Shown here: positions 1-64,000 of the stretch, piece after piece | Layout: every line of letters begins with the position of its first letter | Position numbering within the stretch: the first letter of the stretch is position 1 | Program-made: the position numbers and the translations under genes | Notes under the pieces: model-generated | Databases searched by the model: none | What the model saw: only the letters and a program-made list of their open reading frames with translations | What the model was told of the DNA's origin: nothing | Source: Paraspadella gotoi | Lineage: Eukaryota; Animalia; Chaetognatha | Assembly (NCBI GenBank): GCA_051294375.1 | Contig: CM119263.1 | Location: 28,336,549 to 28,400,548 of the forward strand | Length of the DNA: 64,000 nt | Reading direction: 5' to 3'

Positions 1-420
1 AAGCCATGATGATAGTCATTCATTGATGCGATGATAGTCATTCATTCATTGTAAATAAAACAAACAAATGCGTGTATGAGTGAAGAGAGAGAGAGAGAGA
101 GACGAGAGAGAGAGAAGAGGCTGGACAGTTTTTCCCGCCAACGAAACGCAATCAGAATTTTTAGGGAAAATCTAAAAGCAATAGGGATCGAGCCAGCTTT
201 TCGATGGTAACCAATATTAATGCGATATAACTAAATATTGATGCATGTAACCAATAATTGATGCGATGATAATAAAATAACTGATGTGATGATAATCAAA
301 TGATTGATGCGATGAATAGTCATTCATTGATGTGATGATAATCATTCATTGATATGATGATAATCATTCATTGATGCGATGATAGTCATTCATTGACGCG
401 ATGAGTCATTCATCCGTAAA
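1..420 (+). repeat. ~21-bp repeat (GATGCGATGATAGTCATTCATT-like) interspersed with (GA)n
   Basis: Tandem units at 1-50 and ~240-415. Confidence 0.75.
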
Positions 421-445
421 TAAAACAAACAAATCGTGTATGAAT

Positions 446-486
<41 letters not shown>

Positions 487-539
487 TAGAGAGAGGCTGG
501 TCAGTTTTTTCACTCTCGTTTATATAAAGATAATCAAAA

Positions 540-896
540 TTTTTAGAAAAAATTCACGAAAAATCTCGGATGTAAATTTGGGATTTTGTATTGAGAAAAA
601 GGCGGGAATAAAATGGCGAACGAATCGTACATTGAGAGAAGACAGAGGAAGAGAGGAGAGAGAAGAGAGAGAGAGAGAGAGAAAAAGCTGAACAGAGCCG
701 GAACTCGTTTACTCGTCGCCTGGTGAAAAAAAAAGTGACTAAAAAATTTTTTTTTGTAAAAAAAAAAAAGAGGAGAGAGGAGATAGAGAGAGCCGGAACT
801 CGTTTAATGACGGAGGTGAAAAAAAGGTGACTAAAATTATTTTTGTACAACAAAATAGAGATAGAAGAGAGAAGAGAGAGAGAGACAGATAGAGAG

Positions 897-936
<40 letters not shown>

Positions 937-937
937 A

Positions 938-980
<43 letters not shown>

Positions 981-1391
981 AGAAGAGAGAGAAGAGAGAG
1001 AGAGAGAGAGAAAGTTTTCCCGCCAACGATACAGCCAATATTTAGGCGATCACGTCTTGTTTAATATTGTCAGCGTGATCTCGGCTCAAGTTGATTTTTT
1101 TATATCAGTAACGTTCAGACGTTGCCATCAAAACGCGTTTATTTAGGTCTATGCTTCCTCCGATCATTGTTTACTCGTTGCCCCGCAACGGCCACGAAAT
1201 CCAGGTCAAGTAAGTTATTGCTTCACATTTTCTCAAAAAAAATCCACGAAAATCTCAGATGTAAATTTGGGATTTTGTATGAGAAAGAAGCGCGGAATAA
1301 ATGGCGATAATAAAAGTTTTAGTAAGGAAAGAAATATAAGAATTTTCAAAAAACGGTGGTAAAAAAGTGAATAATTTTTTTTTTGTAAGAG

Positions 1392-1437
<46 letters not shown>

Positions 1438-1640
1438 GAGACGGAGGGAGACGGAGGGAGAGAGAGAGAGAGCCTGAACTCGTTTTTTTTAAACAATTCA
1501 GAAAAGGCCGCGCCTGATCAAATGATATATTTTTTTAGAAAGAAAAAAATAATCAGAATTTTTCAAAAAACGAAACATCACGCGAAGAGATCGCACACAA
1601 AGAGAGACAGAGAGAAACTGAACTCGTTTTTTAAACGATT
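540..1640 (+). repeat. (GA)n-rich interspersed repeat; garbled relatives at ~59760-59900 and ~61920-62900
   Basis: Shared ATTGTTTACTCGTTGCCC..GCAACG..CACGAAATCCAGG and GGAATAAATGGCGA..TAATAAAAGTTTT blocks. Confidence 0.6.
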
Positions 1641-2201
1641 CAGAAAAGGCAGCGCCTAAAAAAAATATAATATATATAAAAAAATAAATAAAAGAAAGGC
1701 AAAAAAAATGTTACAATGGTTTACAATTGGAAACTTTTCCAATTTTTTCCAATCGCAGCTTGTAAAAGATTTTATTTTTATTTGTATAAAATTAAGATAT
1801 AGCTTCTCATTAAAAAAATCCTTTGAGTTCCGCATTTTATAGAAATTTAAAAAATTTTTGAATTTCATCTTCAATATTATATACTGCAATATGTAAATTA
1901 GCTTAAAGCATTTCTATATACTAATTTGGATATTATAATCAGTACTATAATCTCATTTGCATATTGCAGTAAATCATAATGAAGTGGAAATTCAAACAAA
2001 AAATACTTAAATCCAAAAGTAATAAGAAAATATCAAAGCTATTTCAAGTTAGAAGCCATATCTATTTTTTAACTTACTATGATCGCACACTTTTGTAAAA
2101 TTTAGAATAATTCATAATAATTTTTATTTAAAAAAAAAACGGTAAGTGGCAGCCAAACCTATAAAAGCGTAGTAGTTTTTATTTAAAAACAGCGTGACGG
2201 C

Positions 2202-2235
<34 letters not shown>

Positions 2236-2304
2236 TACGTCACAAAGAAGCTCACCCGAATCAATATCAAGCCTGAACCGGCTTCGCCGGTCATGGCTTG
2301 ATAA

Positions 2305-2367
2305 TAAGCAGTCCTGAGCTTCGGATCAGGCTGTAACACCGTGTTACAGGCGGGTTAGTCCACCATA
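2305..2367 (-). mobile_element. Internally deleted family-1 fragment
   Basis: Minus strand TATGGTGGAC-TAA-CCCGCCTGTAACACGGTGTTACAGCCTGATCCGAAGCTCAGGACTGCTTA. Confidence 0.7.
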
Positions 2368-2710
2368 GTAATTCAAATATAATTTGAAGAAGAGTTGTTT
2401 CTTGAGTTTGGATGTTGAGGAGAGTGCCTGGAGATCCCTCGGCAATCTCGGCTGTCCACTCCTTAATCTCTCTGTCGGTTATTGGTCGGTCTTGGGTTGA
2501 AATAAGGTTTGTGATTTGTCGGCTTTCCTATGATTCGCGAAGACGATGACCAATCACATCACAAGGCGGACAAGGTCCCTCTTTTACGTTGATGCAACAA
2601 ACACGAATAAAAATTGATTCTACTTCAGAGCAATAATAATTTTTGTATAGTAAAGATTCTTTTTCCAAAAAAAATTCCTGCTAATTTTATTCGGCCCGTC
2701 TCCGTATGAA

Positions 2711-3110
2711 ATGTTTCGCGTAATAAAGAGAAACCGGGTGATCGTCTTCGTCCTTTTCCTCTGGTTCGCTTTCTTTTTCTTTCTTGGCAAGTTTCACTTC
2801 GAAAACGGGATAATCGGCGGCCGAAGCGGCGACGTCGGGGGCGGCGTCGGGGGCGGCGTCGGCGGCCTAAGCGGCGACGTCGGGGGCGGCGTCGGCGGCC
2901 TAAGCGGCGACGTCGGGGGCCTAAGCGGCGACGACAGGAGCCTAAGCGGCGACGTCGGGGGCGGCGTCGGCGGCTTAAGCAGCGACATCAGCGGCGACAT
3001 CAGCGGCCGAAAAGGCAACGACGTCAGCGGCCAAAATCGTCGCTTCTTTTTGGATTTAGGCGCCAACACAGCGACGAGCGTGGAACTCTTTCGTTCAACT
3101 TACCCAGAGG
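2711..3110 (+). CDS. Gene 1 exon 1: signal anchor, Gly-rich repeat stem, SAM motif I (FLDLGAN)
   Basis: ATG, basic N-terminus, hydrophobic VIVFVLFLWFAFFFFL, GC-rich coding sequence, donor G|GTAAGG at 3111. Confidence 0.85.
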
Positions 3111-6100
3111 GTAAGGAGCTGATGTTAGAGTCAATGGTCGACACCTAATGCTAATCTTTGGTTTCTCTCAGGCAATGAATATTTCATCTACTCTTTTGAG
3201 ATCGCCCCGCTATTATGTCATTATTTGGCCGGCTACCCTCGTCATAAGGTCTTCTGTCCACTCGCAGTAGGGACCAAGTCAATTCCCATCTTTGCGCAAG
3301 TCCAACTTATATTCTCTCCAAACGAAACGACAGAAGTTAGATGGGGTTAGTTAAATATCGATTAGATAGTCTAATTACTAGCAACGTGAACAATTGGAGT
3401 CATGAATATCTTCTAGATAGCAAATATAGTGCTTGAGGGGCCGCTTTTATACTAATTATTGAAGCTACTCCATACAGCAACCACGCGCGAACCACGCGGC
3501 TGCTGGAGCGTTGAAGCCTAAACTCTTATTACCATAATTAGCTATCTATCCATTAAATTATAGTAAAGAAACGAAGATAAAGGGTAGGGAGGCGTCGTGA
3601 TTTTTTTTTTCGATTTCCGTTCAAAAATGGTTCCATCAAAAATATATAGTAGGATGGACTGGGTGGAGTGATGAAAAGATTGAGCGATTGAAAAATGTTT
3701 TTTTGCTGTATTTGTATATGTAATGAAAAATTATTAAACCTTTTTTCAAAAAAATGTTGCATAACAGTATCATAGATTGAGTTTTTTTTATAGTAATATC
3801 CTTCCAGCAGATTCCGGCTCTATAATTCACTTTGTCGGTCCGTCACAAGGTTTACTGATTGCAGAGTTGCAGAAGGTTGACAGGATAACCAGGTGCCATA
3901 GGCAAATCAGGGGGCGGATTTAAGTTGTTCATGTCTTCATAATTACCATCTGTAAAATGATATTTTTTAAATTTATGTTTTGAATTAGGCGGGAATTTGC
4001 CTAGGTGACGTAACCTTCTAACTCACCTGTTATGGGCACTTTTTTCAAGGAAGCCCCTTGCGCGGCTCCTAAAGCAGCGGGCTCAAACACACGGACAAAA
4101 ATGTTATCTTTGCTACTTTCATCGTCGTTTATGCATCCTCCTTTTGTCGTCGCTCTCAGCCGTTCCCGCAAACTGCTTCGCTCCATCTTCAAATTATCGT
4201 TGTCGTTTCTGTCAATCCTGTCCTGGCGTGAGGCTTAATTCTTTCTCTCGCTAAGTTCACCAGCAAACCAGAATTTGTGTTGCAAAAGTAGCGTCGGGAA
4301 AAATCGGCCCTATTCCCTTACCCTAATCCTATCCCACCCTAATCCCTAATTCTACTTCTAAACTAACCTTATCCTAAACCAAAAAACCCTAAACAATTAA
4401 TCCATCGTTCAAATTAGTCGTTCAAATGTATTCTACGTCATCCAGCCAGAAAGAGCGAGAGAGATTCGTCTGCCGTCATACGGCAAGGGGCATCAATGTT
4501 TGGAAAAGGCCAATTTTGTCCTATTCTTGTGTCACTAAAGGCTCATGGAATTAAAGCTTTAGTTCATAAAAAAAAAAAAATAAAAAAAAAAAAAAAAAAA
4601 TAAAAAAAAAAAAAAAAAAAAAAAAAAAAGAAAAAGAAAAAAAATTATGGTTTAATCCCAACTTGGTACCTGCTCTACAGGAAAGTATAAAGATTACCCT
4701 ACGCTGACTAAAAGTAAAACCCTCCCATTCTTTTACGTTCTCACATTTCTCCAATCCATCCCACAACTCGGATTCCATTCTTGATCAGTTTATCATCCAG
4801 AGCTTTCCACTCTTTTGGCGTGGCAAGGCGTTGCACCATCTATGCAATTCTGCCTACCTAGAGATGACATATTGTTTACTGTTTAGTTTTTTTCTTTTTT
4901 AGGCCATGCAAATTGCGCGGCCCAAAAACACAGTAGATTAACATTGGATGCTCCATTGCATTAAATCAAATAAAATGTATTAATACTGTTACTGTTATTG
5001 CTGTTACTACTTTAGAACAAAGTTTGAAGAAGATTTAACAACGATTTTATATTTCATAGTGAAACGGACATGTTTCGACTCACATACGAGTCTTCTTCAG
5101 CGCCAATTCATTTGTGTTGAAATTGAATTGCGCTGAAGAACTGACTCGTATGTTGAGTCGAAACATGTCCGTTTCACTATGAAATAAAAATCGTTGTTAA
5201 ATCTCTCTTCAAACTTTGTTCTAAATCAAATTCACAACGAAACAGAAAGGAAAAAAACACCTGCTTACTACTGCTAAGATAAAGGAAAATTCAAAAAACT
5301 TTATTCTAAAACCCACTAGATCTTCACTTGCAATGTTTATTTTTAAATTTTTTTAACTTAAATATTTTGAACAAATAATTTTTTTGATATTTTTAAAATA
5401 TTTTTTTCCTATGCTTTGAAAATATGCAAAATTATCTGTTTACTATTTTATATTTTCATATATTTATTTTATTTATTTCTTATTTTATGTCTGATCAAAT
5501 CATTTTAATCATATATCATATATAGAAACAAAATAGTAAAAATTATTTTTTGAACACCAGTTATGATTTTGTAGAGTAATGAATAATGAGCCATCTTTCG
5601 TAATAGGCGACTTTTAATTTAAACATGTTCCAAAATAATAGTATGATAAAATTGTGCAACAGTTTGGATTTAAACCAATTATTAAATTTAGAACAACTAT
5701 TACAATCATTAATAGATCAAATTTAAAAATATACACATTTGAATTATAATTCCATTCAAGTACTTCCATTTTATTATTCAGATCATCATTCTTATTGTAT
5801 TATGTCTGCCAAAAAACAATTCCAAAGGGTAAATAAATCTATCATTTAATGTAAATTAGATTAAAGTAAATAACAATTACCTTATTACACAGACTTCTTG
5901 AACCTCCTTACATAAGACCTGGAATATACTTTCCTTTCAAAATTTGTAAGCCAGATAGATAATTGTCTCACTTTTCCAGGTAAATATAAAAAAGGTATTA
6001 GGATTTTAGCAGGGACAGGTATAGCCACATTATATATGCAGTAGAGCTCCAGAATACCATGCATTTTTGAAAGTTCCTGATACCTGCAAGGTTTCTTGTG

Positions 6101-9100
6101 CAAATTTTCGTAGAGAAAAAACGGAAAATATCAAACAATAAAAAAAATTTCCCTGAATGCCTCTTATGGATTTTCCACGCCAGTTTTTTGCGTCGGTTTA
6201 AAAAAATCATGATTTTGGGAAAAAAATGAGCTGTTATTCAGCTGGCATATTTTAATTCATCAAAATAAATTTACTACTAACCTTATTACTAAATTTTTTG
6301 TTGTAGTTTATAAATAAGGTTAAAAAATTATGATTACGAAAGACTTCAATTAAAAATTATTAAATTTTTTTAAGTCAAATCATCCCTGACCAAATTACTC
6401 TACAAATTCTAATAAGATTTTATAAGAAAGTAAGATTTGGTTATACAAATAGAACTCTCTAAGGATTTTAAATATTTTAATCCTTAAGCCAAGATATTGG
6501 CCTTAAAGGTTGCTAAAATGCCAAAAAAAAGTAGGCGAGAATAGATAGAGGCTCTTTGGCCTTTGTGGCTAGCAAGCCTCCCATCAACTTAACCCAAAAA
6601 CTAGGTCAAATAAGTCTTCTCAGCTCATGACTTCTCCAGCAAGCTACTTTGATAACCTTATCTTAACACGGGCTTTTATTCATTTGTGCAAGCCTCAACC
6701 CTAATCTTAATGTCTTCTAAGTACAAGCCTGATGCAAGTATTGCCGATTTTGCAATTGTGGAACAGGCTTTAGAAAAGGACAGTAAGCTTGGGTATTAGG
6801 GTTAGAGAAAGGTACTTGGAAGGAAATAAGGATTAAAACTAACCTCACAGGCCTTTGCCAATTCCTGTCCATCTTCCTCAACCTCAATACCTAACCCAGC
6901 CTCATAGCCATTGCCAAGGCTAAACCTTAATCCCTAACTCCCTGGCCACTACTTTTCACCTTATTCAGGCCTCATGTCTGTAGCAAGCCTTGCCCTACCC
7001 CTAATTAAAATGTTAACATTAAGGTACTCAACCTTGATGCACAAATATAGCTAACTGCAAAATTATCATTTGGCAGGTTTGCTGATGATATTAAGTAATT
7101 GCAATTATTGCAATTGGACAGGCTCAGAAAACGACAGGAAGCTTTGGTTAGGTTAGGAAGGTATCTGAGAAAGAAATTTGGATTATAAGTTTGGCCTTAA
7201 TTGATGGCGGAGCGTTTAGTGGTAAGGAGAGGCTTGCATGACAGATATTTAGGGTTAGAGTGAGCTCAGAGCTGTTAGCTAGGTTAGGTTAGATTTTATC
7301 CAGCGAGGGAAACGATAAGAATAAGTTTTGCTTAGGGCCGTTTATGAGGTTTTGGGTTGAGTGAGAGGCTTGCTAGCTGCAAAGCCAAATTCGTTCCACC
7401 TAATTTCGCTACTTTCTTTTGCATCACTCTGTAAAACTTTTAAAAAGTTCAATATCTCTTGTTTAAAGATTATAGATTTAAAATCCTTAGACAGTTCTAT
7501 TTGTTTAACCAGATGGTAAATTTATTAAAATTAGTGAAGTAGTCAGGGCCATATTAAGCTAAAAAAGTATGAATTTTTAACTTCAAGCCTTTGAATAATA
7601 TTTTATAACATTATTATTAACCAAAACAAAAAATGTAATATGAAGGTATTTTGGTAACTTTATTGATTAATTAAATGTATGCTGGCCTGACTATAACAGC
7701 TTATTTTCTTTTCTAAATCCTGAATTTTAAAACGAAGTGGTTGACCAAAACTGCATTGGAAAATCTCAATTGAGCATCCATAGAAATTTTTTATTGTGTA
7801 TATTCGTTTTTCCTTACTAAATTTGGTACAAAACTTTGCAGGTATCAGAACTTTCAAAATGTATGATATTTCTGGGACTCTAGTTTAAATGGAAAAAAGA
7901 TAAGTCACATTTACTTGAATCTTTTACTAATTTTAACAACATAATTATATAATGAATTAATAATTGGAGGGATAGATCTGAGATGAAATTGTTGTGTCGT
8001 GGAAAGAAGGAAAGTGTGGGGACTAAGCTAGATATTAAAGATTAGATGGAATCTGGAGTGGAAATTACTTTAATTATTCATAATTGGAGTAATTATGCCA
8101 AAATATTAGTGTCTATCGTCCGTGTCACTCCCCTACATATACTCCAATTAATTCGTGATTGGAGGCATGATTACAATGAATTTGTTTGTGGTAGGGAAGT
8201 CGGGGTTCTAGGCCGGTGGTCGCTAGCAGTTAAGAGGGACGGGGCGCTTAACCGCCTGTAACATGGTGTACAGCCTGATCGAGAGCCCTCAGGGACGCTT
8301 ATATTGAACGGTTCTAGTCACTAACACATTACAATAATTACTGTTCTCTTCAATGATATTTTATATTGCATCCAAGAAACTATTTTCATACGGCGACGTT
8401 TCAATGATTCGAATTGACATATCAACGTGAAACCGACTAAAATTAAAGGTCACCAGAAAAGAGAGACTCAGATAATGAGCCTAAGCGAGGTAAATTATTC
8501 TTCACTCCGCATCTCAATGATAAAATGTTACAAAAAAATAAAATATTTTAATATTGGCAATATATTAATATACCGAGAGTCAACAGTCCTCAAAATTTCA
8601 TTCCAATCCATCCATGCAATCCACGAATAATGTAGTTTTTTTGTTAAGGGTGGACGGGACGGACAGAGAAAGACGGACGAACGGTAATCCATTTTTGCAC
8701 TAATTTTATAATAATTAGAGGTTTCTATCGATTATTTAAGTGAATGCCCACAAATTGCTGATTAAGAGATCCGACTAAAACAGAAAAGAAGTTTTCAGGA
8801 TACCATTTGTCAACAAGGATAAGGATCAGTTTCGAGCGCGTGAGAACCGGATATTCGGAACTCTTCTATGTCTATCTTCATGGATAAGCTCCTCGGCTTG
8901 AGGTTTTGGAAAGAAAAGCAGAGTCAATCAGAAAACGAGTCATATGAACTATTAGGCAAAAGAGGCGTGTTGATCCTGGGGTGTGAGATAATCTTTAAAC
9001 TCAAATACTGAATAGATTCATTGAGTTGGAAACCCCTTCGTTTCAAAGAATTTGGTCATTGTTAATTTATTAATTTTATATTAACTACTCAGATTAATAA

Positions 9101-12100
9101 GTCTTAAAAAGCTTTGTTTAAAAAAATGAGATTACGTTAATCAAAGCGGTTCCAGCGAGATTCCTCCCACACGGTTCCTCGCCACAGGGATTCCTCTCAC
9201 ATCAGGATTCCTCCAAACGGGATTCCCTTCCTACGGATTCCTCCCACACGGGTCTCCCCCGCTCGGATTACACCTACGTGATTCCTCCCTTGATTTCTTC
9301 CTTCTTTTACTTCGGGAATCTTAATGACCAATGACCATATGAATTTCTTTTTACTACAAATACAGCATTTAGGTAGTAGACAGGATTCTAAGGGAAACCA
9401 AAGTGGATTTTATTTCTTCAAAAAACAAAATTACAAGACGGTGTCAATTCCAGGAAGATGTTCAATGCAAATTGTGACCATTATAATATTTATTGCTCCA
9501 TCGGAATCGGAGGTAAGGGTAGAATTAAAGGCGGAAGATTTGTCTCTTCACCAATGATTCGATTCCGGCGGATTTTACTCGAGTCGCTGATCGATTTCGT
9601 TTCGGCAGTCATTTTGATTCGAGGAATTCAGCAAAAAAAAAAAAACTTTGTGCAATATTGGTAGAATATTATCAACAAAATTGATTAAATTTGACCCTAA
9701 GAAGAAGTGGGTTCGATTACGGATTAATTTAAATCATCTGCTGGCATTTCCTAATCAAGAATCTTATATTTTTGCTACTTTTAATAAAATAAAATATGTC
9801 ATTTTTGTCCATTTTGACCTTTGTCTAGAGATTTGACGCCAAGATCGTTGGAGAAAAATTTTCCGCAAAAATTTGTTGATTTTAACGCTTATTATGGAGC
9901 GTGAAGAATCAAATACTTCACACAGAAAGAAAGAGAAAAAGAGAGAGTTAGAGAGAAAGTTCGAGAAAGAAAGAAAAAAGAAAAGTGGAAAACAAGAAAA
10001 AATGTTTCATAATATAGCATGGCCGAATTTTTGCCTAAGCAGTAGTATATCTAAAAACGCGACCGATTCTACGAACAATTTTATCTTTAAAAGTTGTTCT
10101 TACCATGAAAAATCGTTTTTAGTTTCTTCTTAATATAGTCTGATACCGTAATTGGAATGTTTAACGTGAAAGAAATCATGTCTACCGTGTTTTGAAACAT
10201 AGAAATCACCCAGTGAGTTCATGAAATTTGCAAATTACTTGTTTCACTTTTTCTATTTTTATATTTTTATGAAGATTTAGTTTTAATCTTATTATTTAAT
10301 CAAATATATATTGCTTCTCTTCTTAAAAATGTTTATTTATCTAATAATTCAATTTGGGAAGGGGAAGTCAGTGTTGTCTTCTGGACAATAGAGGAGCATC
10401 TATACAACACAAGGTTAGATTACTATCTGTCCTAGTTTCTAATAGATATCACACATCATTTCTGTTAGAAAGTCATTAATGAAAATCATAATATCAAAGA
10501 GGCTGAACAGAAAGGGGTGGAATGGATAATTTTTTGAGGGGTGACCAAGTTATATTATTGATTTTACCAATAGGGATAAGACTACCATGTAGAATTGTAT
10601 GTTCTGATAGGGATACATACCGGGGAAAGGTCTATAGGGGCACCTTTATGTCATGAATACAATTTTAAAAACATATTTTTTCTTTATTCTACCTTTTAAT
10701 TATTTCTTTTTTGAATATTTTTTATCTTTTATTTTTATACAATGGGAAGGTCATCAGTTGGGAACCTATACCCTTCATGGATTTCGGCTCTTTAATCCCA
10801 ATATCCAGGTATAGGCGAGCCCATCACCAAATGGTGAATCCTTCATTGTTGCCTATCTTATATTTTAAATGTATATCTTGAATGTTTATCTGAACAGACC
10901 AAAGCTCTAGCATCACAGCATTATTAATTTAGAGAAATTTTATTCAGGTTTTGTAATAATTTGTAATTTGTAAATAAATAAATAAGTTAAATAATTAGTT
11001 TAATAATAAGTTAATAATTAAGGGTATATTAATGTAAAGTTAACATTAAGTTAATTGGTAAAAGTTAAAAAATAAATTAAATCAGAGAGTTAAATAAGTT
11101 AAATAAGTTAAATAAGTTATTTAAATAATATTGATGTTATTATTATAATTATTATTTAGTGGTTTATTTTTGTTATTTTTTCCTTATCATTTTATTAGGA
11201 ACTGGCATGTATAATCTTTTTTGAAAATAGATTAACATCAGTAACATTATATTTTTTTATTAGCTCCTTATAATTATTAAAAAATTTAATTCCCATTTCC
11301 CAAGTCCTTAAATATATAACCCTGACTTTGTAGTTTTTGCTTAAATTTATAGCTCTATGTTATAAGGGGAAGATAACTAATGCTAACCATTTTTTAAATA
11401 AAGAGTGTTTCATATTTATCAGTGGGAAAAAAGAATTAATAGTTATTTAAGTTTCAATTTCATTGTTAAAACTACCCGAATCAAAATCACTGCCTTTCTT
11501 GAGATTGATTCCTCTGCGATGACAGGAGGTCCAGCTCTTTTGGGACTAACTTAAAAAAAATTGTTTTGGATTGGGTAAATTAAAAAATTTTAAAAAGTGT
11601 TTTCATGTGTAGGAACTTTATGTAGAGGAATCCCCGTGGGAGAAAACAATAAATCTTGAAAATATCTACTATACAGATTGTAGTAAAATGTTCAACAAAG
11701 ATGGCTTTTAAAGCTAATGCAAAGAAATGTTCCTCTCTGATTTTTGCGTATTATGGTTTACTGGTACTCAAATAAAGGAGGTCTATGGTGGATTAAAATC
11801 CACCAACCGTTCATCAGTGGCCATTGGTGCCGGAGGCAAGTCATTTGCCTCCCAAAAGTCCGGTTTCTAGCCCGCTGGTCGCCTTGCTATTAAGAGGGAC
11901 GGGGCGCTTAACCTGCCTGTAACACACGGTGTTCCAGGCTGATCCGAAGCTCAGGGACTGCTACATTGAACGTTCTGTCACTAACACAACAATAAATTAC
12001 TGTCTCTTCAGTTTCCACTTTGCCTATTTATAAACGCAACTGATATTGAACCAATGAGTTTCAGAGAGAAGTCAAAGTAACAAAGATACTGGTCGGAAAA

Positions 12101-15100
12101 ATAACCAAATGAAGGAAAGGGCGAGGCAAATCTTTGTACAACGCATTTTTAAGAGCAACTTTTTCTCCGGTTTTACTATAGATAAAATCTTTCAGATTAA
12201 AACAAATGTTCACAAGTTTGCAAATGACGATTTTTTTTTTAGCAGCGGGCTGTCGTGTGTCACCTTGTAACTATCTCTCTCCCCTACTTCGAATTGAGAA
12301 TTATTACTTTTTTATCCAAGCGGATATAGTCTATTGAAGGAATCTTGATTTTTCGCAATTGCCACGGTAAACTGATATTGTTCTCAACCGTCCCGCCACC
12401 TGTTCGAGGGATAAGTTTGAGCAAACAATGCCGGATCTGCCCACGATCATAAGCGGTGATCAGCTGATAAGCTAATTAATTAATAATGACAAAAAAATTA
12501 TTTAATTAATTAATTTTTATTCGTTCAAAATCGATGATTCCATCAAAACTTTATTTCTGCTCAATCACACACTTTCCTACCCCACTCAAAATTTTTCATT
12601 CAAATCCATCCATCAAATCACAAGTAATTGGTGTTTTTGCTAAGGTGGGAAGGACAGATAGACAACAGAAGGACGGAAGACGCGGACCCAATTAAAATTT
12701 TTTTTACGTAATTATCATAATTCGAAGTCTGACATCATATAAAGTGAATGCCCGACAAGATTGGGGGGTGAGACCGACGANNNNNNNNNNNNNNNNNNNN
12801 NNNNNCCATTCGCGTGCCGGAGGCAAGTCCAGTTTTGCCCTCCCAAAGCTCCCGCGGCTCTTCTGAGCCCGGTCCCGGTCGCCCTTCCGCCCTACTTAGA
12901 CGGACGGGGCGCTTACACCTGGGCCTGCTAACACGATCCACCACCCGACCACAGACATGTTACACAGGCCTGACCCCAGGAAAGACTCAGGCGCGCCACC
13001 GCGCTGTACACCATCCTGACAACAACGGCTTCCTCTCAACCTAAACCACCACACCAACTAAATTACCTGTCTCTCATTCAGCTTTACCACTCTCTGCCTA
13101 TTATAACACGCACACTTAGATATTAAGAACCACACCCACCCTCCATTGAGTTTCAGAGAGAAGTCAAAGTAACAAAGATACTGGTCGGAAAAATAACCAA
13201 ATGAAGGAAAGGGCGAGCAAATCTTTGTACAACGATTTTTAAAGCAACTTTTTCCCGGTTTTACTATAGATAAAATCTTTCAGATTAAAACAAATGTTCA
13301 CAAGTTTGCAAATGACGATTTTTTTTAGCAGCGGCTGTCGTGTGTCACCTTGTAACTACTCTCTCCCCTACTTCGAATTTGAGAATTATTACTTTTTTAT
13401 CCAAGCGGATATATCTATTGAAGGAATCTTGATTTTTCGCAATTGCCACGCGTAAACTGATATTGTTCTCAACCGTCCCGCCACCTGTTCGAGGGATAAG
13501 TTTGAGCAAACAATGCCGGATCTGCCCACGATCATAAGCGGTGATCAGCTGATAAGCTAATTAATATAATAATGACAAAAAAATTATTTAATTAATTAAT
13601 TTTTATTCGTGTCAAAATCGATGATTCCATCAAAACTTTATTTTCTGCTCAATCACACACTTTCCTACCCACACTCAAAATTTTTCATTCAAATCCATCC
13701 ATCAAATCACAAGTAATTGGTGTTTTTCTTAAGGTGGGAAGGACAGATAGACAGACAGAAGGACGGAACGGACGCGGACCTACCTAATTTTTTCTTACGT
13801 AATTATCATAATTCGAAGTTCTGACATCATATAAATGAATGCCCGACAAGATTGGGGGTGGACCGACGGACCGACAAAGTGAATTATAGAGCCGGAATCT
13901 GCTGGAAGGAATATTACCTAAAAAAAACTCAATCTATGATACTGTTATGCAACATTTTTTTAAAAAAGGTTTAATAATTTTTCATTACACTATACAAATA
14001 CAGCAAAAAAACATTTTTCAATCGCTCAATCTTTCATCACTCCACCAGTCCCATCCCCTACTTATATTTTTGATGGACACCATTTTTGACGGAAATCGAA
14101 AAAAAAAATCACGACGCCTCCCTACCCCTTTATCTTCGTTTCTTTACTATAATTTAATGGATAGATAGCTAATTATGGTAATAAGAGTTTAGGCTTCAAC
14201 GCTCCAGCAGCCCGGCGTGGTTCGCGCGTGGTTGCTGTAAGTAGCTTCAATAATTAGTATAAAGCGGCCCTCAAGCACTACTCATGCTTGTCACTCTCAG
14301 AAGTAGGGCCTGGCGCATCGTTCGACGAAGCCTTCCGATCAAGCACTATCTTTACTATTCTCATCTTATTCCAAAACTGCATACGTCAGCCCATAAATCA
14401 TATCAATATGAGGTACGACCTTCTCACGACACAGCCATTGGCGTCTTGCGGAAGCACACGAGATGTGACTGACGAGCCGCCGATTCCGAAACATCCTCAC
14501 ACCGTCTCTTACATCATGCCTCCAAAAAATGGTATTTAACATGAACTGCGCTCAGCGACCGTTTCTTCCCTCTTCCTCCTCAAACAAACCCTCGCCTCGA
14601 CTCTCCTTCTGTAAAACTAGACAAACACATCATAACACTATCAGTACGGCACTCTCTGGACTCAGCTCTATCTGCGGCCTCTACTACTACTGATAACAAC
14701 AACACAGAAAAGATCTTAAATGCTTCCCGCCAATCTTCGACATTGGCCCTCTGCACTTAACAGCCCACCATCAACATGCAACCTTGGTTCTCTCCTTCAT
14801 TAAACACTGCGACCATAGCTCCAAGCTCTCACATTTTTTTCTTGTCTCTCATCAAAGACACTCGCAACAGAACATGTACTTGTTCTTCACATATGCCTTA
14901 CCGTACCCTGAGCGCCATATAAGTCCAGAAGGCGGGCAACCGCGTAAATTTCTAGAGAATATTTATATTAAACTTTAGAGACATATAGAAAGAGATATCA
15001 AGTTTTTGCCCATCCGGCCTTAAAAGCTTTGTCTAAGGGCCGTTCCCGTCCTGTATTGAAAACTGCGCTTAAGACGATCACTAGCATACTACCCAACTCA

Positions 15101-18100
15101 CCGAGGACACTCAATACAAAATACGATTATCCCGACCGGCAGATCCGGGCCCAGCCAATAGAATACCACTCACTATACAAAACATGGCTTATACACGTCC
15201 ATCTCTTACGTTCCCTTAGAACGCAGGTCCCTGATCATGACCAATGTGTCGTTCGAATTCTCCACGCCCCGTGATATCTGCGCGTCTAGCGCGATCGTCT
15301 TGCCCCCTCTGTTAGTCTCTTTCTAGTTATCCTTGAAGAGACCAATTCATTGTTATGTACGATAGATCGACCAAAAAACCCGTTCCAATAACAATCTGTA
15401 AAAGGCAAATAGGACGAGCCTACTTGTTGATGATAACCAAATATTTGCATTCCGTCCGATGATACACACATATTCGATTGCGCATGATAACCCAAACCTA
15501 TTTGCACTGCGACCATGCATAACCGGAACGGATTCATCGCGCATGAGAACCAAACTGCCATGGCCATGCAGCATCAGCTCATTATTGCACTCGGACCTGC
15601 ACTACATCACCTTTCATTGATGCGATGATAGTTCTTCCATTGCATGCAAGATGAAATCATTTCATTGATGCGATGCATACTCAGTCATTTGGCATGCCGC
15701 ATCGATAGTCATTTGATCGGATGCTCCACGACCTCCACCTTGCACCGCTGAGCCCGCTGCGACTCTTGCCACAAACCACCAGTCACTCGCACTCATCTCC
15801 TTCAACCACCAACCACACACGCTCCATCGCATACTTTCCTCGGGTTACACACATCATAACCCTCTCTCCTCTAAAGTACCTGCATCACTTTTTCACACAC
15901 CACCAGTCCCCAGTGAGCACTGCCTATCTCTCCATCACTCTTCACTACTACCCTACTCTCTTTGGCCACTGATGAACGGTTGGTGGATTTTAATCCACCA
16001 TAAGACCTCCTTTATTTGAGTACCAGTAAACCATAATACGCAAAAATCAGAGAGGAACATTTCTTTGCATTAGCTTTAAAAGCCATCTTTGTTGAACATT
16101 TTACTACAATCTGTATAAGTAGATATTTTCAAGATTTATTGTTTTCTCCCACGCGGGATTCCCTCTACATAAAGTTCCTACCACATGAAAACACTTTTTT
16201 AAAAATTTTTTAATTTACCCATCCAAACAATTTTTTTTAAGTTAGTCCCAAAAGAGCTGGACCTCCCTGTCATCGCAGAGGAATCAATCTCAAGAAAGGC
16301 AGTGATTTTGATTCGGGTAGTTTTAACAATGAAATTGAAACTTAAATAACTATTAATTCTTTTTTCCCACTGATAAATATGAAACACTCTTTATTTAAAA
16401 AAATGGTTAGCATTAGTTATCTTCCCCTTATAACATAGAGCTATAAATTTAAGCAAAAAACTACAAAGTCAGGGTTATATATTTAAGGACTTGGGAAATG
16501 GGAATTAAATTTTTTAATAATTATAAGGAGCTAATAAAAAAATATAATGTTACTGATGTTAATCTATTTTCAAAAAAGATTATACATGCCAGTTCCTAAT
16601 AAAAATGATAAGGAAAAAATAACAAAAATAAACCACTAAATAATAATTATAATAATAACATCAATATTATTTAAATAACTTATTTAACTTATTTAACTTA
16701 TTTAACTCTCTGATTTAATTTATTTTTTAACTTTTACCAATTAACTTAATGTTAACTTTACATTAATATACCCTTAATTATTAACTTATTATTAAACTAA
16801 TTATTTAACTTATTTTATTTATTTACAAATTACAAATTATTACAAAACCTGAATAAAATTTCTCTAAAATTAATAATGCTGTGATGCTAGAGCTTTGGTC
16901 TGTTTCAGATAAACATTCAAGATATACATTTAAAATATAAGATAGGCAACAATGAAGGATCACCATTTGGTGATGGCTCGCCTATACCTGGATATTGGGA
17001 TTAAAGAGCCGAAATCCATGAAGGGTATAGGTTCCCAACTGATGACCTTCCCATTGTATAAAAATAAAAGATAAAAAATATTCAAAAAAGAAATAATTAA
17101 AAGGTAGAATAAAGAAAAAATATAGTTTTTTAAAATTGTATTCATGACATAAAGGTGCCCCTATAGACCTTTCCCCGGTATGTATCCCTATCAGAACATA
17201 CAATTCTACATGGTAGTCTTATCCCTATTGGTAAATAAAAAATCATATATAACTTTGGTCACCCCTCAAAAATTATCCATTCCCACCCCTTTCTGTTCAG
17301 CCTCCTTTGATATTATGATTTTTCATTAATGACTTTCTAACAGAAATGATGTGTGATATCTATTAGAAAACTAGGACAGATAGTAATCTAACCTTGTTGT
17401 TGTATAGATGCTCCCTCTATTTCCAGAAGACAACACTGACTTCCCCTTCCAAATTGAATTATTAGATAAATAAAACATTTTTAAGAAAGAAAGCAATATA
17501 TTTTGATTAAATAATAAGATTAAATACTAAATCCTTCATAAATATAAAAATAGAAAATAGTGAAACAAGTAATTTGCAAATTTTCATAGAACTCACTGGG
17601 TGAATTTCTATGCTTTCAAAACACGGTAAGACATGATTTCTTTCACGTTAAACATTCCAATTACGGTATCAGACTATATTAAGAAGAAACTAAAAACGAT
17701 TTTTCATGGTAAGAACAACTTTTAAAGATAAAATTGTTCGTAAGATCGGTCGCGTTTTTTAGATATACTACTGCTTAGGCAAAAATTCGGCATGCTATAT
17801 TATGAAACATTTTTTCTTGTTTTCCACTTTTCTTTTTTTCTTTCTTTCTCGAACTTTCTCTCTAACTCTCTCTTTTTCTCTTTCTTTCTGTGTGAAGTAT
17901 TTTGATTCTTCACGCTCCCATAATAAGCGTTAAAATCAACAAATTTTTGCGGAAATTTTTCTCCAACGATCTTGGCGTTCAAATCTCTAGACAAAGGTCA
18001 AAATGGACAAAAATTGACATAATTTTTTTTATTAAAAGTAGCAAAAATGATATAGATTCTTGATTAGGAAATGCAGCAGATGATTTAAATTAATCCGTAA

Positions 18101-21100
18101 TCGAACCCACTTCTTCTTAGGGTTCAAATTTAATCAATTTTGTTGATAATATTCTACCAATATTGCAAAAAGTTTTTTTTTTTTTTGCTGAATTCCTCGA
18201 TCAAAATGACTGCCGAAACGAAATCGGATCAGCGACTCGAGTAAAATCCGCCGGAATCGAATCATTGGTGAAGAGACAAATCTTCCGCCTTTAATTTCTA
18301 CCCTTACCTCCGATCCGATGGGAGCATATAAATATTATAAATGGGCACCAATTTTGCATTGATTCACTCTTCCTGGAAATTGACACCGTCTTGTAATATT
18401 TTGTTTTTTGAAGAAATAAAATCCACTTTGGTTTCCCTTAGAAATCCCTGTCTACTACCTAAATGCTGTATTTGTAGTAAAAAGAAATTCATATGGTCAT
18501 TGGTCATTAAGATTCCCGAGTAAGAAGAAGGAAGAAATCCCAAGGGAGGAATCACGTAGGTGAAATCCCGAGCGGGGAGAGACCCGTGTGGGAGGAATCC
18601 CGTACGGGAGGAATCCCGTTTTGGAGGAATCCTGTGTGAGAGGAATCCCGTGTGCGAGGAATCCCGTGTGGGAGGAATCTCGCTGGAACCCTTTGATTTA
18701 ACGTAATCTCATTTTATTTGTAAACAAAGCTTTTTGACTTTATTAATCTTGAGTAGTTAATATAAAATTAATAAAATTAAATCAATGACCAAATTCTTTG
18801 AAACGAGGGTTTCCCAAACTCAATTGATCTATTCAGTAATTTGAGTTTAAAGATTACTCACACCCCAGGCATCAAACACGTCCCTCTTTTGCCTAATAGT
18901 TCATATGACTCGTTCTGATTGACTCTGCTTTTTCTTCCAGAACCTTCAAGCCCGAGGACGAGCTTATCCTGAAGATAGACATAGAAGGTTCCGAATATCC
19001 GGTTCTCCACGCGCTCATCGACACTGGCGCTTATCGCCTTGTTGACAAATGGTATCCTGAAAACTTCTTTTCTCGTTTTTAGTCGGATCTGCTAATCAGC
19101 AATCTTGTCGGGCATTCACTTAAATAATGTCAGAACCTCTAATTATTATAAATTATGCCAAAATGATACCCGTTCGTCCGTCTTTCTCTGTCCGTCCGTC
19201 CAACCCTTAACAAAAAACTACTATTACTCGTGATTGCATGGATGGATTGGAATGAAATTTTGAGGACTGTTGACTCTCGGTATTATTAATATGATTGCCA
19301 ATATTAAAAATATTTGTAACATTTTTATCATTGAGATGGGAGTGAAGAATAATTTACCTCGCTTAGGCTCATTATCTGAGTCTCTCTTTTCCTGGTGAAC
19401 CTTTCAATTTTTAGTCTGGTTTCCTGTGATATTGTCATTCGAATCATTGAAACGTCTGCCAGTATGAAAATAAGTTTCTTGGATGCAATAATAAAATATT
19501 CATTGAAGAGACAGTAATTATTGTTATGTGTTAGTGACTAAACCGTTCAATATAAGCAGTCCCTGAGCTTCGGATCAGGCTGTAACACCATGTTACAGGC
19601 GGGTTAAGCGCCCCGTCCCTCTTAACTGCTAGGCGACCACCGGGCTAGAACCCCGGACTTCCCTACCCACAAACAAAATTTCATTGTAATCCATCCATCC
19701 AATCACGAATAATTGGAGTATAATGCTAAGGGGGACGGACAGACGGACGGATAGACACTATTTTTTTGCATAATTACTCCAATTATGAATAATTAAAGTA
19801 ATTTCCACTCGCATGATTCCATCTAATCTTTATATCTAGCTTAGTCCCACACTTTCCTTTCCACACACAAAATTTCATCTCAATCTATCCATCCAATTAT
19901 TATTCATTAGTATAATTATGTGTTAAAATTAGTAAAAAGATTCAAGTAAATGTGACTTATCTTTTTTCCATTTAAACTAGAGGTCCCAGAAATATCATAC
20001 ATTTCTGAAAGTTCCTGATACCTGCAAAGTTTCTTGTACCAAATTTAGTAGAGAAAACGAATATCACAATAAAAAATTTCTCTGGATGCTCATTGTAGAT
20101 TTTCCATGCCAGTTTTTGCGTCGAACCACTTCCGGTTTTAAAAATTCAGGATTTTTAGAAAAAAATAAGCTGTTATTCAGCCAGCATACTTAAATTAATC
20201 AAAATAAAGTTACCAATAACCTTAATATTACATTTTTTGTTTTGGTTTATAAATAATGTTATAAAAATATTATTACAAAAGGCTTGAAGTTAAAAATTCA
20301 TACTTTTTTAAGCTAAATTGGCCCTGACTACTTCACTAATTTTAATAAAATTTTACCATCTGGTTAAACAAATAGAACTGTCTAAGGGATTTTAAATCTA
20401 TAATCTTTAAACAAAGATATTGAACTTTAAAAAGTTTACAGAGTGATGCAAAAAGAAAGTAGCGAATTAGGTGGAAGGCGATTTGGCCTTTGCAGCTAGC
20501 AAGCCTCTCACTCAACCCAAACCCTAAACCGGGCCCTAAGCAAAACCTTATTCTTAATCAGTTTCCCTCGCTTGGGATATCTAACCTAACCCTAGCCCTA
20601 ACAGCTCTGAGCCTCAACTCTAACCCTAATATCTGTCATGCAAGCCTCTCCCTTACCACTAACCCTCCCGGCCATCAATAAGGCCAAACTTTAATCCTAA
20701 ATTTCTTTCCTCAGTACCTTCCCTAACCCTAACCAAAGCTTCCTGTCGTTTTCTGAGCCTGTCCAAATTGCATAATTGCAATACTTAATCATAGCAACCT
20801 GGCCAAATGATAATTTTGCTGTTAGCTATATTTGTGCCATCAAGGTTGAGTACCTTAATGTTAATTTTTAATTTAGGGGTAGGGCAAGGCTTGCTGACAG
20901 ACATGAGGCCTGAATAAGGGAAAAGTAGTGGCCAGGGATGTTAGGGATTAAGGTTTAGCCTTGGCAATGGCTATGAGGCTGGGTTAGGATTGAGGTTGAG
21001 GGAAAGGGATGGACAGGAATTGGCAAAGGCTGTGAGGTTAGTTTTAATCCTTAATTTCCTTCCCAAGTACCTTTCCTAACCCTAACCCAAGCTTACTGTC

Positions 21101-24100
21101 CTTTTCTGAGCCTGTCCAAATTGCAAAATCGCAATACTTCATCAGGCTTGTACTAGAGACATTAAGATTAGGGTTGAGGCTTGCAAATGAATAAAAGGCC
21201 CGTGTTAAGATTAAGGTTATCAAAGTAGCTTGCTGGAGAAGTCATGAGCTGAGAAGACTTATTATGACCTAGTTTAGGGTTAAGGTTGAGTGGGAGGCTT
21301 GCTAGCCACAAAGGCCAAAGAGCCTTCTATCTAATTTGCTACTTTTTTTTGGCATCATTTAGCAAACCTTTAAAGGCCAATATCTTGGCTTAAGGATTAA
21401 ATATTTAAAATCCCTTAGAGAGTTCTATTTGTATAACCAAATCTTACTTTCTTATAAAATCTTATTAGAATTTGTAGAGTAATTTGGTCAGGGATGATTT
21501 GACTTAAAAAAATTTAATAATTTTTAATTTGAAGTCTTTCGTAATCATAATTTTTTAACCTTATTTATAAACTACAACAAAAAATTTAGTAATAAGGTTA
21601 GTAGTAAATTTATTTTGATGAATTAAAATATGCCAGCTGAATAACAGCTCATTTTTTCCCAAAATCATGATTTTTTAAAACCGACGCAAAAACTGGCGTG
21701 GAAAATCCATAAAGAGCATTCAGGGAAATTTTTTATTGTGATATTCGTTTTCTCTACGAAATTTGGCACAAGAAACCTTGCAGGTATCAGGAACTTTCAA
21801 AAATGCATGGTATTTCTGGGAGCTCTACTGCATATATAATGTTGGCTATACCTGTCCCTGCTAAATCCTAATACCTTTTTTATATTTACCTGGAAAAGTG
21901 AGACAATTATCTATCTGGCTTACAAATTTTGAAGGAAAGTATATTCCAGGTCTTATGTAAGGAGGGTTCAAGAGTCTGTGTAATAAAGGTAATTGTTATT
22001 ACTTTAATCTAATTTTACATTAAATGATAGATTTATTTACCCTTTGGAATTGTTTTTGGCAGACATAATACAATAAGATGATGATCTGAATAATAAAATG
22101 GAAGTACTTGAATGGAATTATAATTCAAATGTGTAATATTGGTTTAAATTTGATCTATTAAATGATTGTAAATAGTTGTTCTAAATTTAATAATTGGTTT
22201 AAATCCAAACTGTTGCACAATTTTAATCATACTATTATTTTGGAACATGTTTAAATTAAAGTCGCCTATTACGAAAGATGGCTCATTATTCATTACTCTA
22301 CAAAATCATAACTGGTGTTCAAAAAATAATTTTTACTATTTTGTTTCTATATATGATATATGATTTAAATGATTTGATCAGACATAAAATAAGAAATAAA
22401 ATAAAATAAATATATGAAAATATAAAATAGTAAAACAGATAATTTTGCATATTTTCAAAGCATAGGAAAAAAATATTTGCTAAAAAATATCAAAAAAAAT
22501 TATTTTTTCAAATATTTAAGTTAAAAAAATTTAAAATAAACACTTGCAAGTGAAGATCTAGTGGGTTTTAGATAAAGTTTTTTGAATTTTCCTTTATCTT
22601 ACAGTAGTAACAGCGTGTTTTTTTCCTTTCTGTTTCGTTGTGATTTGATTTAGAACAAAGTTTGAAGAGAGATTTAACAACGATTTTTATTTCATAGTGA
22701 AACGGACATGTTTCGACTCACATACGAGTCTTCTTCAGCGCCAATTCAATTTCAACACAAATTGAATTGGCGCTGAAGAAGACTCGTATGTGAGTCGAAA
22801 CATGTCCGTTTCACTATGAAATAAAAATCGTTGTTAAATCTCTCTTCAAACTTTGTTCTAAAGTAGTAACAGCATAACAGTAACAGTATAATACATTTTA
22901 TTTGATTTAATGCAATGGAGCATCCAATGTTAATCTACTGTGTTTTTGGGCCGGCAATCTTTGCATGGCCTTAAAAAAGAAAAAAAACTAAACAGTAAAC
23001 AATTGTCATCTCTAGGTACGGAGAATTGCATAGATGGTGCAACGTTGCCACGCCAAAAGAGTGGAAAGCTCTGGATGATAAACTGATCAAGAATGGAATC
23101 CGAGTGTGGGATTGGATTGGAGAAATGTGAGAACGTAAAAGAAGTGGGAGGGTTTTACTTTTAGTCAGCGTAGGGTAATCTTTATACTTCCTGTAGAGCA
23201 GGTACCAAGTTGGGATTAAACCAAGTGCTTATGAACTAAAAGCTTTATTCCATGAGCCTTTAGTGCCACACAGATAGGACAAATTGGCCTTTTCAAACAT
23301 TGATGCCCCCTTGCCGTATGACGGAGCAGCGAATCTCTTCTCCGCTCTTTCTGAGCTGGATGACGTAGATTATTTGACGTAATTTGAACGATGGATTAAT
23401 TGTTTAGGGTTTTGGTTTAGGATAAGGTTAGTTTAGAAGATAGATATTAGGGATTAGGGTAGGGATTAGGATTAGGGTAAGGGAATAGGGTCATTTTTCC
23501 CGACGCTACTTTTGCAACAACAAAATTCTGGTTTGCTGGGTGACTTAGCGAGAGAAAGAATTAAGCCTCCGCCAGGATCAGGATTGACAGAAACGACAAC
23601 GATAATTTGAATGATGGAGGAAGCAGTTGGGACGGTGAGAGCGACGACAAAAGGAGGATGCATAAAACGACGATGAAAGTAGCAAAAGATACGATTTTTG
23701 TCCGTGTGTTTGAGCCCGCTGCTTTAGGAGCCGCAGCAAGGGGGCTTCCTTGAAAAAAAGTGCCCATAACAGGTGAGTTAGAGGTTACGTCACCTAGGCA
23801 ATTCCCGCTAAATTCAAAACAAAATTTAAAAAATAATCATTTTACAGATGGTATTATGAAGACATGAACAATCTTAATCCGCCCCCTGATTTCCCTATGG
23901 CACCTGGTTATCCTGGTCAACTTCTCAACTCATGCAAATCAGGTAAACCTTGTGATGAAGAGGATTATTTTGACATGTCTGTTATGTTTAATATAATAAT
24001 ACATTAATGCTATTATTAAACGCAATGAAAGGATAAGATATGACAATGTTTAATGCATCAAAACCCCCTGTGTTCTAGCAGAAAAAGATCAAAAGTCTGT

Positions 24101-24960
24101 TGCTTTGGGGGTGGCCGTTGGTCTCTCTCCGAAAAGGGCGCAAGTCATGGTCAATAGGTTGCGCGCCTACTTTAACGATCGAAAGGACGCCTTAAACAAC
24201 AAACCTAAACTATTCAACGTTACTCTTTTTCTGTATTCGGATTTTGTGGAGCTCTATCCGCGAATCGTTGCCGAATGGGCACGCCAGTTTCCGATTGCTT
24301 CCAGAGGTAAAAGGGGAAATAAGTCCAAGACGGGCTGACAGGAAGCAAATGAACACTGATAAAGAAAAAAATAGAAAAGGGGGGAAACCAATTTTGTTTG
24401 CTTGCTTTAAATAACGAATATATTCAAATTCATAATTCACTTTGGTGGTCCATCGGTCCCACCCCAAAATCTTGTGGGTAAATAATTTTTATCATATCAG
24501 AATATCGAATTACGATAATTATGCAAAAAAAACTATGTCCGTCTTTCCGGCCGTCCGTCAGTCTGTCCGTTCGTCTGTCCGCCCCCCCCCTTAGCATAAA
24601 ACTTCAATTACTCGTGATTGGATGAATGAATTGGATTGAGATTTTGTGGGTGGGTAGGAAATTGTGTGATTGAGCTAGATATAAAGTTTCGATGGAATCG
24701 TGCGAGTGAAAATGAGTTTAAATAGAAAAAACAAAAGTCATATTTACTTGAAGCATTTACTTATATTTACTTATATTTGTTATATTTATTAAAAATATGA
24801 TAGTGTGGCAGGAGATGTTTAAGGCACAAGGTTTTGATCGAGAATGATTTATTCTCCAACGTAAAATAATAACAATAACAATAAAATCGATAAGTCTAAA
24901 CAAAGAGACAATAATGGACATTGTAAGTTCAACGAGGACAACTCGGTGAAATCCGAGGTT

Positions 24961-25039
<79 letters not shown>

Positions 25040-25842
25040 GTTTCGCGGGGTCACAGAAGGTTGTGTGTGGTTACTGCCACAATATATTAATTGAAATGAA
25101 ATTTTGTGGGTGGGTAAGAAAGTAATATTTACTTTATTTTTACTTATATTTACTCATAATGGTTAGACTTATTTAAAATTGGATAAATAAATTGAAATGA
25201 AATTTTGTGAGTGGGTCGGAAAGTATGTGATTAAGCTGGATATTAATTTTAGATGGAATCGTAGGAGTGGAAAAGAGTTTAAAAGAGAAAACCAAATGTA
25301 GCCATAGGCGATGAAATTTAAATGCTAATTTATACAGCGTTAAAATAATCTATAACGAGCATAGATTATAGTATTAAAATATTTTTTGTCAAAAAATTTT
25401 TCTGAGGGTACTAGCCCAATTAAAATTAAAATTAAAATTAAAATTAAAATTTGAGAGAACTAGAAGTTATAAAAAGTGTTCAATTTTTGGCCCGCCTTAC
25501 TGGTTAGGCTTATTTTCATGTTTCAGCTTCAGAAGATATTAATATTGATACTAGGGACCAACTCCGGAGATAATATAAATTTTCGACTATTAGCAAAGTT
25601 TTTTTTGTTGTCTTGACTAAATATTTAAGCAATCATTTATATCATTTATCTTGATTAATACATTAAATATTACTTGTTTTTTTTAACATTATAATTTTTT
25701 TTCTAACAAAGTTTTGATTTAATTTGTACAACGATTTTATTTTTGTATCTTAGCAGACATGTTTCGGCTAATAAATTCGAGCCTTCATCAGCGCTTTTTT
25801 ACAGTTGTAAATTTGAACAGATTTTGTGAGTTAAAGAAAGGG

Positions 25843-25873
<31 letters not shown>

Positions 25874-28800
25874 GAGAGAGAGTGAAGAAGAAGTTCAAGG
25901 TTAAAGTTTCCAACAAGAATTGAGAAAGGACAGTGGTCAGTGGTGAGGACAGATTTTAGACAAGGCCAGTTTGAATAAGTTGTGAAAAAGAAGTGAAAAT
26001 TTGATGAGAGAGAGAGAGATAGAAAGGTGGGGAGAGAGAGAGAGGAAATATATACAATTACATTTGGCAATGTACAACAGGGATAAAGATAATGGAAACT
26101 TGAAATGTTCTGTCTAATAACAATTTGAAATAAATTAATTTGAATTAATAAGAAATTGAAGATGAAAAAGAAAATTGAAATTTATAATTAAAATTAATAA
26201 TCTGTTTTATTTATTTTTTATTATAATTTTATATTATTTTTTATTTTAAACATTTGTTTTAAAGCCTTATAAGTAGAACTGTATTTTTGTATCTTTATTT
26301 TTAAAAAATATTCTATTTGAAAGTACTAATTGATTAATCTTTTTTTTTTTAAATTTAATTTTTACGTATAATTCAATAATTAAAAATTGTAAAAAGTTGG
26401 GAGAGGTCTCAAATTAAAGTTTATGTTTTGTAGATAATGATAGATATATAAACATTCAAACTGTAAGCACACAGACAAAAATAATAAATAAATATTTTTT
26501 CAAATTTTTTTCAAGATTTAACAATTCATAGCTCCTGAACAAAATTAAAAAACTAATACCTATTTACGCCAATAGAAAGCCCAAGGTTTACTGTAGAGGA
26601 TTTAGTCTGTTTTATACCTTATTTTATATTATTTTCAAAGTTATAAAGGGAAAATAAAAAAATGTGACTTAAAAATGCCGAGAATTCGCTTTTTTAAACA
26701 TCAATAATTGGAAAAGTATTTTTTGGATTTTTAAAAATAAAGTATGTAAAATGAAGTATTTTTTCCGCTTTTTAAATTGACGCAGGTTAAATTTGATTCC
26801 GACTGATATTTTTTAAGATATCTATCATTTTTAATGAAAAAAAACGGTTTTTTGCAAATTTTGAAGAGTTGCAAGCACTTATTGATCGATTTTTCAAAAA
26901 ACAAAGATAGAAAAAAATTAGTAGCATATAGGGGACTAATTTGTACTATAGTGCTAAATTCTGTAAAAAACTTTATAAAATTTGCTAAGGCCTAATGACC
27001 ACTGAGCGTTGCATGCTCTGCTATAGCGGACATAATATGCCCACGCGCGTCTCTGTAGGGTCTGACGTGCTGCTGGAAACGGTCTGAGAGAGACTTGTCT
27101 GTCTCGCCCACATATGCTGCTGCACAGGGTTGGTTGCCCGAAACATGTCTGCTAAGATACAAAAATAAAATCGTTGTACAAATTAAATCAAAACTTTGTT
27201 ATTCTCTCAAAAACAAAGAAAGAAAGGATTATACCATGAATTTTTTTTCTTAAAATCTTAAAATTTTTTGATGAATTCTGATAGAGCATAAAAAGTTAAA
27301 CAAGAAATATAATTACAGCTTTTAAAAATTCTTATGTTTTCTGAGCAAAAATCTAAAAAAACTGATAAAATCATCAAAAGATGATAATGATGACAATTTT
27401 TTATGGTTTTTCTTATTTTTGACATATTTATGATAAAAATATTTAAAAAAGAATTATACTTAATATGAGCTATCTGAATCTGGTCTTAAAATTTAAAATT
27501 TCTTAAAAAAATTTTGGGCCTTTCCTATCTATAAATGAATATATAAAAATTTTTTTGTCCATAGATAGTATACTTAAAAATGTATAAATTTTCGTTTGAG
27601 CTTGTACCCACTCTAAATTTTTGACTCACCCCATTGAGTTTCTCTCTCTCTATCTCTCTCTGATTGATTGATTGACCAAATTATTCCAGTTGACCAAACT
27701 TTATCAGTTGACCAAATTATGCCAGTTGACCAAATTATGCCGGTTGATAAAATTATGCCAGTTTAGCAAATTATGCCAGTTTAGAAAATTATGTCAGTTG
27801 ATCATATAAAGCCAGTTGACCAAATAAAGCCAGTTGACCAAATTATGCCAGTTGACCAAATTATGCCAGTTGACAAAATTATGCCAGCTGCAAAAATAAT
27901 GCCAGTTGACCAAATTATGCAAGTTGACCACATTTTGCAAGTTGACTTAATTATGCAAGTTGAAAAAATTATATCAGTTGACCAAATTATGCCAGTTGAC
28001 AGAATTATGCCGGTTGACCAAATTATGCCAGTTGACAAAATAAAGCCTGTTGACCAAATTATGCCAGTTGACAAAATTATGCCAGTTGAGAAAATAATGC
28101 AAGTTTACCAAATTATGCAAGTTGACCACATTTTGCAAGTTGACTAAACTATGCAAGTTGAAAAAATTATATCAGTTGACCAAATTATGCCAGTCAGGGA
28201 TGTGGAGCCGAGCCTTTTGTTTTTTCCATCTTAACTCATTTCCACTCGGACGATTCCTTCGAAACTTTTTTTCCTGCTCAATCACACACTTTCCTACCCA
28301 CACACAAAATTTCATTTCAATCCATCCATCAAATCACGAGTAATTGGTGTTTTTTGCTAAGGTGGGACGGACAGACGAACAGACAGATGGACCGACATCA
28401 TTTTTTTTGCATAATTTATCATAATTCGATGTTCTGACCTGATATAAGTGAATGCCCGACAAGATTGGCGGGGCAGAACGACGGACCGACAAAGTGAATT
28501 ATACAGCCGGAATCTGCTGTAAGCAGATCTGGCTAAAAAGGTGAAAATAATTGACAAAATTTGTAAGCCAAAAAACTTATTGCATAATTTTAATTTCCAT
28601 TTATCTCTGTTGTTTCCATTATGGTGGACTAAAATCCACCAACCGTTTATCAGCGGCCATTGGTGCCGGAGGCAAGTCATTCGCCTCACAACCCAAAGGT
28701 CCGGGGTTCTAGCCCGGGGGTCACCTAGCAGTTAAGAGGGACGGGGCGCTTAACCTGCCTGTAACACGGTGTTACAGCCTGATCCGAAGCTCAGGGACTG

Positions 28801-31800
28801 CTTATATTGATCGGTTCTGTCACTAACACATAACAATAATTACTGTCTCTTCACCATCAAAGAACATCCTCCACACCCTCTTGGTTCTCACGCGTACCCT
28901 TCCTACTTGCAGGTGAAGTTCCATTTTTAAACTGGAATCATAGGCATTTAAATTCTCGAGGCAAATCTCTCATAACTGCGGGAAAAACATTCGCCAGCCA
29001 CGGCCTCTCTCCTCATCTGTTGCTGACCGATGCGTGGAATGTGTCGAAAGAACTCCTCGATCAGGTTTTAATTTTATTGCTAATTACTTTTGTTGTCCCT
29101 GGTATTATCTTCAACTATCATTGTCAGTCTTATTTATTATTACTGTTGCTGAAATATAGGACATTTTACAACTAAAACTATTTTTTAGCAGACTGCAGCT
29201 CATAAGCATTACAAATGTAATTGGCCTTGTCAAACCAGTTGCATTTCCGTAACAATTTTTAGATTAAAATCCATCAAATACTCTTAAATCCGGAAAGACT
29301 ATGGTGAACTCTGTCAAGAAAGGCCTGTGACCATCATTATATTATTATATTATCATATTATTATGTAATCAAGAAGCTGAAAAAAAAATCCTTTGGGTTT
29401 TCTGAAAGATTTGAATTTTTTAAAATTGATAAAAAGTTAATTCCGACATTTCTGAGAGCTGATAACATGTGATATAATCGTTTTATTTTAAAAATAAAGA
29501 AATCATAAAAAACTGATTAACTGTATTCATTTGTAAAGTGACAGTACGCTTGAGACACTCTGTATTTATCTTATTAAATTCTATCGTCTTTTTTTTTACT
29601 TCGGCGGTGTATAAATTTTATTACTCGTAATAACTGTTAATCTAACAATAAAACCCTTAATAAAGCATTCAAAGATAACAAAATATAAGATATTTAATTC
29701 CCTTCATAATTATTTTAATGTAATAAAGGTCTGAATAATTCTACGATGATAATTATTTTTATCTGCTTATCAGCAGATTCCTACTCTATAATTCACTTTG
29801 TCGGTCCGTCGGACCACCCCCAAAATAACTCATTTTTATCATATCAGAACATCGAATTGTGATAAATTATGCAAATAAATGATGTTCGTCCGTCCGTCCG
29901 ACTGTCTGTCAGTCCGTCCCCCCTTAGCATTAAACACCAATTACTCGTGATTGGATGGTTGGATTGGAATAAGATTTTTTGTGTGGGTAGGAAATTGTGT
30001 GATTGAGATAGATATAAAGTTTCGATAGAATCGTGCGAGTGGAAATGGGTTTAAATGGAAAAAGCAAAAGTCATATTTACTTGAAGCATTTACTTATAAC
30101 TGTTATATTTATTAAAAATAGGATAGATAAATTGAAATGAAATTTTGTGTGTGGGTAAGAAAGTATGTGATTAGGCTGGATATAAATTTTTTATGTAATC
30201 ATAGGAGTGGAAAAGAGTTTAAAATAGAAACTAAAAGACATTTATTTCAATTTTTAAAAGTTTCTCTCTCTCTCTCTAATTGTTCGATTTATTGATTGAT
30301 TTACCAAATTATGTCAGTTGACCAAATTATGGCTATTTACCAAATAATGCAAGTTAACCAAATTATGCCGGTTGACCTTATTTTGAAAGTTGAAAAAAAA
30401 ATATACCAGTTGACCAAATTAAGCCAGTTGATTATATTATGCAGACATTGTTTGCTCAAACTTGTTTGTATACTTTTATCTTCCTTTTGGGAAATGGCGA
30501 TTTTTGAAGCATAAAAGCTGCTATGAAATGGCTCTAACATTGTGGAGTATGAAAAAATCAAATGATTAAAATTTTATAAAAGTCATATTTAGCTAAAATA
30601 ATATGAAAATATAGACCCATAAAAATATTTTGGTAAGTTTATTTACAAATTTTATATTTTATTAACAGATTTTTCGCTATATTTATTAATAATTAGTAGT
30701 AAATATAGGCTAAAATTAAAAAAATTAAAATTTTAAACCGGATGCCGATTTGAATTTCTTGCACAGATTTCAACAAATTCTTTTGGTTAAAAATAATAAA
30801 AACTATAATAATTTTTTTTTAAATTTAAGTTTACTTTTACTCATAATTATTAATAAATATAGTGAACTTTTAGAGAGAAAACGAAAATTTCGTTATAACA
30901 ACAAGTGAAATTATTAATTCGGACATGTTTCGACTCTTATGTTTTTGTGAGTCTTCATCAGCAAGCAATTCAATAACTGTATGGTGAACTAAAATCCACC
31001 AACCATTCATCAGCGGCCATTGGTGCCAGAGTCAAGTCATTTGCCTCCCAACCCAAAGGTCCGGGGTTCTAGCCCGGTGGTCGCCTAGCAGTTGAGAGGG
31101 ACGGGGCGCTTAACCCGCTTGTAACACGGTGTTACAGCCTGATCCGAAGCTCAAGGACTGCTTATATTGAACGGTTCTGTCACTAACACATAACAATAAT
31201 TACTGTCTCTTCAACTATTCACCGCGACCACTCGCTGGTTTAGTAGTGGGTAGAGACCATGCGGCGATGCAGGACCAAAGAGGGAGCCAATGTGACCGTG
31301 GGGAGGACCGGGTGGGAGGTCACCGAAAAGGCATGGCGAGAAGGGTGGGACGGTGGGCCATGACGCGGACATGAAAAGAAAAGAGGGGGAGAACAATTAG
31401 TGTTGCTGCACAGTACCAGTACTTGTACACATGCAGTCGCCATGCACACTCGCACTCGTTCCAGGGGATGATTTCACTCACCGGGTGAGACAGCGATGAG
31501 GTCCTACGGGGGGAATAGTGGACACAGACGCTCTGCACACGGCGATCGAGTTGGCAGACGGAACCATATGGAGTAAGACCGTCGGCGAGAGGAGTAACGG
31601 CGCCGTTGGGAGAATCAGCGGGAGAGACGTCCGGCATGGTGTAAGGAGTCCAATTAAAAATTTGATAAAAAACTGGGAACAAAAACATGAGAAAAAGGAA
31701 ACAAAGAAAAAACGAAAAGGGCGAAAACGAAGGAAGAAAAGGTCGATGGGGAGAGGGGGGGACACAAGGGACGAATGTTCTGAGGGAGCGAGTGCAACAA

Positions 31801-34800
31801 CGAGTGAAGGAGTCAACCGTGAGACGGGATGATTTCACTCAGCTGGTAAGACAGCGAGGAGGTCCTGCAGGGGGAATAGAAGAATAAGTAATGAGGGATA
31901 GATAAGTTAAAGGTAAGTGAAATGATAAGATAAGAAAGAGCTCAAAATGAGCTGTGGGGGCGTTACTCGCAAAAACATGAGAGTCGAAACATGTCCGAAT
32001 TAATAAATTCACTCGATGTTATAACGAAATTTTCCATTTCTCTATAAACTCTCCCAATTGACAAAAAAGAAAGTTCAAATACAATGTCAGCTAACTTTTA
32101 ATGAAATATAAAATTTAAAAATAAACTTACCACATTATTTTCATAGTTCTTTATTTTTTTTAATATTAGTATTTTATATACATTAAAAATCGTCATCTCC
32201 GACATGAAAGATAAAATTAGACAAAAAAAAATGGTCATCACCATCGAATTCTTCAGACCTTATTACAGTAAAATGAATAGAGTTAATATCTTATATTTTG
32301 TTATCTTAAAAAGCTCGACTCCTTAAGCTTCACCACCCTAACCCTAAACCTCCCATAACCCTAAAATCCCGCTGACCCAAGTCGGCTAATGTAAAAATAA
32401 GCAGCTTTGGCCTTTTGTAAATTTCAAATTTTGTTAATTTTAACTTTTTCTTATAAAACTTTAAAAATTTAAATGAAATCTGTTAATATCAGTTTTAAAG
32501 AAATGATTATAAGTTGGTTTAAAAGAAAAAAGTTGAAACACAATTTTTTCCTCTTCAACCCAATCAAAGGCGAAACTTCGTGGGCTCCGCGTCGTTCGAC
32601 CGACTATAGTATTTCCTCCTCTGCATCCCGATTCGCCGTACAAGGTATCATAAATATTAGTATTAATTAATATTTCTTAACGGAGAAATTTATTACACAT
32701 AATTACATAATACTTACACATTCATCTTTTTAATTATTATATATAAAAGCCAAATGTTCTTTTTTTATGTACGTAACTAAAATAACAAAATGCATTTGTA
32801 CAACTCTTCTTGTTTGGTTCCTTTTTGTCCGCTGAACAGTGAACACGCTTGTATCTTTAAAATCCCAATAAGTTGAATGGAAATGAACTCACTAACGCCA
32901 GAAAGTGATAGAGTTCAATCGCTGTTTGGCTCGAATTTTAACATAAAAGATTTAGAGATGAAACGAAAAATTCGTTGTAATAGCAATTTTTATTTTTATT
33001 ATTTGGTAAAAAAAAATACAATGTTTCGACTCTTAGTGTTTACGAGTCTTCATCAGCAAGTGAATTCAATAGACCAAATTTTTTAAAAACATTAGTTTGA
33101 GAGAGAGGAGAAAGAAGAGAAAGAGAGTTTCCAACAAAGAATTGAGCAAGGATAGTGGTCAGATGTGAGGACAGGTGAAAGTAGGGAAAGAGAGAGCAAA
33201 TGATTTTTGAAATGGTGAAAAGAAAGAGAAAGAGAGAGAGAGAGAGACAGGGATCAATACATTAGCAATGTACAAAGTTAAAAATTTTAGAAAAAACTAA
33301 ATATTTAACAAAAGTAATAATAAATTAATTGTTAGCTGATGATTGTTAGTAAGAAAAATGAAATAGAAGAATAAGTGATGAGGATAGATAAGTTAAAGAT
33401 AAGTGAAATAGTAAGGTAAGAAAGAGCTGGGGGGGCGCCAGCTCATTTTTGAGCTCTTTTCTTACCTTTACTATTTTACTTATCTTTAACTTATCTATCC
33501 CTCATCACTTATTCTTCTATTTCATTTTCTCTTACTAACAATCATCAGCTAACAATTAATTTATTATTACTTTTGTTAAATATTTAGTTTTTTTCTAAAA
33601 TTTTTCACTTGTTGTACATTGCCTAATGTATTGATCCCTGTCTCCTCTCTCTCTCTCTCTCTTTCTCTTTCTTTCCACCAATTTCAAAATCATTTGCTCT
33701 CTCTTTCCCTACTTTCACCTGTCCTCACATCTGACCACTATCCTTGCTCATTTCTTTGTTGGAAACTCTCTCTTTCTCTCTTTCTCTCTAAACTAATGTT
33801 TTTAAAAATTTGGTCTATTGAATTCACTTGCTGATGAAGACTCGTAACACTAAGATAGGGGGAGACTAACTCAATAAGGTGGTTAAGAAATTGAATTAAG
33901 CACCTCCTCAAACGAAAATTTTAGACATTTTAAAAATTTGAATTGACAAATTTTTTATATTACTCCATACTCCATATATTAATTTTTAATATTTATTTAT
34001 AATAGAAGGCTAAAATTTTTTTTTGGATTTTTTGATTTTTAAGATCAGATTCACGTAGCTTGCAAAAAGTTGTCTACACAAAGTATAATTCTTTTTCGAT
34101 ATTTTGATCATAAGTATGTGAAAATATGAAATACTATTTATAATCATCATCATCATCATTTTTCAATAATTTTATTACTTTTTCTTAATTTTGACCAGAA
34201 AGAAACATAAATTTTTTTTGAAAGTTGTAGTTAAATTTTTTATTTAACTTTTTATGCTCTATCAGAATCCATCAAAAGTTAAGATTGATTAAAAAAAATT
34301 TTATCATTATTATGTAATATTGTAATTTTAATAGCAACAATAAAAGCATTAAAATCGAACTTTTTTAAAAAATTCTTTTTTTACCTAAAAGTAGACTTCA
34401 AGACTAAAGTTTTGAACCCCCGCCCCTATTGAATTTAATTTCATAGTAGATTTCTAACTAAGAGTCGAAACATGTACAATAATAAAAATAAAAATTGCTA
34501 TTACAACAGAATTTTTCGTTATAATCTCTAAACTATTTTAAATAGCAAAAAAGAAAGTCAAAATACAACATAAAAGATAAATTAAATTTTAATTATTCTT
34601 TTCACAGAAATGTTTAAATCTTTATATTTTAGTTAAATTAATTATATATTTCTTGAGTATTTGTTAAAATTTAATTTTTTTTAATAAATTTATTACAAAA
34701 TTTACATGAATCTACACGGTTCTTTTTATAGGAGGAAAAAGAAAATCTAAATATACCATTTCTGGAAAAGATGAAAAACCTGAAAGGTTGCTGTCAGGAC

Positions 34801-37800
34801 AAGAGCTTGGGCTAAATCGAAAAATTATTTCAAACTCATTTTTTTTAATTGCATTTGAAGTTGGTAAGTTAATTTTTGAGAAAATTTGATGACTTTTGTA
34901 CTAATTTTGCAAAATATAGACTCAATTCAAACATCTATATGTCAAACGATATCAGTAAACCGAGAGCTTATATTTAAGACCACTCCCAGCTTTCTGCGAC
35001 TTTTGGCTAAAAAGTTATTAATCAAAATATGTTATTTTTTCTTTAAAAAAGTAATGAAATGGTGAATATTATTGAGAATATAATAAGACTTTAATCTAAA
35101 ATAATTGAGGATACCTACGAGTGCTATAGACATTTTTTTTTCAATTAATTCATAAATAAAATTTTTCTTCAAGCTTAAATATAGGCACATCATCCCCCCA
35201 AAAAATTGAAAAAATATTAATTAAAATTTTTAATAATTTACCATAATGATATGATATAATTTTACTCAATATATATGGACTAGAAACTATAGGATGTGAC
35301 CTTCATTTTGAGCCTATTGCCAACTCTTTATGATAAATATTTATTGAGATACTACCAAAAAAGCCCTAAAAATCTTTAAAAAATATAATTTTTAATTTAT
35401 TTAAGTCATTTTTCAGTTCATATATGACTTATTTTAAGTCAAATGATTTTATTCAGCAGATTAAAGAGTAAGGCACATATAAAATACAATTAGTAGTATT
35501 ATTTTATAATAATTTAATCAGGACAATTAATTTTCAGCCAATTTTTACCAAAATTACAACTTTTAATTTTTACAGCAACAAAGGACTAAAAAAAGTAAAA
35601 AATTTTTGATGATAAAATCTGTAAGCCAAAAGACCTTAGAATGTATCATATAGGATTAAAAAATTTTCTTATAAAGATTTAAAAATAAAAAAATTATATA
35701 TATAAATTAAAGATTGAAGAAAAATAATGATATTACAGTTAGTTTTATATTATTGATCATGATTCTATGTTAGAAAAGATAGCCATCTTTTTTAACCACT
35801 AATTATTAAAAGTTTTAGTTACTTAAAAGAGTAAGTAATTTTTTTTAAAAAAATTTATATTATAAAAACTCTCTTCCTTATAAAAAAATCGATAATTTGG
35901 TAAGAAATAAACAAGTTTGAGCAAACAATGTCGGATCTGCCTACGAAAAATAATTAATTAATTAATCGATTAATTAATTAATTAATTATAATATTTAATT
36001 ATAAATTTATATACAGCTTATCATCATCAATGTCCTTAAAATGAAGTAAATGTGACTTATATTTTTCCATTTAAACTCATTTCCACTGGCACAATTCCGT
36101 CAAAACTTTATATCTAGCTTCTTCACAAACTTTCCTTCCCACTCACAAAATTTCATCTCAATCTATTATGGGTAAATAAGTAAAAAGAGTCAAGTAAATG
36201 TGACTCATATTTTTTTCATTTAAACTCATTTCCACTTGTACCGAAACTTTATATCAAGCTTCGTCACACATTTTCCTACCCCCACACAAAATTGAACTCA
36301 ATCTATCCATCCAATTATGATTAATTAGAGTATTTATTTGTTAAAATGTGGATAAGGCGCTAAGTGGGCTGAAGATGACTATCCGTAACTTCTATAACCC
36401 CCTTTAGTAGCCATGGAACGGGTCCTGGGCTTGGAACCAGGCTTGAGGGGTTGCCACGCCCCAAGGCGGCTTACGGCCGTCCTCACGCTTCCCACAGGGT
36501 AGGTACTGGGTTGGGATTGAACCCGGTACCTAGTGGTCATGAGCTGATGGCTTTACTCAATGAGCCACCGGGTCAGGACTGAAGGTGTCATGCTTATAGG
36601 CGGGGTGAACCTAGGCAATGCCCGACTACATGCCCCCCAGATTGTAACCCACCCTGCACTGCTTCCAGTGGAGGGAGGGAGCAATCTTCAGCACGTCCAT
36701 GGGCCTGGAATCAGAAGGTTGGAATACGCTCGACAGGATGGGCTCACCAGTGTGGATAAGGCGCTAAGTGGGCTGAAGATGACTATCCGTAACTTCTATA
36801 ACCCCCTTTAGTAGCCATGGAACGGGTCCTGGGCTTGGAACCAGGCTTGAGGGGTTGCCACGCCCCCAAGGCGGCTTACGGCCGTCCTCACGCTTCCCAC
36901 AGGGTAGGTACTGGGTTGGGATTGAACCGGTACCTAGTGGTCATGAGCTGATGGCTTTACTCAATGAGCCACCGGGTCAGGACTGAAGGTGTCATGCTTA
37001 TAGCGGGGTGAACCTAGGCAATGCCCGACTACAAAAATAAGTAAAAAGATTTTAGTAAATGCGACTTAAGGTTTTTCTATTTAAACTCATATCCACTCAC
37101 ACGATTCCGTTGAAACTTTATATCCAGCTTCATCACACATGTTCCTACCCATACACAAAATTTCATTCCGATCCAACCAGCCAATCACGAGTTATTGGGG
37201 CTTTTTGCTAAGGTGGACGGATGGATGGATTGATTGACTGATTAATTAATTATTGATTAATTAATTGGCTAATTGATTAATTAACTGATTAATTATTTGA
37301 TTTATTATTACATCCTGCATATACATTTAATATAAAAGGAAAAAAATCATAATCAATTAGTGTAACAGGTTTTTTGTTTTTTTCCATTTAAACTCATTTC
37401 CACTCAAACGATTCCATCGAAACTTGGTTTCCTGTTCAATCACACACTTTCCTACTCACATACAAAATTCCAGGTCAATCGCCCCATCCACTCGTGAGCA
37501 ATTGGTGTTCAAATCGTGAATTATATTTTTTTGTTTTTCCATTTAAACTCATTTCAACTTGGACGATTCCATCGAAACTTTATATCCAGCTCAATCCCAC
37601 AATTCCCTACCCACACACAAAATTTCATTCAAATCCATCCATCCAATCACGAGTAATTGGTGTTTTTTGCTAAGGTAGATGGACGGACAGACGGACGGAC
37701 ATCAATTTTTTTGCATAATTTATCATAATTCGATGTTCTGACATGATATAAGTTAGTGCCCGACAATATTAAGGGGGCTAACCGACGGACCGACAAAGTG

Positions 37801-39147
37801 AATTATATAGTCGGGATCTGCTGATATGCAGATCCGACTAAAAAAAATTTTCACTTAGCCTAAGCTCTTATCCTGACAGTAAGGTTTCAGATATTCATCA
37901 TTTCAGAAATGGTATATTTAGATTTTCTTTTTCCTCTTATAAACCGTGTCTATAGTTGTGCTATTTTATGATAACTTTATATACTTTAAAAATCGTCATT
38001 TCCGACAAGAAAGATAAAATTATACAAAAAAATTGTCATCACCATCTAATTCTACAGACTTGCATATACTAAAATAGCTATGTACCTTATTCAATTTGTT
38101 ATACTTTGTTATTTTTAAACTCCCTAACACTGAATCTACACTGAATTTGAAGAGTTGCAGCCTAAACGACTGCAATAATATTGATTTAAAAATTTGATTA
38201 GCAATCTTAAAAACATTTGTAAAAATGTAGTTGAGAGTAATTTTAATAAACGCGTTCCAGTTAAAAAGAATTTAGGGTTCAAGTTTAAAAACGTTTCATT
38301 TTCAAGGATACAAGTTGAAATTTAAAAATTTCTCTCTATTACATTTTTCTAATTCACTAATAAAAAATTCTTAAAAAATATCAGATAGATTGGCTTTTTT
38401 GTTTGACCTGCAACAGTGAGTCAAAGCAGAAACAGAGGCTATTTATAAAGGGTAAGTAGACGAAGCCAGATTCCTCTTCCGGAATCCTCTTCTTCCTCTT
38501 CTGGAACCTTCCTTTCTTCTTCCGGAAACTATTGTTCCTTTTCTGGATTTGGCTTCAAAAATCCCGTTCGAAATCATTCCAGAATCTTCTTCCTCTTCCG
38601 GAATTCTGTTTCCGGGTTTCATTCCTCTGTGATGCTAATATGTTATTAAATATTTTATTTTTAAATTTTTTTAGGTGAACACGTCATATTCATGTATAGT
38701 AGGAAGGACTAAAATTGCTCTAAGGTATTTGTAGCATCGATTTAATAATAACGAGTTTGAGCAAACAACGTCGGTAATTATACGATATGACTAAATATAG
38801 GTTAATTAAATTCACTTATATTATGTCAGAATATCGAATTATGATAAATTATGCAAAAAAACGATGTCCGTCCATCCGTCTGTCTGTTCGTCTGTCTTCG
38901 TCCATCCGTCTCACCTTAGCAAAAAACTATAATTGGAGTATAATGCTAAGTTTAATTTTCCACCAATAGTGAGATTAAAGTAAAATAAAGAACAACCTTC
39001 CTCAGCCTCATCGAGAAAGAGTTGAGAGCTGCGGGCGGGATTGTCGTTCTCGACGCCGACGAGGAAGACGCCCAGCGAGCCTCCCTCTTCCTGGTGGAAT
39101 ACCTTCAATCCGCCTTCAATTTTGTCACTCTGGATGACTGCTTTTGA
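2711..39147 (+). CDS. Multi-exon gene: type II membrane FkbM/Methyltransf_21-like methyltransferase fused to a degenerate polysaccharide-deacetylase (NodB)-like domain
   Basis: Exons 2711-3110, 3172-~3278, [12308-12399, present only inverted], 18941-19051, 23016-23126, 23848-23942, 24079-24306, 28913-29064, 32570-32644, 38675-38724, 39006-39147. All have GT-AG boundaries with matching phases, except the unresolved junction after exon 2. Motifs FLDLGAN, IYSFE, IDISAWIK, LKIDIEGSEY, YGELH, then VTLFLYSDFVELYP and GGIVVLD...FVTLDDCF*. Confidence 0.8.
3172..3278 (+). CDS. Gene 1 exon 2 (NEYFIYSFEIAPLLCHYLAGYPRHKVFCPLAVGTK); 3' boundary uncertain
   Basis: Acceptor TTTCTCTCAG, phase matches exon 1, FkbM-like 'IYSFE.P' and 'AV' motifs; downstream sequence looks garbled. 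Confidence 0.75.
5063..5173. ncRNA. Mirror copy of the hammerhead pair (5063-5104 minus, ~5130-5173 plus)
   Basis: Same cores; lies in the left arm of the 8-kb inverted duplication. Confidence 0.7.
11784..12010 (+). mobile_element. Family-1 tRNA/twister copy (garbled duplicate at 12806-13080)
   Basis: TATGGTGGA...TGTCTCTTCA with the same internal hairpins and several indels. Confidence 0.75.
12308..12399 (-). CDS. Gene 1 internal exon in inverted orientation (GGTVENNISLPWQLRKIKIPSIDISAWIKK); second copy at 13393-13484
   Basis: CAG/GTAATA boundaries on the minus strand; phase-2 end joins 18941; each copy has a different single-base indel and the consensus is open. Confidence 0.7.
18941..19051 (+). 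CDS. Gene 1 exon (TFKPEDELILKIDIEGSEYPVLHALIDTGAYRLVDKW)
   Basis: TTTCTTCCAG acceptor, GTATCC donor; FkbM-type K.D.EG.E motif. Confidence 0.85.
19504..19658 (-). mobile_element. 5'-truncated family-1 copy (mirror at ~8200-8352, + strand)
   Basis: Reverse complement of the B box, twister and 3' end of family 1. Confidence 0.75.
19978..21827. mobile_element. Non-autonomous element with long (~450 bp) imperfect TIRs; mirror copy 6042-7882
   Basis: TAGAGGTCCCAGAAAT...ATTTCTGGGAGCTCTA; interior rich in CCCTAA/TTAGGG-like motifs; no TSD seen. Confidence 0.65.
22701..22742 (-). ncRNA. Minimal type I hammerhead ribozyme (antisense arm)
   Basis: Exact reverse complement of 22769-22810. Confidence 0.85.
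22769..22810 (+). ncRNA. Minimal type I hammerhead ribozyme
   Basis: GGCG-CUGAAGA-A-GACUC(GUAUGU)GAGUC-GAAACAUGUC^-CGUU; stem I GGCG/CGUU; palindromic ACAUGU stem III. Confidence 0.85.
23016..23126 (+). CDS. Gene 1 exon (YGELHRWCNVATPKEWKALDDKLIKNGIRVWDWIGE)
   Basis: TCTCTAG acceptor, GTGAGA donor, phases 2/2 fit both neighbours; FkbM C-terminal E.H motif. Confidence 0.85.
23848..23942 (+). CDS. Gene 1 linker exon (WYYEDMNNLNPPPDFPMAPGYPGQLLNSCKS)
   Basis: TTTTACAG acceptor, GTAAAC donor, phase-compatible. Confidence 0.8.
24079..24306 (+). CDS. Gene 1 exon, start of the NodB-like domain (AEKDQKSVALGVAVG...VTLFLYSDFVELYPRIVAEWARQFPIASR)
   Basis: TTCTAG(CAG) acceptor, GTAAAA donor, overlaps track ORF 24105-24338. 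Confidence 0.85.
25704..27201 (-). mobile_element. Non-autonomous Penelope-like element with an inverted partial terminal repeat
   Basis: 25704-25767 is the reverse complement of 27138-27201 (half hammerhead); GA-rich body homologous to 33090-33280 and 60840-61060. Confidence 0.65.
25752..25795 (-). ncRNA. Minimal type I hammerhead ribozyme
   Basis: AGCG-CUGAUGA-A-GGCU(loop)AGCC-GAAACAUGUC^-UGCU; stems differ from the 22.7-kb copy but keep pairing. Confidence 0.85.
27670..28195 (+). repeat. 18-bp minisatellite (GTTGACCAAATTATGCCA)n; shorter array at ~30290-30440
   Basis: Tandem repeat that produces the spurious VDQIMP ORFs. Confidence 0.9.
28620..28853 (+). mobile_element. Solo-LTR-like element, family 1 (tRNA-like head plus twister)
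   Basis: Fixed ends TATGGTGG...CTCTTCA shared with other copies; perfect 4-bp TSD CCAT; tRNA-like segment with B-box-like GGTTCTAGCC. Confidence 0.8.
28727..28802 (+). ncRNA. Predicted type-P5 twister ribozyme (family 1)
   Basis: P5 AGCAGUU/GACUGCU; P2 AGG/CCU; GA-CGG pairs with loop CCG (T1); GC/GC (T2); P3 UGUAACA/UGUUACA; P4 CCUGA/UCAGG; U^AA at 28751-28753. Confidence 0.8.
28913..29064 (+). CDS. Gene 1 exon (GEVPFLNWNHRHLNSRGKSLITAGKTFASHGLSPHLLLTDAWNVSKELLDQ)
   Basis: CTTGCAG acceptor, GTTTTA donor, phase 1 to 0, open frame. Confidence 0.75.
29757..30467 (+). mobile_element. DINE/HINE-like element; further copies or fragments at ~12413-12780, 13497-13905, 19075-19270, 19660-19977, 24430-25290, 28210-28540, 38750-38940
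   Basis: Shared AATTCACTTTGTCGGTCCGTC core, GTCC microsatellite and TTTGCTCAAACTTGTTT end. Confidence 0.7.
30919..30964 (-). ncRNA. Minimal type I hammerhead ribozyme
   Basis: UUG-CUGAUGA-A-GACUC(loop)GAGUC-GAAACAUGUC^-CGA. Confidence 0.85.
30980..31213 (+). mobile_element. Family-1 tRNA/twister solo-LTR-like copy inserted in a hammerhead-bearing element
   Basis: Same ends; TSD ACTG/ACTA; acceptor-like stem GCGGCCA/TGGTCGC; twister 31087-31162 with point changes. Confidence 0.8.
32570..32644 (+). CDS. Gene 1 exon (AKLRGLRVVRPTIVFPPLHPDSPYK)
   Basis: GC-rich island in an AT-rich intron, AAG acceptor, GTATCA donor, phase 0/0. Confidence 0.7.
32951..34532. mobile_element. Fold-back Penelope-like element with a hammerhead in each arm; the right one is split by an insertion
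   Basis: Arms 32951-~33430 and ~33440-34532; CTGATGA at 33831 and GAAACATGTA at 34467; degenerate minus-strand core at ~33017-33059. Confidence 0.75.
33856..34456. mobile_element. ~600-bp insertion inside a hammerhead stem II
   Basis: Flanked by direct repeat ACTAAGA (33849-33855 and 34457-34463); TAG...CTA ends; the mirror arm shows the empty site. Confidence 0.7.
36411..36497 (-). ncRNA. Predicted type-P5 twister ribozyme in the TRIM 3' LTR
   Basis: Minus strand GA-GGA-CGGCCG-U^AA-GCC-GC-C-[P3]-G-CCUG-GU-UCC-AA-GC-C-CAGG, closed by P5 CUGUGGGA/UUCCAUGG; resembles the twister core GCCGGUCCCAAGCCCGG; P2 imperfect. Confidence 0.75.
36500..36572 (-). promoter_or_regulatory. tRNA-like Pol III A/B-box cassette in the TRIM LTR (also ~36905-36975)
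   Basis: Minus strand GGTGGCTCATTGAGTAAAGC (A box) ... CTCATGA ... CCGGGTTCAATCCC (B box) at tRNA spacing; acceptor stem not intact. Confidence 0.65.
36815..36902 (-). ncRNA. Predicted type-P5 twister ribozyme in the TRIM 5' LTR
   Basis: Same motif as 36411-36497; predicted cut between 36878 and 36877. Confidence 0.75.
38675..38724 (+). CDS. Gene 1 short exon (VNTSYSCIVGRTKIALS)
   Basis: Poly-T TTAG acceptor, GTATTT donor; phase 0 to 2 bridges the neighbouring exons. Confidence 0.65.
39006..39147 (+). CDS. Gene 1 last exon (LIEKELRAAGGIVVLDADEEDAQRASLFLVEYLQSAFNFVTLDDCF*)
   Basis: CCTCAG acceptor; resembles the NodB C-terminus G.IIL.H...FVT(L/V)..C; TGA at 39145-39147. Confidence 0.8.
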
Positions 39148-42100
39148 GTTTATTAAGGGGAAGGTGAAGACAACGTTGCGTGACGCGAAATGCATCTGTT
39201 ATTTGTGTGTTTACTTGTTTGCTTTTGAAAAAACGGTAAAACAATTCAATAATCAGTAAATTTTTTTAGTCGTCCATATAAATAGCCAAAATAAGGAAGA
39301 GAGAGAATCTTCAGAATCGGTAATAAAGAGAGATAATGAAAGTAGGATCGACCGCAAAACCCGTACACATTGACACTGGCGTGTTTATGAAAATAGAAAA
39401 TCATTTTATCCAGCGTGAGTTTGAGGGATTGTAACGCAACTATCCAAGTATTTTGATGTGTAGTAATTTTCTTTCACTCATTTTCTTCTTACTAATCTCT
39501 CTCTTCTCATTTTACTCAATCAAAATCTTCCCACTGTTTGTTCTCTTCTTTCCTTATCTTCCCCTTCTCTCATTTTTTCCATTTTCGCCTCTGGGAGACT
39601 TTTTTAAATTTCTCCCTAAAACGGATCATGTTCTTCCGTCCCTAAGATCCAAATTTTATGGCTTCACTTTATTACTTTTATAGAAAGAAGTAAATCGAGA
39701 AAACTTCTGGGCTCAGGAATGGGGGACGTGGGGTAAGGAAGGGGCAAAGTGGAAATGAAGATTTATCGTCGACTTAAGTGTTGTCTTCGTCTTCGAATAT
39801 TAGAGTTGGGGGTCGAAAGTTTTTGTCATTTGAACAAAGGGATCGATCATATTCAATATATTTTTCTTGAGAAGTGCTTGTAATTTTTTTGGGCTGTTGA
39901 GATTAAGATAAATAAAAATATTTAGATAAAAGAAAAAAAAGAAAAATAATAAAACCACTTAAATTGCAGAAATATTTTAAGATCTAAAAAAAAACTTTCG
40001 TTTTTCTTAATAAGAAATTTGTTGCATTCTTTAACAATTTCACTGTTTTGCTTTTCGAAAATTTTAATTTCTCTCTTTCTTAACTTCAACCTCACCCAGT
40101 CCTCATCTCGTCCTTACCCTCCGTCTCTTCCTCCGCCAGGAGTGAACCTCGCTGAGTTTGAAAGGAAAAGTTCACTTTTTAGTCTCGAGGTCACGGGTTC
40201 GATTCCGACCACGTGAAAAATCTGAAACTCACGGAATGGGATTTCCCGTCCGACAGATTGTTTACTTTTGGGAAATAAACAAATAAAATAAACCACAAAT
40301 ATTATGTTTCTTTACGGAAGGTGGGACGACTAGGACGTCGGCCAAGCGACAACAGACCGACAAAATCTGACCTTTGGGCGAAGATGCTTTTGTGATATAC
40401 AATTCAAACAGTTATAAATATATTTTAGAACTACAATGGTATGAAATCGAAGTACATTGAGAGATAATCAACTAGAAAGTGTGAGAGTCTTGAATGAATG
40501 AATGAATGAATGAATGAACGGCTCAACTAACCATAGCTCGAAAAAATAAGGGGCAAGATAGCTTGAATGGATAGTTTTCATTGAGGTTCTACCAATTTCA
40601 TACAAATAAAACTGTTTTATGGACAACAAAATCCAGGGAAGGTTTAACTTCAGAAAGACGCCCATTAAACCCCTAATAAAAAACCTTCAGAAAAAAGAAA
40701 GCAAATTCTCCATATCTCCTCCCCCTCCCCAGACGGGAAAAGGAATGTATTAATTTGTGACGCTGAGGTTTTTCTTTCCTTATTTACACTCGAACCGGGT
40801 TGGCGCCATTTTTTTTCCTTTCTCTTTTTCCCCCTCTCGCCAACGATTAGCGGTTCCGCCTACCAACGCCGCCAAGCGGCTTTAGTTCCTCCTATTTTTC
40901 AGCCTCAGACAAAAGAACAACAAGCGGTTTGCCTTTGAAATTAATCATTGCTCTTTTTTTCTCCAAATCTTTGCTGGTTTCTTTTTAGGTTTTTTTTATT
41001 TCTATTCTGTTCCTCTGTCGTTTTTACCTTTTAAAACTTCCTTTTCTTTCTAAACTATCTCGCTCTCACTCGTTTTTACCTTTTAAAACTTCCTTTCCTT
41101 TCTAAACTATCTCGCTCTCACTCATTTTTACCTTTTAAAACATGATGAAACTGAGTTTTTTTTCTTTTTTTTTTATCGCTGGACGAAATTGGGTTCATAG
41201 AAAAACAAGAAAAATGATAAAAAATGATAAGAAACGAAGGAAAGAAAAAAAAAACGAAAAAATATTTTTAAAAATCCCGGACTTACTGTTCTTTTTTTTT
41301 CTTCTTTTTTCTTTTCGTTTTTCTCTTCTTTTCTTTTCTTTTGTTTTTTTCTTTTTTCTTTTCTTTTTTTCCTATTTTTCTTTTTTTTTCTTTCTTTTAC
41401 TTATTTCCTTTTTTTTACCTTTTTTTTCTTTACTTCAACTTTTTATATACTTTTTTTTTCTTTTTGCAGAAACATACCGCCAGTACCGCCTCTCTCCTTT
41501 CTTTTTCATTTCTTTTTTTTTACTTAAAATATTTCTTAGAAATAAAATAACTTATCTTAAACCTTTCTTTTCATTATTTTTCCTGAATCAGAATCTTGTT
41601 TTCTTTTGGGAAAAATTCTTTTCTTCCGTAATTTTCTTTCACTTTTTCTTCCTTCTTTCTCTCCTTGCCTTATCTCCTTTTCCCCTTCCCTCCTTTCCTT
41701 TTTATTCTTCTCCTCCATTCCTGCCTCCCTCCTTTCCTCTCCCCCTTTACTTTATTTCCTTTCCTCCTTTCCTCCCTTCTCATCTCCCGCCTTCCCCTCT
41801 TCCCCACGTCCCCTCCCACCAGAATTCCCCCCCTTCTCTCAAGATTATTTTCCTCCTATTTTTCTTAGGTTGTTTTTCTTTTAGCTTCATTGTTTTCTCT
41901 TTTCCCGCGTCTTTTTTTTCGTTTTGTTTTGGTTTTCGTTTTCGTTTTTTTAAATTTTATTTTGTTTTGTTTATGTTTGTTTTCTCTCGTCATCGTCTAA
42001 CCCTCGACGTTTCACACGCGAAGGATTCATTCTTCTCTCACGCTGATAATTGCCTCGTGATCCTCGGGAGACCCTTTAAAGATTAACCCCCCCCCTCCCC

Positions 42101-42374
42101 TCCTCTTCACCCCCTCTCTCCCACACTCCTCCCCATAAGACGTAATAATCCCAGCTAGACGGGATATCCAAAGTCTGATGGGGGTAATCCCTCCCTCTGA
42201 GTCTGATGGAGGTAATCCTGATCAGACGGGAAACCAGATGAACTAATCCTTACGAAGCAAAAAAAAAAAAAAAAAAATCCTCCGCTCATCATTTCCTCAT
42301 AAAAGTTATAGCCATGTTTTTTTTTAGATTAAATTCAGAATTATGTTAGTTTTAAATTTAAAAATTAGGTCAGG

Positions 42375-42525
42375 AGTTAGGGTTATGGATTAGAATAAGA
42401 ATTAGAGTTAGGGTTAGGGATTAGAATAAGAATTAGAGTTAGGGTTAGGGATTAGAATAAGAATTAGAGTTAGGGTAAGGGATTAGAATAAGAATTAGAG
42501 TTACGGTTATGGATTAGAATAAGAA
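42375..42525 (+). repeat. ~31-bp minisatellite (GGATTAGAATAAGAATTAGAGTTAGGGTTAG), about 4.5 copies
   Basis: Direct tandem repeat. Confidence 0.85.
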
Positions 42526-43772
42526 TCATTGTTAGAAATGATTTTAATTCAAACAAATTCTCTTCGTGAATATCTGAATCACGTCAATTGGTTTTAGTCT
42601 CAACTTTAATGATTTTATATTATCTTTACTCTCATTGGTCGAATTCTACCAATAGTAGTTAATGATTGAATTCTCAATAATTTTAAAGAAGATCTCTCTT
42701 CTCATTGGTCCATTAAATTTAGTCTTTGTATAAAAGAAAGGGCAACTTTTATTTTTTGAAGAGATTGCCCTGGGACCATAAGGTAATTGATTGATTAACT
42801 GAAATTATTAAATAGTGGAATTAGTATTAATAAATGGTTATTTTTTGTAGCTTTTGAGCTTCCACAGCTCTTCCAATGGCTCTTCCACAGCTCTTTCAAT
42901 GGCTCTACTGATTGCTATTTCGATTGTCCTTATAACTGTCAACTGAATTACAACTAACTTCAATTAATACTAATGGCGTTACGGTTATTGATGAGTCAAC
43001 AATAGAGAAATTAATATGAAGGATGCTCAATCGTGTTCCCAAGTCCGTAAGGAAATGTGCAATCTCTAACAATCATAGTTATGGATTAGGTTAGGAGTAG
43101 GTTTAAGAAATAAGGGAAGGGATTAGGGAAATAAGGATATAGTCAGGATAAAGAATTACGTTATGAACTTTAAGACTAGCGTTAGATATTAAAATTAAGT
43201 TCTGCACTAAATGAAAAACTTTCGGAAAATAGTCGTTAAAACTATTTTTAGCGTCTCATTTCGACGTCTGTGACATTATTTCCGTCACCTCTTCTGGGAT
43301 ACAAACACAAACCGCCTCCACATTCTGCAATGCCAGAATCCGCCAACGCAAAGGCTGTCATTTTCCCTTCCCGTCCGGACGAGTCAATGTTTGTCCCGCA
43401 AATGCAAAACAGCTTCTCTCTTCGCGCTAATCAATCCAGTTCTCTCTGTTGTCGTCTCTTCTCTTTTCTTCTCTTTTCTTTTCTTTTCTTTTATTCAATC
43501 TTTTTTTCTTCTCTTTTTTTGCTTTTTTTTCTTTTCTTTNNNNNNNNNNTCTTTTCTTTTCTTTTCTTCAATCTTTTATTCTTATCGTTTTGATTATTTA
43601 GTCGCCGTCGTTTTGTTGTGTTACTTACAGCTAATCATTTCACTTTAGCAATTATTTATTTTCTTATGAAGTGATTAACTATCAAAGTCGATCAAATTAC
43701 GATAAACATGACCAAGCACAGATGAAAGTAAAAGTTTAGTGATTTTATGGGCGGAGAAACTTTTTAGAAAAA

Positions 43773-43811
<39 letters not shown>

Positions 43812-44521
43812 TCGCGAAACCTCTGGCGACCGATAATTATCGGAAAACTCTCGACGGTCGAACGACAAACGTTTTCCCGGAAGTCAGACTCTTAAGGGAA
43901 GAGAAAGAGAAGTGAAAAGAAGAGAATGTAAATAAGAAGAGAATAGCATAGAAGAGAATAGAAGAGAATAGAATAGAAATAAGAAGAGAAAATAGACAAA
44001 AATAAAAAGAAAGATAAAAATTGCTTTATTAAAGGGAAAATAATGATAACGCGTTAAAGAAAGATAGAAGGAAAAAACGAGAAAAGAAAGAAAGAAAAAA
44101 AGAAAGAAAAACGAAAGAAGGAAAGAAAAAAAGGAGAGTAAGAAAGAAAGAAAAAAAAGAAAAAAAAAAGAATTAAGAAAGAAAGAAAAAATGAAAGAAA
44201 GAAAGCAAAAATAAAGAAGGAAAGAAAAGAAAGCAAGAAAGAAAGAAAAAAAAGAAAAAAGAAAAGGAAATAAAAAGAAGATGAGAAAAGAAAGTGAGTC
44301 AGCGTCCCATTCGTTTAACTTTCGCTTTCCTCTCTTTTCTCTTCCGCAGAATCGATCGATCTTGAGGTCGATTCCAAGGGGGGGGGGGGACGGAGGTGAG
44401 TTGGGGAATAAGGAACGAGGTCGGTCGGTCGGTCGGTCGATAACGGAGGTGATTGAGTTAGGGGAACATCCAAAGGGTGGAACGAGAGGAGTCCACACTC
44501 GCTGTCCTAAGCCATCATGGA

Positions 44522-44570
<49 letters not shown>

Positions 44571-46119
44571 ATCCTCCATTGACTGGGTTTTAATCCTAAT
44601 CCACCTAATCCAATGGTTTTTAATCTCAGAGAATCCTCTCCACTCTTTTCCTCCTTACCCACCAAATCCACCACCCCCCCACACTTCCCCCCCCCTTTGA
44701 CTAAAACGCGGATCGTTTCTTTCCTTCGCTTCATTTTCTTTTTCGCTTCACTTGATTTCCTTCCCCTTTTTTTTGTTTCAGATGAGTCTTACCCGTTCTA
44801 AGCTTTACTCACCCCTTTCATCTCAGACTTACTATATGATTCAGGTTTTTTCCTTATCAATGAGCGTGTAGAGGGGTGGACCCCCGCCACAAAACCGAGG
44901 AGCCCGGGCCATTGGGGGTTACGGGAGAAATTCGTTGGGCTGAAAAAAAAAAATAGAATAAAAAAAAATGACACATTACGTTGAGTATTAACATTGACAA
45001 GCTCTTAATTTTGTGTAAAAGACTATTTTACAAGTTTAAATTTCAAAACCTTAAAAGAACATAGGTATTAAGAAACTTTTTTTACTTCAATATTTGCACA
45101 TTAAAATAAAATTATATCAATAAAGGTTCTAAAAAACACTTGTCACTTATTCTTATTTTGTTTAGCAGAAAGTTGCGGAAGCAGAAGGCTGGTATCGATT
45201 CTAAGAGAGAAAAAAAATAGGATGAAAAATCCATTTCTGGGTTAGTGAGACTGTTGCAAACTTCTTTCCTTAATATATATTTTTAAAGAAACCTTTAAGG
45301 TTCACACTACATTGGCGATTAGATTAGGTTTTTTTTTCATTTAGATCAGTTATTTATATTTATTTATCTATTTATGAGCACCTAAAAATTCTAAACCACA
45401 AAATCGGTTTGACCTAAAAATAGTATTACGATTCTGAAACGCTCTACTTTGCGAACCAATCGACCGACGCTACATTAACAAGCCGGTTCCGCCAAGCAGT
45501 GGCGGTTCCGCCGCCGCCGCCGCTGTTGCCGCCGCCTCCGCCGCCGCCGCTTCCATTTCGACGCCAATATTCTCGTCGTATCGAATTCATTTTTTTTCCA
45601 ACCCAAAAGCCTCGACAAACATTATGACGTTGTTGGTTTTCGTTTACACTCGAACGCTAAAAACGAAACATCGTCGACGAAGAGATAAAACAGTTTTGTC
45701 TTTTTTTTTTACGAAAACCGAAACGGAGAAGAAACAACTGAGATGTTGAAAGAACGAAACGAACAAAGAGAGTGTTGGACTGTTGGAACTACAGATGACA
45801 CAACATCAGGGGAAAAAGAATAGTTTGCGATCTGCGGCACTGACCGCAAACTTTCATCGTACATTTTGTAAAGATTGTGAGCAATGAGGTAATACGGCGT
45901 AATATGAACACTATGTAGAGCGCAAAACTTAAAGTGAACGTAAAATGATTTACCATGCAAACTTAACTTACTAACAAACTAATTAAAACCACTTACAAGC
46001 TAACTTAATTAACTAACCACCTAATTAACTTACCTAAGTAAAATAAACCAATTAATTAAACCAAAAAAATAAACTAAGCAACTATTTAAACCAGAGATCC
46101 CTCCACCACCATTTCTACC

Positions 46120-48945
46120 ATGACCACCACCGACGCATTCCTCTCAACCACCTCGGCCCACGGCCTGCCCCGTCTCCGTCAGGGCTCGCGCAGGCGCCGT
46201 GCCGTTTGGGCTTTCGTCTGCGTCGCGGCCTACTGCGGCCTCTTGACCTGGACGGCTCTGCTCTTCTTTCAATTCTTCGATCCGGACGATCTCTCGACGA
46301 GCGTCTCCGTGGAGACCCTCAGCGGGACCTACGACGAAGACGGGGACTTCGCCAGCGACGAGGTCTTTCCTCGACCCGTTCTCTGCGTGCCGGAGGTAGA
46401 GAGCCAGTGGAGATCGAAGGGGTGAAGCCTGAAGGGCATAAGATTGTTATTTAAACTGTCTTTAAAATTTGAAATTAAATTAAATTTAATTCATCGCTGA
46501 GATAAACTTTAAATGGATTAAGTGACTTTTTAGTTAATTATTTAATAGACATATACATGCTTTGATGCTTTCATGATCATCATCATCATCATCATCGCCG
46601 TCGTCTTCGTCATCATAAACATGAGATAGTAATAAAAAAAATATTGTGATTGTGTTTTTATATTTAAGTTGTCATCCATCATAATAATTTTCTTAAAAGA
46701 TTAAATATTTCATACAACTCAAACCAGATCACCTAATCACTATTCAAACTATAAGTATAAATATTGAAACGTTCCAAGTGACCTGTAAATCTGCTCCACC
46801 CCAGGCTCGCCCAGCTGATTGGCACCTCTTCCGCCGAGCCCGTCTCGGCCGCGTCTCCAACGTCCACGACGACGAAGAGAACATCACCTACGCTCCATTC
46901 GACTTCCGGCCGACGCTCTTCGATGCCCAGAGCGCCTACGGACTCGGCTCCGACGCGGCGTTGGGCCTCTGCGCATCCTTCCACGAATCCGCCGAGTACT
47001 ACATCATTCGATGGAACGGAGTCCAGAGTCTTGACTTGTACATCACGATGACCAACACCAGCCACGCGCCGGTCTACAGTTTCGAGAAGGTTTGGGATGG
47101 GGTTGGGAATAAATAATGGAGAGTTTTTTTTCTTCTTGGGAACTTTGAAATATTCCCGATTGTCCCTCGAAAAAGTGGGCCTTTATGGCAATGGGATGGA
47201 GTGTGGTACCCGGGGTTTCTCACCAATTGGCGCAGGTGTTGCAGACCCTAAATGACCGCCTCCTGTCGCTGGCATGTTTACACCGGTATCGTCACGTTTA
47301 ATATTTTGTATCTCATACAAACTAACTTTTACCCTTACCCTCTTCAAGAAAAAGCTAACCTGGCGAGACAAGGTGGTCTCCGTTCGTTTGACCGAAATGC
47401 AAACGACTCATTTCTTCGGCTCAAACTACACAGACCGATTTCCCTCGGAGGCGAACGAAGGACTTTCCTTCTACGACGAAAACTTTTGTCTCGACTCCTG
47501 TTTTTACAAGGTGGCCTTTTTTTGAAAAAAATGTTGGAAAATTGTATTTTTGTTTTAAAGTAGTTTATATAAAAGAATAATCAATCTTTAAACTGACAGG
47601 TTTATTTTTTAGCTCATTTTTTATATTAAAAAAGTTTAAGGGCAAGTTTTATAAAAGAAAACACAATTTAAATTTTTGAATTTTTTAAATTTTATTTTCT
47701 TGTTAATTATAGATATTTGGATATTAGAGCTAGATTTGGATATTTAGATATTAGAGATATATTTGTTATATGTGTTATATTTTAAATATAATTATAATTT
47801 CGTTACATTAAATGTCTTAAATATAAAATATTTTCTCGATTGAACCCCCCCTCCCCAATCCACTCGAGGTTTGGCGGGAAAACTCCTCATTCGCCCGTCA
47901 CGAAAAGGCCCGACGTCACTACGAAAATCTGGCGACGCAACGTCAGGCCGTCCTACAGCCCGACAAATGGCGGGAAATCCTGGCCGACGTTTGCGCCAAC
48001 GCGACCGATATGGTCGTCCACTTTCCTTATCATTTTCTCTGCGACTTTCGCAGCCAAGAGTGCAATCGCGCCTTTAAGAAGTGAGTTGTTGGGAAAACCT
48101 GACTTTGTCTATTCATCCTCCCGTATTTTCGCAGTTTTATTAGAATGAATGTATGTATTTATCAATGTCAATATAACAATATTACTTCTCGCTACTCAGG
48201 CGATAAGTATAACAGAAACTCTACCGAAAGATAAGAAATTATGAGTTTCTGAGAATGGAAAAAGCTAAAGTTGATGAAACCGATTATATGATTGTTTTAT
48301 ATACTTTTTAATCAGATAAAGGACATGATGAATTAAGTTATCAATTCGTTAATTAAATGCATCGTATAGTTATAAAATTTAAAGCAAAATTTGATGCAGA
48401 TTATATAATCAAATATCAATTTCTATTAAATTATTTATAAAATGGTTGAAAGAAAAGTTTATAGGATCAATCGAGACCTTAATGAACCAAGCTCAGTCTT
48501 TGCCTTTATATATCTTAATTAAATCCACATTCTATATTCTAAAGTTACTATCCGTCCACCCCCTCCCATCCCCTCCATCCGCAGATACCACTCCATCATC
48601 CCTCGATGCCAGGCGATCTGCAAGCGACGCCACGTGGACGAGCGATTCCGCCTGATCGCCGACAGCCTGGGCGACGACAAGATCCGGCTCAACCGGATGG
48701 AGGCCTACGTCGCCGTCAACAAGACGGAGCTCTGGTTCCACAGCACTTCCCTCAAGCGGACCGTCTTGCGGCAAAAGCCCAAGATGACCAGCGTCGACCT
48801 GCTGGGGCTGGTGGGCGGGTACATGGGGCTCTTGGTCGGGGCCTCCGTCGTCACCCTTTGCGAATTCGCCGAGTTCTTCTTCAGCAAAGTTTGCGGTGGG
48901 TTGAAAGGGAATGAGAAAGTGGGGAGGAAAGGGGGCGGGAGTTAG
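46120..48945 (+). CDS. DEG/ENaC (amiloride-sensitive channel family) subunit, divergent
   Basis: Exons 46120-46395 (STTSAHG pre-M1, TM1, FPRPVLC), 46805-47089, ~47236-47510 (5' part unresolved; ...FYDENFCLDSCFYK), 47869-48080, 48585-48945 (LLGLVGGYMGLLVGASVVTLCEFAEF, TM2 with GAS filter). An upstream exon is possible. Confidence 0.9.
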
Positions 48946-49644
48946 GGTGAGGGAGTGGGGAGAGAAGAACAGGAAAGGTTTCGGTATGTTGAATAATTAA
49001 TATTCATTCTGATGAGAAAACAATGCGAAGTAAATATATATACTTTCTAAAGTATTAATCTTTTTTTCTGGATCTCATGTGAAGAGCATACTCAGATCAG
49101 AGAGACATCTCCCACTGTCTGTCCACCATTCCCTCATTATAGATAACCAAGACATTTTTAAAATTTAAAAAAAAAAAAGATTATTATTTTTCACTTTCTC
49201 GTCACTTAGTTTAAGAGAATGCAATTCATAGAATTAAGCGGCTATTCAAAATGACTTTTGTAGTCGAAGAAATTCACAAAAAATCTTGAACCGAAGAGAG
49301 TTAAGCCAGGTTGTTTTACACCTTTCTTCTCTTCCGCCGCCCCCCCTCCTCCATCCACCGCGATCCAACTTCACCCCTTTCCTTCCCTCGGGATCGAGTT
49401 ATTCTCTCCATGCGACACAAAAGTCAAAAGCCAAAACGTAAACCGTCACGAGTCGTGATTATTATCTCTCCCTCAGCGACCAATCGCAACAAAACTTAAA
49501 ACGAAAAAGATCGAGGGACCAATCAGAAGTCACCATTTTGTCGCCTTTAGATTTTGGAACCAAACAAAACGCTTTAAGCCTCGAAAAATTTGATCATACT
49601 TTTTAAAAGAAAGAGAGAAAAAAATAGGAAAGAATACAAGAATG

Positions 49645-49681
49645 AAAGAAAGAAAAAAAGAAAGAAAAAAAGAAAGAAAAA

Positions 49682-49765
<84 letters not shown>
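49645..49765 (+). repeat. (AAAG)n microsatellite; long (CT)n tracts at 44524-44567, 49941-50050 and 51040-51151
   Basis: Visible simple repeats. Confidence 0.95.
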
Positions 49766-49769
<4 letters not shown>

Positions 49770-49937
49770 AGCGAGCGAGCATAACCGAGCGAAAATTAGC
49801 TACCGCTTGATATTTTTTTCTGTTGTCACTCCCAAGTTCTCGCGGAAAAGGGAGGGACTGAATACAGATGAACCTTTTTTAACTGGATTCGAAAAAAAAA
49901 ACAGGCTCTGCTACATTAGGCTACCTGCGCAAAACAG

Positions 49938-50051
<114 letters not shown>

Positions 50052-51037
50052 CTGTAATGCCTTGGTAAAATCTATTTCTCTCGAGCCATGAATTCCTCGT
50101 CGTCTCTCTTTATGGTGCTTCGAGCCGGCCTCATGGTGCCGAGTCTTCTCTCATCTCGCTTCGCACGAGCGCCGCTTTTTCTTCTGTCGAGCGCCTCAGT
50201 CCCATCGGGCGGGAGGATTCTCTGTTTACGTTTCTCTTGAATTAATTCTTTTTAAATATATTTATTTATATTAATTATTTTTCGATATTTTTTCGATTGA
50301 AAATATATTACCTACACAATATAAAGATGTTAGAAATAATTCTTTCGAAAATGTACTTTGCCGATACGTGTTAGAGCCGCCTCGCCTTTGTCCGTCTCGG
50401 GTCAAAAGCGGACTAAATCACATCGTTTTAACCCTGCTTCCAGGTTCAATTCCAATCACGGATAATATATGGATATATTGGATAATATATATGGATAATT
50501 TGCGACTTTGGAATCACATGAAATCCCACCGTTACTGTAGTATTATCTCTTTGCAAGCCTGAATCTAACCCTTTAATACGTTTGTGGTTTTTTTTTGTCA
50601 GCTGCAAGGTGTACCTTTGTAGAAAAAAAATAGATTTTTTTTAAAACCACTGTCTGGATTTAAGTTAATACTAAGCTTATAATATTTTAAAAATCAATTT
50701 CCCCTGTTTATTACTAGGTACTACTTACCGCCACTGAAAATTTATTGGTAAAAGTGCACCTACTTAAAAAAAATGTCCCTCATTGATTCTTTGGCGCGAC
50801 AACTTATTATCATTTATGCCCAAATCAATCGACCACCACTCCGACAACCCAACGCTACCCCTTCACCCCTCGCCCAACCCCCCACTCACCCCCAGCGCAT
50901 TTTTCAAAAAGCCCTTTCGCTCCCAGATAGAATTTTTCGACGAGAGATCGAAATCTCAAAGTCATTTTCTTCCAAGAAGAAAATTCTTTCTTCTTTTTTT
51001 GAAAGGAGAAAACGCATCGTTAATGCAACTCCGGCTT

Positions 51038-51154
<117 letters not shown>

Positions 51155-52071
51155 TCCTTTCGCTCTACCTCTCAATTCAATTTTTTTAAAGCAATACAAT
51201 TTCGAAATACACCAAATAATTTTTTTGCATAATTCCCTAATTTTTTAAACTACGGATTTTGACGAAGCCGCTAAGCATCGTTCTGAGAGTCTCGGTTGAG
51301 CGGGTCAAGTCGCAAACTAACCTTTAAAGTCAAACCTTTAAGAAAGACACCTTCAGTCGTGATGCCGTGATTGAGCGGTTTGAAAAAGGCATAATCAACT
51401 TCTACTGCTTTTTAGGCCTTAAGCCCTAATACTAAAACTATTCTGAAAAAAACAATGTTAAGCTAAAATCTCTTTCACAAAATTATTTTTTGCCAACTCT
51501 TCTCCATATTTCTAAATATTGAAGTCATAATTAGTAGGATTAACTTTTACAAGTTTTACGCTGATCCAATCGCCTTAAATTAATTTTTGATGGCGGCTTA
51601 GATTATCGGGTTGAGACGAGAGAATAAATTAGGGATGACATTAGTGTCGGCTATTGACGCTTGGGATGACAAAAGGGTTTGGTTATGGGTCGCCATAAGG
51701 GGTGATTTCGAAATGAGAAATAGAGCAAAAAGGAAAGAGAGATGATGGTTTTTGAACTTAACAATATAAAAACAAGAACGGTAATTCAAATGTGTTGCAC
51801 CGCAATGACTGCCTTATCACGTGTATTTCTCGTGACATAACATGACGTGACATGACATGACGTGATATAACATGACTACTTGACTACAACAACTTTCTAA
51901 GCCTTTGTATTTATGACATGCACTGCATCAAAATTCCATCTTTTATGCCTTATAGATTTAGGATTTCCTGAAGGCGGCGCTTGCAGTCCCTTAGATTTGA
52001 GGTTTTTTCTGTCTTAACAAAAATAAGAGAGAAAGAAAGAAAGATAAAAATAACGAGAGAGAAAAAGAGAG

Positions 52072-52115
<44 letters not shown>

Positions 52116-53320
52116 ATAGCGACCAAGTTTTTCAAAATTTTCTTTCTAATTAAATTTTGCATAAACCACTTTTCGCCTGTGAGTTGAACTCCTCCTCCTC
52201 TTAAGTATAGTCAAACCATTGATTCGACCACTTTTCGACTCCTCCTCCGTCTCAACTTCTTCAACTCCTCAACCTCTAAACTTCTCAACCATCGTCGTCT
52301 TCTCGTCTCCCTCTTCGCCTTTTAACCTCTTCCCCCCCACACCCCCCGACGCCCTCCTTTCTTTCTCTTCGCTCGCCCGCGACAAAAGCCAAAAAGAAAA
52401 AAAGAATATATGGAAAGAAAAGAAAAAAAGAAAAAAAAAAAGAATTTCCATATATCCCACAAGAGGCATTCATTATAACGGGGTTGAGGTCTGAACTAGT
52501 TTCGCGTTTTAAATTTAAAGTTATAACTGGTTTTATTTGGCCATAGTATGTATTATCAATCTGCAAGTTTTTGACAGCGGCCCTGAAAATGATTCTCGTT
52601 GCAAAACGGAAAAGAGTAAAACCAAAGTAGAACTCAATTGTTGCTGTTTGACTCAGGTTTTTCGTTTTAGCAAACCCAGTCACAACACGACAGCAAAGAC
52701 GCTTTGCCACGGTTCAGGCTGGAGCAACAGGACAAGAACAAACAAGCGCAAAATAAGAAAACGATTTAATCATTTAAAAACGATTAAACAATAAAAAAAA
52801 AGAAAAAAAAGGACGACTGCAACAAACAAAAGCGACAACCGAAAATCCGTCCGGAAATCAGAACTCCCTGTCGACGCTATTTCCGGCGCCGCCAGACCGT
52901 TGAGGGTCGAGAGTTTGAAGAATCAATTTCCCCCAATTTGGAATCGAGTTGTAAAAGCGTCGCCCTTTTGTTGACCCCGGGCCGGCGTGAGCGCGTTGCT
53001 TGGCAACGTGGCACGCCTCCACGCCTCCGCCCGCGTTCTTTCTCTCCTAAGTCGATCTCGACAGAAAAAGCTTTTTTTTTTAACTTCATTCCCGAGATAT
53101 TTTTTGTGGTATCAGATGATATTTCTGAACTTGTTGCTAAGCTTTGGTCGAATTAAAGTTTTATATTTTTAAAAAAATATCATAAAATAAATTTATCATT
53201 TTCATTGTAAATTGAGAGTAATTAAAAGTAAATACGATAATTTGCCTCTGGCTGCCCCTATCAGTCTATGACCGACTGAACCCGGCTGTCGGCGCAGCAG
53301 CCCGACGAGATTGAACTATA

Positions 53321-53938
53321 CAATAAGGCGTAGTGAAAGTTACATACGAAAATTCTAAAAGTCAATTATGAACAACATACCATCAGTGAACATTAATTTG
53401 TAAAAAAAATTAATTTTATGTTTTTTAATTTTCGCAGTAGGCTATATTTATATATAGTACTATCCTTATAAAATCGAAAAATTTCAAAATAAGCTTTTCT
53501 TAATTTTGATTGCAGATTTGAATTCCTCGTCAAAAGTTGATGAAAGAAAATATAATTCATTTTTAAAAATTCTTTCATTAAGTGGGTTAAAAATTAAAAA
53601 AACTATATTTAATATATAAAAAGTTAATTTTCAGCTTAAAATATAGCTTTTTCTAATTTTTGACCCACTTAATGAAGGAATTTTTCAAAAAGAGTTGTAT
53701 TTCTTTTTATCAACTTTTTATGACGAATCCAAATCTGCAAAAAAATCTTAGAAAAAACTGTTTTGAAATTTTAACATTTATTGGTTTAGTACTAGTATAA
53801 ATATGGCCTACTGCGTAAATTGTAAAATTTATTATAAATTTTTTTTATACATAAATGTTCATAAGTATAATGTTGTTCGTTTCTCACTTTTAGAATTTTA
53901 ATTAAAGTTGAACTTAGGAATTTTACTACGCCTTACTA
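53321..53938. mobile_element. Fold-back MITE, Tc1/mariner-like (TA-flanked)
   Basis: TA|CAATAAGGCGTAGT...ACTACGCCTTACTA|TA; almost entirely an imperfect palindrome centred near 53620. Confidence 0.7.
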
Positions 53939-53940
53939 TA

Positions 53941-55533
53941 CAAGGTGAAACACGACAACCCGCCGCTAGAAAAAAAAAAATCGTCGTTTGCAAACCCGTG
54001 AAGATTTTTTTAATCTTAAAGATTTTTTCTTTAGTAAAAACCAAAATAATTTATATATCCAAATTTTATATTGATTGGTTATGATTTGCCTTGGCAATGA
54101 GCGGGGAAATAGTTGCTTTAAAAATTGTCTTTCATTTTAAAATTCAAATCTTTTTTTTTTAATCTTTTTGTCTTAACTTTTTGAAAGCTCTTGGAAATTT
54201 GAAGAAAATAACATATTTAAGAATATTGTTACATAAAAATAAGCTTAACCAGCTTTAGTTTAATCAAGGTAATCAAAATTAAAATAATAAAATTCTAAAA
54301 TATATTTCTTCAAATATCTGACCTATTTTCACTATAATGATCTAACCAATTATTGTTTATAAAGGCATTGTTTTGAACTAAGTTCGGAGAGTGGTTTCAT
54401 TGACTTGCTAACTTTCCCGGGCTAACTCTACGCCAAATAAAGCGTTGGTATTTGTGGCGTAATGGCGCAGAGGAGACGATGGTGCCGGTCTATGAAGCTC
54501 AATAGATGAGGACGACAAAGTCTCGGCCACAAAGGCGAAGCCCAGGACATAGTTGAAGTTAAAGTGGTGAAGTGAAGAAGTGAAGAAAGTGAAGTTGTGA
54601 AGTTGAAGTAAAGTAAAAGTGAAGTAAGTAAAGGTAAAGTTAGAAGTCCTGGGCAAATGATAACAAAACATTTAATACAAACTCAGCAAATATATATATA
54701 TAAAGTTTAAAGAATCTTTCTTACTTGTTTCTGAAGCCAAAATAGTAACAAAAAGTTGCTTCTCTCACAGGAAAGTCCACCAATCCAGCAATTACCAAAT
54801 AGTTTCTAAAAACTAAAGATTCCGAGATTTTCAGAGAACTGAAAAGTGCAAGAATGACAGATCTGACAGTTCACATCGATAAATCGTAATTAAAATCTAT
54901 CGAAATCCGATGAACCAATCAGAATCCGCCACGGAATCTGTACTTAAGTATATATATAACAAAAGTCTAATTCAAAAGATGGCTCTGTAATCGCTGGAAA
55001 GCTGGCAATTCTTGTGTCAGTAAAAAAGACAAAAGAGCATCGGGAAAAGGGGGAGAAGCTGGATTTCTTCGTGATATATAGATAGTTATTTCGTAACAGG
55101 CATCATAAAAAAGCTTGAGAAAAACTAAATTAAAATGGCTAACAATAATTTAATAATTATTCTAAAACTGCTATTCAGGAATTTTTAATTTAATAATTAT
55201 CTTAGTTTTGATTACCTTTTTTGTTTTAAAGATGGATATTACAGTATTTTTAATTATTCCATTCTCTTTATATTTTCAAAAGCTTTCAGAGGATATTAAT
55301 ATTAAAAAAATGTTTAAAAAGTTAAAAAAAATTGAGTTTTAAAATGAAAGACGATTTTAAAAGCAAATTTTCTCTGTTCAATGCCAAGTCAAATCAAAAC
55401 CAATCAATATAAAATTTGGATATATAAATGATTTTGGTTTTTATTACAGAAAAAATCTTTCAGATTAAAAAAATCTTAACAAGTTTGCAAATGACGATTT
55501 TTTTCGATCGTCGAGTTGTCGTGTGTCACCTTG
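53941..55533. mobile_element. Non-autonomous Tc1/mariner-like element with ~200-bp TIRs
   Basis: TA|CAAGGTGAAACACGACAAC...GTTGTCGTGTGTCACCTTG|TA; the same right end occurs at ~12150-12267 and ~13240-13352. Confidence 0.75.
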
Positions 55534-55939
55534 TAAGTTAAACGGACGGCGCTGCAGAGCGATTCGATTATTCTATTAATTGAATAAAAAGAAATTGGGA
55601 ATAGATTTTAAGTCCTTTCTGGTGTTCTTTTTTCCTGTAGAATGTAAAATCTAAAAGGTAAAATCCTGGACGAAATCTCACGGTGTTTTTAGGTATATAT
55701 GTGTATATATTTGTGTGTATAGGTACATAAGAACATAAACGTAAATTCTAAAGTCACTTCTGTTATTTTAAGAAACAATTTTTTTTTGAAAATAATACAC
55801 TTATTCTTACGGATGGAGAGATATTTTATCGTGTTGTTCACTTAAAATTGTTATTCTTTATTAACTAAAGCCATACCTATACGTACCAGGTCTATATTTA
55901 CATACCGAAACGTTTCAGTCCTTTTTATCATCTTCCACT

Positions 55940-57354
55940 ATGTCAGTCGAGATTCTCAGCATGGGTCTTCCGCAACAATTCGCCGCCAAATCCTGGGAAT
56001 TATTCGCTTTAATTTTGGAAAATTCACAAGTCGACGGCTTTGATCACGTGATCGATTTTGGATGCGGAACGGGGGAGACGACGCAGCGACTGGCCGAATG
56101 GGTGGGAGAGTACAATCGCAAAATTGGACGGGCTGGGTAAAGAAAAATATTCATTTATAACCAGAGAGGGAAAACGTTAAATCTGTTTTCCACATCATAA
56201 TAACAGGGGTCTTCATTAACTTTTACTTTTTCAGTTCCAAACTTTTCATCACCGGCACAGACGTATCCGCTGTCGAAACGTCCTTCTGCGAAAATGTATA
56301 TTCCTCGTCCACTGATGTCTCAAAGGCGGAGTTCTTTTTCAAAGCTGCCGACATCGGCGACAGTACGACGATGGCTCCGGAGTGGGAGTCGGCCTTCGAC
56401 CTGGTCACAAGTTTTTGGACGAATCATTCGGTCAAAAATCAAGAGGAGATTTTGAAAAATATTCATTTCTGCCTGAAGCCAGGGGGATATTTCTGTCTCT
56501 ATGATCAAACGGGATTCGATGCGATTCCTGGTTTGTTGCAAGATTACTTGTTTTACTATATTATACTAAATTAGACAAAATTTTTTAAAGAATAAGAAAG
56601 GTTTTAGTCTAACATATTTCACTCAAGTATTAAAATTTAACTTAAATTATTATTTGATTCATTTCATATTGAATTGTGTAATGGGAAGAGGGTTGTTAGT
56701 GTTGTCTTCTGGAAATGGACGGAGCATCTATATAACACAAGGTTAAAAATTACTTTCTGCCTTGTTTTCTAATAAGATATTTTGAATTTGATCATCACAT
56801 CGGGATATTATTTTAAGATTTATGAATCTAATTTATAAACATTTCTATTTGCTTAAGCGGACTACGATAAGGAATTGAAACATTACCGAATGACAAAGGG
56901 TAAGTGATAATTCACAAATAAACGAACAGACATACAATTCTAAGCAAAGAAAAACTTTCTCTCATCAGTCGGCCTCGGGATGCTTCCCAAATGGTCACAA
57001 TACCTTCCCGCCGGTGGCCTCAGCGAGCTCGTATTCCCCGGTCAAGCGGCCTATCAATCATGGGGTCGCCCTGACCCGGCCGCCGGTTACACCACCATGG
57101 TCTTAGAGGCGGGATTCCGCGTCATTTCCGCCCGCAACGAATTCTTTCGCTACGATTACAGCGAGGAAGAGTTGGCGACGACAGTCAAGCATTTCTCCCG
57201 GCGGGTGGAAGGTCTGCCCTCGGAATACCTCGAGGAATTCGTGGGAGATTTCGTGTACGAGTACAAGAGGCTCTTTACTCGAGAGGAAAGCGATGAGTGG
57301 AGAAAATTGAAAGCGGACATGGGAGTCATTGTTGTTGTGGGACGAAAACTTTGA
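55940..57354 (+). CDS. Class I SAM-dependent small-molecule methyltransferase, JHAMT-like (~292 aa)
   Basis: Exons 55940-56136, 56235-56530, 56969-57354 with GT-AG and matching phases; motifs VIDFGCGTG, ITGTDVS, AADIG, FDLVTSFWTNH, LKPGG. Confidence 0.9.
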
Positions 57355-58809
57355 ACTTTGACCTTGTTCAAGTTTGGAACATTTTCCTCAAATTAAAAAT
57401 TTTTAAGCTACAAAAGTTGTACGTTTTAATTTTTTGAAAATTATATCGGGAATTACATTTTAAAAAAAAATTTTTAAAAATTATTTTGTTAAGATGAAGC
57501 CATTATTTAACGTAGAATATCACTTAGACTTAATAACTTATGCTTATATTTTAAAATTGATAGGAATTTCTAAAATATAAAATTACATGTGATTAAGCAT
57601 ATCGTAGTTGATAAGAAACCAGAATGACTATTTGTTTACATGTTTTGTCTCAAGACGTGATCAGACATGATATGACAATGGTTTGAGACTAAGGTTTTGT
57701 CAAGTTAAACAAAAGGGTAACAAGTTATTGCTTGTATCAACATGCCTCCCCCAAGACGATTCGAAGGAAGTGGAAATCGTAGTTAAAAATATCAATATTT
57801 CAAACATTCCAATTGTTAAAGATTTTAACCGTTTTAACCGTTATAAAAATGTAAAAAGAAAAGGACAAGTTCGTACCAAGGTGAAATTGCAAAATCAAAT
57901 GGTTTGATTAATCACAAAACCAGAACTACACTTTCAATTTACTAGAAACGTTTGATAAAGCTNNNNNNNNNNCTCCCTGTTGGCTCTGGGGGCTACCGAC
58001 CATCGGTGACGCCTCCAGTCACTGGCGCGGTTACCCAAGGACGGTCTCGCTTTGCCAACGCAGAGGGAAGTCGTTTGGACTGTGGATGGAACACAACTCC
58101 CGGGATGGTGTGTTCTCCCTCTGAGCCAATGGGATTGGCTCAACGACTATGGATGTGAGAGAATCCGTAGAATCCGTAGACTTCGGTAAAGGCTCAAGGA
58201 CCGAAAACGTCGATCAACGTGAAATGTCTCGAAGAAAGAGAGACTTATTTGAGGAAAATGAGTGTATTTTCGAGTTGACAAATCAATCAATGAGTGAGAG
58301 AGAGAGTCAGGTCATCTGAATTAGCCTGTAAATCAGGAGTGAATTTCGGCGATATCTGGAATGAATTTCCTCAGACTTGTGAAACTTTTTCTCAATAGAC
58401 GTGAGGCGGTGTGATCATAATTTGTCTAATGAAGCATGAAGAATGCTATTTTCTTAACCCTCTTTTGGTTGAAACCAAATGACAAAAATTAAGAGAAAAG
58501 GTGCGTCGAGAGAGAGGAAGCCGCCCCGCATATTTGACTAATTTGGCTAAGTAATTATTGTCCGCTTTTATTTTTCGTCTTGACTTGAACCTGTCGTTGT
58601 GATACCAAAGAACGCAATTAGAAAAGGTAAAAATTTAAAATCGCATTAACCTTAATTTTTTTGGCAAGCTAGCTTCCTAAAGATTGTTGTAAAATTGTTT
58701 TGGTTAAATCCTTATCTACTAATTTTAAATATAAAGCTGCATGTGTCGTTTGTTGGAAAAACTACTGCTTAATTTANNNNNNNNNNNNNNNNNNNNNNNN
58801 NTCATGTTA

Positions 58810-59760
58810 TAAAACAATATTGCAGTTTGAAAAATTATGGCAAGTTGAAAAAATTATGGCAAGTATGAAAAAATTATGCCAAGTTGAAAATTTATGCAAT
58901 TTAAAAAAATACTGCAAGTTGCAACAAAATTAATCGCAAAATCTGCAAATTACTTATACAAGATTAAAAAATTATACGAAGGTTGAAAAAAATTTGCAAG
59001 TTTGATAATAAATTATGGTTTTAAAAAAAATTATGCAATTAAAAATTATGCAAGTTAAAAAAATGTATACAAGTTAAAAAAATTATGCAAGTTGAAAAAT
59101 TATGCAAAATTTAAAAATTATGCAAGTTAAAAAAATTATACCACAGTTTGAAGAAAGAATTATCCAAGTTGAAAAATTAATGCAATTTCAAAAATTCTGC
59201 CAAATGTAAAAAAATTATGCAAGTTAAAAAATTATCACAGGTTTTTAAAAAAATTATGGCGAATTGAAAAATATGCAAGTTGAAAATTATGCAAGTGAAA
59301 AATTATGGCAAGTAAAAAAAAAACAAGCAAGTTTGAAAAAATTATGCAAATCTGAAAAAAATTATGCAAAGTCTAAAAAATTATACAGATTTGAAAAAAT
59401 TAATTCAATTTTAAAAAATTATGCAAGTTGAAAAAATTATGCCTCAAAGTTGAAAAAATTATCAAGTTGAAAAAATAATGCCAAGTTGAAAAAAATTATG
59501 CAAAGATTTAAAAAAAATTATGCAAGTTTAAAAAATATAATAACAAGTGGAAAAAATTATGGAAAGTTGGAAAATTTAGCAATGTGAATAAAAAAATTAT
59601 GCAAGTAAAAATTTATGAGGTGAAAATTAAGGCAAGTTTGAAAAAATTATGCAAATAAAAAAAATTATGCAATGTAAAAAAAATAACAAGTGGCAAAAAA
59701 AATTACTGCAAGTTTGAAAAAAGAGTTATTGCAAGTGAAAAATATTATGCAATTTTAAAA
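58810..59760 (+). repeat. Degenerate ~16-18-bp satellite (AAAAATTATGCAAGTTG)n
   Basis: Tandem units related to the 27.7-kb minisatellite; follows an N gap. Confidence 0.85.
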
Positions 59761-60699
59761 AATCTTTTTCAATAAAAAAACGAACGATCACGCAAGAATC
59801 ATACAGAGAGAGGGACAGACACACACAGCAGAGAGAGACAGAGAGAGAAACAGAGAGAGACGAACACAGAGAGAGAACAAGGCACCAATAGAAGAGACAG
59901 ATAGTAGAGAGACACCGCCAGAGGAGAGATACGCCGCTAAACAAATATATTTAGAATATGTGGATAGCAAAGAAACAATCTGTAGTGGTGTGATGAAGCA
60001 AGCCAATTGATATCTATTTTTAAATGAAATAAGACTAAAGTCTTTTGTTACATCTAGTTCAAAATGAGGTGAACCTAATCCTTTTCCGCATATTATTGAA
60101 GAATAATGAGATTGAAGGTATAGACTTTGCATGGTGAAATGAAAACTTTCGATTTAAAGCCTAACAGACTATTTTCAACTATAACTATTATATTATAATA
60201 TTGCTGCTGGTTAATCTGGGGCGTGGTGGCCCCCGCCGCCCGCCATCTCCACGCCCGCACCCAATGACTCCCTATCGTGCCACTCAACGAGGGGACAGGT
60301 GGGACCCTTGCGCAGGCAGAATGGCAAACGACTGCCTCTCCCTCTATGCCAGCACTACGCCCCTCCCTCCTGCGGACTGAGCGTTTCGCCCAAAGCGGAA
60401 GGCGTTCAGGATGCGAGGGAGAGAGTCCCGCTCCAATGACTTGTTCACAAAGTGCGAAAGATCTATGACGGAACGAGCCGCCCACCTCGGTCAGCAGGCG
60501 AGAAGAGCAGGGCAGCCGGCTTAGGGAGCGTATCAGGCATTACGAGACATTATAGTAGGTAGCCTGTGGGATTCTATTCCGCTAAGGGATCCTTCCCATC
60601 CCCGGCATTCACATCAGTTTCGGTCTACCTCTCAGCCACTGACACCCTGGACCCATGTCTTCATTCGATCTGTCCTTCATTGCATTTAAAACAGGCCAC

Positions 60700-61110
60700 T
60701 CATTAGCCTCTTCCTAATTTCACTTTAATCTCCTATTATCAACTAAAACCTAAAAAACTACTTCTATTTATGTACTACCACTAGCTATACTTATCACCTA
60801 TCTAATTGTGTTAATCTCCAGTTTAGTTTTTTTCAAAACTCCTTTATCTTTGTTGTACATTGCAAAATGTATCTTCATTATTTATTTATCTCTGGTTGTT
60901 TTTCTCCTTCTCTCTCTCTCTCCTTCTTCTCTCTCTCTTAACAAGTTTCACTTCTTTCACAAAACTCACTCCAATCTGGTCCATACTTCAAACCTGTCCT
61001 ACATCGACCACTATTCTGTCTCACCACTTTTTGAAACTTTTACCCCTCTCCTCTCTCTCTCTCTCTCTCTCTCTACCCTCCTACACTCCTTTCCACAAAA
61101 TTTATAAATC
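60700..61110 (+). mobile_element. Remnant of the Penelope-like family body without a recognisable hammerhead
   Basis: TTGTTGTACATTGC...TTTCACTTCTTTCACAA...CCTGTCCTACATCGACCACTAT matches 33607-33745 and the reverse complement of 25900-26090. Confidence 0.55.
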
Positions 61111-64000
61111 ACTACTGGAATGAATAAATAAGCCAAGCTAAACATTCCCCAACTACTAAATATGTATAAAATCCTTCCTTGAAAGCAAATTATATTATAT
61201 TATACTATATAATGATTTAATTTATATATATATGTTATAAACTATGACAAAGATTAAACTATTTTCACCATAATAATTTTTGACTTCCAAAATGATTTTT
61301 TACTGTATTCAATGAAAAAAAATTTTTATTTTCCTCATCTTTAAAAAATTTTTAATCTTGAATTAAGATTTAATTGGTTCGTTTTTTTAGGGAAGAAAAC
61401 CCGGACCGAGTGTCAAATTTTTATTTTGCATATTATAACTATAAATTTATAAATAGTTATCACAACTCAAAATGAATATTATTTAATATTAAGAAATGAT
61501 CTAACATATGACTAACATACTATAAACTAAAAAGTATTGTATAAATAAATAAAAGTACAAATTATCCAGGGAATTAACAAAAAAAGATAATGTTTAAATT
61601 TTATTGGAAACTCATATATGCTCTTCTTCTCAACTTCTCTTATTTCTATTATATTATTTGTCTTTTTTAATTAGTGGGTCCAAATCCTCTCTCTCTCTGG
61701 TCTCTCATAGTTTACTTTTATATAATATAATTTTATTTTGTATTTGCTTATATGTTGGCATTTTATTATATATCTTTCAGCAATTTTCTTTTAGTGTTCC
61801 TGCATTGATTTATATTTTTTTTTTTTTAGGTTCACTTATTAGTTTCTGATTTTATTATTGTGACATATTGTCTTAATTCGTCGATGTATAATAGTTATTT
61901 TTCTTTTTTTAATATATGTGATCCATCTAAAAATCTTCGGGTTTATTTTGGCTAAATATTGGGATTTGTTTATTGAGAATAAAAAGCCTCCGTAATAAAT
62001 GGCGATTTAATAAAAGTTTTTTAGAAGGAAAAAAATATAATTTATAATTTGTTCAAAAAAGATACGAATCACGCAAAACGCACGAGAGAGTAATCGACGA
62101 GCGAGAGAAGAGAGGACGAAGAAATTTCTAACAAGAATCTCCTGTGTATGAAATGATTGAGAGGCGAAGTAGAGAGAAAGATTTTCTGGAGAGGATGAGG
62201 AGAGATAAGACAGAGAGAGATGAGACTAAGAACGCGGAAAAAACGGGGTTTAAAAGATTAAATTAGGAATAATGTTCCTTGACATTGTTTACTCGTTGCC
62301 CTTGCAACGCACGAAATCCAGGGTAAAATAAGTGAAGGAAAAAAAAGCAAACGCGAAGATGAAAAGATGGTGGATAATAAATAAAAGTTTTTTGTAAAGG
62401 GAAAAAATATCAGGAGAGTAGCGGAGAGAAGATGCGTCGGAATGAGAGAGAAGGAGAGAAAGAAAAAATGAAAAACCGAATTTCTTTCCAATTATATCGG
62501 ATTTTCGTGGCCTCTCGCCAACGGAACCGCGGATCTCGGTCAAGTTTAATCCTTTATACCCCACCGTAACGTTTCCGTTTTGCCAATCAAAACGTCGTTT
62601 TTAGGTTCACTGTCCTTGACATTGTTTACTCGGGTGCCCTGCAACGGGCCGCCGCGTGGAAATCAGGTTCTAAGTAAGGTTATTCTTTACACATTTTCTG
62701 CAAAAATAAAATCCTACAGAATGAAATATCAAGGATATTAAATTTTGGATTTTGTTATTGGAAAAACAAATAAAAGGCGCGGAATAAATGCGATGTATGA
62801 CTGATTAAATATCGTGTATATTGAGAAGGGAAAATATCTAATAATGTTGAATGGATTTTTCAAAAAAACACGAAAGACGATCGATCGCCTCAAGAATCTA
62901 TAGAGAGAGGTAAGAGGATACAGAAAGAAAGGTAAGTTGAGGTGGAAGGACTGGAACCTCTTGTGTTAGAGAATAGTTTAAAAAAATTGATTTGTTCGAC
63001 CTTATTTTATTTAGTTTGAGTGAAAAAGAATGGAAAAAAGAGAAGAATGAATAACATCCAGAAGGTTGTAAGAAGAAGGAATTTGAATTGGCTTCGCGGC
63101 TTTCGCTATTCCCGAAGATAGTTTAAGACATCCGAGCAGATGTCGCGATAATAACGAGATGAGAGGAAAAGTATCGATTGTATATTATGGTGTTTTGCTG
63201 AGAGAGTGGAGTTGGAAATGAGGAAAAGAAGGCTGACAGAAAAAAATAGCCTTGAGAGAAGATCAGACGGCAGGTGGGCGCCGAGGCCGTGAAACTCGTA
63301 TCGATATAACTCGTATATAGCTCGTCGCCATCGTGACTGGAGTGACGGGGGTATAATAAGTATTTTTTGGGCGGGTTAGGTAAAAAAAAAATAAGTCACC
63401 TAATATAGATAGAATATTGAAGCATTGCTTTGTTAAAATCAGACCAATGCAAATATTGATATTAAGTGAAGAACAAAAAGAAATTCACATTTTCTTGTAA
63501 TTCAATAAAGAACTTATTAAGTAGAGATGTTTACAGTATAGAGTACAATTTAGCCGCTTTTTTACTAGGGCGTTCAGAATCAATTAAAAAGAATAATTTT
63601 AGTTAATTTCTTAGTGGGTGTGTCTCATGAGTTGAGATTTTTAAATTCATATTACAATTTTTGATCTTAGTTTGACACTCACCCGATAGCGAAATAGACT
63701 GTAGGCGAGGTCGTTTCAGCATGGTAAAGTAATTCTAGAAAATTGGTGACATCTTGGTATGTGTTGGCTCGAATATGATTATGGGAACTTAATTATAAGA
63801 CGGGAGAAGGAGAGGTACTATTCCCATCCCTTTATCTTATATTGCTTCAGAAAAGATGAATTAGAGGGAAAAAATCAGTTTTTTTTCTCAACCTGGCCTT
63901 TTCTTTAAGATTTCTTTTAAAATCAAAGGAGAGAGAAAGGAAGATTTGACCGAATGACAAAACTGGACTATGGCGAGAGAGAAGACTCGAGATTGTCAGT

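Follow-up and report, generated by a model that had tools for sequence, protein, structure and literature searches.

The 234-bp element and its copies

At positions 28620 to 28853 of the 64-kb stretch of Paraspadella gotoi DNA analyzed here (the window) lies a 234-bp repeat, referred to below as family B, in which a tRNA-like segment is followed directly by a twister-like ribozyme fold. The element and its copies in the window are as follows.

28620-28853, plus strand: family B element, likely a solo LTR, with TA...CA ends (start TATGG, end TTCA)
28616-28619, plus strand: left target-site duplication (TSD), CCAT, from flank comparison
28854-28857, plus strand: right TSD, CCAT, from flank comparison
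28622-28641, plus strand: 5' hairpin ahead of the tRNA-like part
28653-28724, plus strand: tRNA-like segment, likely a Pol III promoter, with an acceptor-like stem, an A box at about 28661-28672 and a B box at 28706-28714
30980-31213, plus strand: full copy, 94% (BLAST), flanks ACTG/ACTA, one broken P4 pair
11784-12010, plus strand: full copy, 88% (BLAST), in an error-prone region
19504-19658, minus strand: copy without the first 79 bases (element positions 80-234, 95%), twister core intact
2304-2367, minus strand: copy with an internal deletion joining the 5' end to the cut-site region (TAA microhomology), 3' truncated
8201-8352, plus strand: mirror of the 19504 copy within an inverted duplication, not an independent insertion

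The length, ends and CCAT flanks given in the original prediction were borne out by the sequence, and the copies it listed (2305, 11784, 19504 with its mirror at 8200, 28620 and 30980) were all recovered by BLAST. They represent five independent loci, because the fragments at 8201-8352 and 16002-15963 belong to a 7.4-kb inverted duplication (4648-11823 versus 23223-15963, 93%) and the 11784 copy recurs, as a noisy duplicate, at about 12814-13080. Genome-wide, family B reaches about 10^4 copies with sharp ends. Read depth was flat across 28619-28853, at 1.5-6 x 10^4 times that of unique flanks in four sequencing runs; in all four the depth broke off sharply at each terminus, and the loose ends there were unrelated. 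Both termini are defined to the single base, one lying 132 nt upstream and the other 102 nt downstream of the cut predicted below, and neither a tail nor a 5' truncation gradient was observed. At the cut site itself there is no step in depth, the 5'/3' ratio being 0.96, 0.85 and 1.13 in three of the four runs (X8 left out).

The perfect CCAT repeat at 28620 (chance 0.0055) is the sole perfect 4-bp TSD among the three complete copies, the flanks agreeing at three of four bases at 30980 (chance 0.064) and at two of four at 11784 (three of four if the flank of the mirror is used). The 4-bp TSD originally proposed therefore holds at 28620 and is imperfect at the other two copies, so that a family-wide 4-bp TSD is suggested, not established. 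Within the window, family B showed neither a two-LTR copy nor a PBS or PPT. Head-to-tail contig joints, in which the 3' end is followed by the 5' end, are present in four contigs in X1 and one in X2; tandem arrays and two-LTR copies would account for them equally well.

A sister family with two LTRs

A second element in the window, family A, has the same tRNA-then-twister layout.

36347-37033, minus strand: family A TRIM, 687 bp, with two 284-bp LTRs (98.9%), a 120-bp interior and AAAA flanks
36739-36749, minus strand: PBS-like tract beginning TGG, 1 nt past the 5' LTR
36631-36638, minus strand: PPT-like G run ahead of the 3' LTR

Family A has TG...CA ends, and its 4-bp flanks lie in A-rich DNA. 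The cuts predicted at U36878 and U36473 would yield a unit of 405 nt, the circle of which folds at -141 kcal/mol, only modestly more stable than its shuffles (-130 +/- 7 kcal/mol). Similarity between the LTRs of the two families is limited to the tRNA segment (0 of 1000 shuffles as good) and the twister segment (7 of 1000).

The tRNA-like segment, which may be of tRNA-Gly type, is preceded by 33 bp of the element. Its B box carries one mismatch and its A box is degenerate; the acceptor-like stem noted originally is present and folds in the 30980 copy. ARAGORN called no tRNA in the window, this segment included, and TTTT is absent from the LTRs of both families. The segment is a likely Pol III promoter.

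A twister-like fold downstream of the tRNA part

The fold corresponds to the type-P5 twister, a class reportedly due to Roth and colleagues in 2014.

28727-28802, plus strand: type-P5 twister fold, comprising P5 (28727-32/28797-802), P2 (28736-39/28754-56), GA (28740-41), pseudoknot T1 (28742-44/28784-86), pseudoknot T2 (28757-58/28789-90), P3 (28759-77) and P4 (28778-82/28791-95)
28745-28750, plus strand: self-complementary 6-mer GGCGCU replacing stem P1
28751-28752, plus strand: predicted cleavage site U/A, by a twister descriptor with the site as defined in passages of PMC8501958

The descriptor placed both the fold and the predicted cut (U28751/A28752) where the original prediction had put them. 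In the window it matched three family B copies, the two family A LTRs and nothing else, and no match was returned by 100 shuffled windows or by 20,000 shuffles of either LTR. The order of parts, P5-P2-GA-T1-P1-UAA-P2-GC-P3-P4, is that of type-P5 twisters (RF02684), and the UAA site, GA, L4 and both pseudoknots of that class are all present in family B. In both families the catalytic G and A, the UAA, the two pseudoknots and the L4 AAGC are constant, while the surrounding paired positions vary.

When the two families are compared, both partners differ at 8 of 20 pairs, and pairing is kept in 97.5% of cells; the comparison covers two lineages, in an alignment trimmed to the twister core. The changes include the two singled out originally, T1 (CCG/CGG in family B, UCC/GGA in family A) and the P4-closing pair (A-U in family B, G-C in family A). 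Common read variants of family B keep pairing at 28721, 28724 and 28727 or fall at the P3 tip (28766-67), and no compensatory double change was seen within the family. The proposal that the fold is under selection is supported between the two families, by these paired changes and by the confinement of LTR similarity to the tRNA and twister segments.

The fold departs from the type-P5 consensus in several respects. In both families the 5' strand of P2 has three nucleotides, versus four in the twister consensus, leaving P2 one pair short, and in most copies the third P2 pair is mismatched or forms only with a bulge. A normal P1 hairpin is not possible in family B; this and the short P2 had been overlooked. 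The self-complementary 6-mer that stands in for P1 in both families suggests that the two LTR ribozymes pair with each other. T1 and the P4-closing pair are off consensus as well. Rfam gave no twister match in the window or, for family B at E up to 10, in 28500-28950 and 28720-28810, and the Twister-P5 model (RF02684) scored family A at 17.1 bits (E 0.089), below its gathering threshold of 37.6 bits. No hammerhead core was found in the LTR of either family, pattern scans gave no match in metagenome contigs or viral contigs, and a model built from the twister core revealed no third family in the window. A weak Rfam-search match to COG3860 (E 1.5-2.4) was treated as chance.

These departures give weight to an alternative in which the repeat is a solo LTR of the same kind but the fold no longer cuts, having been retained as a structural signal, for example as a GC-rich palindrome that dimerizes or packages the RNA. 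According to parts of a review, changing the length of P2 might disrupt the twister active site, and the P4-extending G-C pair, here A-U in family B, is essentially invariant. P1 has no normal hairpin, and the 6-mers that take its place (Rfam aligns that of family A with a 0-nt loop) pair with themselves at -8.3 and -10.7 kcal/mol. However, cleavage reportedly proceeds without P1, and a fold kept only for its shape fits poorly with catalytic residues, pseudoknots and L4 that stay constant in both families while nearby pairs change. We consider a non-cutting fold unlikely.

Deletion joints provide a separate observation on this region. Among 15 of 78 joints that were listed, 13 lie inside the element, once a forward skip landing before it and a go-back joint are set aside, and 5 of the 13 fall at 28748-28757 (P 0.002 to 0.12, depending on the interval chosen). 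This clustering was discounted as evidence because it is post hoc, concerns only 15 of the 78 joints and is biased by a private letter of the window at 28756.

Relationship to known elements

The animal Helenus elements (TRIMp3) combine tRNA-like LTRs with 4-bp TSDs and also occur as solo LTRs (Kojima 2024, PMC10886601), with TA starts in some of the LTRs in the portions of its supplement consulted, and Pol III transcription is a prediction for published Helenus too. The original prediction named neither this family nor the retrozymes discussed below. Family B resembles them in its short, non-coding LTR-like ends, in a tRNA-derived stretch that includes an A box and a B box, the latter best preserved, in its many solo copies and, perfectly at one of three complete copies, in a 4-bp flanking repeat. 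The 687-bp family A, with two LTRs and PBS- and PPT-like tracts, is Helenus-like as well. Unlike Helenus, family B has a twister fold directly after the tRNA part and an LTR lacking TTTT. Neither "twister" nor "self-cleav" occurs in PMC10886601, and no twister was seen by eye in the LTRs of supplement parts 1 and 5-9 of 11. The LTRs of Helenus-2_SyJa and Helenus-2_SyUm, from Synergus wasps, read by eye from the same parts, show, downstream of their tRNA-like segment, a type III hammerhead that the publication does not remark on.

Plant LTR retrozymes, as described in sections of Cervera et al. 2016 (PMC4918200), have a ribozyme in each LTR, a non-coding interior with PBS and PPT, 4-bp TSDs, solo LTRs and a unit-length circle; the literature passages seen describe LTR retrozymes as occurring chiefly in plants and carrying hammerheads of type III. 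Family A matches this layout, with a ribozyme fold in each LTR, a non-coding interior with PBS- and PPT-like tracts and a predicted unit-length circle. It differs in having a twister fold in place of the type III hammerhead in each LTR, an animal host and a putative tRNA-derived internal promoter, and the elements here are smaller (LTRs of 234-284 bp, predicted unit of 405 nt). Twisters in retroelements are documented for Perere-3 (RTE), whose T-variants, of type P1, set the 5' boundary of a non-LTR element (Liu et al. 2021, PMC8501958, in part). They share with family B a retroelement setting, a weak P1 and a similar P3 base, whereas the family B fold is internal and permuted, with DNA ends far from the predicted cut. 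No twisters in LTRs are mentioned in the available parts of PMC8782182 and PMC13570524.

The Schistosoma SINE-like repeats, in which a Pol III promoter precedes a self-cleaving hammerhead (reviewed in PMC6765202, in part), raise the possibility that family B is a tRNA-headed non-LTR element, either of that kind or the monomer of a non-LTR retrozyme driven by Penelope. It would then have multiplied through tandem masters or circles and would have no PBS/PPT interior. The putative Pol III promoter followed by a ribozyme fold is common to both, an interior has not been found for family B, and the head-to-tail joints in five contigs are of the sort that tandem masters would leave. MRC1, which is Penelope-derived, was formerly misfiled as a non-autonomous LTR element, and Penelope-type hammerheads are present in the window. 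The Schistosoma repeats are tandem non-LTR elements with a type I hammerhead and no PBS or PPT. Against this reading, family B has termini fixed on both sides of the cut without a tail or truncation gradient, a flanking repeat of 4 bp rather than a long one, and a sister family with two LTRs and PBS/PPT-like tracts. A non-LTR origin is distinctly unlikely in our estimate.

Alternatively, the element to which the family B LTR belongs could be longer, the 30980 copy being a 5' LTR followed by interior at 31214-31879 with the 3' LTR lost; this would alter the size class, not the identity as an LTR. The 666 bp in question are 54% GC (window 35%) and contain purine tracts as well as a direct repeat of 54 bp with a PPT-like run at its end, and the ACTG/ACTA flanks of the copy agree to the extent given above. 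No PBS beginning TGG lies past 31213, however, nor an LTR beyond either purine run, and the segment sits between inverted Penelope-type repeats (30869-30952 and 31965-32048) to which it may belong. Its reading frames matched no Pfam family at cut-off. We regard this arrangement as very improbable.

Three further identities were rejected: a MITE, as family B has no terminal inverted repeat; 28620 and 30980 as two LTRs of one element, as 28620 has its own TSD, no PBS after it and other repeats in between; and a tRNA-SINE (SINE2), given the 33 bp ahead of the tRNA part, the 3' end fixed at 28853 and the lack of a tail. Moreover, according to passages of PMC5786205, loss of the head is expected of any SINE that has an active ribozyme inside it, and the depth across the cut site has no step. 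The original view that this is no ordinary SINE is supported; its companion claim, that a related TRIM left these solo LTRs, is likely from the fixed ends and the two-LTR sister family, although family B itself yielded no two-LTR copy, PBS or PPT in the window.

A proposed life cycle

We lean, by a little over even, towards reading the 234-bp repeat as the solo LTR of a Helenus-type TRIM with a type-P5 twister fold, whose RNA would be cut in both LTRs and circularized like that of plant retrozymes. Transcription by Pol III would begin inside the 5' LTR, at its tRNA-like segment, and read through; cleavage at U/A in each LTR would free the RNA of one unit, 405 nt in family A, bearing a 5'-OH and a cyclic phosphate, and a host ligase would close it into a circle. 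Copying from the PBS and integration with a 4-bp TSD would then fall to a Gypsy-type reverse transcriptase and integrase, and solo LTRs would arise by LTR-LTR recombination or from short cDNAs. The unit RNA would retain one whole promoter, so that nothing would be lost by cutting.

It is also conceivable, though rather unlikely, that these elements form part of a convergent animal class of Pol III retrozymes, in which tRNA-promoter LTRs would have captured either a twister (the two diverged families here) or a hammerhead (Synergus Helenus-2). The palindromic P1 would pair the two LTR ribozymes of one transcript for joint cutting, such that only full-length two-LTR RNA becomes a reverse-transcribed circle, while the solo LTRs, numbering tens of thousands, would give transcripts that cut poorly.

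Implications

Our best reading is that families B and A are in effect an animal LTR retrozyme with a twister. Miniature LTR elements whose RNA cuts itself into unit-length circles occur, in the literature searched, only in plants and with a different ribozyme. In that literature LTR retrozymes are mainly from plants and carry hammerheads, tRNA-bearing TRIMs have no ribozyme, and retroelement twisters mark the 5' ends of RTE LINEs; the family B element combines the retrozyme layout, the tRNA-bearing TRIM and the retroelement twister. It offers testable answers to how an LTR-internal Pol III unit without a terminator obtains defined RNA ends and to what drives retrozyme transcription, and would provide a natural twister with a three-pair P2 and possibly a dimer-dependent P1. 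Since current Rfam models miss such a twister, ribozymes of this kind may be under-counted in animal genomes.

Copies of the Element and Their Flanks

The 234-bp element of the original prediction is present at 28620-28853, with CCAT at its left and right flanks. BLAST of the window located further copies of this repeat, designated family B, in which a tRNA-like segment is followed by a twister-like fold:

30980: full copy, 94% identity
11784: full copy, 88% identity
19658-19504: 5'-truncated copy
2367-2304 (2304-2367, minus strand): copy with an internal deletion

Matches at 8201 and 16002 lie inside a 7.4-kb inverted duplication (4648-11823 versus 23223-15963; 93% identity, many small indels) that is probably a long-read artefact, leaving five independent family B loci in the window. 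A noisy direct duplication (11985-12779 versus 13050-13868) has an N gap nearby. Both duplications probably arose in long-read assembly and make the repeats look more numerous than they are. The predicted 4-bp target-site duplication was perfect in only one of the three complete copies, the others matching at 3/4 and at 2/4 or 3/4 positions; chance flank matches are expected at 0.0055 for 4/4 and 0.064 for ≥3/4. In the internally deleted copy, a TAA microhomology marks the junction between bases 1-13 and the region of the predicted cut site. Several contig joints fall close to that region, a weak hint only.

Other Features of the Window

31214-31879: GC-rich stretch with purine tracts, 3' of the 30980 copy
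31465-31518 and 31826-31879: 54-bp direct repeat ending in a run resembling a polypurine tract (PPT)
30961 (minus), 33056 (minus), 25791 (minus), 22773 (plus)/22738 (minus), mirror 5100/5133: minimal hammerheads of type I, helix III palindromic
46090-48945 (plus): exons of a DEG/ENaC (ASC) channel gene
56161-57354 (plus): exons of a SAM-dependent methyltransferase gene
27600-28266, 30259-30443 and 58811-59763: 18-19-bp minisatellite family
2795-3023: GC-rich 9/12-bp repeat with open frames
42314-42561: 31-bp tandem repeat with TTAGGG inside

The stretch at 31214-31879 may be the family B interior or the body of a Penelope-like element. The minimal hammerheads, which often sit as inverted pairs, are presumably of the Penelope type, as in Penelope-like pseudo-LTRs. 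Together with the DEG/ENaC exons they point to an apparently animal host.

Relation to the Family A TRIM

A second family in the window shares the tRNA-then-twister layout:

36347-37033 (minus): complete family A TRIM, two LTRs of 284 bp at 98.9% identity, with TG...CA ends and AAAA flanks

A tract resembling a primer-binding site and beginning with TGG lies 1 nt past its 5' LTR, and a PPT-like G run precedes its 3' LTR. BLAST found no link between families A and B. When the two were aligned locally, the score was reached by 0 of 1000 shuffles for the tRNA part and 7 of 1000 for the twister; the 5' and 3' parts showed no excess similarity (586 and 850 of 1000, respectively). Family B has a B box with one mismatch and a degenerate A box; ARAGORN called no tRNA for it, and TTTT is absent from the LTRs of both families.

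The Twister-Like Fold

A twister descriptor was made from a published element table (PMC8501958, section 17) and permuted to type P5. Run over both strands, it picked out three copies of family B, each LTR of the family A TRIM and nothing else, and it found no match in 100 block-shuffled windows or in 20000 shuffles of each LTR, upholding the predicted fold. The 30980 copy was missed because one P4 pair is broken. Pairing was scored on a MAFFT alignment of six twister cores, representing two lineages, with a shuffle control that ignores kinship. In the proposed fold 97.5% of alignment cells pair, compared with 22-49% in slid controls, and both sides have changed in 8 of 20 pairs. T1, P3 and the P1 segment each contribute two of these and P2 one; the last is the pair that closes P4. 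The covariation proposed between the families in T1 and the P4-closing pair is thus borne out.

Three observations count against activity. The 5' strand of P2 has 3 nt versus 4 in the consensus; family B has A-U where the consensus has G-C, the P4-extending G-C pair being described as essentially invariant in PMC5408937; and an Rfam search returned no twister match for family B and 17.1 bits for family A (E 0.089, threshold 37.6). P1 is a 6-mer unable to close a normal hairpin, self-complementary in both families (GGCGCU, CGGCCG), as expected in about 4-5% of 6-mers, with self-duplexes of -8.3 and -10.7 kcal/mol. Since P1 is reported, in PMC5408937 as well, to be dispensable for twister cleavage, the monomer may still cut. 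Judged by its sequence, family B falls short on three formal twister-P5 criteria yet keeps the predicted catalytic core.

Genome-Wide Shape of Family B

Contigs from four of the nine listed sequencing runs were compared with 28500-28980. Depth rises at 28619/28620, falls past 28853 and, in the three runs computed, reaches 1.5 to 6 x 10^4 times that of the unique flanks; summed depth is not copy number, and as an order of magnitude this reads as about 10^4 copies. At either edge the loose contig ends run into mutually unrelated AT-rich sequence (agreement about 0.4), and no tail was seen in the loose ends of contigs on this interval. The ratio of depth 5' to depth 3' of the predicted cut (U28751/A28752) is 0.85 to 1.13, indicating that copies do not start there. 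According to PMC5786205, an internal ribozyme should cost a monomeric SINE its head, but the depth profile is without such loss. We consider it quite probable that the family B element is an LTR.

C>T and G>A changes make up most of the variants, often at CpG sites, as expected of decaying copies. Pairing is kept by 28721 T>C (31% in run X1) and 28724 C>T (13% in X1, 47% in run X2), both in the acceptor-like stem, and by 28727 A>G in P5; the variable positions 28766-67 are the P3 tip. The frequent pair-keeping variants look like subfamily markers. Five contigs go from the family B 3' end back to its 5' end, the sequence between being unread, and fit two-LTR and tandem copies alike.

Comparison with Helenus and Retrozymes

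The closest known family is Helenus/TRIMp3 (PMC10886601), TRIMs with tRNA-like LTRs. In the portion of its supplement examined, most Helenus LTRs end shortly past the tRNA part, and the text of PMC10886601 nowhere mentions twister or self-cleavage; family B differs in adding a twister fold 3' of the tRNA part. By eye, two wasp LTRs in PMC10886601 DataS1, Helenus-2_SyJa-LTR and Helenus-2_SyUm-LTR, show a complete type III hammerhead 3' of the tRNA part; it has all three helices, and its loops share a long complementarity. It is unmentioned in that paper, where both elements have two LTRs and a 4-bp TSD. For plant retrozymes, ribozyme-bearing retroelements with predicted circular RNA, a promoter is reported in the LTR of one element (PMC9695139). 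No twister in a TRIM LTR was found in the literature searched, which covered few subscription papers and included, in part, PMC7761336, PMC6765202, PMC4918200, PMC5408937, PMC5786205, PMC8557442, PMC8501958, 10.64898/2026.07.22.740005, PMC13570524 and PMC8782182.

Proposed Mechanism

Pol III would begin transcription within the 5' LTR, at its tRNA-like segment, and read through, and predicted twister cleavage in both LTRs would free a unit RNA that would then be ligated (405 nt in family A). Reverse transcription would be primed by tRNA and integration performed by a Gypsy-type helper, a route proposed for animal Helenus and plant retrozymes in PMC10886601 and PMC4918200. An LTR or circle route would give back the 132 nt upstream of the cut. 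The palindromic P1 may pair the two LTR ribozymes, by analogy with weak-helix-III hammerheads that cleave as dimers. The family A circle folds at -141 kcal/mol, versus -130 ± 7 for shuffles, and is not strikingly structured.

The original view of family B as solo LTRs of a related TRIM is likely, with membership of Helenus incomplete. The full mechanism, in which family B would be the solo LTR of a Helenus-type TRIM acting like a retrozyme with a twister, is the reading we slightly favor.

Follow-up and report, generated by a model that had tools for sequence, protein, structure and literature searches.

The window, that is, the whole stretch of 64,000 nucleotides that was analysed, carries a short non-coding retrotransposon of the TRIM type, here called family A, and copies of a second, shorter repeat, here called family B (Table 1). 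Pfam matches in the window are to an ENaC/degenerin channel (a split gene) and to a methyltransferase, in pieces; together with the repeats, they indicate an animal host. In the contigs of sequencing run X9, the flanks of the family A element are covered as well as the element itself.

Table 1 Features of the window discussed in the text
Feature	Position	Strand	Description and basis
Whole TRIM (family A)	36347..37033	minus	687 bp, 56% GC, in AT-rich repetitive surroundings
TSD, left copy, AAAA	36343..36346	.	flanking repeat and empty-site joint
TSD, right copy, AAAA	37034..37037	.	flanking repeat and empty-site joint
5' LTR	36751..37033	minus	283 bp, TG..CA; direct repeat
3' LTR	36347..36630	minus	284 bp, TG..CA; direct repeat
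PBS-like tract	36732..36749	minus	begins TGG, 1 nt past the 5' LTR (36749); position and sequence
Short polypurine tract (G6)	36633..36638	minus	2 nt ahead of the 3' LTR; sequence
A-box-like motif (36971) and B box (36928), 5' LTR	36918..36971	minus	43 nt apart
A-box-like motif (36567) and B box (36523), 3' LTR	36513..36567	minus	44 nt apart, no cloverleaf
P5-type twister fold, 5' LTR	36822..36900	minus	predicted cut 36878/36877; Rfam, pattern and phage-model matches
P5-type twister fold, 3' LTR	36418..36495	minus	P5, P2, T1, P1 (36474-36479), UAA, T2, P3, P4; predicted cut 36473/36472
Predicted unit RNA	36473..36877	minus	405 nt, with PBS, PPT and one LTR-equivalent; from the two predicted cuts
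Family B copy	28620..28853	plus	234 bp, TA..CA, CCAT on both flanks; twister fold 28727-28802, predicted cut 28751/28752
Family B copy	30980..31213	plus	94% identical to the copy at 28620; one P4 mismatch; flanks match in 3/4
Family B copy	11784..12010	plus	88% identical; P5 and P4 partly broken; flanks not matching
Family B copy, first 79 bases missing	19504..19658	minus	twister fold intact except for the third P2 pair

The family A element had been described in the original prediction as an intact, non-coding TRIM with a 4-bp TSD, a PBS-like TGG, a PPT and two near-identical TG..CA LTRs of about 284 bp, and this description was borne out by the alignment of the LTRs, by contigs representing the empty site and by a scan for open reading frames. 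The LTRs measure 284 and 283 bp and show no substitution between them; they differ by three single-base indels, all of which lie in homopolymer runs. The internal part between them is 120 bp long, and no open reading frame of at least 100 amino acids overlaps the element. The PBS-like tract has what we take to be a likeness to tRNA-Trp. Contigs of the same organism (four in run X1 and one in run X9) join position 36342 directly to 37034 and thus skip 691 bases, that is, 687 + 4; this joint demonstrates an empty site and the duplication of 4 bp, the duplicated sequence itself (AAAA) being low in complexity. The family is large, 2473 contigs of run X1 being matched by a 111-base piece of the LTR. 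In run X1, 111 contigs extend past the end of the LTR at 36630 into mixed AT-rich flanks (agreement 0.38), and hence the element has been inserted at many sites. In view of this anatomy, the many insertions, the 4-bp TSD and the identical LTRs, family A is a recently mobile TRIM.

A and B boxes were expected in each LTR, and both LTRs do contain an A-box-like motif and a B box that matches the consensus, at a distance of 43-44 nt, which is the spacing found in tRNA genes. The motifs TRGCY and GGTTC occur in family A and YGG is absent; the A box agrees in part with the consensus of the Helenus elements, to which we return below. No tRNA was found in the LTRs by ARAGORN at its default threshold, and the tRNA-like region folds into two hairpins and not into a cloverleaf.

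Past the boxes, each LTR had been reported to contain a twister string on the minus strand, and it was found exactly as given, with U^A at both predicted cuts (Table 1) and a spacing of 405 nt. The top Rfam family in both LTRs is Twister-P5 (RF02684), with 17.1 and 16.8 bits and E values of 0.84 and 1. These scores lie below the gathering score of 37.6 for RF02684, so that the significant Rfam match sought for the prediction was not obtained, and the Rfam listing at E 1 for the entire window contains no twister. The low scores are explained by a P1 of 6 nt without a loop and by an insert of 21-22 nt in P3; because scores of this kind fall under the Rfam cut-off, standard screens would miss such motifs. 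The predicted fold resembles RF02684 in the order of its parts (P2-GA-T1-P1-UAA-P2-GC-P3-P4-P5, with a P4 loop of 8 nt), in both pseudoknots and in the catalytic G and A; it differs from RF02684 in the loop-less P1, in an open or bulged third pair of P2 and in the score below the cut-off. The catalytic G, the U^AA, the A.A pair, the pseudoknots T1 and T2 and the P4 with its 8-nt loop are all present. P2 can be drawn as two pairs followed by a C x C mismatch or as three pairs with a bulge; the third pair is C x C in the copy at 36347-37033 and is open in four of the six aligned copies of families A and B. A closed P1 hairpin is not seen, the place of P1 being taken by a loop-less, self-complementary stretch of 6 nt.

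A sequence pattern for P5 twisters derived from phages had two matches in the window, which are the two LTRs, and none in 100 shuffles. A relaxed structural descriptor, in which T1 was left free and P1 was allowed to span 4-30 nt, matched the window five times (twice in family A and three times in family B), always with a P1 of 6 nt, against a background mean of 0.005 matches over 200 block shuffles.

For comparison, a reference set was assembled from two pattern scans of phage contigs (101 and 74 loci; 165 unique matches), of which a filter on P2 and P4 that is blind to P1 kept 140 and dropped 25. All 12 of the phage-set loci that were submitted to Rfam passed the Twister-P5 cut-off. A P2 of 3 bp occurs in 75/140 of these twisters, an A-U pair in the pseudoknot T1, as in family A, in 44/140, and a P1 closed by C-G, again as in family A, in 42 of the 44 that have the A-U pair; since all three features are common in the phage set, they can be regarded as natural. 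The form of T1 seen in family B was found in three phage twisters above the Rfam cut-off (20 of 23 loci were scored against Rfam for this comparison). Phage members of RF02684 thus include both the A-U and the C-G variant of T1. The span of P1 in the 140 phage twisters is 14-30 nt and never 6. A pattern for short P1 was matched by 42 prokaryote and 32 phage loci, and none of these 74 passed P2, P4 and T1 together, four of them having a good P4 with a failing P2 or T1; among 77 phage loci that matched a loose pattern based on sequence only, one passed P2, P4 and T1. The sole metagenome match to the 19-nt core lies in a bacterial gene that lacks the rest of the fold, and it was rejected as due to chance.

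A covariance model, R1, was built from 72 of the phage twisters (those with a P2 strand of 3 nt and a P1 stem of at least 4 bp) and contains no sequence from the window. Its top two matches in the window are the LTRs of family A, which score 25.6 and 25.2 bits (with E values near 2e-5, the calibration being rough), and the next match has 15.7 bits. The matches that follow the LTRs led to family B, which the original prediction had not mentioned and four copies of which scored between 15.7 and 8.8 bits; a further match, at 10.3 bits, proved to be unrelated AT-rich sequence and was discarded. Family B shares its layout with the LTRs of family A: about 40 bases come first (the tRNA-like part begins at about +33 in the copy at 28620), then a tRNA-like part whose boxes are separated by 44 nt, and then a P5-type twister fold. 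BLAST detected no similarity between family A and family B, and Rfam gave no twister match for family B at E 10. The copies of family B start with TA and end with CA and carry no tail; they are probably solo LTRs of a second TRIM.

The two families allow the predicted fold to be examined by covariation. A structure-blind MAFFT alignment brings the twister cores of families A and B into register, and 94% of the cells are then paired, against 23-52% when the partners are slid. Between A and B, 8 of the 23 pairs are changed on both sides (two in T1, two in P1 and one each in P2, P3, P4 and P5), a count that used four copies of family B and omitted the fragments at 2304, 8201, 12898 and 15963; as covariation it represents two families with about one event per pair and not deep statistics. 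The catalytic G and the motifs UAA, GC and AAGC are invariant between the families, and T1 and T2 are 100% paired in all six aligned copies. Within family A, changes were scored at about 36443-36470. In this interval, the changes in T2 stay below 2%, and the sole common change in the core (17%) lies at 36470, where it replaces a G-U pair of P2 by A-U. The tip of P3 is variable, with 81% of the depth at 36450 and 47% at 36453. A majority change at 36494, among the 40 of 213 variants listed, converts a U-G pair of P5 into C-G. Run X11 contains a change at 36446 by which a G-U pair of P3 becomes G-C, and a single contig end of the same run shows a possible variant with three full pairs in P2. Hence, the twister fold proposed for both LTRs is upheld by an independent model built from phages and by covariation against family B.

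It was considered whether the motif could instead be a second tRNA-like cloverleaf, in which P5 is the acceptor stem and P4 the T arm, so that it would be a part of the promoter or a signal for RNase P/Z and its likeness to twister would be due to chance. With its threshold lowered to 80%, ARAGORN does give the motif of either family the shape of a tRNA, and the P4 loop of family A opens like a B box. However, the window yields 27 ARAGORN calls at 80%, which puts these drawings at noise level; the loop has 8 nt, the B-box start is missing from the loop of family B, and neither the covariation of T1 nor the fixed UAA and GC are explained by a tRNA fold. This explanation is regarded as highly improbable.

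A twister-derived fold need not cut, and the more serious objection is that the motif is non-cutting, or inactive in the copy at 36347-37033, in which case an ordinary Helenus TRIM would carry it as a relic or as a structural signal. The sub-threshold Rfam score, the 6-nt P1, which has no precedent in the phage set, and the C x C in P2 agree with this, as does a competing hairpin. Folding without pseudoknots favours this hairpin, which occupies T1, P2 and T2 in either family with a pair probability of about 0.9. The nested twister stems of family A reach -12.7 kcal/mol as against -28.8 kcal/mol for the optimum fold, and in plain folding the motif does not surpass shuffled sequences (z 0.27). 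On the other hand, two families that lack BLAST similarity have kept all catalytic bases and both pseudoknots through compensatory changes, which is not expected of a relic. Moreover, in tests of about 2000 natural twisters, imperfections in P1 and P2 were tolerated, and it was the pseudoknots and catalytic bases that were sensitive (PMC11662667); the parts reported there as sensitive are intact in the LTRs of family A. An inactive fold is thus considered distinctly unlikely. As judged from sequence comparison, family A appears to be a real case of a TRIM of the Helenus type in which each LTR has a predicted twister fold that is conserved but atypical, and two such families would be present in one animal genome.

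If the twisters are active, family A would be an LTR retrozyme of animals, with a twister as its ribozyme and a promoter for Pol III, a reading to which we give an even chance, with its RNA steps taken from structure and analogy. Pol III would begin transcription some 55 nt inside the 5' LTR and would read through the element, which offers no T-run as a stop. A twister in each LTR would then cut the RNA, either as a monomer with a P1 of 1-2 bp or as a pair held together by the self-complementary P1, and would release the predicted unit RNA. As the doubly cut RNA would have no terminal repeat, it would need to be ligated into a circle, probably by a host ligase as proposed for plant LTR retrozymes; the junction of such a circle would be identical in sequence to the LTR. 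By the same analogy, reverse transcription primed by a tRNA would run round the circle and restore the LTRs, and the integrase of a helper would insert the product. A TSD of 4 bp has been linked to Gypsy helpers in the animal Helenus elements (PMC10886601), and on this basis a Gypsy helper is indicated for family A. Against this reading, the predicted stability of the unit RNA is not unusual (z -0.93), whereas the circles of retrozymes have been described as highly self-paired (PMC7761336, PMC7229834).

An active twister could also serve mainly to set the 3' end. The 5' twister would often be skipped and the 3' one would cut. The resulting linear RNA would retain some 100 nt of repeat, from the tRNA-like part as far as the cut, and strand transfer could proceed in the ordinary way; the ribozyme would then replace the T-run of Helenus, and no circle would be needed. 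The distribution of T-runs speaks for such a role. The minus strand of the family A element contains no TTT; when the 403-nt unit was shuffled 2000 times with its dinucleotides preserved, 1.2% of the products were equally free of it (the absence of TTTT is unremarkable, 55% of the shuffles likewise having none). Family B has no T-run longer than three, and the Helenus LTRs that were compared have T-runs just past the B box (PMC10886601). Cleavage would be slowed and left incomplete by the competing hairpin, and a short repeat defined by Pol III is known from Cassandra (PMC10886601). Against this, the two twister cores are identical and nothing observed favours the 3' one; a TTTT starts right where the 3' LTR ends in the copy at 36347-37033; and plant LTR retrozymes with the same layout of two ribozymes yield unit circles (PMC4918200). 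A role confined mainly to the 3' end is considered unlikely.

The P1 of the candidate retrozyme deserves separate treatment. It is a self-complementary stretch of 6 nt in both families, the sequences of which differ; neither this self-complementarity nor the missing loop had been pointed out in the original prediction. In a monomer, it can form 1-2 bp at most; between two copies, it forms 6 bp, with computed energies of -10.7 and -8.3 kcal/mol in the two families. A transcript with two LTRs holds two copies of P1, and the unit circle would hold one. Short palindromic hammerheads of Penelope-like elements were reported to cleave as dimers (reviewed in PMC6765202, PMC7761336). In these minimal hammerheads, one helix is likewise a short palindrome and the ribozyme occurs twice per transcript; they differ in that both the ribozyme and the class of element are other ones and in that cleavage as a dimer was tested there, being predicted from the sequence in family A. 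It is a tentative possibility that animals hold true LTR retrozymes, as two unrelated families in one genome, in which a promoter for Pol III derived from a tRNA is combined with an obligate double twister: the P1 strands of the two LTRs would pair, the two-LTR transcript would cut itself, and the circle, having one twister, would stay intact as the template for reverse transcription. A loop-less P1 kept in two unrelated families provides a sharp test of whether natural twisters can be obligate dimers.

Among the known systems, the Helenus elements (TRIMp3; Kojima 2024, PMC10886601) are close to family A, and the likeness to TRIMs with tRNA-like LTRs that had been proposed holds for the defining features that could be compared. 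According to PMC10886601, these are short non-coding TRIMs of 311-1263 bp, a range that includes the 687 bp of family A; they have tRNA-type A and B boxes in both LTRs, a PBS and a PPT, and the animal members have a TSD of 4 bp. The missing YGG does not set family A apart, as the requirement is worded there with 'most'. In the Helenus LTRs that were compared (PMC10886601), however, a T-run and the end of the LTR follow soon after the B box, whereas family A continues past the B box with the twister fold and about 70 further bases and has no T-run. The word 'twister' does not occur in the available text of the Helenus paper, which describes no ribozyme there. A search of the accessible Helenus consensus file for twister-loop strings on both strands gave no twister-like context (line breaks in the file can hide short strings), and no entry seen in it begins with the same 10 nt as the PBS of family A. 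'Twister' is also absent from the available text of PMC12859917 and of bioRxiv 10.64898/2026.07.22.740005. The view that an LTR element combining a tRNA-like promoter with a twister is undescribed is supported for the open-access papers searched in full text, among which none on an LTR element with a twister was found.

A twister that acts in animal retrotransposition has been reported for Perere-3 (RTE) of Schistosoma mansoni, which carries T-variant twisters (Liu et al. 2021, PMC8501958). The twister of Perere-3 has a weak P1, as has that of family A, for which activity is predicted. It differs from family A in that the permutation is of the P1 type and in that the element is autonomous, belongs to the non-LTR class and is cut once, by a twister at its 5' end; LTRs, a PBS and boxes for Pol III are absent from it.

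The likeness to the plant LTR retrozymes (Cervera, Urbina and de la Pena 2016, PMC4918200; PMC7761336; NbRZ1, PMC12029980), which had also been anticipated, is supported: the LTRs, PBS, PPT, 4-bp TSD and lack of coding capacity are all found, and the twister fold sits where the hammerhead would. As described in these reports, plant LTR retrozymes are non-coding LTR elements with a ribozyme in each LTR and a TSD of 4 bp, and they share with family A a PBS, a PPT, a unit RNA (predicted in family A) without a terminal repeat, solo LTRs and a proposed Gypsy helper (PMC4918200). The LTRs of family A have no Rfam hammerhead match, and none of the eight matches of a hammerhead-core pattern in the window lies inside the element. 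Features of the plant elements themselves are hammerheads of type III, occurrence in flowering plants, units of 600-1000 nt and circles that have been demonstrated, and no tRNA-type promoter is described for them in the passages compared (PMC4918200, PMC7761336). In the literature as available, LTR retrozymes have so far been confined to flowering plants and hammerheads, and the retrozymes of animals have been described as being without LTRs, PBS and PPT (PMC7229834). If cleavage is true, retrotransposition of LTR elements by way of a ribozyme and a circle would extend to animals and to a second class of ribozyme; it would suggest how a TRIM driven by Pol III sets the ends of its RNA without a terminator and would give the twister a new role.

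A second repeat in the window, family B, consists of a 234-bp LTR-like unit in which a tRNA-like part is combined with a twister and whose termini are TA..CA. Its copies are likely solo LTRs. The acceptor stem is kept in the tRNA-like part of the copy at 30980, and that of the copy at 28620 was called as tRNA-Val(CAC) by ARAGORN, only at the lowered threshold of 80%, a noise level giving 27 calls in the window. Large duplicated stretches, at ~4650-12780 and 13050-23220, flank an N gap near 12780 and possibly represent an assembly duplication. Family B copies 11784 and 15963 have common flanks, as do 8201 and 19504, and neither pair represents independent insertions.

The 687-bp element with a twister fold in each LTR (family A, the TRIM) is embedded in a different AT-rich repeat, which is present in high copy number and has subunits of ~155 nt; a conserved part of this host repeat forms the empty site of the TRIM. 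Three places in the window hold degraded remnants that resemble the LTR of family A (69-94% across 16-78 bases), none of them with a recognisable twister.

Features of the window with their positions and strands
Feature	Position	Strand	Remark
Family B copy	28620-28853	+	
Family B copy	30980-31213	+	
Family B copy	11784-12010	+	
Family B copy	19504-19658	-	
Family B copy	8201-8352	+	
Family B fragment	2304-2367	-	
Family B fragment	12898-12935	+	
Family B fragment	15963-16002	-	
AT-rich host repeat around TRIM	36050-36346 and 37034-37700		many further copies elsewhere
Decayed piece similar to family A LTR	23187-23258		
Decayed piece similar to family A LTR	23792-23807		
Decayed piece similar to family A LTR	51335-51362		
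Hammerhead-core pattern matches	5072-5164, 22710-22801, 25761-25791, 30927-30961, 33023-33056, 14469-14492		
Exon pieces, amiloride-sensitive (ENaC/degenerin) channel and methyltransferase	46090-48945 and 56161-57354	+	Pfam

The hammerhead-core pattern was matched eight times in the window, against 0.9 matches expected by chance, with two pairs in inverted arrangement; these appear to be minimal hammerheads of Penelope-type repeats. One inverted pair corresponds to the Rfam mir-2242 match at 22700-22811. A long, near-perfect inverted repeat at 33365-33518, with sub-threshold Rfam microRNA matches, is probably a foldback element.

Up to five P5-type twisters were seen clustered within 1.6 kb on phage contigs (loci L236, L234, L244, L233 and others). 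Among the phage twisters, the class with a 3-bp P2 matches the one with a 4-bp P2 in frequency (75/140 versus 63/140).
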